Assembly (NCBI GenBank): GCA_934660865.1 | Contig: CAKUIA010000011.1 | Location: 1 to 32,000 of the forward strand | DNA length: 32,000 bases | From: an uncultured Opitutales bacterium | GTDB lineage: Bacteria; Verrucomicrobiota; Verrucomicrobiia; Opitutales; Intestinicryptomonadaceae | Reading direction: 5' to 3' | In this document: in pieces, positions 1-32,000 of the stretch | How the letters are laid out: every line of letters starts with the position of its first letter | How positions within the stretch are numbered: position 1 is the first letter of the stretch | Notes under the pieces: model-generated | Told to the model about the DNA's origin: nothing | What the model saw: only the letters and a program-made list of their open reading frames with translations | The model's database searches: none | Position numbers and translations under genes: made by a program

Positions 1-348
1 ATTGTAAGAGATTTTTTCTCTTCTTTGCCCTCCTTTTTTTTATCCATTCCACTATCTTTGACGATGAGCGAAAATATACCGCAGCAATAGCTTTGCCGTG
101 GGCAAAAGATACGAAGTGCTAATGCAAACCAAGGGCGCGTATAGATGCGTTTGCAAAACACACCGAAAGGCTGTCAGAAAATTACAGATTAAGAGTACTC
201 GTAGAATGCGGAGTAAAACTATGAAAAGCAAATTGCAGGAAAAACCTTATTCCACAACTTTTGGGGTTGACTCTTTAGCTTTTGGGTGCGTGGGAGATTG
301 CCTAAGGGCCATCTCTAAAGAGTCTGCCAGAAAAACCGCAGAAAGCAC

Positions 349-373
349 GCCTGCAAAGCAGGCTACTTTTTTT
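349..373 (+). terminator. Possible intrinsic terminator of an unidentified plus-strand transcript
   Basis: Stem GCCTGC(349-354)/GCAGGC(358-363) with a 3-nt loop, then TAC plus a T7 run (367-373). The stem is short, so the call is tentative. Confidence 0.35.
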
Positions 374-430
374 ATGAAAATATTTCCTTTATAGAACTTC
401 GTTCTCTGCGGAAATATTTTCATAAAAAAA
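367..430. repeat. Perfect 21-bp inverted repeat (arms 367-387 and 410-430, 22-nt spacer)
   Basis: Left arm is TTTTTTTATGAAAATATTTCC and right arm is GGAAATATTTTCATAAAAAAA, an exact reverse complement. The repeat explains the mirrored FFMKIFP peptides in the spurious ORFs 98..394(+) and 247..549(-). Confidence 0.95.
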
Positions 431-450
431 GCAAAACCTTGCGGTTTTGC
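424..450 (-). terminator. Intrinsic terminator downstream of tRNA-Ser
   Basis: Perfect 8-bp stem GCAAAACC(431-438)/GGTTTTGC(443-450) with a 4-nt loop. On the minus strand it is followed by a T7 run (plus-strand A7 at 424-430). Confidence 0.65.
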
Positions 451-465
451 TTTCTGCGATTTTTC

Positions 466-555
466 TGGCGGAGAGGGGGAGATTCGAACTCCCGTTAGCG
501 TTTCCACTAAACCTGATTTCGAGTCAGGCGCATTCGACCACTCTGCCACCTCTCC
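466..555 (-). tRNA. tRNA-Ser (anticodon CGA), class II tRNA with long variable arm, CCA encoded
   Basis: Reverse complement reads GGAGAGGTGGCAGAGTGGTCGAATGCGCCTGACTCGAAATCAGGTTTAGTGGAAACGCTAACGGGAGTTCGAATCTCCCCCTCTCCGCCA. It has a 7-bp acceptor stem, an anticodon stem CCTGA/TCAGG with loop CTCGAAA (anticodon CGA), a long extra arm, a T-arm GGGAG/CTCCC with TTCGAATC loop, and a 3' CCA. Confidence 0.9.
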
Positions 556-610
556 AAACCTAAATTCAAATAAGAGTGTTTATTTTCGCGTTAATTGCAA
601 GAATAAAATT

Positions 611-1783
611 CTACTTTTTTGCAATATCGGCAACTATTTGCCTTATCAGCTTTTCGTCGAAATACTGCATTGCAACTATGTGCGAAAGTTTGCCGAAATG
701 TTCGTCGTCGTTGCATGCAAGGGCGTATTTTTTTACGATTTCCTCTTTGGGTCTTTCGAAAAATACGGTGTTCGAAAACTTGTTGCGCCATGCCTTTACG
801 TTTGCGTTTTTCAATTCCTCTTCAAGCAAAACAGCCATTTTCAACGAATGGTTTGCCTGTTCCTTTAGCCCGTTTTTGCCGACCGACATTAAACGCCAAT
901 AAAGTTTTAGCGCGTCGAAACCGCTTCTAGAGCAGCTTATTGTGGGGATTACCCCCTTTAGATACGGAATTGGCGTGTTAGATACGCAATTTAGAATATC
1001 TTTATGGCACACAAATATGCCCGCAGGCTCGTTTAGCGACAAAAATTTGTGCCCCGAAACTGCGATGGAATCGAAATCCATTTCGGCGGCGTTAACGATA
1101 TTGTTTGCCTCTTTGTTGTCTAAATAGGGCAGGTAGCCGCCGAACAACGCAACGTCTAAGTGGCGGTAGTAGGCAACGGGTTTTTTTGCCTTTAAAACGG
1201 CGTCTATTTCCCTTTGGTTGTCTATGGCGCCTTTAAAGGTGCCGCCTATTGCTATGGCAACAAGCGCGGGTCGGGAAGTGTCTAGCTTGTCGGCAAAGTC
1301 TTGGGTGTCCATCTCGCCCATTTCGTGGGCGTTAATTGTCCTTACCTCAATATTTTGAATGTCGCCTATCTTTTTAAGCGAATAGTGCGCCTCTTTGGAA
1401 ACGTATAAAATCGGGGGCAAACTGCTTTTTGCGGCAAGCGCCTTTCTGCCGAAATATATGCCGTGCATATTGCCGTCGGTGCCGCCGTTGGCTATAACGC
1501 CCCAATGGTTTTCGTCAAACCCGAAACTTTCGGCGATAAAGTCTATGGCTTTTTGCTCGAAATAGTCGGTGTTAAGCATATCCCAATCGGTCTTGTAGGG
1601 GTCGCCTACGTTGATAAGGGTTAGGTCTGCCAATTTTGTGTCTACAAGCCACTGGTAAAATTCCGAAAGGTCGGTTTCCTGGTTAAAGGGGTAGCCCAGT
1701 TGGTTGAAGCGGTGCGCGTATATGTCTTTTGCGGCTTCGTTAAGCTTTTGCAGGCATTCTTTATTGGGAATAAATTTTTTCAT
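611..1783 (-). CDS. Pyridoxal-phosphate-dependent decarboxylase, histidine decarboxylase (group II) family, 390 aa
   Basis: Start trimmed to the ATG at 1783 (MKKFIPNKE...), because the longer track ORF runs into fba. Blocks match Gram-negative PLP-type HDC: WGVIANGGTDGNMHG, YVSKEAHYSLKKI, IGGTFKGAID, HLDVALFGG, DSIAVSGHKF (PLP-lysine SxHK), SCSRSG, AWRNKFSNTVFF. Confidence 0.85.
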   Translation of the reverse strand: MKKFIPNKECLQKLNEAAKDIYAHRFNQLGYPFNQETDLSEFYQWLVDTKLADLTLINVGDPYKTDWDMLNTDYFEQKAIDFIAESFGFDENHWGVIANGGTDGNMHGIYFGRKALAAKSSLPPILYVSKEAHYSLKKIGDIQNIEVRTINAHEMGEMDTQDFADKLDTSRPALVAIAIGGTFKGAIDNQREIDAVLKAKKPVAYYRHLDVALFGGYLPYLDNKEANNIVNAAEMDFDSIAVSGHKFLSLNEPAGIFVCHKDILNCVSNTPIPYLKGVIPTISCSRSGFDALKLYWRLMSVGKNGLKEQANHSLKMAVLLEEELKNANVKAWRNKFSNTVFFERPKEEIVKKYALACNDDEHFGKLSHIVAMQYFDEKLIRQIVADIAKK

Positions 1784-1811
1784 ATTATGCAAACTATGGG
1801 TTTTAAATTGT

Positions 1812-1846
1812 AAAAAACAAAGGCGCAAACTTTGCCGTTTGCGCCT
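1812..1846 (-). terminator. Intrinsic terminator after fba
   Basis: Perfect 10-bp stem AGGCGCAAAC(1821-1830)/GTTTGCGCCT(1837-1846) with a 6-nt loop. On the minus strand it is followed by TTGTTTTTT (plus-strand 1812-1820). Confidence 0.75.
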
Positions 1847-1872
1847 TGTGTTCGCTTTGTTTTGCCTAATTA

Positions 1873-2865
1873 TTAAGCCTTGCCAGCCGAACCCAAAACG
1901 TTTTCGACTTTGTGCATATAAAGCTTTTTCAATTCGTCGCGGGCAGGACCCAAATATTTGCGGGGGTCGAATTCTGCGGGCTTTTCGACAAATACTTTGC
2001 GTACTGCGGCAGTCATTGCCAAACGGCCGTCCGAGTCGATGTTGATTTTGCAAACAGCCGACTTCGAAGCTTCCCTTAGTTGTTCTTCGGGAATGCCAAC
2101 TGCAGCTTCCAACTTGCCGCCGTATTTGTTGATTTGGTCGACATACTGCTGGGGAACCGAAGAGGAACCGTGCAATACAATCGGGAAACCGGGTATGCGT
2201 TTTTCGACTTCCTTAAGAATGTCGAAGCGCAACGGCGGGGGAACCAAGCGGCCGTTAGCGTCTCTTGTGCACTGTTCGGGCTTGAATTTGTATGCGCCGT
2301 GCGATGTGCCGATGGAGATTGCCAACGAGTCTACACCCGTCTTTTTAACGAAGTCTTCAACTTCTTCGGGGCGTGTATACGAATGTGTTTCGTGCGAAAC
2401 TTCGTCTTCGATACCTGCCAATACGCCGAGTTCGCCTTCAACTGTTACGTCGTATTTGTGGGCGTATTCAACAACCTTGGCTGTCAATTCAACGTTGTCG
2501 TCGTAAGAGTGGCTCGAGCCGTCTATCATAACCGACGAGAAACCGTATTCTATGCACGATTTGCAAAGTTCGAAAGTGTCGCCGTGGTCGAGGTGCAAAA
2601 CTATCGGAATTGCATAGCCGAGTTCCTTTGCGTATTCGCAAGCACCCTGTGCCATATAGCGCAACAAAGTTTGATTGGCGTATTTGCGTGCGCCGCTCGA
2701 AACCTGAAGAATTACAGGCGACTTCTTTTCAACACAAGCCTGAACGATGGCCTGCATTTGTTCCATATTATTGAAGTTAAACGCGGGAATAGCGTATTTG
2801 CCTTCGATAGCTTTTTTGAAAAGCTCGCGCGTGTTAACCAAACCTAGCTCTTTATATGATACCAT
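1873..2865 (-). CDS. fba: Fructose-1,6-bisphosphate aldolase, class II, 330 aa
   Basis: Start set at ATG 2865 (MVSYKELGLV...), preceded by AGGAAAA. Class II FBA motifs present: VLHLDHGD, EGELG, AISIGTSHGAYKF, IVLHGSSSVP. Confidence 0.92.
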   Translation of the reverse strand: MVSYKELGLVNTRELFKKAIEGKYAIPAFNFNNMEQMQAIVQACVEKKSPVILQVSSGARKYANQTLLRYMAQGACEYAKELGYAIPIVLHLDHGDTFELCKSCIEYGFSSVMIDGSSHSYDDNVELTAKVVEYAHKYDVTVEGELGVLAGIEDEVSHETHSYTRPEEVEDFVKKTGVDSLAISIGTSHGAYKFKPEQCTRDANGRLVPPPLRFDILKEVEKRIPGFPIVLHGSSSVPQQYVDQINKYGGKLEAAVGIPEEQLREASKSAVCKINIDSDGRLAMTAAVRKVFVEKPAEFDPRKYLGPARDELKKLYMHKVENVLGSAGKA

Positions 2866-3077
2866 ATATTTTCCTATGTTGAAATTTAAGCGCATATTAA
2901 AAAACGCGCCCGGCGCGATTGCAACAAAAAAATTAAATCCCGGCCATTTTGCCCAAAATACAGTCGCATTGCCAAGTTAATCAATTTTGCAAAATTTGCG
3001 CAAACAACCGTCTTTTATCGCCTAAAAATAGGCTTTACTAAGAAGCTTTTATATAGTTGCATATCTCCTTTTTATTT

Positions 3078-5012
3078 ATGGTAGACATAAAAAACATATC
3101 CCTGCGTTTCGGCGACAGAAAGATTTTCGACAACATAAGCGTTTCGATAAACAAGGGCGACAAAATTGCCCTTGTGGGGGTAAACGGCGCGGGAAAGTCT
3201 ACCTTGCTTAAGGTTTTGGCAAATCAAGAGGGCGTAGATTCCGGCGAAATTGCAACCCCTAAATACGCCACAATGGGCTATTTGCCGCAGGAGATTGTAA
3301 ACAAGTCTGAAAAACCGCTTTTTGAAGAGGCCGAAAGCGTGTTTGCCGACATTGTAAATACAAGGAAAAATTTGCAGGCCGCAAACGACTTGCTGCAGAC
3401 TTTGGACAAAAGCAGCCCCCAATATATGCAAACGCTAGAGGCCATAGGCGAAATGGAGATTTTTTTGGACGATGCCGACGCCGACCGCCTAAAGCCCAAT
3501 ATAGAAAAAATTTTAAGCGGTTTGGGCTTTGAAAATTCGGATATGCAAAAGCCCTGCTGCGATTTTTCGGGCGGCTGGCAAATGCGAATTGCGCTTGCAA
3601 AGCTTTTGCTGGCAAAGCCGTCGCTTTTAATGCTCGACGAGCCTACCAACCATTTGGACATAGAGTCGGTAGACTGGCTTGAAAACTATCTAAAAAGCTA
3701 CGGCGGCGCGCTTGTGATTGTAAGCCACGACAGGCGTTTTATAGACAACCTTGCAAACCGCACATTCGCCCTTATAAGGGGCAGGCTGGACGTATACGAG
3801 GGCAACTATTCGTTCTACGAAAGAGAGTCGCAACAAAGGGCAATACAGCGCGAAAAGGCGGTAAAAAACCAGGAGCGCGAAATTGCAAGGGTAGAGCGCT
3901 TTATAGACAAATTCAGATACAAAAGCTCGAAAGCCGCGCAGGTTCAAAGCAGAATAAAGGCGCTGGACAAAATCGAGCGCGTCGAAAGCGACGAAAAACA
4001 GGGGCAAATAGCGTTTAAATTCCCCGAACCCGAACGCAGCGGGCAGTTGGTTGCCTCGGTTAAAAACCTTTGCAAAAGCTTCGGCGAAAAGGTGGTTTTA
4101 AAAGACGTTTCCTTCGACATTCAAAGGCTCGACAGAATTGCCATTGTGGGCGTAAACGGAGCGGGCAAATCCACGCTTGTAAAGATTATGGCGGGCGAAA
4201 TGCAGCCGGATTCGGGCAGCGTGCAAATCGGCCAAAACGTTACAATTTCGTACTTTGCCCAGCACCAAACCTCGCAGCTAAGAAGCGACTATACCGTTAT
4301 GGACGAAGCCGCCTCTACCGCCGATTTCGAGCAAAAAAAGCACATAAGAACGCTTCTTGGCTCTTTTATGTTTACGGGCGACGACGCGCTTAAAAAAGTT
4401 GCCGTGCTTTCGGGCGGCGAAAAGAACAGGCTTGCTTTGGCCAAAATGCTGTTAAAGTCGTTCAACTTCCTTATTTTAGACGAGCCTACCAACCATTTGG
4501 ATATGGATTCGAAAAAGGTTTTGCGCGACGCCGTAGCCTCGTATAAGGGCACGGTTTTAATTGTAAGCCACGACCGCGACTTTATAGACCCGCTTGTAAA
4601 CAAGGTAATAGAAATAAGCCACGGCAAAACAAGAACCTTTATAGGCAACGTAAGCGAATATCTCGAAAAAGTTAAGGCCGAAAAGGGGCTTGTCTCTCCC
4701 AAAAAAGCCGCCGAAAAGCAGGTAGACAGCGCAAAGCAGCGCAGGATTAATGTTGCCAATATAAACGCGAAAATTGCGGTAATAAAAAAAGACTATTCAA
4801 AAATAGAGTCGCAGATAACCGAGCTTGAAAGCGAAAAAGAGCTGATAGAAGCGGATATGGGCAACCCCGATTTCTACAAAGACGCCGAGCGCTCGGCGTC
4901 TACCGCAAACCGCTATTCGCAAATAAATTCTCAGTTGGAGGGCTTGTACGCGAAGTGGGAGGAAATTGCCTCGAAAATAGACGAATTGGAAAAGTCTAAG
5001 GCTGCCCTTTAA
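3078..5012 (+). CDS. ABC-F family ATPase (Uup/YheS/EttA-type, no transmembrane domain), 644 aa
   Basis: Start set at ATG 3078 (MVDIKNISLRF). Two ABC cassettes: Walker A GVNGAGKST twice, signatures FSGGWQMR and LSGGEKNR, Walker B LLMLDEPTNHLD and FLILDEPTNHLD. A charged inter-domain linker and a C-terminal coiled-coil tail are present. Confidence 0.9.
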   Translation: MVDIKNISLRFGDRKIFDNISVSINKGDKIALVGVNGAGKSTLLKVLANQEGVDSGEIATPKYATMGYLPQEIVNKSEKPLFEEAESVFADIVNTRKNLQAANDLLQTLDKSSPQYMQTLEAIGEMEIFLDDADADRLKPNIEKILSGLGFENSDMQKPCCDFSGGWQMRIALAKLLLAKPSLLMLDEPTNHLDIESVDWLENYLKSYGGALVIVSHDRRFIDNLANRTFALIRGRLDVYEGNYSFYERESQQRAIQREKAVKNQEREIARVERFIDKFRYKSSKAAQVQSRIKALDKIERVESDEKQGQIAFKFPEPERSGQLVASVKNLCKSFGEKVVLKDVSFDIQRLDRIAIVGVNGAGKSTLVKIMAGEMQPDSGSVQIGQNVTISYFAQHQTSQLRSDYTVMDEAASTADFEQKKHIRTLLGSFMFTGDDALKKVAVLSGGEKNRLALAKMLLKSFNFLILDEPTNHLDMDSKKVLRDAVASYKGTVLIVSHDRDFIDPLVNKVIEISHGKTRTFIGNVSEYLEKVKAEKGLVSPKKAAEKQVDSAKQRRINVANINAKIAVIKKDYSKIESQITELESEKELIEADMGNPDFYKDAERSASTANRYSQINSQLEGLYAKWEEIASKIDELEKSKAAL

Positions 5013-5081
5013 AATAAATTGTTGCAATAAGTTCTATAAATTGCCACAATCGGCACTTTACCAAACTTATTTGACAATTTT

Positions 5082-6794
5082 ATGGAAAACGACAACCAAT
5101 TTAACGCAAAACTACAATCGCAGCGCGAGCTTATCTTAAACGCGCAAAAAAAGGGAAAAATGGCAACGGCGGGCGCGTATATGCGCCTTTCCGGCCCCGG
5201 TTGGCTTCAAAGCGCGCTAACTTTGGGCGGCGGGTCTTTGGCGTCGTCGATGTATTTGGGCGTAATAGGCGGCTTGGCGTTTTTGTGGCTGCAGCCCTTT
5301 GCAATGTTTTTGGGTGTTATTATGATGAGCGCCATTGCCTATGTAACGCTTTCGATGGGCAAAAGGCCGCTAAGGGCAATAAATTCGGAAATTAGCCCCG
5401 TTTTGGGTTGGGGCTGGCTTTTGGCCTCTATGATGGCCAATTTGGTGTGGTCTATGCCGCAGTTTGCGCTGGCAACGGCGGCTATAGAGCAAAACCTTTT
5501 TACCCCGCTTTTCGAGGGGCGCGACCCCTTTGTAAACAAGCTTATTATAGCCCCCGTAATTTTGCTTATAACAATTTCCATAGTTTCCATATACAACATA
5601 GGCGGCAGGGGCGTTAAGGTGTTCGAAACTTTAATGAAGCTTATGGTTGCCTGCGTTGTTTTGTGCTTTATGGGCGTAGTGGGCCTTTTGTTTGCAAACG
5701 GCGGCGTTGAACTTTCGGAGGTGTTAAACGGATTAAAGCCGTCTTTAAAAACCCTGTTCGAGCCCGCAGATTCGTTTATGGCCTTGATAAAAGACTTTTC
5801 TCCCGCCGGCAAAGAATTTTGGTCGGCGCTGATTGTCGGCGAACAAAGAGACGTTATGCTGGCTGCGGCGGCAACTGCCGTTGGCATAAATATGACATTT
5901 CTTTTGCCGTATTCCATGCTTAGAAAGGGCTGGGACAGAGACTTTCGCGGCCTTGCAATTTTCGACTTGTCTACGGGGTTGTTCATTCCCTTTATTTTGG
6001 GCACGGGCTGCGTTGTAATAGCTGCAGCCTCGCAATTCCACGCAAAGCCCGTGTTGGGCTTGGCCTCTCCAGCCTACGAGGCAAACGGCGAGCAAATTCA
6101 GCCGCCCAAAAACCTGGTTGTCGCCTACAACGCTCTATTGCAAAAAAGGGTTAAAGCCGAAGTTGGCGAACAAAACTACCAAAAGCTAAACGACGCCCAA
6201 AAAAGCGCTTTTGCAAAGGCTTTGCCCGAAAACGAAAGGCAAATAGCCTCCATGCTTGTAAAGCGCGACGCGTTTAATTTGTCGTCTACACTTGCGCCTT
6301 TGGTGGGCGAAAAGGTTGCGCGCTATGTTTTCGGTTTCGGCGTATTGGCAATGGCGCTTAATGCAACTACAATGCTTATGCTTATAAACGGCTTGTGCTT
6401 TTGCGAATTGCTGAACAAGCCCGCAAAGGGCAAGTGGCAGACAATAGGCTCGCTTATAGTTTGCATAGGCATTTTAATGCCGTTTTTCTGGAAGGACGCG
6501 CTTATGTATTTGGCGGTGCCGACCAGCGTTTTTGCGATGGTGCTGCTGCCGATTGCGTATACGTGTTTTTGCCTAATGATGAACAACAAAAACATATTGG
6601 GCAAGGATATGCCGCGCGGGGTTTCGAGGGTGGTATGGAACATACTTATGGGCTTGGCCGTTCTTACCTCGGGCTCGGCAAGCTTGTATATTTTGTGGAG
6701 CAAGCAGGGCGTGCTGGGTGTTTGCCTGTTTGCCTTGTTTGTTCTGTTGGTTGCGGGCTATAGGCTTGTAAAAAAATCGGCTTCGGGCAAATAG
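5082..6794 (+). CDS. Nramp/SLC11-related polytopic membrane transporter, atypical, 570 aa
   Basis: The N-terminal region aligns by eye to MntH TM1-TM3 (GPGWLQSALTLGGGS vs GPAFIAAIGYIDPGN; LW...M.L..I; TGK-like MGKRPL). There are many hydrophobic segments. The canonical DPGN and A..MPH metal-site motifs are not conserved. Confidence 0.6.
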   Translation: MENDNQFNAKLQSQRELILNAQKKGKMATAGAYMRLSGPGWLQSALTLGGGSLASSMYLGVIGGLAFLWLQPFAMFLGVIMMSAIAYVTLSMGKRPLRAINSEISPVLGWGWLLASMMANLVWSMPQFALATAAIEQNLFTPLFEGRDPFVNKLIIAPVILLITISIVSIYNIGGRGVKVFETLMKLMVACVVLCFMGVVGLLFANGGVELSEVLNGLKPSLKTLFEPADSFMALIKDFSPAGKEFWSALIVGEQRDVMLAAAATAVGINMTFLLPYSMLRKGWDRDFRGLAIFDLSTGLFIPFILGTGCVVIAAASQFHAKPVLGLASPAYEANGEQIQPPKNLVVAYNALLQKRVKAEVGEQNYQKLNDAQKSAFAKALPENERQIASMLVKRDAFNLSSTLAPLVGEKVARYVFGFGVLAMALNATTMLMLINGLCFCELLNKPAKGKWQTIGSLIVCIGILMPFFWKDALMYLAVPTSVFAMVLLPIAYTCFCLMMNNKNILGKDMPRGVSRVVWNILMGLAVLTSGSASLYILWSKQGVLGVCLFALFVLLVAGYRLVKKSASGK

Positions 6795-6823
6795 GCCGCA
6801 AAATTTTTCGATTGAAAAAACTG

Positions 6824-6854
6824 CTCCGCAAACTAAGCTTTGCGGAGTTTTTTT
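6824..6854 (+). terminator. Intrinsic terminator after the transporter gene
   Basis: Perfect 9-bp stem CTCCGCAAA(6824-6832)/TTTGCGGAG(6839-6847) with a 6-nt loop, followed by T7 (6848-6854). An A6 run upstream could allow bidirectional function. Confidence 0.8.
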
Positions 6855-6878
6855 ATTACATAAAACTGCGGCAAAACC

Positions 6879-7724
6879 ATGCTTGAAGATTGCGGACTTA
6901 TTTTGGAGGGCGGCGGAATGCGCGGCGTTTTCACCTGCGGCGTGCTGGACTGCTTTATGGACTACGGCATAAAATTTCCCTATGCTATAGGCGTTTCGGC
7001 GGGGGCTTCGAACGGGTTGTCGTATGTGTCGCGGCAAAGGGGCAGGGCGCGATTTTGCAATATCGACATTCTGCGCCGCCGCAAATATATAGGCTTGCGC
7101 TATCTGTTTACACAGCGGTGCGTAATGGACTACAAATTCCTGTTCGGCGAGCTTCCCCTAAAGGTGTATCCCTACGACTTTGCCGCCTACAAAAAAAGCG
7201 AAACAAACTTTGTGATAGTGGCAACAAACTGCAAAACGGGCAAAGCCGAGTATTTCGGCAAAAGCAAAACCGAAAGCGATTTGCTTGCAAAGTGCAAAGC
7301 TTCGTGCAGCTTGCCCTTTGTGTGCAAAAAAACTCTTGTAGACGGCAAATATTACCTTGACGGCGGCATAGCAGACCCCCTGCCCATAGAAAAAGCCGTT
7401 TTAGACGGCTATCAAAAAAACGTTGTAGTTCTTACCCGCAACTACGGGTATAGAAAGAGCGAAAAGCCGCCTTTTTTGTCGAAATTTGTATATTCCGAAT
7501 TTCCCAAGCTCAGAGAGGCTCTTTTAACGAGAACGCACCGCTACAACCAAAAAATGCAAAAGATAGAGCGGCTTGAAAAAAGCGGGCAAATTACGGTTAT
7601 ACGCCCAAAAAACAAGCTTGCAATCAACAGGCTCGAATCCGACCCCGACAAGCTCCGCTTTTTGTACGACGAAGGCTACGTTTTGGCGAAGGACTTTTGC
7701 GAAAGGCTTTGCGCGAAAAAATAA
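6879..7724 (+). CDS. Patatin-like phospholipase family protein, 281 aa
   Basis: Oxyanion-hole motif GGGMRG, nucleophile elbow GVSAG (GxSxG) and catalytic Asp motif LDGGIAD, in the canonical order. Confidence 0.85.
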   Translation: MLEDCGLILEGGGMRGVFTCGVLDCFMDYGIKFPYAIGVSAGASNGLSYVSRQRGRARFCNIDILRRRKYIGLRYLFTQRCVMDYKFLFGELPLKVYPYDFAAYKKSETNFVIVATNCKTGKAEYFGKSKTESDLLAKCKASCSLPFVCKKTLVDGKYYLDGGIADPLPIEKAVLDGYQKNVVVLTRNYGYRKSEKPPFLSKFVYSEFPKLREALLTRTHRYNQKMQKIERLEKSGQITVIRPKNKLAINRLESDPDKLRFLYDEGYVLAKDFCERLCAKK

Positions 7725-7728
7725 TTTT

Positions 7729-7768
7729 GCCGAATTTGCCCAAAAGAGGGCGTTTTTTTCGGCTTTTT
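7729..7768 (+). terminator. Possible intrinsic terminator after the patatin gene
   Basis: Outer stem GCCGAA(7729-7734)/TTCGGC(7758-7763) encloses an inner GCCC/GGGC pair and is followed by T5 (7764-7768). Confidence 0.45.
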
Positions 7769-7865
7769 GCCTCTATTTTTCTACCGCACGGCAAAAATAT
7801 GCTTGCTCAAAGCCGTAAATCGGGTTTTATTAAGGGTTTTAATTTTCTATAACAAGGATATAATT

Positions 7866-8219
7866 ATGCAGTATTTTTACCTTTTCGTACAGGCGGCGGC
7901 GCAGTCGGGTTCGGCCGCACAAACACAGGGGGCAGCCTCCTCCTCGCAATGGCTGTTTTTGATTTTGCTGTTTGCGGGTATGTGGTTTTTGCTTATTGCC
8001 CCCCAGCGTAAAAGGGAAAAGCAGCGTCGCAAAATGCTCGCCGAAACCAAAGTCGGCGACGAAGTTGTTACCATAGGCGGCATATACGGCACAATAACAA
8101 ATAAAAGCGAAAAAACATACACTTTGAAGATTGCCGACAACACAAAAATAGAAATCCTGATTGCCGCCGTGAACGAAAATCTTACGCAGGCACAGGCGGC
8201 GCAGTCGTCTAAAAAATAG
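7866..8219 (+). CDS. yajC: Preprotein translocase subunit YajC, 117 aa
   Basis: Start set at ATG 7866, preceded by AAGGA. There is a single TM helix (WLFLILLFAGMWFLLI), then APQRKREKQ and the YajC block GDEVVTIGGIYGTI. The gene lies immediately upstream of secDF. Confidence 0.85.
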   Translation: MQYFYLFVQAAAQSGSAAQTQGAASSSQWLFLILLFAGMWFLLIAPQRKREKQRRKMLAETKVGDEVVTIGGIYGTITNKSEKTYTLKIADNTKIEILIAAVNENLTQAQAAQSSKK

Positions 8220-8240
8220 TTCTTTAATACAATCACAATT

Positions 8241-10820
8241 ATGAATCGAAGCATAGCTTGGAAACTTATTATAACCGTTGCAGTTGTCGTATGGGCGGCA
8301 TTTGCAATGATTCCGCTAAAAGACACTCCTTTCGACGAATACATAAGGGGAGCCGCCACCAGCGACAAGGCGGAATTTGCGCAGGTAATAGAAAAGGCGC
8401 AAGCTTGTGTTGACCCCGTCAACTACAAGACTCAAAAAGACAAATATCCCACCTTGTACATTGCGTTGAGGGAATATTCCAACAAAAACGCGGTAGACTT
8501 GGCAAAGTATTTCCCCGACATAAATGTAAGGGACATTAAAATACTTAAGAAGAGAAATACCGTTTTGCTAAAAGAGCTTTACAAGCGCAGCAAAAGCGCT
8601 CTAAAACAGGGCTTAGACCTTCAAGGCGGCGTTTCGTTTACCCTGCAGATAGACGAAAACGAATTGTCGGGTGACCAAATGGCAAAGGCAAACCAGCTTG
8701 AAGACGTTATTACCGTTATAAACAACCGTGTTAACGGTTTGGGCGTAACCGAGCCTACAATCCGTGCGGTTGGCGGCAACTCTATAGAAGTTCAAATGCC
8801 CGGCGTTTCGCTGAAAGACAACCCCGAGGCCATCGAAGAATTGTCTAGGCCCGCCAAGCTTGAATTTAGGCTTGTGCACAGAACCATAAGGCCTTCGAGC
8901 GCAACTCCGCCAAAAAGCGAAATTCCCGTTGGCTACGAGCTTATGCTTGCCGAAAACGAAAGGGGCAACTCGGTTGTAGAAGTTCCCTACTATGTAAAAA
9001 AACGCCCCGAAGCTACCGGCGAAATCATCAAAAAGGCGGGCGTTGCAATTCAGGGCATAAACCAGTTTTTAGTTACAATGGACTTTACCGACGAAGGCTC
9101 GAAGGTTATAAAGAGAATTACCTCGACCATTTTGGAGGAAGACAAAAAAACGGGCATAAAGCAGCCCATGGCCATAGTGCTGGACGGCAAGCTTATGAGC
9201 GCCCCCAACATTCAGGGCGTTTTGGAGGAACACGGCCAAATTACGGGCAACTTTACCCAGCGCGAAGCCGTTGAATTGGCAAATGCGCTAAACAACCCCC
9301 TTTCGGTTGGCTTAAAGAGAACCTCGCTTAACGAAGTAGGTCCCTCTTTGGCCGAAGACGCAAAAGACGCATCTTTGTTTGCCGCCCTTATGGCGTGCGT
9401 AACGGTTGTGGTATTTATGTTGGCCTGCTACCTAAACTTCGGCGCGGTTGCCATTGTTACAATTTTTGTAAACTTGTTCCTGGTTGTGGGCGTGTTGGCA
9501 AGCTTCGGCTCTACAATGACACTTCCCGGCATTGCGGCTTTGGCGTTAACGGCGGGTATGGCAATCGACGCAAACATTCTTATATTCGAACGTATGCGCG
9601 AAGAGCTAAAACTCGGCAAAAACCTGCTTAGCGCGTTGGAAAGCGGCTATTCCATGGCCTTTTCGACCATTGTAGACGCAAACTTGACAACACTTATTAC
9701 TGCTTTGATTTTGTGGTATTTCGGTTCGGGCCCGGTAAAGGGTTTCGGCGTAACATTGGCTGTTGGTATTCTAACTACAATGTTCTGCGCTTTGATTCTC
9801 TGCAGAGCCTTGCTCGAAATATTGGTGCGTACGGGCATATTCAAGAACGGCTTTAAGTTCTCGATTATGAAGGAAGACACAAAATTCAAGTTCCTAAACT
9901 ATGCAAAATTTTCCTGCGTGGGGGCTTTGGTTGTGTTTATTGCCTCCATTGCCTTTATTGCCTACCAGGGCGACAAATGCGTTGGTATAGACTTTACCGG
10001 TGGCGAAGTTATTTCGGCTCAGTATAAGGAAAAGTTGCCGATAAACTCGATTTTGGGCATTTCAAGCGAAAACCCCGATTTGGGCGAAATTCAGGCGGCC
10101 TACCAAAAAGATATTGCAACGGGCGGCGAATATTTAAGCCTGCAAACCGAGGCCGACAAGGGCGACGCAGTTTTGGCGGCTTTGGAAAAGAAGTATCCGC
10201 AGGCGGGCTTAAAGTTTATGTCGAAGCAAAGCATAGGCTCGGCCGTAAGCGACAGCATTGTTAAAGACGCCCTGGTTGCGTGCTTCTGGTCGATGATAGC
10301 GATTATGCTTTATGTGGCCTTCCGTTTTGAATGGGGCTACGGCATAGGCGCTTTGGTTTCTACCTTGCACGATGTTGTAATTACAATAGGCATATATGTA
10401 TTTATAGGCAAAGTTTTCGGAATTGGCACCGGTCAGTTTAGCGCGCCTATGGTTGCCGCAATTTTGATGATTGTAGGCTATTCAATTAACGATACCATAG
10501 TTGTGTTCGACCGTATCCGCGAGGAATTGCAGCTTAAGCCCGATATGTCGTTGCGCGACATTATCCACTATGCAACGAACAGGACACTGTCTAGAACAAT
10601 GCTTACGAGTGTTTCGACGCTGTTGGCTGCCTTGGCGTTGTTCTTATTCGGCGCCGAAATTATACGCGACTTTTCCTTGGTATTTATAATCGGTATTATA
10701 GTCGGCACGTTCTCTTCGCTTTTCATTGCAACCCCCGTATTCTATTGGTGGCACGGCGGCAGCAGAAAGCGCGTAGAGGCAAAAGAGCCCGCCGCTACAA
10801 AATATTCTTGGGAAAGCTAA
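8241..10820 (+). CDS. secDF: Protein translocase subunit SecDF (fused SecD-SecF), 859 aa
   Basis: SecD motif GLDLQGGVSF is followed by a large periplasmic domain and a 6-TM block. SecF motif GIDFTGGEVI is followed by a second 6-TM block. Confidence 0.92.
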   Translation: MNRSIAWKLIITVAVVVWAAFAMIPLKDTPFDEYIRGAATSDKAEFAQVIEKAQACVDPVNYKTQKDKYPTLYIALREYSNKNAVDLAKYFPDINVRDIKILKKRNTVLLKELYKRSKSALKQGLDLQGGVSFTLQIDENELSGDQMAKANQLEDVITVINNRVNGLGVTEPTIRAVGGNSIEVQMPGVSLKDNPEAIEELSRPAKLEFRLVHRTIRPSSATPPKSEIPVGYELMLAENERGNSVVEVPYYVKKRPEATGEIIKKAGVAIQGINQFLVTMDFTDEGSKVIKRITSTILEEDKKTGIKQPMAIVLDGKLMSAPNIQGVLEEHGQITGNFTQREAVELANALNNPLSVGLKRTSLNEVGPSLAEDAKDASLFAALMACVTVVVFMLACYLNFGAVAIVTIFVNLFLVVGVLASFGSTMTLPGIAALALTAGMAIDANILIFERMREELKLGKNLLSALESGYSMAFSTIVDANLTTLITALILWYFGSGPVKGFGVTLAVGILTTMFCALILCRALLEILVRTGIFKNGFKFSIMKEDTKFKFLNYAKFSCVGALVVFIASIAFIAYQGDKCVGIDFTGGEVISAQYKEKLPINSILGISSENPDLGEIQAAYQKDIATGGEYLSLQTEADKGDAVLAALEKKYPQAGLKFMSKQSIGSAVSDSIVKDALVACFWSMIAIMLYVAFRFEWGYGIGALVSTLHDVVITIGIYVFIGKVFGIGTGQFSAPMVAAILMIVGYSINDTIVVFDRIREELQLKPDMSLRDIIHYATNRTLSRTMLTSVSTLLAALALFLFGAEIIRDFSLVFIIGIIVGTFSSLFIATPVFYWWHGGSRKRVEAKEPAATKYSWES

Positions 10821-10832
10821 ATATTTTAAAAG

Positions 10833-10866
10833 AGGGGCGCACAAATTTTATGCGCTCCTTTTTTTG
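10833..10866 (+). terminator. Intrinsic terminator after secDF
   Basis: A roughly 9-bp stem (AGGGGCGCA / TGCGCTCCT, one G-T pair) with a 9-nt loop is followed by a T-run through 10866. Confidence 0.7.
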
Positions 10867-10898
10867 TAAATCTTTGTTATAGGCAGCGGTTTTAGGCG

Positions 10899-12632
10899 AT
10901 GAAATGGAATTTTATAGAGTACGACGCAAAGTTGGCGGCCGATTTGGGCGCATATTTGGGCGTAAGCCAAATGATGGCGGCTTTGCTTATACAGCGCGGC
11001 TTTACAGACCCCATTCGCGCCAAGATGTTTTTGCGCCCCAAACTGGCCGATTTAGACGACCCCTTTAGGGTTACCAACCTAAAAAAGGCGGTAAACAGAA
11101 TAATAGAGGGCATAAACAAGAAGCAAAAAATTCTCGTTTTCGGCGACTACGATGTAGACGGCATAACAAGCACGGCTTTGTTGGTAAGCGTGCTAAAGCA
11201 TTTCGATATAAACCCGTCGTACTTTGTGCCGCGCCGTATGGACGAAGGCTACGGGCTTAGCAAATCGGCTTTGGAAAGGGCTTTGGCCGAGGGCAAGCCC
11301 GACTTGCTTATAGCTTTAGACTGCGGCACAAATGCCGACGAAGCAATAGACTATATCCACAAAAAGGGTATAGATATGATTGTGGTAGACCACCACCAGG
11401 CCAAGGATTTTAACCCGCAAAACTGCATATTTTTAAACCCGCACGTTTTGGACATAAATTCGGCGCCGTGGAAACAGCTTTGCACGGTTGGCTTGGTGTT
11501 TAAGCTGGCGCACGGGCTTATCAAGGCAATGCGCATTTTGGGCGATTTGCGCTCGTGGACTTTTATTTTAAAAGACTACCTAGACTTGGTTGCAATGGGC
11601 ACGGTTGCCGACTTAGTTCCCCTTACCGACGAAAACCGAATTTTGGCAAGATACGGCATAAAAAGGTTAAAGTCTTCGAAAAGAACGGGAATAAGAGCCC
11701 TGATTCAGGCAAGCGGCATAGAGCTTGGCGAAGACATTACCCCCATAGACATTTCGTTTAAGCTTGGCCCCAGAATAAACGCTTCGGGCAGGCTAGCCGA
11801 CGCATCGCTGCCGCTTGAAATGCTTTTGGAGGACGATTTTACCACCTGCTACAGAGCCGCCTGCGAGCTTAACGACATAAACAAGGAGCGTCAGGAAATA
11901 GAGCGCGGCGTTTTTGAGGACGCAACCCGCCAGATAAGCGAATTTCACTACGAAAACGACAGCTGCATAATTGTAAGCGACAAAAATTGGCACCCCGGTG
12001 TTGTGGGCATTATTGCGGGCAAGCTTAGCCGCGAATACCACCGCCCGGTTATAGTTTTCGGCGAGATAGACGACAAGGGGTTTGCCAAAGGCTCGGGCAG
12101 AAGCATTGCGGGCATAAATTTGGTGGAATGCCTAAATTCGTGCGAGCGCTTTTTGGGTAATTGGGGAGGCCACCCCATGGCGGTTGGCGTTGCCGTGCGC
12201 CCCGACGACATTTCCGACTTTAGAAAAGCCCTAAACAGGCGCATATGCGAAATGATTAACGGCGACAAAACCGTTTTCGAGCCCGAAATAGAAATTGCAA
12301 TGGAGCTTAGCAAGTCGAACATAGGCATGGAGCTTTTAAACGAGCTTGAAATGCTGCACCCGTTCGGCGAGGGCAACCGCGAGCCCGTGTTTATGGTAAG
12401 GAATGTGGTTCTCGAAAAACAGCCCGAAGTTTTCGGCTCGGCAATGAACTACAAGTTCCAGATGCCGCTGGAAAACGGAAACTGGATAAACGCCGTTGCA
12501 TGGCGGGCAGCCGACGATATGCCGCCTACGCACACCCCGCTAGATTTTGCAATAAAACTTTCGTGGAACAAGTGGAACAGGCACAAATTGCCGCAGGCTA
12601 CAATTATTGCCCACAGGCCGAGCATATCCTAG
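10899..12632 (+). CDS. recJ: Single-stranded-DNA-specific exonuclease RecJ, 577 aa
   Basis: DHH-family motifs in order: VFGDYDVDGITS, ALDCG, VVDHHQ. The DHHA1 motif GGHPMAVG and a C-terminal OB-like region are also present. Confidence 0.9.
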   Translation: MKWNFIEYDAKLAADLGAYLGVSQMMAALLIQRGFTDPIRAKMFLRPKLADLDDPFRVTNLKKAVNRIIEGINKKQKILVFGDYDVDGITSTALLVSVLKHFDINPSYFVPRRMDEGYGLSKSALERALAEGKPDLLIALDCGTNADEAIDYIHKKGIDMIVVDHHQAKDFNPQNCIFLNPHVLDINSAPWKQLCTVGLVFKLAHGLIKAMRILGDLRSWTFILKDYLDLVAMGTVADLVPLTDENRILARYGIKRLKSSKRTGIRALIQASGIELGEDITPIDISFKLGPRINASGRLADASLPLEMLLEDDFTTCYRAACELNDINKERQEIERGVFEDATRQISEFHYENDSCIIVSDKNWHPGVVGIIAGKLSREYHRPVIVFGEIDDKGFAKGSGRSIAGINLVECLNSCERFLGNWGGHPMAVGVAVRPDDISDFRKALNRRICEMINGDKTVFEPEIEIAMELSKSNIGMELLNELEMLHPFGEGNREPVFMVRNVVLEKQPEVFGSAMNYKFQMPLENGNWINAVAWRAADDMPPTHTPLDFAIKLSWNKWNRHKLPQATIIAHRPSIS

Positions 12633-12686
12633 CATTTTAAATTTGCAAAATTTCGGCAAATCCGAAATAATACGCCGCAAATAATT

Positions 12687-13421
12687 ATGGAAGACGGCAT
12701 TTCAAGCATAAGAACCGAAAACCTTGTAAAGGAATACGGTGCGCGCAGGGTTGTAAAGGGCGTAAATGTAAACCTTAAAGCTGGCGAAGTTGTGGGGCTT
12801 TTAGGCCCGAACGGCGCGGGCAAAACAACAAGCTTTTACATGATTGTCGGCTTGGTAGAGGCTACTTCGGGCAGGGTGTTTTTAGACGGCAAAGACATCA
12901 CAAAAGTGCCGATGTATAAAAGGGCGAGAATGGGCATTGCCTATCTGCCGCAGGAGGCTTCGGTTTTCCGCAAACTAAGCGTATACGACAATATTGCCGC
13001 CATTGCCGAAACTTTGGATATGCCGCGCAGGGAAATCAAGCCCTATTGCGAAAAAATGCTGGGCGAGCTTAATTTGACGCACCTGGCAAAGCAAAAGGCG
13101 TTTACCCTTTCGGGCGGCGAGCGCCGCAGGCTTGAAATTACAAGGGCCCTTACCGCAAAACCGAAGTTCATACTTATGGACGAACCTTTCAGCGGGGTAG
13201 ACCCTATCAGCGTTGCCGAGGTTCAAGACATTATTTTGTCGCTAAAATCGCGCGGGATAGGCGTTTTGATTACCGACCACAACGTTAGGGAAACGCTTTC
13301 GATTGTAGACAGGGCCTATCTTATACACGAAGGCAAGGTTTTGCGCGAGGGCACAAGCGACTTTTTGGTAAACGACGAAACCAGCCGCAAATTCTATTTG
13401 GGCGAAAACTTTTCGATGTAG
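12687..13421 (+). CDS. lptB: LPS export ABC transporter ATP-binding protein LptB, 244 aa
   Basis: Walker A GPNGAGKTT, LptB-typical TTSFYMIVGL and MGIAYLPQEASVFRKLSV, signature LSGGERRR, Walker B FILMDEPFSGVDP. Confidence 0.9.
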   Translation: MEDGISSIRTENLVKEYGARRVVKGVNVNLKAGEVVGLLGPNGAGKTTSFYMIVGLVEATSGRVFLDGKDITKVPMYKRARMGIAYLPQEASVFRKLSVYDNIAAIAETLDMPRREIKPYCEKMLGELNLTHLAKQKAFTLSGGERRRLEITRALTAKPKFILMDEPFSGVDPISVAEVQDIILSLKSRGIGVLITDHNVRETLSIVDRAYLIHEGKVLREGTSDFLVNDETSRKFYLGENFSM

Positions 13422-13425
13422 CAGT

Positions 13426-14385
13426 ATGGATAAATCTAGCGAAACAATTACCGTAAGGGAATTTTTTGAAACATACAAAGACGAGCTAAAGCTTGAAATT
13501 TTGGCGGGCGAGGGCGGTTTGGACAAGGTTATTTTGGAACCCGTTGTAAACAGGCCGTCGCTTGCAATTACGGGCTATTTCGAAAACTTCGGCTCGCACC
13601 GCATACAGCTTTTCGGCGCGGGCGAAATAGGCTATATGCGCGACTTGCCCGCAAACAGGCAGTCGGCAATATTCACAAAAATTTGCGAAAAGCAAATCCC
13701 GTGCTGCGTCATTTCGCGTAGCATAGAGCCCATTCCCTCGATGAAGGCAATTTGCGACCGCAAAAACATTGTGCTTTTTAGCACGGGCATGAAGTCGAAA
13801 GACTTTACTTCGCACTGCGCAATTTTAATGGGCAGGCGCTTTGCCCCAAAAACCTCCATTCACGGAACTTTGATGGACGTTAAGGGTATCGGCGTTTTAA
13901 TCAGGGGCGCAAGCGGCATAGGCAAATCGGAATGTGCATTGGCTTTGATTGAAAGGGGCCATTCCCTTGTTTCCGACGATTTGACATACTGCGAACTTTC
14001 AAACGGCGTTATCTACGGCAAAAGCAGCGAAATAAACCGCGGCTATATGGAATGTCGCGGCATAGGCATTATAGACGTTTCAAAACTATTCGGCATTAGG
14101 TGCGTGCGCACCGAGTGTTCCATAGGCATGGTTGTAACGTTTTTGGAATGGAAGCCGGGCATGGTAGAGGAACGAACCGGGCTTGCAATGCACTATTTCG
14201 ACTTGTTGGGAGTTAAAATTCCGCATATAGAAATCCCCGTAAGGCCGGGGCGAGATATGGCAAGGCTGGTTGAAGTTGCCGCAATGGTGCAGGCATTGCG
14301 CCTTGTAGGCCACGACTGTGCAAAGGAATTTAACGAAAAACTCATAAGTTTGATGTCGAATACAAATGGCAGGGACAATTTGTAA
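13426..14385 (+). CDS. hprK: HPr kinase/phosphorylase, 319 aa
   Basis: P-loop GASGIGKSECALAL is followed by GHSLVSDD and the HprK signature MECRGIGIIDV. Confidence 0.9.
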   Translation: MDKSSETITVREFFETYKDELKLEILAGEGGLDKVILEPVVNRPSLAITGYFENFGSHRIQLFGAGEIGYMRDLPANRQSAIFTKICEKQIPCCVISRSIEPIPSMKAICDRKNIVLFSTGMKSKDFTSHCAILMGRRFAPKTSIHGTLMDVKGIGVLIRGASGIGKSECALALIERGHSLVSDDLTYCELSNGVIYGKSSEINRGYMECRGIGIIDVSKLFGIRCVRTECSIGMVVTFLEWKPGMVEERTGLAMHYFDLLGVKIPHIEIPVRPGRDMARLVEVAAMVQALRLVGHDCAKEFNEKLISLMSNTNGRDNL

Positions 14386-17300
14386 TTATACAAAAAGCGG
14401 AGCCTTGCTCGAGTCGCTTTTAAAGACGCGCATTGTCTATCTCGACGGCGCAATGGGTACTTTAATCCAAAAACGCAAATTGGGTGAAAGCGATTACCGC
14501 AGCGCAAAGTTCGACATTCTGCAAAATTCGCAAATAGAGCTTAAGGGCAATGCCGACTTGCTTAACCTTACGCGTCCCGACGTTTTAAGCGACATATTCG
14601 AGTCGTACTACAATGCGGGTTCCGACATTGTTACAACGTGCACATTCGGTGCAAATTCGGTTGTTCAGGCCGAATACAAAACCCAAAGCCTTGTGCGCGA
14701 AATGAATATAGAGGGCGTGCGCCTGGCAAAAGAGGCTGCAAAAAAATACGCAACCGAAAATTCTCCAAAATTTGTGGCGGCCTCCATTGGACCTATGAAC
14801 AAATCGGCGTCTATTTCGCCCGATATGGCAGACCCTTCGAAGCGCAGCGTTTCGTTCGACGAGCTTATGGCTGCCTACAAAGAGCAAATGGCTGCTTTAA
14901 AGGAAGCCCGGGCCGACTTGTTTTTGCTTGAAACCACTTTCGACGGGCTAAACGCAAAGGCTGCAATTTACGCGTATTTAGACCTTTTCGAAAACGAATC
15001 CGAACGCATACCAATAGCCGTTAGCATGACGGTTTCCGACGCTTCGGGCAGAATTTTAAGCGGGCAGACAATAGAGGCCTTTTACAATTCGATAGAGCAC
15101 TGCAACCCGCTATTTGTGGGGCTTAACTGCTCGCTTGGTGCCGACAAAATGAGGCCCTACATAGAAACCTTCAACCGCATAGCAAAGTGCTACACGCACT
15201 GCTATCCCAATGCGGGGCTGCCAAATCCGCTTTCGGAATCGGGCTACGACCAAACGCCCGAAATGACGGCAACCTATGTGGCCGAATACGCAAAGGAGGG
15301 CCTTTTAAACGTTATAGGCGGCTGTTGCGGAACAACGCCCGAGCACATTGCAAAAATAATAGAATACACAAAAGACTGTGCGCCGCGCACTCCGCAAAAG
15401 GGCGATTTTTCGCTTAAGGTAAGCGGTCTGCAACAGCTTGTAATACCCGAAAACAACGCCCCCTTTGTTTTGGTGGGCGAGCGCAACAACGTTATGGGTT
15501 CGGGCATTTTCCGAAAGGCGATAAAAGAGGGGCGCTATCACGACGCAGTTGCAATTTCGCGCAAGCAGATAGAAAACGGCGCAAACGTAATCGACATAAA
15601 TTTCGACGAGGCCATGCTCGACGCCGTAGAGTGTATGCGCCACTTCTTGCGCCTGCTTGAAAGCGAGCCCGAAATTTCGAAAGTGCCCTTTATGATAGAC
15701 TCGTCTAACTGGGCGGCGTTAAAGGAGGGGCTAAAAAACGTTCAGGGCAAGCCCATTGTAAATTCGCTTAGCCTTAAAGAGGGCGAGGAAACTTTCCTTA
15801 AAAAGGCAAAAGAGGTAAAAAAATACGGGGCGGCCCTTGTTGTAATGGCCTTCGACGAAAACGGACAGGCCGCAACCAAAGAAGACAAAGTAAGAATTTG
15901 CCGCCGCGCCTATCGGCTTTTGGTCGACAAAATAGGCTTTAACCCCTGCGACATAATTTTCGACGTAAACGTTCTTACAATAGGAACCGGCATTGCCGAG
16001 CACAACGACTACGGCAAAAATTTTATAGAGGCGGTAAGGGAGGTAAAACAACTTTGCCCGCATTGCAGAACAAGCGCGGGCGTAAGCAACCTAAGCTTTG
16101 CATTTAGGGGCAACAACCCCTTGCGCGAGGCAATGCACAGCGTATTTTTGTTCCACGCAATAAGGGCGGGGCTTGATATGGGCATTGTAAACGCGGGCGT
16201 TCTGCCGCCCTACGACTCTATAAAGCCCGAATTAAGGGAGCTGCTTGAAGACCTGATTTTCAACAAACGCCCCGATGCCACCGAAAGGGTTATGGCAAGA
16301 GCCACCGATTTCCACTCCGAAAAAAAGGCCGAGGCTGTTTTAGACAGGCCCCTTACGTTGGAGGAAAAGCTGCAGCACTGCTTTATAGACGGCGACGATT
16401 CCAAAATTGCCGAATACGCCGAAGAATATTACGCGCAGCTTAAAGACCCGTTGGCTGTTATCGAAGGCCCTCTTATGGGGGCCATGAAGATTGTGGGCAA
16501 ACGTTTCGGCGAGGGCAAAATGTTCTTGCCGCAGGTTGTAAAGAGCGCGCGCGTAATGAAAACCGCGGTGGAAACACTCGAAAAATATATGTCGAACAAG
16601 TCCGAAAACGGCGGCAACGGCAAATTTTTAATAGCCACCGTAAAGGGCGATGTCCACGACATAGGCAAAAACATTGTTGCCCTTGTAATGGGCTGCAACA
16701 GCTACGCCGTGCGCGATCTTGGCGTTATGGTCGACGCCCAGACGATTTTGGACCAGGCCAAAGATTTCAACGCCGATTTAGTCGGTATGAGCGGCCTTAT
16801 TACGCCGTCTTTGGCCGAAATGGAAAATACCATAAGGCTTTTCGAGCGAAACGGTATGACGGTTCCCATTGTTGTTGGCGGCGCCTCCACAAGCGAGCTG
16901 CATACGGCGGTAAAGCTTGCCCCGCTATATTCGGGGGCGGTAATGCGCGTAGAAGACGCTTCTACAATGTCGGTTGCCGCCGCCGACTTAACGGGCAAAA
17001 ATTCGGCCGAATTTATAGCAAAGCTTAAAGAGTCGCAGCGCGTTTTAAGGGAAAACTTTTTGGCTAAAAAGGCAACCGCCGCGCTAAAAAGCCTGGCCCA
17101 GTCGCGTTTAGACGCCCCAAAACACGATGTTCAAGAGCCCGAAATAGCCGCCTTCGACGCAAAGTTGTTCGAGGTAGACTTCAACAAGGTTTTAAAATAT
17201 TTGCGCTACGAGCCTTTCTTTGCCGTGTGGCATTTTAAGGGCATAACCTGCGCAAATTGCTCGGAAAATGCCGAGGCTAAAAAGCTTTATAAAGACGCGC

Positions 17301-17932
17301 AAAATGTGCTTGCTCAAATGGCCGAAATTGCAAAGCCCAAAGTTGTTGCGGGCATTTACGCCGCCGAAAAATCCGGCACCGACGACATTGTTTTAAAAAG
17401 CCAATCGGGCAAAACAACAAAGTTGTGCTTTTTTAGAAATCAGGAAAGCCACAATTTGTGCCTGGCAGACTTTGCAGGAAAAAAAGCGGGGCTTTTTGCG
17501 CTTACGGCGGGCGGCGAGCTTTGGCTGGCTGCGCAAAAAATAAAGGAGTCGGGCAACGAATACGAGTATATGCTTTGGCATACGCTTAGCGACCGGATTG
17601 CCGAAGCTTGCGCAGAATATTTCCATACCGAAATTTTGTGCAACGGCGGCAAATTTGGAATAAGGCCGGCAATAGGCTACCCGATTTGCCCCGACCACAC
17701 CCAAAAGACCGAAGTTTTTGAAATGCTAAATGCAACCGAGTTGGCGGGTATTTCGCTTACCGAAAATTATGCAATGACGCCGCCTTCAAGCATATGCGCA
17801 TTGTGGCTGCCCGACAAAACCGCAAAATATTTCGATTTGGGCAAAATTTCCGAAGAGCAAATAAAAGACTTTTGCGCAAGGCGAAACATTCCCGCAGAGC
17901 TTTTAAAGAAATATTTGGCAATAAGCTTATAA
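14366..17932 (+). CDS. metH: Cobalamin-dependent methionine synthase MetH, 1188 aa
   Basis: Hcy-binding domain (YLDGAMGT, GGCCGTTPEHI), pterin-binding barrel, B12-binding motifs GDVHDIGKN (DxHxxG) and MSGLITPS, and a C-terminal AdoMet activation domain (RPAIGYPICPDH). ATG 14366 overlaps the hprK stop by 20 nt, so the exact start is uncertain. Confidence 0.92.
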   Translation: MAGTICNYTKSGALLESLLKTRIVYLDGAMGTLIQKRKLGESDYRSAKFDILQNSQIELKGNADLLNLTRPDVLSDIFESYYNAGSDIVTTCTFGANSVVQAEYKTQSLVREMNIEGVRLAKEAAKKYATENSPKFVAASIGPMNKSASISPDMADPSKRSVSFDELMAAYKEQMAALKEARADLFLLETTFDGLNAKAAIYAYLDLFENESERIPIAVSMTVSDASGRILSGQTIEAFYNSIEHCNPLFVGLNCSLGADKMRPYIETFNRIAKCYTHCYPNAGLPNPLSESGYDQTPEMTATYVAEYAKEGLLNVIGGCCGTTPEHIAKIIEYTKDCAPRTPQKGDFSLKVSGLQQLVIPENNAPFVLVGERNNVMGSGIFRKAIKEGRYHDAVAISRKQIENGANVIDINFDEAMLDAVECMRHFLRLLESEPEISKVPFMIDSSNWAALKEGLKNVQGKPIVNSLSLKEGEETFLKKAKEVKKYGAALVVMAFDENGQAATKEDKVRICRRAYRLLVDKIGFNPCDIIFDVNVLTIGTGIAEHNDYGKNFIEAVREVKQLCPHCRTSAGVSNLSFAFRGNNPLREAMHSVFLFHAIRAGLDMGIVNAGVLPPYDSIKPELRELLEDLIFNKRPDATERVMARATDFHSEKKAEAVLDRPLTLEEKLQHCFIDGDDSKIAEYAEEYYAQLKDPLAVIEGPLMGAMKIVGKRFGEGKMFLPQVVKSARVMKTAVETLEKYMSNKSENGGNGKFLIATVKGDVHDIGKNIVALVMGCNSYAVRDLGVMVDAQTILDQAKDFNADLVGMSGLITPSLAEMENTIRLFERNGMTVPIVVGGASTSELHTAVKLAPLYSGAVMRVEDASTMSVAAADLTGKNSAEFIAKLKESQRVLRENFLAKKATAALKSLAQSRLDAPKHDVQEPEIAAFDAKLFEVDFNKVLKYLRYEPFFAVWHFKGITCANCSENAEAKKLYKDAQNVLAQMAEIAKPKVVAGIYAAEKSGTDDIVLKSQSGKTTKLCFFRNQESHNLCLADFAGKKAGLFALTAGGELWLAAQKIKESGNEYEYMLWHTLSDRIAEACAEYFHTEILCNGGKFGIRPAIGYPICPDHTQKTEVFEMLNATELAGISLTENYAMTPPSSICALWLPDKTAKYFDLGKISEEQIKDFCARRNIPAELLKKYLAISL

Positions 17933-19227
17933 TGAAATATAACTACCAAACGCAAAAGTCGCTTAAAGAGTCGAATTTAAAGTTCGACTTTATAACGCCC
18001 ATTTTTCTTTTGCTTTTGGCTTTTATGGGAATTTCGTTCATATATTCGGCGCAATGCTATAATATCGACGAAGTTCCGTTTTTTAAACAGTTTTGGATTA
18101 GGCAGATTTTCTTTGTATTTTTGGGCGCGGGCGTTTACTTGTGGCTTGCCTTTACCGACTACGAAGTTTTAATGCGGCACGCAAACTTTATATATTTCGC
18201 AACTGTTTGTTTGTTGCTGCCTCTTGCAATACAAGAACATACGCCAATAAAATTCCCGCTGGTGCAAAGCCGCTTCAATGCAACTAGGTGGATAAACTTT
18301 TCGATATTTTCGCTTCAGCCGTCGGAACTGGCCAAAATAGGCACGCTTATTATGCTATCTTCCATATTTGCAAGGGCTAAAATATCTAAAGGGTCGTTAA
18401 AATCATTCTCGAAAGTAATTTTTAGGGTTTTAGTGGTATTTTTTATACCAATTTTGTTGATTTTTTTGCAACCCGACTTAGGCTCTACACTTGTTTTTCC
18501 CCCAATGTTGATTTCAATGCTATATCTGTCGAAACTTCCGAAAAAAGTGTATTGGTACGGCACCGTTATAGGCGTGCCGTTGCTGCTGCTTTTTGCGGGG
18601 GCTTTGTGGATAGATATTTCGGGCTATTCGTCCTTCCTTAAAAGGACAAATATGTCGGCCATTGCTTCGGCTTCGCAAAACGCATACGGCTTAAGCGATG
18701 ACTCTCTGTTGCCGTTAAAAGACTATCAACGAAACCGCATACTGTCGTTCTTTGCCCCCGAAGTTGTAGACCCTAAAGGGCAGGGCGTAAGTTGGAATTA
18801 CCGTCAAAGCCTGATTGCCGTGGGCAGCGGCGCCCTTACGGGCAAAGGCCACGCCGAGGGCACTCAGGCAAAGCTGGGCTATTTGCCAAGCGACGTTGCC
18901 TATAACGACTTTATTTTTTCGGTATTGGCCGAAGAATCGGGCTTTATTGGCGGGATAAGCGCAATATTTCTATTGTCGGGCGCAGTTTTCGGCTGCTTGA
19001 GGGCGGCCGCGTGCTCGCGCGACATGTTCGGTTGCTATCTGTCGGTGGGAACTGCCGCCGTGATATCAACCCACATATTTATCAACGTCGGAATGACCAT
19101 AGGCATTATGCCTATCACGGGTCTTCCGCTGCCGATGTTAAGTTACGGCGGAACCTTTATTTTAACTTGCGGGATACTGTTTGGCATTGTGCAAAGCGTT
19201 TACAGGCACAGCCAATCGTATGCCTAG
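17932..19227 (+). CDS. SEDS-family peptidoglycan glycosyltransferase (FtsW/RodA/SpoVE family), 431 aa
   Basis: Start set at ATG 17932 (MKYNYQ...), overlapping the metH stop as TAATG. About 10 TM segments. SEDS blocks LQPSELAKI, LQPDLGS and GLPLPMLSYGGT are present. RodA and FtsW cannot be distinguished from context. Confidence 0.8.
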   Translation: MKYNYQTQKSLKESNLKFDFITPIFLLLLAFMGISFIYSAQCYNIDEVPFFKQFWIRQIFFVFLGAGVYLWLAFTDYEVLMRHANFIYFATVCLLLPLAIQEHTPIKFPLVQSRFNATRWINFSIFSLQPSELAKIGTLIMLSSIFARAKISKGSLKSFSKVIFRVLVVFFIPILLIFLQPDLGSTLVFPPMLISMLYLSKLPKKVYWYGTVIGVPLLLLFAGALWIDISGYSSFLKRTNMSAIASASQNAYGLSDDSLLPLKDYQRNRILSFFAPEVVDPKGQGVSWNYRQSLIAVGSGALTGKGHAEGTQAKLGYLPSDVAYNDFIFSVLAEESGFIGGISAIFLLSGAVFGCLRAAACSRDMFGCYLSVGTAAVISTHIFINVGMTIGIMPITGLPLPMLSYGGTFILTCGILFGIVQSVYRHSQSYA

Positions 19228-19266
19228 GCTAAAGTACGGGCTTCGTCTTAGATTGAGACTAATCTA

Positions 19267-21009
19267 ATGAAAGAAGAACAAGTTATACAAAAGACAAGCA
19301 AAATTGAAGAGGAACTTACGCAAAAACCCCAAGAGGTTAACGTAGATCCCGTTCCCGTAGAGCAGTTGAACGCCGAAGCAAAGCTTAGGGCAAGAAAGCG
19401 TCCGCTGCTCGAAAAGATTATCAGACTTTTAAAACGCGACGAGTCTCCCTACAGAGAGCTTGTAATAAATGTGGAACCGCACGAAACAAGGGTGGTTTTG
19501 CTCGAAAACGGCGTTATGCAAAAGTTCGAAACCGAGCGCAAGGGCGACGAAAGCCTTGTAGGCGCAATCTTTAAGGGCAAAATACAAAATCTCGAAGCGG
19601 GCTTAAAGGCCGCCTTTGTTGATATTGGCCAGCAAAAGAACGCGTTTTTGCACTATTGGGATATTTTCCCCTCGGCTACCGACAACTCGTACGAAGTTGT
19701 GCGCGAAAACCGCAGCAAAGAGCAAAAAAAGCAGGTGGGCAAGCTTTCGGCAAAAGACATTCCCGAAAAATTCCCCATCGGCACCGACATTGTCGTTCAG
19801 ATAACCAAAACGCAGATAGGCACAAAGGGCCCCAGGGTTACCACAAACATTGCAATTCCCGGCCGCTACTTGGTGCTTATGCCCTATGTAGGCCAGTGCG
19901 GCATTTCGCGCAAGATAGAAGACAAGCGCGAGCGCGACCGCATAAAGAAGATATTAAAGTCTATGAAAATCCCAGAAGGCATGGGCGTTATTGTACGCAC
20001 GGCGGGTCAGGGCAAGCGTTGGACATACTTTGTGCGCGACCTAAACATTTTGCTTAAAACCTGGAAGCAAATTCAGCAAAAGATTGAAAACGAAAAGAAC
20101 CCCTGCATTTTGTACAAGGAACCCGACCTAGTCGAACGTACTTTAAGGGACTTTTTGACGGAGGAAACCGACAGAATTTTAATCGACAACAAAGAAGAGT
20201 ACGAAAAAATGCTCGAGTCGGTTTCGGACATATCGGGCAGGGCAAGGTCGAAAATCAGCCTGTTTAAGGAGAACATTCCGATTTTCGAAAGATACAATAT
20301 AGAAAAGCAAATCGCCCAAACATTCCAAAGAAGGGTTGCGTTGCCTTCGGGCGGCGAAATCGTAATAGAGGAAACCGAGGCGTTGACTGCAATAGACGTA
20401 AATACCGGCGGACACAAGGCAACCAGCGCCGACGGCAAAGACTTTATAGTTCAGGCCAACATAGAGGCGGTAAAAGAGGCCGCACGCCAGGTAAGGCTAA
20501 GGAACATAGGCGGGCTTATTATTATAGACTCCGTTGACATGAAAAGCCGCAAAGACCGCCAGCTTGTATACAAAACCCTTAAGGACGAAATGGACAAAGA
20601 CAAGGCAAAGAGCCACGTTTTGCCGATTTCGCAGCTGGGCATTTTGCAGATGACAAGGCAGCGCCACCACATGAGTAATGCAAGCAGCATATACACGGCT
20701 TGCCCGTATTGCTCGGGCAGGGGTCTTGTAAAAAGTACAATTACCGTATGCTCGGAAATTCAGCGCAAAATTTTGTCGGCGGCGCGCAATTTAAGGAACG
20801 CCAACAGCGCATTCCCGGCCGACAAGGAAGTTTCGATGCTTATTATGCTAAACCCCGAAAATCTTAAAAGGCTGCAAACCGAAGACTACGAGTATTTGGC
20901 AGGGCTTGAAAAGGAATACAACCTAAAGCTTACATTTAGGGCCGATCCTTCCTTCCACGTCGAAAATTTCCGCATTCTCGACGCCGAAAGCGGCAAAGTG
21001 CTTAAGTAG
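19267..21009 (+). CDS. rng: Ribonuclease E/G family endoribonuclease, 580 aa
   Basis: S1 domain ([23 protein letters not shown]), catalytic AIDVNTGG block and Zn-link motif CPYCSGRG. The long scaffold domain of RNase E is absent, so it is closer to RNase G. Confidence 0.85.
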
Positions 21010-21011
21010 TA

Positions 21012-21767
21012 ATGAAAAGGGCCGACGAGCTTTTGGTTGAACTTGGGCTTGCCCAAAGCAGGTCTAAAGCCCGCGCCCTTATCGAAGAAAACGCCGTCTT
21101 TTGCGACGGCGTTTTAGTCGACAAACCGTCGCGCAAAATTGCCGAAACTTCTGAAATTTCGGTAAACGAAAACGCGCAAATACTAAAATACGTTTCGCGC
21201 GGCGGCCTAAAGCTTGAAAAGCTTTTAGACTATTGCTCTATTTCGGTTGACGGGCTAAACGCGCTGGACGCCGGGGCCTCTACGGGCGGCTTTACCGACT
21301 GCCTTTTGCAGCGCAACGCAAGGCGGGTTTTGTGTGTAGACGTAGGCTCTATGCAGCTTCACGAAAAGCTGCTTGGCGACGCGCGCGTTACGAATTTGGA
21401 AAAAACCGACATACGCACTCTTACTTTGCAAAATACGCCCAACGCGCCTTTCGACATAATAGTTGGCGATTTGTCGTTTATTTCGCTTGAAAAGGTGCTT
21501 GAAGTTTTGTGGGCGCTGCTTAAGGACAAAGGCAGGCTGCTTTGTCTGGTAAAACCGCAGTTCGAGGCCGACAAAACGCTTATGCGCAAAAATAAGGGCG
21601 TGCTAAGAGACGAAACCGAACGCGAAAAATGCCTGCATAAGATAGAAAATTTTGTGCGCAAAAACCTTGTCCATTCCAGGATAATGGGGGTGTGCGAGTC
21701 TCCCATTTTGGGCGGCGACGGCAACAAGGAGTTTTTGATTGCCGTTTTAAAAGACGAAACTTTGTAG
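21012..21767 (+). CDS. tlyA: TlyA-family rRNA (cytidine-2'-O)-methyltransferase, 251 aa
   Basis: N-terminal S4 domain (RADELLVELGLAQSRSKARALIEENAV), YVSRGGLKL and the SAM-binding motif LDAGASTGGFTD. Confidence 0.85.
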   Translation: MKRADELLVELGLAQSRSKARALIEENAVFCDGVLVDKPSRKIAETSEISVNENAQILKYVSRGGLKLEKLLDYCSISVDGLNALDAGASTGGFTDCLLQRNARRVLCVDVGSMQLHEKLLGDARVTNLEKTDIRTLTLQNTPNAPFDIIVGDLSFISLEKVLEVLWALLKDKGRLLCLVKPQFEADKTLMRKNKGVLRDETEREKCLHKIENFVRKNLVHSRIMGVCESPILGGDGNKEFLIAVLKDETL

Positions 21768-21850
21768 CCGAAAATAGCGTTTAATGTATCGGCGCGTTCG
21801 ACTTGAGGTAAAAAATCGAGCGTTTGAGGGAAAGCACTATTTTCTGGGTA

Positions 21851-21911
21851 AAAAAAGCCCCTTTGCAATGGGTTTGCATTATGGTTGCAAGTTTGTTGCA
21901 AGGGGCTTTTT
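21851..21911. terminator. Bidirectional hairpin terminator between convergent tlyA and the phage-like operon
   Basis: The sequence reads A6-GCCCCTTTGCAA(21857-21868), a 27-nt loop, then TTGCAAGGGGC(21896-21906)-T6. The stem has one bulged T. The A-run and T-run flank it symmetrically. Confidence 0.7.
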
Positions 21912-21916
21912 TGTGG

Positions 21917-22909
21917 CTAGAAGCACTTGACGAATTTTGTCTTTTTTATGTAGATTTGTGGTGCGAATTTGGAATCGATTTCGCTGGCGGCTATGGCGTA
22001 GTATTCGCCGTTGGCAATTCTGGCCTTCCATTCGGCGACTGTGGGTACGGTTTGTGTTGTTATTTTATCCGTTTCAACCCCAGAAGCCGTAAATACGACA
22101 AACTTGTCTGTTAGTGCAGGTAGAGTCGCTGTATACTCAATTTTAACGGCTGTTGGTCGAATTGTGTTTTTTGCGGCGGTAGCTTTGGCTTCTCTAATAA
22201 TATATGTATCACGGGAAACATATGTACCATCAACATACAACGTAGCATTTAAAAACCATGAAATTTCTCGCGAACTAAGAGAAGCACCGCGACCACCATT
22301 AAATATACCAGAAAAGGCAGGCGTCTTCATCGTCCCAGCGTCTTTATCAATTTCAATAATATTAACTGTTGGGCACTCAAGGGGATAATAGTTCGAAGAT
22401 TTAGAAGCCCCATAAAATCTAATACTATCGCCTGCAGCGAATTGCTTAACAATGTCCGTCCCCAAGTGCAAAAGAAACGTATTGTTTGCGGCGTCGAAAT
22501 CGCACAAGCCACTTTTTGTAGTTATAAGCACTTTTAATGCGCCAGACGGATCTTCGATGCCTGGGTGCCACGCCACTTCCGCTGTCCACGTCTCGAACAC
22601 CAAATTGGGCGCATAGCCATATAGCTCCGTTACCTTGTAAATATCTTGCCAACGGGTAACGGTTGCAACACTTTCGCTTATCAAAACCATGTTTTTTGCG
22701 GTAATTTGTTCTTTAACCGAGCCTGTAAATATAGGTTGGCCGCCCGCAGAAAGCATATTTGTATCAAGCGCGCGACCTACTCGGGTAGAAAAGGAATCTC
22801 TTAATATATAATAGTCTAGTTCCACCCAAAAATGGGTTTTATTGCCGTATTGTTCAAACTCAAAGTTGCGTCGAAAAAGGCTGTCATATTGCGGTATTGT
22901 AAAGTCCAT
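21917..22909 (-). CDS. Hypothetical phage protein in the post-tape-measure (distal tail protein) position, 330 aa
   Basis: The ATG at 22909 lies 1 nt after the TMP stop (TAA-T-ATG). The call is positional only, because no family motif was recognised by eye. Confidence 0.55.
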   Translation of the reverse strand: MDFTIPQYDSLFRRNFEFEQYGNKTHFWVELDYYILRDSFSTRVGRALDTNMLSAGGQPIFTGSVKEQITAKNMVLISESVATVTRWQDIYKVTELYGYAPNLVFETWTAEVAWHPGIEDPSGALKVLITTKSGLCDFDAANNTFLLHLGTDIVKQFAAGDSIRFYGASKSSNYYPLECPTVNIIEIDKDAGTMKTPAFSGIFNGGRGASLSSREISWFLNATLYVDGTYVSRDTYIIREAKATAAKNTIRPTAVKIEYTATLPALTDKFVVFTASGVETDKITTQTVPTVAEWKARIANGEYYAIAASEIDSKFAPQIYIKKTKFVKCF

Positions 22910-22910
22910 A

Positions 22911-25900
22911 TTATTTGCTTGTTGCGATGGTGTTTACAGTGCTTTTAAGTTGCGTAATTGTGGTTTTAGTTTCATCTAAAGTTTTCTGCATAGAGGTCAG
23001 TATTGCCACTAGCTTTGCCTCTTTTTCGCCCTCTGGAGTTTTATTTTTCTTCAGGTCAGATAATGCCGACGACAATTTTCCGTCGGCGACAGTGTCTTCT
23101 TTTTTGCTCGAACTCTCTGTCTTTTGCGGGGTTTTGCGTTCGGTTTTTACGCCAGCCATTGCGCCTGCGCGTTCGCCGACATTGTCTATAAAACGATTGG
23201 CGGACAATCGGAACTTATTGGGGTTATTATTACCCATTGACACTGTGCGATCGTCTTTTTCGCCCAAATGCGAACCCGTACGTTTGTCTAGAATATCCAT
23301 AGTTTTGCTGGCAGACAATCTAAAGCGGCTTTGACTATTGCTTTTGCCTGTTGTGGATTTTGCCGCTCTAGATTGGCGAAAATCTGCAAATGTTTGCCCT
23401 GTGTGAGTGCCGCCTGCGGCTTTCCATTCTTCGTAAAGCGACATACTTTTCGCCGAAACCGTAGCGGGTGCTCTTGGCGGTTTTGGGGGCGTCGGGCCTC
23501 TGCCGCCTGTAGAGGCGGGAACGCTGCCATAATAGCCTCCACCCGCGCCGCCTGCAGGCGCTGCATAGCCGCCTGTCTGCGGAGTTGCCCTGTTATTTTG
23601 GCGATCTTTATATGAATTTGTTTGCCTCATCATATCGGCAAGTTTTTCCTTGTCTTCGGCCGATACGCCATCAAGACCGCCGAGAGTACGCTTTATGTCG
23701 CGCTCTTCTTCCAACGCTTTGGCGGCTCCAGTCTTGCCCTCTGCTTTTAGCTGTTCAATTTTGTGCGTTAAAATTATATCTTCGATTTTTGCCTGTGCAT
23801 TTTTGGCAATGTTTTGTTTTTGCGCTTCATCGGTTGCCTGCCTTTCTAGTGCCACACGTTGCTGGGCTTGGGTTATGGCATAGTCGTGAAGTTTTTTCAG
23901 TTCGTCGGCCGTCATATTTTCGCGGCGAAGAGAATCGAATATCTGTTCTTGTAGCTGCAAAATAGACTTTTTATCTTCAATAGCCTCTACAGCGCGGTTG
24001 CGGCCTTGTTTATCGTAATTTGCCGAATTTGCCTTTGCTTTTAGAATGTCCAGCTCAAGCTGGTTAAGGTTTTTTGAGTTTTTATATCTTGTCGACGACA
24101 AGTCCAATTCAAACTGTTCTACGGCAAGCTTGTTGTCGGCAATTTTATTGGCTTGGGCAACAAGGTTGTTATAATCTTCGGCCGTGCGGCACGAGGCTTT
24201 AAGGGCGTCTACCTGCTCTTTAACGATTTCGCAACGGCGCAGCTCCAGATTGGCCGCCTTTTGTGTAAGTTCTAGGCTTTGTGCTGTTTTTAGGTCGCCA
24301 TTCGTCTTTGCCTGAACGATTTTTATTTCCAAATCCTGCAATTTTGTGGCCGCTGCAAGCCGCCTGTCTTCGTTTTGGGCGGAGGCAATCTTGTCTACAA
24401 TGCCGACACGCATACGCTCGCTATTCAAGATTTGCTCGCTTTTTTGACGGGCTTCCTCGACAAGGGCGTTATACTCTTTTTCGGTGCGGCAAAGGGCTTT
24501 ACGGCTTGATATATACTCGCTTTGCAGCTGGTTTGCCCTAAGCAGCAAATCGTTTTGTATATATTCTTCGGTAAAGTCGTCGGAAGGGGTTTGGCCTTTT
24601 AGTGCAACAAGTTTTGAGTCTAAGTCTACCTTTTGGCTTTGCAGCTTTACAACCTGTCGCAACCGTTGTTCTTCGTCGGACGCTTGCAATAGGTTTAGGT
24701 ATTCCTTTTCCCGGGCAATGCGGTCTGTCTTTGCGGCGGCAAGACGTTGCTCGGTCGCCAAAAGTTGGCCTGCGTTGCCAGAATTGCGCGCGTTGTTTGC
24801 GGCCTTTTCGGCGGCGGCCAATTCATCGGTGGCCTTTTTAAGCATTTCAGCGGACTTTTTTAACGCTGTATTTGTGCCTGCTGCCTTTGCCGCTTCTTCG
24901 GCCGACTTTTCGCGGATTTTGGCAATGCTGGCTTCCGCTTCAACAAGCTTTTTGGCGGCAAGCGCGTCTAGGTTTTTTACGTCGGCAGCGGCTTTTTGAC
25001 GTTCCTGCAACTTTTCGATTTTTGCGCGGTAATTATCTAATTGGGCTTGCTCTTCTTTCGTGTAAACCTTGTAGGCTCCGCCTTGCCCGTAGCGCGTTTG
25101 CCCGTGCGAAGTGCCGTAGTTGCGTTGTTCGGTTTTTAATTTGGCGATTTCCGCCGCGACTTCGGCCGTGCGCTTTTTGTTGGCGTCGGCCGTAATGCCC
25201 CATTGTTTCAATGCGTCGATTTCGCTGTCAATCGCAGAGCGGTATTCTTCGGAATCGCGTATGTTCTCCTTATATGTCCTTTCGGCCTGTCCGCGAAAAT
25301 ACGAGAAAGCCATTGTAAGCGCGCTTACAGCCGTTATTGCGACAGACAAACCAAGCATAATGGGATTGGCTTTGATTGTCGCATTAAGCCCTTTTACTGC
25401 AATGTCTGTACCCAAAACGGCATTGCTTACAAGCTTAATTTGCGTAATCAAACTCGGCAGGCCGCCGATTTTTTGAAAAGTCAACGCAACGGCAAGCGTT
25501 GTAAGCGAGCCAGTAAGTATTGCCGTAAGCCCCTCCGAAGCCGAGAGTATTTCGCACATGCCTTTTAAAAGAGAGGCTACGTCTACCGCAACGGGCGCAA
25601 ACACACTGCCCGCAGTTTCGGCCAAATCTCCCCAAGCATTTGCCGCCTGTTTTAACTTGCCCGCCGAAGTTTGCGCCAAATCCTTGGCCTGCGCAAAGCC
25701 AGACGACGCCAGTTGTTGCGCCTTTGCGAGCTTTTCGGTTTCGGACTTGCAGTTGCGCAGGCTGGGTATTTGTTCCTGTAGATTTTGAGTATATCCAAAA
25801 GTAAGCGATACGGCCGCACGCGTTGCTGATTTTAAATCGGTACCCAACGCAGTCGACAAGCCGATTGCACTTTTGATTACCTGATTCATTTGGTTCGGAA

Positions 25901-26471
25901 GAACGCCTATCGAAGCCGCAAAGGATTGGATTTCCAAAATCTGCTCGTCGCCGTAGGTTGTAATGCGCTGGATTTCGGAGGCAAAGCTTTGCATAATGGG
26001 CAACACATCCGATACGTTGCCGCCCTGCGAGCGTATTGCGGCAGCAAGCTTTGTAACGGCCATTTCCTGCCTACCGAACGCATCTATGGATTTTGTTATG
26101 GCACTTGGCAAAGTCGTGGCAAAACGTGCGGCCATTGCGCCAAGCTCCAGATAAAAGCCAGTAAGCACGTCTTTTGTCGAAGCCGTTTGCTGCTTAAAGC
26201 TTGCAGTTTTGTCTTGGGCGTTTTTTAAGCCGTCGGCCGCTTTGTCGGTAGATTTTTTAAGTTCGCCCGAAGCTACCGTTTGAGCCTTTATCGCGTCGGT
26301 CAGCGAATTGCCCGTGTCGATAAGTGCCTGTGCCGACTTTTCAACGCCCGAAAATGTTGCCTTGTTTAATTTCGAAATTTGGCCGTTTAGCGCATTAAGC
26401 TCGGCAACAAGCTCTTTGATTTTATCAAACTCGGCTTTGGCCTCTATATTTATGTTGTAAGTCTCTGCCAT
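22911..26471 (-). CDS. Phage tail tape measure protein, 1186 aa
   Basis: N-terminal coiled coil, then a TP901-type TMP core (ITTYGDEQILEIQSFAASIGV..., AIGLSTALGTDL), hydrophobic segments (LTAILTGSLTTLAVALTF, ANPIMLGLSVAITAVSALTMAF) and a long Ala/Lys/Glu/Gln coiled coil. It lies immediately downstream of the frameshifted chaperone pair. Confidence 0.88.
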   Translation of the reverse strand: MAETYNINIEAKAEFDKIKELVAELNALNGQISKLNKATFSGVEKSAQALIDTGNSLTDAIKAQTVASGELKKSTDKAADGLKNAQDKTASFKQQTASTKDVLTGFYLELGAMAARFATTLPSAITKSIDAFGRQEMAVTKLAAAIRSQGGNVSDVLPIMQSFASEIQRITTYGDEQILEIQSFAASIGVLPNQMNQVIKSAIGLSTALGTDLKSATRAAVSLTFGYTQNLQEQIPSLRNCKSETEKLAKAQQLASSGFAQAKDLAQTSAGKLKQAANAWGDLAETAGSVFAPVAVDVASLLKGMCEILSASEGLTAILTGSLTTLAVALTFQKIGGLPSLITQIKLVSNAVLGTDIAVKGLNATIKANPIMLGLSVAITAVSALTMAFSYFRGQAERTYKENIRDSEEYRSAIDSEIDALKQWGITADANKKRTAEVAAEIAKLKTEQRNYGTSHGQTRYGQGGAYKVYTKEEQAQLDNYRAKIEKLQERQKAAADVKNLDALAAKKLVEAEASIAKIREKSAEEAAKAAGTNTALKKSAEMLKKATDELAAAEKAANNARNSGNAGQLLATEQRLAAAKTDRIAREKEYLNLLQASDEEQRLRQVVKLQSQKVDLDSKLVALKGQTPSDDFTEEYIQNDLLLRANQLQSEYISSRKALCRTEKEYNALVEEARQKSEQILNSERMRVGIVDKIASAQNEDRRLAAATKLQDLEIKIVQAKTNGDLKTAQSLELTQKAANLELRRCEIVKEQVDALKASCRTAEDYNNLVAQANKIADNKLAVEQFELDLSSTRYKNSKNLNQLELDILKAKANSANYDKQGRNRAVEAIEDKKSILQLQEQIFDSLRRENMTADELKKLHDYAITQAQQRVALERQATDEAQKQNIAKNAQAKIEDIILTHKIEQLKAEGKTGAAKALEEERDIKRTLGGLDGVSAEDKEKLADMMRQTNSYKDRQNNRATPQTGGYAAPAGGAGGGYYGSVPASTGGRGPTPPKPPRAPATVSAKSMSLYEEWKAAGGTHTGQTFADFRQSRAAKSTTGKSNSQSRFRLSASKTMDILDKRTGSHLGEKDDRTVSMGNNNPNKFRLSANRFIDNVGERAGAMAGVKTERKTPQKTESSSKKEDTVADGKLSSALSDLKKNKTPEGEKEAKLVAILTSMQKTLDETKTTITQLKSTVNTIATSK

Positions 26472-26489
26472 ATTTTTGTGCGATTTTAA

Positions 26490-26518
26490 TTGATTTTAGT
26501 AAAAACTTGTCCGATACT
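26490..26518 (+). promoter_or_regulatory. Sigma70-like promoter candidate (TTGATT-N17-GATACT) for the antisense small ORF
   Basis: TTGATT at 26490-26495, a 17-nt spacer, and GATACT at 26513-26518, about 18 nt upstream of the ATG at 26536. The host promoter consensus is unknown. Confidence 0.3.
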
Positions 26519-26535
26519 TTCGACAGATAAGAGGT

Positions 26536-26673
26536 ATGGAAACTTTAAAAGCTATAGTTGTAGGCATAATGTTCGGTGGAGTTATACTCGGGCTCTATTA
26601 TGCCTTTCTATGTTTCTTTACCCAACCGTACGAACATTCCGAAACGGTAAAAAGAATTCTAAAAGAAAAATAG
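26536..26673 (+). CDS. Small single-pass membrane peptide, 45 aa, antisense to the tail operon
   Basis: Hand translation gives METLKAIVVGIMFGGVILGLYYAFLCFFTQPYEHSETVKRILKEK. It has one hydrophobic helix and a basic C-tail. AAGAGG lies just upstream of the ATG, though the spacing is short. The ORF fills an otherwise unexplained 208-bp gap in a tightly packed operon. It is below the length cutoff of the ORF track. Confidence 0.4.
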   Translation: METLKAIVVGIMFGGVILGLYYAFLCFFTQPYEHSETVKRILKEK

Positions 26674-26679
26674 CCCCGA

Positions 26680-27251
26680 CTATTTCCTGTCGTCCCTCAA
26701 TGCGTTATTTATACGGTTGAGGGCTTTTTCGTCTCCTATAACTGCGGCATTTGCGTCGAATGCGGAGGCTGTATCCTCGGCACGCATGCGGCGCACAGCC
26801 TTTGCCATATAGCTAAGTCTCAGCGGCGACAAATCCAGTACCGCCTCCCACGTCATAGCGCAGTTTGCACAAAGCCATGCTACGAGTTCGCAGAATTGCC
26901 CCCAAGTTGGGGGTTGTTCTCCTGCTGGGTTTGGCCGAGTATTTGGGCTTGTATTCTGGTTGCCGCGACTTTCCGCTGCAACCAACCCGAAAAAGGGACG
27001 CGGTTAAGCTCGTGGATTTTTTCGAAAAGCCTGCCGCTATCGTCGGGGTATATCATATCCACTTCCTCACGCGTCAAGTCTGTGGCAAATTCCACCAATT
27101 CCGACTCCAACGCAAAAAGCGCAGCATATTCGGCAAAAGCGCGCACAGGCAGGCATTTAACTTTAACTGTTTTTTTGCCGTTTACGGGCTTGTTTAAATC
27201 GACATTTTCGTATCCTAAAAATGTCGCAAGGTCGTTGTCTTTATTGTCCAT
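26680..27251 (-). CDS. Tail assembly chaperone, predicted -1 frameshift fusion product (gpGT-like), about 190 aa
   Basis: ORF 26680..26985 is in the -1 frame relative to 26880..27251 (codon phases 0 and 2 mod 3 on the minus strand). It stays open back through the slippery site at 26991-26997. Confidence 0.55.
26694..26730 (+). terminator. Intrinsic terminator candidate for the antisense small ORF
   Basis: Stem CCCTCAA(26694-26700)/TTGAGGG(26717-26723) with inner CGT/ACG pairs, followed by CTTTTTC (26724-26730). On the minus strand no T-run follows it, so it is directional. Confidence 0.5.
26880..27251 (-). CDS. Tail assembly chaperone (lambda gpG-like position), 123 aa
   Basis: Lies immediately upstream of the TMP-proximal overlapping ORF. 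Start taken as ATG 27251 (MDNKDNDLATF...). The track's 27299 start is a TTG. The protein is acidic and small, as expected for a gpG analogue. Confidence 0.6.
   Translation of the reverse strand: MDNKDNDLATFLGYENVDLNKPVNGKKTVKVKCLPVRAFAEYAALFALESELVEFATDLTREEVDMIYPDDSGRLFEKIHELNRVPFSGWLQRKVAATRIQAQILGQTQQENNPQLGGNSANS
26958..26997 (-). promoter_or_regulatory. Programmed -1 ribosomal frameshift signal (slippery heptamer plus spacer plus hairpin)
   Basis: On the minus strand the heptamer C CCT TTT (26997-26991) is in the zero frame of the G-like ORF (X XXY YYZ). A 7-nt spacer follows, then the hairpin GGTTGC-a-GCG [GAAAGT] CGC-g-GCAACC (26983-26958), which has 9 bp with one mismatch. Confidence 0.6.
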
Positions 27252-27270
27252 ATCGCTGTTTTTAATTGCG

Positions 27271-27300
27271 TTTGCAAAGGCGTTGCAACGCCCATGCAAA
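27271..27300. repeat. 30-bp near-perfect palindrome at the junction between the exported-protein cassette and the chaperone gene
   Basis: The sequence is TTTGCA-aa-GGCGTTGCAACGCC-ca-TGCAAA. The core 14-mer at 27279-27292 is a perfect palindrome, and the outer 6-mers pair. Confidence 0.85.
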
Positions 27301-27311
27301 CATTGTTAAAA

Positions 27312-28022
27312 CTATTTACCCTGCAATTTTTCGTCGATTAAACGCGAGGTTAAGACCTTGCCGATTGCCTGTACCCGCAGGAAATTGGCGTCGTCTAGCT
27401 TATTGTGGGTTATGTACCAATTTTCCAATTCTTTGCATTTTGCCTTTGCTTCGGCAGCAGGCATATCAAGCAAGCCGTCGATTACCGCATTTACATACAG
27501 GCTTTGTGGCATAACTTCAGCAGCGGGTAAGGTACGCATATACGCTTTGTCGCCGAACGAATTTGCCGTAAACAACCTTTCGAACGCGCCCAGCTGTTTG
27601 CCGTTAATCTTAAAATCTGCGGCCTTTAGCTCGTCATACCAATCTTGCGATAAGTATTTAGCAACTTTACCGCTTCGAAGATTGCAAATTACGGCATCGC
27701 TGGCGGTCATTTCGTCGCCGTGATTGTCGTACAATTTTGCAAAGACCATTCGCAAATTTTCATTCTGTTCGATTTGCTCTTTAGTTAGTATTTTAGACTT
27801 GCGCACTTCGTCGGCCGAAAGCGCTGCCAACTCAGATGTTTTCCATGGGTTAAACGCCGCTAATACGTCTGCCTTGTTGTTTTCTGCGTAGGCCATAAGT
27901 GCGGTAAATTCCGCGCCAGTCGCGCGCAATGCGCCGTATTCGGCGGCAAGTTCGGTTGCCGACTTTGCAAAACACAAAACCGACAGAGTTAATGCTATGG
28001 TTGTAGATATTATCTTTTTCAT
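27312..28022 (-). CDS. Exported hypothetical protein (Sec signal peptide), 236 aa, predicted mostly helical
   Basis: N-terminus is MKKIISTTIALTLSVLCFA|KSATE: a basic n-region, a hydrophobic core and a CFA cleavage-like site. The start overlaps the upstream stop as TAATG. AAAGGA lies upstream. Confidence 0.7.
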   Translation of the reverse strand: MKKIISTTIALTLSVLCFAKSATELAAEYGALRATGAEFTALMAYAENNKADVLAAFNPWKTSELAALSADEVRKSKILTKEQIEQNENLRMVFAKLYDNHGDEMTASDAVICNLRSGKVAKYLSQDWYDELKAADFKINGKQLGAFERLFTANSFGDKAYMRTLPAAEVMPQSLYVNAVIDGLLDMPAAEAKAKCKELENWYITHNKLDDANFLRVQAIGKVLTSRLIDEKLQGK

Positions 28023-28315
28023 TATTTGTCCTTTATTGTTGATTTTAAAATTTCGAAATTTGCCAATTTTTCAAAGCCGCTTGATTGTCCAAAATCCCTA
28101 AATATGTACCATAAATAGGTATTAGGCTTTGCCGTGCCGCTTGTGGCTAAGATTTCGGGCGACTTTACGCTATCCAAATATATAACGCCGTTTACAAGTC
28201 GCTCGGCTTCCTTAGCGGTTTGCAACTCGGCTTGTACGGTTTTATAGTAATCAATCAAGTCGTTTGCCGTTGCCGACATTGCCGACAACAAAAGTATTAT
28301 CAGTAATTTTTTCAT
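28022..28315 (-). CDS. Small exported hypothetical protein (Sec signal peptide), 97 aa
   Basis: N-terminus is MKKLLIILLLSAMSATA|NDL. A strong SD (AGGAGGT) lies upstream of the ATG. The gap to the upstream gene is 2 nt. Confidence 0.7.
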   Translation of the reverse strand: MKKLLIILLLSAMSATANDLIDYYKTVQAELQTAKEAERLVNGVIYLDSVKSPEILATSGTAKPNTYLWYIFRDFGQSSGFEKLANFEILKSTIKDK

Positions 28316-28317
28316 TG

Positions 28318-29229
28318 TTATTTTACCTCCTTAAAATCTCCGTAGCCCTCAAGACGCACAGGCCGCCAAAGTTTCTCCGAGAAAAAATATTCGCCTGTGG
28401 TTGTCGTTTGTCGCCAGCAGACAAAGGTATTCTCATCGTTCAGAAAAATCTCATGCAGGTAGTCGCCCCAAACAACCCACTTATAGCCTGCAGCCGTGTT
28501 GGCAGCACTCGAGTTGTCGCCTTTGCCTTGCTTTGGGTAGTTGACGGTATCCAGCGAATTTGCAGCCTTATAAACTGGTACTGCTCGCTCGGTAGTCGAG
28601 TTATAGTCTGGGTAAATCCAAATGCCCGAAATCGCCAAATATTTACCAATGGTTGCCCCAATCGAAGAGTTAAAGTTGGTAAACTTTTCGCGTTCCCCCC
28701 AACACCCACCCGCAGAATTATAAGTATAGTTTTCCCAGTAATATATACTGGGCGATTCGTCGATTAGTTCGGGGTGTAACTTGCGTACGTAGGCAAGCTT
28801 TAAGCCGATTGTCGAGGTAAAATAAATCAAATTGCCGAACTTATCTATGCCCTTAACTTCGCCGTCTGTCCACGCGCGCATGACTACATATTTGTCATTA
28901 TAATAAACAGAATAGCTCGTTATTATAGTCCCATTGGAATTAACTGTTCTTTGCGTTTTTCCCGACGTGTCTTTGTAATAAAAAATGTTGGGATTATAAG
29001 AATAAGAACGATTTTCCGAATGGACGGTATACGCATCTTCGGGGCTGGGTGTTGTATCGATAAAAATTCGAATATCCTGCCGAAAAGCGCGCACATTCTT
29101 TTCAAAGAAAACTGCCTTTTGTGGCTGGGCGATTTCGCTTGTTATTGTGTTAAATGTTACGGGTTTTAAAGCCGCAAAGCAGCCCATTGCAGGAAATAGG
29201 CATAGTAGTAATATTTTAAGAAAGCGCAT
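28318..29229 (-). CDS. Exported hypothetical protein (signal peptide, possibly a lipoprotein), 303 aa, Tyr/Asn/Trp-rich, probably beta-rich
   Basis: N-terminus is MRFLKILLLCLFPAMGCFA|ALKP, with a Cys at position 17 in a weak lipobox-like context. A strong SD (GAGGAGGA) lies upstream. The start overlaps the upstream ORF by 14 nt. Confidence 0.7.
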   Translation of the reverse strand: MRFLKILLLCLFPAMGCFAALKPVTFNTITSEIAQPQKAVFFEKNVRAFRQDIRIFIDTTPSPEDAYTVHSENRSYSYNPNIFYYKDTSGKTQRTVNSNGTIITSYSVYYNDKYVVMRAWTDGEVKGIDKFGNLIYFTSTIGLKLAYVRKLHPELIDESPSIYYWENYTYNSAGGCWGEREKFTNFNSSIGATIGKYLAISGIWIYPDYNSTTERAVPVYKAANSLDTVNYPKQGKGDNSSAANTAAGYKWVVWGDYLHEIFLNDENTFVCWRQTTTTGEYFFSEKLWRPVRLEGYGDFKEVK

Positions 29230-29488
29230 TGTATTCCTCCTCTGTAAGGTAAGTTGGGCTTAAATTGCCGTTTTCGTCTTCGTCGACAACTATATAGCAA
29301 CATTTATTCGTGGCGTTTCGCACGCGCAGTTTTGCGGCGGTTTGCACTGGTATTTGCGCCGAAATTTCTTTTGCCAAAAACGTCGCCAATGCCGACATTG
29401 TAAGCCGACCACGCCCGCAAATAAGCGAGTCGGACAAATCGGGTGAAACCGCGTCAAATTCGGCCAAATCTTTTGCTGGAAAATCCAT
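29216..29488 (-). CDS. Hypothetical phage protein, 90 aa
   Basis: The ATG at 29488 lies 2 nt after the upstream stop, and the ORF is co-oriented in the operon. No motif was recognised. Confidence 0.45.
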   Translation of the reverse strand: MDFPAKDLAEFDAVSPDLSDSLICGRGRLTMSALATFLAKEISAQIPVQTAAKLRVRNATNKCCYIVVDEDENGNLSPTYLTEEEYNALS

Positions 29489-29490
29489 AA

Positions 29491-29982
29491 TTAAAAGGGT
29501 TCGTTGATTGTTATAGCGAAATCCCCAACGCTTAGGACATTGCCGCCAATCAAAATGGCGGTGCTGTTTGCGAGGATTTCGCCCGTCTTAAATTGATACT
29601 TAATGTCGGTGTTTATGCCGACTTCATTCGCAATTTCGGCCGACACCAATACTGCTGCATTAAACTGCAAAAACTTGTTTAACATAGTCTTCACAGTCAA
29701 AACGCCTTTGTATTGGCTGTCGGTATATTGCGACATTTGCGCGATATGGCGCACCGCAAAAAGCTCGGCGCTGCCATAGTTTGCAAATTGTCTGCTTACG
29801 GTTACGCCAATGTTAAACGCAATGCCATCGCCGCGCGGTATTGTTACGGGGCATTTTACGCCGATAATGTCTAAATCCTCATGATTTGGTAGAGACAAAC
29901 TCGGCTTTGCAACCGCAAGGGCGCAAACTCTGGCATCGGCGTCGGAGTTTGCGATTTCAATACTGCCAAGGCGTATGAACAT
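29491..29982 (-). CDS. Hypothetical phage structural-module protein, 163 aa
   Basis: Co-oriented, with an 11-nt gap after the putative major tail protein gene. No signal peptide. No motif was recognised. Confidence 0.5.
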   Translation of the reverse strand: MFIRLGSIEIANSDADARVCALAVAKPSLSLPNHEDLDIIGVKCPVTIPRGDGIAFNIGVTVSRQFANYGSAELFAVRHIAQMSQYTDSQYKGVLTVKTMLNKFLQFNAAVLVSAEIANEVGINTDIKYQFKTGEILANSTAILIGGNVLSVGDFAITINEPF

Positions 29983-29993
29983 TTTTTACAATC

Positions 29994-30959
29994 CTAGTCG
30001 CCTGTGTTTTCGGTTTCGGTTTCAAACTCGAAGTCGGCACTTGCCGTGCCAATCGTAAGCTTGTTGTCGCCGTATTGGTCGCCATGCGCTTCGAATGTAA
30101 TTTCGTCCATAAGAGCGTCTTTTGCGGAGAACGTCGCTGTGGGATCCTTGCAGGCCGCCGATTTAAGCGTAAACAAAAAGTCCCCCTGTTTTGCCCCGCG
30201 CAACACCAAATCGGGATAGCTGGCTACTCCCGCAAACTTGCCGATTTCGTCTGTGGTTGTAATGCCCGTAAGTTTTTGCCAATTTGCAAGGCTTATGTTG
30301 CGCGGTTTAAACTTGGCCGACACCGATATGTCGGTAATGTTTTTGCCGTATTTAATTAAACGGTCGTTTTGCGCGTCTTCGGTAGATAGCGATATTTCAA
30401 TGCTTGCACCGTCGGTATCAAAATCTATGGCTGTATTGCCGCTGCCGTAAATGCCCAAACACCTAAGCATAAATTTGCCTGCGTCTTCAAGGTCGCCGAC
30501 TGTGGGTGCTGCGGTTAATTCGGTGGTCGTTACAAGCGGTGTAGTCGGGTTTAGAGGATCGGGGTATACAGTCCAACCGTGCTCGCCCAAAGGCAAATTT
30601 GCACCGAAAGTAATCGAGCCTATTGTATCGTGGATAGCGGGTGCAAACGCCCACTTAACCCATTTGCCCGAGGCAACGCGGGCAACGATGGACATATTTT
30701 CGACTTTAGGCAAACGCGTACCCTTTACGAGCGACAACTCTTTAAAAAGCGCGTCTGTATTGCTAAAAGCCACGGGCGAGCCCTTAATCGAAATCGACTG
30801 GTCTGTTAATATGTCGCCCGCCTTTATCGAGTTAGACGTCGCTACGTCCAATTTTGTCGAGGTTTTGCTAACCTTAATCGAGTCTTTTATGTACAGCACA
30901 GAGCTCCCGATGAACAGAAACGCCGGTGCTTTAATGTCTTCTAATGGGTATGCTTTCAT
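29994..30959 (-). CDS. Putative major tail (tube) protein, 321 aa (positional call)
   Basis: Follows the connector and terminator-position genes and is preceded by AAGGA. The protein is Thr/Ser/Gly-rich, probably beta-rich, and has an acidic C-tail (FEFETETENTGD). No family motif could be confirmed by eye. Confidence 0.4.
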   Translation of the reverse strand: MKAYPLEDIKAPAFLFIGSSVLYIKDSIKVSKTSTKLDVATSNSIKAGDILTDQSISIKGSPVAFSNTDALFKELSLVKGTRLPKVENMSIVARVASGKWVKWAFAPAIHDTIGSITFGANLPLGEHGWTVYPDPLNPTTPLVTTTELTAAPTVGDLEDAGKFMLRCLGIYGSGNTAIDFDTDGASIEISLSTEDAQNDRLIKYGKNITDISVSAKFKPRNISLANWQKLTGITTTDEIGKFAGVASYPDLVLRGAKQGDFLFTLKSAACKDPTATFSAKDALMDEITFEAHGDQYGDNKLTIGTASADFEFETETENTGD

Positions 30960-30981
30960 TTATATCCTTTTTTGTTTTATG

Positions 30982-31434
30982 TTAAAAATTAACTTGAAAT
31001 TTTATCTTCTGAACGAGAATCATTACGGGTTCGTTTTCTGGCGAAGCGTCTTCCAACGGCTGAAACTGCGGAATGCTACCCTCGAAACGCTCGTTGTAAA
31101 TCGCGTGTACCACACACTCGAGCAAGTTGTCCGCATGGATTTCTACATCGTCTTTTTTTAAATCGTTTGTGGTAACGTTTTCCACTACGCTTACGGCTAT
31201 TAATCCATTTTCGGCCACTATCCCGACAACCCTGTCAGCGTAATCCTGCACCAAATACGGAGATACAACCACGGCAAGCCCGACGCGCGAAAGAGATTCT
31301 TCTATGTCGCTTGCGATGTCTCCTTTTAGGCGCGAAAATATCTGTATGTTTTCGTTCGGTAACACGGCGCGGATTTTTGCGACAATCCATTCCTGTAATT
31401 CGCGCGATTTCGATTTTTTAAAGTGATAGTCCAT
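30982..31434 (-). CDS. Putative tail terminator / head-tail joining protein, 150 aa (positional call)
   Basis: Overlaps the upstream gene by 17 nt. Its size and its position between a gp10-like protein and the putative major tail protein match siphovirus tail terminators. Confidence 0.4.
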   Translation of the reverse strand: MDYHFKKSKSRELQEWIVAKIRAVLPNENIQIFSRLKGDIASDIEESLSRVGLAVVVSPYLVQDYADRVVGIVAENGLIAVSVVENVTTNDLKKDDVEIHADNLLECVVHAIYNERFEGSIPQFQPLEDASPENEPVMILVQKIKFQVNF

Positions 31435-31975
31435 AGTACTGGTTTATGTATAGGTTTATTGTTTCGTTTGCGCCCTTGAGCATTTCGGCTTCGGTCGGGA
31501 ATTTGTCTTTATGCGGCTTAATTACCGCTTTCGGCGTAAGCAAATAGGCGATGCGTATTGCGGCTCCGTCTTTGTAGGCAAGATACCTTTTGCCCATCGC
31601 TCTGCGTTGTCCAAATGTAAAGAGCCTTTTGTAGGTAATTTCACGTGGGTTTCGCCCGAAGAATTCGGACTTAAGCGGTATAGCCAAGTTTTTGCCGTTT
31701 TTCGGACGAACGGTTCCGCCGTAATACTGCAACGCAACGCCGACTTTTTTTACGGCAACAGTTGCCGAAGAATCGGTATTCTTCTTGTAGATTGCTTGCG
31801 AAGCTTCCTGCCAAAAGCGTTTGCCGCCGTTCGAAACAAACTTGTCGCGTAAGTCAACTTCCATGCGTTTGGCAATTTTGCCCATCAATATACTGCGATT
31901 TTTACCCAAACATGAAAGCAATGTATCTAGGTGTTTGCGGGCGTTGTCATTCTGCGATATTGTGATTTTAAGCAT
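31418..31975 (-). CDS. Phage virion morphogenesis / head-tail adaptor protein (HK97 gp10 / Mu gpG-like), 185 aa
   Basis: Strong SD (GGAGGA) upstream. The pattern ...LMGKIAKRMEVDLRDKFVSNGGKRFW...VGVALQYYGGTVRPKNGKNLAIPL resembles the conserved layout of that family as I recall it. This was not verified by search. Confidence 0.5.
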   Translation of the reverse strand: MLKITISQNDNARKHLDTLLSCLGKNRSILMGKIAKRMEVDLRDKFVSNGGKRFWQEASQAIYKKNTDSSATVAVKKVGVALQYYGGTVRPKNGKNLAIPLKSEFFGRNPREITYKRLFTFGQRRAMGKRYLAYKDGAAIRIAYLLTPKAVIKPHKDKFPTEAEMLKGANETINLYINQYYGLSL

Positions 31976-32000
31976 TTAAATCCTCCGCTTTTAATTGGTT

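Follow-up and report, generated by a model that had tools for sequence, protein, structure and literature searches.

Tailed-phage virions are thought to be finished in the cytoplasm. In lambda (stf-tfa), P2 (H-G), Mu (S-U) and T4 (gp37-gp38/gp57A) the fibre is encoded together with downstream chaperones, and Peptidase_S74 domains serve as C-terminal intramolecular chaperones of fibres and spikes. A receptor-binding virion protein with a Sec signal peptide is known from the filamentous phages, whose pIII is assembled onto the particle outside the cytoplasm. The phage proteins Llp and Cor are small, about 60-80 aa. The gene for Llp of T5 adjoins that for pb5 on its downstream side, and the protein works from the periplasmic face of FhuA (PMC9586334); the gene 15 moron of HK97 sits between the tail chaperone and tape measure protein (TMP) genes (PMC3594210). 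In the literature searched we found no described phage biology for phages of gut Verrucomicrobiota, and nothing relevant on Opitutales prophages or on tail fibres that bear signal peptides.

The window, a 32,000-nucleotide stretch from an uncultured Opitutales bacterium, carries a prophage of a lineage with Mu-like relatives. The original prediction described three consecutive genes for exported proteins of 303, 97 and 236 aa (families F303, F97 and F236) in its tail operon, and the three ORFs were seen with the N-termini and junctions it had quoted (Table 1). Read from the sequence, the upstream 90-aa ORF (w90) overlaps the F303 gene by 14 nt, the F303 and F97 genes are separated by 2 nt and the F97 and F236 genes overlap in TAATG. 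The G/GT chaperones were likewise found beside the trio as a G ORF, a -1-frame T ORF and an in-frame slippery heptamer (CCCTTTT, 26997..26991) that is kept in 8 of 8 related G genes, followed by a 1186-aa tape-measure-like protein. This protein is Ala/Glu/Lys-rich with central hydrophobic segments as judged by eye, and every sipho-type locus keeps it. Conservation in the block is highest for the gene of the putative tube protein, which had no match in Pfam, PHROGs or PDB. The neighbouring p163 is fast-evolving, with 25-34% identity where the tube protein has 73-82%, and p330, also fast-evolving, is presumably a tail-tip protein, after which host genes start immediately.

Table 1. Genes of the prophage tail region, from upstream to downstream.
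Feature	Position	Strand	Basis
321-aa putative major tail (tube) protein	29994..30959	-	highest conservation in the block; no match in Pfam, PHROGs or PDB
163-aa protein (p163), between putative tube gene and stub	29491..29982	-	no family match
w90, 90-aa fibre stub, no signal peptide	29216..29488	-	N-terminal motif, position
F303 gene (303 aa)	28318..29229	-	ORF; AF2 pLDDT 85.6
F97 gene (97 aa)	28022..28315	-	ORF; HMM
F236 gene (236 aa)	27312..28022	-	ORF; AF2 pLDDT 90.9
Tail assembly chaperone G and -1-frame T extension	26680..27299	-	frame offset, heptamer
1186-aa tape-measure-like protein	22911..26471	-	after G/GT; size; composition
330-aa protein (p330), last prophage gene	21917..22909	-	no family match

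Expression signals and composition were assessed gene by gene. Among 21 phage and host genes checked, a perfect AGGAGG was present only at the F303 and F97 genes, in keeping with the strong Shine-Dalgarno sequences reported for them; a 185-aa gene scored 5/6 in the same check. GC content was 43.3%, 38.4% and 46.0% for the 303-, 97- and 236-aa genes, compared with 46.3% for the phage region, 47.3% for the host and 48.7% for the TMP gene. By 60-nt line the 97-aa gene gave 0.38, 0.45, 0.47, 0.40 and 0.20, the last being a partial line. The dip noted earlier therefore exists but is small (38-46% versus 46% for the phage region) and less than the 27-40% first given, and composition is a weak argument for a foreign origin of the trio. 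All three genes are under purifying selection, with dN/dS against the closest relative of 0.12 (F303), 0.18 (F97) and 0.05 (F236); for w90 the value was 0.04. A scan for sigma-70-like signals, which does not cover Verrucomicrobiota promoter types, gave no convincing promoter or terminator bracketing the trio. Together with genes that overlap or abut their neighbours, this speaks against the suggestion that the trio is expressed independently of the late operon.

To evaluate export, signal peptides were scored with a home-made heuristic for n-, h- and c-regions plus an AXA site, using as Sec (SPase I) criteria a positive n-region, a hydrophobic h-region of 7-15 residues and small residues at -3 and -1. 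Signal-peptide-like N-termini were scored in 76 of 89 F303, 47 of 48 F236 and 18 of 18 F97 homologues, and in 5 of 176 control ORFs. The 13 F303 homologues failing the heuristic are mostly truncated gene calls and otherwise near-misses, and several are visibly signal-like. The uncharged stretch has a median of 17-18.5 residues across the three families, which is the length of a signal peptide and not of a membrane anchor. By this heuristic the Sec-type signal peptides seen in the three window proteins are thus conserved across each family. Cleavage in the window is predicted between CFA and A after residue 19 (F303), between ATA and N (F97) and between CFA and K (F236), and the AXA site followed by K is conserved in the F236 family. 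Lipidation of F303 at Cys17 had also been proposed. With a lipobox defined as [LVI][ASTVI][GAS]C closing the signal peptide and conserved in the family, the context of Cys17 in the window protein is AMGC, with residues at -3 and -2 unusual for a lipobox. The Cys is confined to the closest relatives and there is no family-wide lipobox, and we therefore rejected a lipoprotein reading of F303; F97 and F236 carry AXA sites.

The trio had been reported to hold no recognisable domain, and this was borne out in Pfam, PHROGs, NCBIfam, PADLOC, PDB sequences and BFVD and by Foldseek. A tblastn search with the 303-, 236- and 321-aa proteins against 50,697 GenBank phage records gave no match. F303 consists of a Sec signal peptide, a motif conserved at the mature N-terminus, a patch of variable sequence (about residues 69-115) and a beta-rich C-terminal domain that is conserved and in which D122, E124, K126, D129, H152, D157, C176, S211, R215, W254, Y257, Q274 and E280 are invariant. 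The C-terminal domain is 40-55% identical across very different phages, and F303 is the most diverged gene of the tube-to-TMP block between close relatives. There are 89 homologues of F303, yet a set of 1.84 billion proteins contained just 57 cluster representatives. The AF2 model of the monomer is confident and shows a globular beta domain with no obvious intertwined trimer, and Foldseek found no fold match for it in PDB or BFVD. The architecture of a signal peptide, a fibre and a beta-rich C-terminus also brought to mind an outer-membrane beta-barrel or autotransporter; this was rejected, as Foldseek gave no barrel matches and the terminal aromatic signal is absent. F97 has a signal peptide, a linker of variable length that by its sequence alone looks coiled-coil-like, and an aromatic motif conserved at the C-terminus (NTYxWYIWxDF...GFxKLE); with an HMM made from 9 orthologues, F97 was found as the next gene after F303 in 18 locus records. 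F236, which is always downstream of F97 and is duplicated in several phages, has a signal peptide followed by an all-alpha solenoid of 14 helices in the AF2 model, with no significant PDB match and weak TPR- or 14-3-3-like matches at TM 0.2-0.3.

The order F303-F97-F236 was identical in about 20 loci from sipho-, myo- and podo-like and large phages, and the three genes form one functional unit. All seven trio loci from genome assemblies come from Opitutales/Opitutia or Candidatus Merdousia MAGs, and the module is also carried on 120-160 kb contigs that have replication genes and resemble large virulent phages. In every backbone examined it adjoins fibre genes. The gene upstream of F303 matches phrog_12796 in L001 (259 aa, 1e-12) and Gp10_C in L018 (457 aa, 3e-19), and in L044 (232 aa) its match is limited to the N-terminal ~120 residues of fibre families of 437-504 aa (9e-18); judged by these matches, the gene preceding F303 is a tail fibre gene or a shortened one. 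In L018 two long conventional fibre genes lie upstream of F303, which makes F303 there an addition and not a replacement.

In the window this upstream gene is w90, which begins with the motif DLxxFxAVxxxxxDxLIxGRGRxTxxxL, ends in a small beta-type domain (...YIVVDEDENGNLSPTYLTEEEY) and immediately precedes F303 in L016 and in every sipho-type locus. Apart from one protein at a contig end (L025), the C-terminal domain of w90 turned up only in proteins encoded immediately before F303, and w90 is counted as a fourth member of the module. A likeness of this domain, seen by eye, to 113-aa myophage proteins or to ORFs of 77-82 aa was dropped after HMM and jackhmmer searches came back empty. A programmed frameshift that would join the stub and F303 was rejected, as frame offset and spacing vary among loci.

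Sister phages that lack the trio were compared next to this arrangement. Six sipho-type loci (L019, L023, L024, L027, L037 and L039) keep the order tube, p163, slot, G/GT and TMP, with p330 present in the four of them whose contig extends that far. The slot holds a protein of 388-681 aa without a signal peptide, followed by an ORF of 77-82 aa, and the N-terminus of the slot fibre (MRNLEEKEIKQFSEFTEVTPESSQNLITDKGRFTVGALF) matches the w90 family, having the N-terminal motif in common with it. The original prediction took the cassette to be inserted at an otherwise uninterrupted junction; the sisters carry a fibre and a small ORF there and not an empty junction. These loci identify the slot that separates the putative tube gene from G/GT as the tail-fibre locus of the lineage, and show the four-gene module (w90, F303, F97 and F236) as an alternative allele of a locus that otherwise holds a long fibre and a small ORF.

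This arrangement bears on whether the trio is foreign cargo. Morons are recognised by deviant composition and simple addition to the genome; here GC is 38-46% versus 46%, and the slot in relatives is filled by a long fibre. The weak composition shift, the lack of transcription signals in our scan and the comparison of loci with and without the trio led us to reject a foreign insert or moron. It is also highly improbable that the trio serves lysogenic conversion as an exported adhesin or fibre that helps the lysogen and is expressed apart from the late operon. Exported proteins in a prophage tail region, like Lom of lambda, and the slight GC dip in the 97-aa gene would suit such a role, but the genes overlap or abut their neighbours with no bracketing promoter or terminator found, the module also occurs in the virulent-looking 120-160 kb contigs, it replaces a fibre and is no simple addition, and no outer-membrane secretion component is encoded.

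A second pair of phages, E217-like myophages, allowed F303 to be aligned with a fibre that is not exported. The proximal fibre of L052 is 74% identical to that of L001 over the first ~180 residues. In L052 it is followed by a 692-aa protein and a 91-aa ORF, both without a signal peptide, and L001 has F97 and F236 where L052 has the 91-aa ORF. Residues 4-35 of the 692-aa protein align to residues 23-54 of the L001 F303 (50% identity, E=8e-6), which begin directly past the predicted cleavage site between SFA and Q. The 692-aa protein is also collinear with the exported P0179 in four segments, and a long-fibre profile aligns to 270 aa of P0179 (E=3e-18). P0183, an exported long form of F303, is 38% identical to the L037 fibre over 127 aa (E=3e-19). 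Repeats follow the signal peptide in P0143 (about six tandem repeats of ~37 aa) and in P0152 (~430 aa of repeat-rich, fibre-like sequence), and in L006 the non-exported 176-aa protein upstream of F303 has a repeat region in common. Profile comparison of F303 with the sipho long fibres gave nothing except shared inserted domains. A junction motif common to these fibres and the F303 N-terminus was discarded at a profile-profile probability of 0.16, and the label LamG-like for the shared fibre domain was dropped as Pfam gave no match.

From these comparisons F303 is very probably an exported protein of the fibre locus that is homologous to fibres. As expected of a distal tail fibre, it is encoded downstream of a proximal or attachment protein in the fibre locus and is homologous to non-exported fibres; a distal fibre is not expected to carry an export signal, which by the heuristic nearly all full-length F303 members do. 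Compared with non-exported distal fibres, F303 gains a Sec signal peptide at its N-terminus and, at the other end, a conserved domain with no known fold. It had been argued that the three proteins are exported and hence unlikely to be virion components. The export signals are conserved as scored here, but the second step is doubtful, given that F303 is homologous to non-exported distal fibres from the predicted cleavage site on. The chance that F303 ends up on the virion falls a little short of even.

The reading we favour, at a little below even odds, takes F303 as a distal fibre that reaches the periplasm along with two helpers and is joined to the stub on the virion at lysis. Put more broadly, and with a probability of about 0.4, a widespread group of tailed phages, mainly of gut Opitutales, may export the distal fibre and its two helpers by Sec, with the fibre maturing in the periplasm and attaching to a virion-borne stub only at lysis. 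Late in infection the stub would be assembled onto the tail in the cytoplasm. Sec would export F303, F97 and F236 and their signal peptides would be cleaved off, baring at the F303 N-terminus the motif with which the non-exported distal fibre of the sister phage starts. F97, with its coiled-coil look, and the alpha-solenoid F236 would be periplasmic folding or assembly helpers, encoded at the usual position of fibre chaperone genes. Holin lesions would merge cytoplasm and periplasm at lysis, and mature F303 could then dock on the stub or the proximal fibre that the virion carries, providing the receptor-recognising part. The strict gene order across four phage types, the stub C-terminal domain found only beside F303, the signal peptides conserved in three families and the fact that the trio stays at the fibre locus all count for this reading. 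Export of a virion fibre is not known to us from any tailed phage, which makes for a low prior. Against it also count the globular AF2 monomer, the addition of F303 in L018 and the finding that none of the ~190 family proteins retrieved fuses the F303 domain to a non-exported fibre. A fibre usually varies most at its receptor-binding tip, and the conserved F303 C-terminal domain with its many invariant charged residues is more in line with an enzyme or a constant interaction domain.

Such an enzyme could be a secreted glycan or peptidoglycan depolymerase or a bacteriocin-like toxin, with catalysis in the C-terminal domain, fibre-derived N-terminal modules for targeting, and F97 and F236 as periplasmic inhibitors or immunity proteins that restrain F303 until lysis. 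We consider this improbable. It would account for a signal peptide and variable binding modules joined to a domain that has D, E, K, H, C, S and R among its invariant residues, and for downstream genes whose products are small and, by the heuristic, exported. No endolysin was recognisable in the phage regions inspected, and in the myo- and podo-like phages genes for holin-like and lipoprotein products come directly after the module. However, the domain has no enzyme-family match in sequence or fold, same-backbone sisters do without F303 and carry a fibre and not an enzyme instead, and the Mu-like backbone has its lysis-like cassette beyond the head genes, ~19 kb from the trio in contig coordinates.

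The same neighbourhood bears on envelope remodelling for release, another role originally suggested. Three predicted periplasmic proteins, one seemingly coiled-coil, could form a spanin-like or outer-membrane-disrupting complex, and the module adjoins lysis-like genes in L001, L006, L044, L048 and L051. Spanins pair an anchored i-spanin with an o-spanin lipoprotein next to holin and endolysin genes; the trio has cleavable signal peptides as scored by the heuristic and not a membrane anchor or lipobox, and no lipoprotein is encoded beside it in the window. The same genomes have separate genes for a TM protein and a lipoprotein, as expected of a lysis cassette, and in L046 lipoprotein and TM proteins are encoded close to the terminase gene and a long way from the trio. 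When the lysis-like genes lie away from the fibre locus, as they do in the Mu-like backbone, the trio is found at the fibre locus, and it is dispensable in sister phages. A role as a lysis or egress accessory is therefore disfavoured and extremely improbable.

Superinfection exclusion or receptor masking, also put forward at the outset, is still a live rival but not now the best supported. An exported fibre derivative, F303, would act with F97 and F236 in the periplasm or envelope of an infected or lysogenic cell to bind, block or destroy the phage receptor and so prevent superinfection or readsorption, and a module inherited with the receptor-binding locus would keep the specificities matched, as with T5 Llp and Cor. 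We regard this as unlikely, yet it draws on several observations: the module lies beside fibre or receptor-binding genes in every backbone, the trio is predicted to be periplasmic, T5 Llp (PMC9586334) and the HK97 gene 15 moron (PMC3594210) provide precedents, F303 has ligand-binding-type domains in common with virion fibres and is the gene that diverges most among close relatives, and in L018 it coexists with complete fibres. Each known exclusion protein of this kind is one small lipoprotein or membrane peptide, whereas here a fixed set of three includes a fibre-like protein of 250-800 aa, and it is not obvious what long shaft repeats would do in a periplasm of ~25 nm. Exclusion leaves unexplained why the regular distal fibre beside the trio is missing or shortened in two independent backbones, and why the mature N-terminus of F303 retains the opening motif of a non-exported fibre. 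There is also no family-wide lipobox, no PADLOC match and no sign of independent transcription.

A fibre locus with secretion signals on its distal fibre and helpers challenges the view that virions are completed only in the cytoplasm. If the exported-fibre reading is true, it would be an undescribed extracytoplasmic step in tailed-phage assembly, and the sister phages with an ordinary non-exported fibre in the same slot offer a ready-made natural comparison. If F303 is instead a fibre-derived receptor blocker, it would represent a new and far more elaborate class of exclusion system drawn from the phage's own receptor-binding domains. Either way, three protein families (F303, F97 and F236), or four with w90, are defined that had no match in the libraries searched, and a host-recognition locus is marked for phages of gut Verrucomicrobiota.

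Among described systems, Llp and Cor resemble the trio in acting in the periplasm and being encoded next to a receptor-binding or fibre gene (PMC9586334), as the trio is predicted to be exported and adjoins such a gene. Unlike these single small lipoproteins, the trio comprises three non-lipoproteins of 97-796 aa, one of them, F303, homologous to fibres. HK97 gene 15 is also an envelope-protein gene within a siphophage tail operon beside chaperone and TMP genes. It encodes one small inner-membrane protein, has a promoter and terminator of its own and deviant GC, and is an addition to the genome, whereas the trio is tied to its neighbours by translational coupling, is conserved across phage types and takes the place of a fibre. 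Filamentous-phage pIII differs in that inoviruses extrude at the membrane while tailed phages assemble in the cytoplasm, and it has no sequence relationship to F303. With fibres ending in Peptidase_S74 F303 shares the placement of a conserved C-terminal domain behind variable receptor-binding modules, but its own domain is without a sequence match. The stf-tfa type of module is similar in its position at the fibre locus and in its layout of a backbone-specific proximal part, an exchangeable distal part and one to three helper genes; in both, the distal protein is modular with shaft repeats and the locus is mosaic and fast-evolving relative to the tube and TMP genes. The trio differs from it in the Sec signal peptides on the distal protein and both helpers, in families that match no known fibre or chaperone family, and in the conservation of F303 at its C-terminus and not at the N-terminus alone.

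Sister siphophages were recovered from metagenomes using the 321-aa putative major tail protein of the window (tube) as the query. Their common backbone consisted of p185, p150, tube, p163, a slot, the tail assembly chaperones G/GT, the tape-measure protein (TMP) and, if the contig was long enough, p330, the numbers being the lengths of the window's proteins. In about half of them the slot held a 90-aa ORF (w90, the stub) and the genes for the exported 303-, 97- and 236-aa proteins (families F303, F97 and F236, the trio). The slot of six sisters without the trio (L019, L023, L024, L027, L037 and L039; a seventh contig, L022, ended inside the long fibre gene) was filled by one protein, 388-681 aa long and lacking a signal peptide, with a 77-82 aa ORF after it. 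The N-termini of this long protein (MRNLEEKEIKQFSEFTEVTPESSQNLITDKGRFTVGALF...) and of the stub were members of one family; in the long protein a long alanine-rich stretch, coiled-coil-shaft-like by eye, came next and then distal domains. Because the trio-less sisters carry a long fibre here and its N-terminus is common with w90, the slot is the fibre locus of this lineage and comes as two alleles, one with a long fibre and the small ORF, the other with the short stub and the exported trio. The original prediction had the trio inserted into a normally uninterrupted junction, which does not fit a slot that holds a fibre when the trio is absent. In every sipho-type locus and in the large contig L016, a w90 member immediately preceded F303, and the small C-terminal domain of this family was detected nowhere else. 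Identity among relatives was 24-56% from p163 through F236 and in p330, compared to 73-82% for the tube protein, and of the genes from tube to TMP, F303 had diverged most when the window was compared with its closest relative. The p330 and p163 proteins match the fibre module in speed of evolution (24-47% identity, against 73-99% for the tube protein), p330 being only 47% identical even in the closest relative, and may be host-interaction parts of the tail tip.

Features of the window (tail-block genes in transcription order) and of the phage loci compared with it
Sequence	Feature	Coordinates	Strand	Remark
window	185-aa ORF (p185)		minus	tail block
window	150-aa ORF (p150)		minus	tail block
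window	321-aa ORF (tube)		minus	tail block
window	163-aa ORF (p163)	29491-29982	minus	adjoins stub
window	90-aa ORF (w90, stub)	29488..29216	minus	directly upstream of 303-aa gene
window	303-aa gene (F303)	29229..28318	minus	trio
window	97-aa gene (F97)	28315..28022	minus	trio
window	236-aa gene (F236)	28022..27312	minus	trio
window	G-like ORF with -1-frame extension		minus	after trio
window	slippery heptamer CCCTTTT	26997..26991		in G gene
window	1186-aa tape-measure-like protein		minus	
window	330-aa gene (p330)	21917-22909	minus	last tail gene
window	prophage end	21800-21917		against tlyA
window	hairpin (47 nt) with T-run	21859-21905		between tlyA and last phage gene
window	TlyA-like methyltransferase, RNase G, RodA, MetH, HPr kinase, SecDF, others			host genes beyond p330
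window	tRNA-Ser (CGA)	466-555		host part
L046	rest of contig	1-13922		
L046	lipoprotein and small TM proteins	2363-4333		upstream of terminase gene
L001	~145-aa lipoprotein	13101-13532		directly after module
L006	~145-aa lipoprotein	12776-13219		directly after module
L012	MKNEELR-type ORFs	14-457, 1951-2124		examples
L013	MKNEELR-type ORFs	4776-4928, 6183-6359		examples
L009	TMP and p185 fragments	13696-17781		Opitutales prophage
L051	tandem F303 paralogues	1977-5292		myophage

The junctions described originally (14-nt overlap, 2-nt gap and TAATG overlap) matched the sequence exactly, and of 21 phage and host genes inspected, only those for the 303-aa and 97-aa proteins had a perfect AGGAGG, as expected from the strong Shine-Dalgarno sequences claimed for these two. 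The predicted dip in GC was present; it was smaller than the earlier spot counts implied and is modest, as the 303-, 97- and 236-aa genes had 43.3%, 38.4% and 46.0% GC compared to 46.3% and 47.3% in the phage region and the host part, respectively. All three genes were under purifying selection relative to the closest relative (dN/dS 0.12 for F303, 0.18 for F97 and 0.05 for F236). The assignment of the downstream genes as G/GT chaperones was borne out by a T ORF in the -1 frame and a CCCTTTT heptamer. This heptamer was conserved in frame in 8/8 related G genes (window, L003, L005, L007, L015, L024, L027 and L037) and lay 118-151 nt ahead of the stop codon of G.

Signal peptides were scored using an explicit n/h/c-region and AXA heuristic. 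Positive scores were obtained for 76/89 homologues of the 303-aa protein (the remainder being mostly N-terminally truncated gene calls), 47/48 homologues of the 236-aa protein and 18/18 orthologues of the 97-aa protein, compared to 5/176 control ORFs. The uncharged N-terminal stretch had a median of 17-18.5 residues and is therefore of signal-peptide rather than membrane-anchor length, and cleavage motifs were kept within families, such as AXA/K in the 236-aa family. These scores support the proposed Sec signal peptides on all three proteins, and F303 is accordingly a predicted exported protein. The suggested lipidation at Cys17 of the 303-aa protein was not supported, the "lipobox" being limited to the closest relatives. 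As anticipated, no domain could be recognised in the trio: Pfam, PHROGs, NCBIfam and PADLOC gave no match for the three proteins or any neighbour, and GenBank phages and PDB sequences gave none for the three proteins. AF2 models of the 303-aa protein (mostly beta, pLDDT 85.6) and the 236-aa protein (all-alpha, pLDDT 90.9) were confident, but Foldseek searches of PDB and BFVD returned nothing significant. An exhaustive profile search of 1.84 billion proteins found just 57 cluster representatives of the 303-aa family. The families of this module, the stub included, match nothing in the libraries searched.

The clearest evidence that F303 is a fibre homologue, as judged by sequence comparison, comes from L052 and L001, a second natural pair of phages without and with the trio. 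These phages have a baseplate wedge protein in common and a proximal fibre 74% identical over the first ~180 residues. The next gene encodes a 692-aa protein without a signal peptide in L052, only 12 nt from the preceding gene, and F303 in L001. Residues 4-35 of the L052 protein (KFTPSENPTLSLSVNQDNELVAPTAEELLSAN) aligned to residues 23-54 of the L001 F303 (QFTPPSPAVSSVSVDSNNKLVAPTATQFLQAN) with 50% identity (E=8e-6), and this segment comprises the first residues past the predicted cleavage site (...SFA/Q). The homology of F303 to ordinary distal fibres thus begins where its predicted mature form begins. Downstream, L052 has a 91-aa ORF without a signal peptide and L001 has F97 and two F236 copies. 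The L052 protein was also collinear in four segments with P0179, one of five long F303 members (with P0143, P0152, P0183 and P0184) in which the signal peptide comes first, followed by tandem shaft-like repeats or extra domains and then the conserved F303 domain. A long-fibre profile covered 270 residues of P0179 (E=3e-18), and P0183 and the non-exported long fibre of L037 have a common domain (38% identity over 127 aa, E=3e-19). A non-exported 176-aa protein upstream of F303 in L006 has the repeat region of the long F303 forms. Myophages have a short tail fibre gene in this position, and a 232-aa protein of L044 matched just the first ~120 residues of fibre families 437-504 aa long. Given this homology to non-exported fibres, export probably does not rule out a link to the virion here, contrary to what was first assumed.

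F303 lies in the fibre locus, is accompanied by a shortened, non-exported proximal protein and is followed by two signal-peptide-bearing proteins where fibre chaperones normally lie. Combined with the fibre homology and export signals, this makes the most economical reading a distal fibre that is made outside the cytoplasm and docks on the stub at lysis, to which we assign a probability of about 0.45. F303 would still be a distal fibre, F97 and F236 would help it fold or assemble in the periplasm, and holin lesions would merge cytoplasm and periplasm, allowing it to dock on the stub. By rough estimate, micromolar periplasmic proteins could bind within seconds between inner-membrane permeabilisation and outer-membrane rupture. 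To our knowledge there is no precedent for an exported virion fibre in tailed phages. Several observations argue against such a fibre: the F303 C-terminal domain is conserved with many invariant charged residues, unlike a variable receptor-binding tip, AF2 confidently models the F303 monomer as a globular domain, none of the sequences retrieved had an F303 domain fused to a non-exported fibre, and L018 also has conventional long fibres. The invariant polar residues and an architecture of binding modules plus a conserved C-terminal domain would also suit a secreted enzyme or toxin with periplasmic inhibitors, but this is without homology support and we consider it improbable. Receptor masking or superinfection exclusion by the trio, suggested by its predicted periplasmic location and the adjoining receptor-binding genes, has precedents in T5 Llp (PMC9586334) and the HK97 gene 15 moron, located between the tail chaperone and TMP genes (PMC3594210). 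This is unlikely, as it does not account for a set of three genes, for the shaft repeats, for retention of the N-terminal motif or for the missing regular distal fibre in two backbones.

The phage lineage of the window appears to be Mu-like and transposable. L046, the rest of IMG/VR contig UViG_3300029711_000264 from a relative of this phage, encodes a large terminase, a Mu gp27-like protein, a RexA homologue and a 699-aa protein with a TniB/MuB-like AAA ATPase encoded after it. The prophage end in the window lies directly against tlyA with no tRNA nearby, and transposition would explain this placement against host genes. A hairpin with a T-run separates tlyA from the last phage gene, and the tRNA-Ser gene is unrelated to the prophage end. 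In P0149 (390 aa) an AAA_22/TniB-like domain is attached to the N-terminal half of an F303 protein; this fusion is probably not genuine but a chimera that arose in assembly where the two ends of a Mu-like genome were joined. A lipoprotein family (...AGC/ASTTITEYD...) directly follows the module in myo- and podo-like phages, and L046 has a homologue beside small TM proteins, in an apparent lysis cassette; none of the phage regions inspected had a recognisable endolysin. That the trio is a lysis accessory is scarcely credible, since in the Mu-like backbone the lipoprotein and TM genes are beside the terminase gene, past the head genes and ~19 kb from the trio, which stays with the fibre locus. 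Short ORFs starting MKNEELRMKN or MKNEELRIGI recurred within and around Opitutales MAG prophages (L009, L012 and L013), which suggests a small repeated DNA element. L009 shows signs of rearrangement or decay, in that an 82-aa TMP fragment precedes another, dissimilar TMP gene and a p185 fragment is duplicated.

Overall, the observation was confirmed and the original interpretation partly supported, the trio being coupled, novel and, by its predicted signal peptides, exported; trio plus stub are best filed as a new, putatively Sec-exported variant of the tail-fibre-plus-chaperone module. The backbones carrying the module differ widely and include, besides the siphophage lineage of the window, E217-like myophages of ~41-43 kb (L001, L044 and L051), a podo-like phage with an SU10-type capsid protein from an Opitutales MAG (L006), contigs of 120-160 kb (L016 and L018) and an AT-rich phage (L048). 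All seven genome-assembly loci (7/7) were from Opitutales/Opitutia or Candidatus Merdousia MAGs; one record title names a Hadza sample and several related metagenome contigs were labelled human gut. A lysogenic-conversion moron is highly improbable, as the trio is translationally coupled with no transcription signals found, large phages that look virulent also carry the module, and it takes the place of a fibre instead of being an addition. Wherever the flanking sequence sufficed, the order F303-F97-F236 was kept; the most divergent loci had, at the F97 and F236 positions, signal-peptide-bearing proteins of matching size that were missed by HMMs. F236 was duplicated in some loci and F303 once. 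This single case, in L051, has tandem F303 paralogues of 541 and 538 aa, both with signal peptides, before a single F97 and a single F236, an arrangement like that of phages with alternative fibres.
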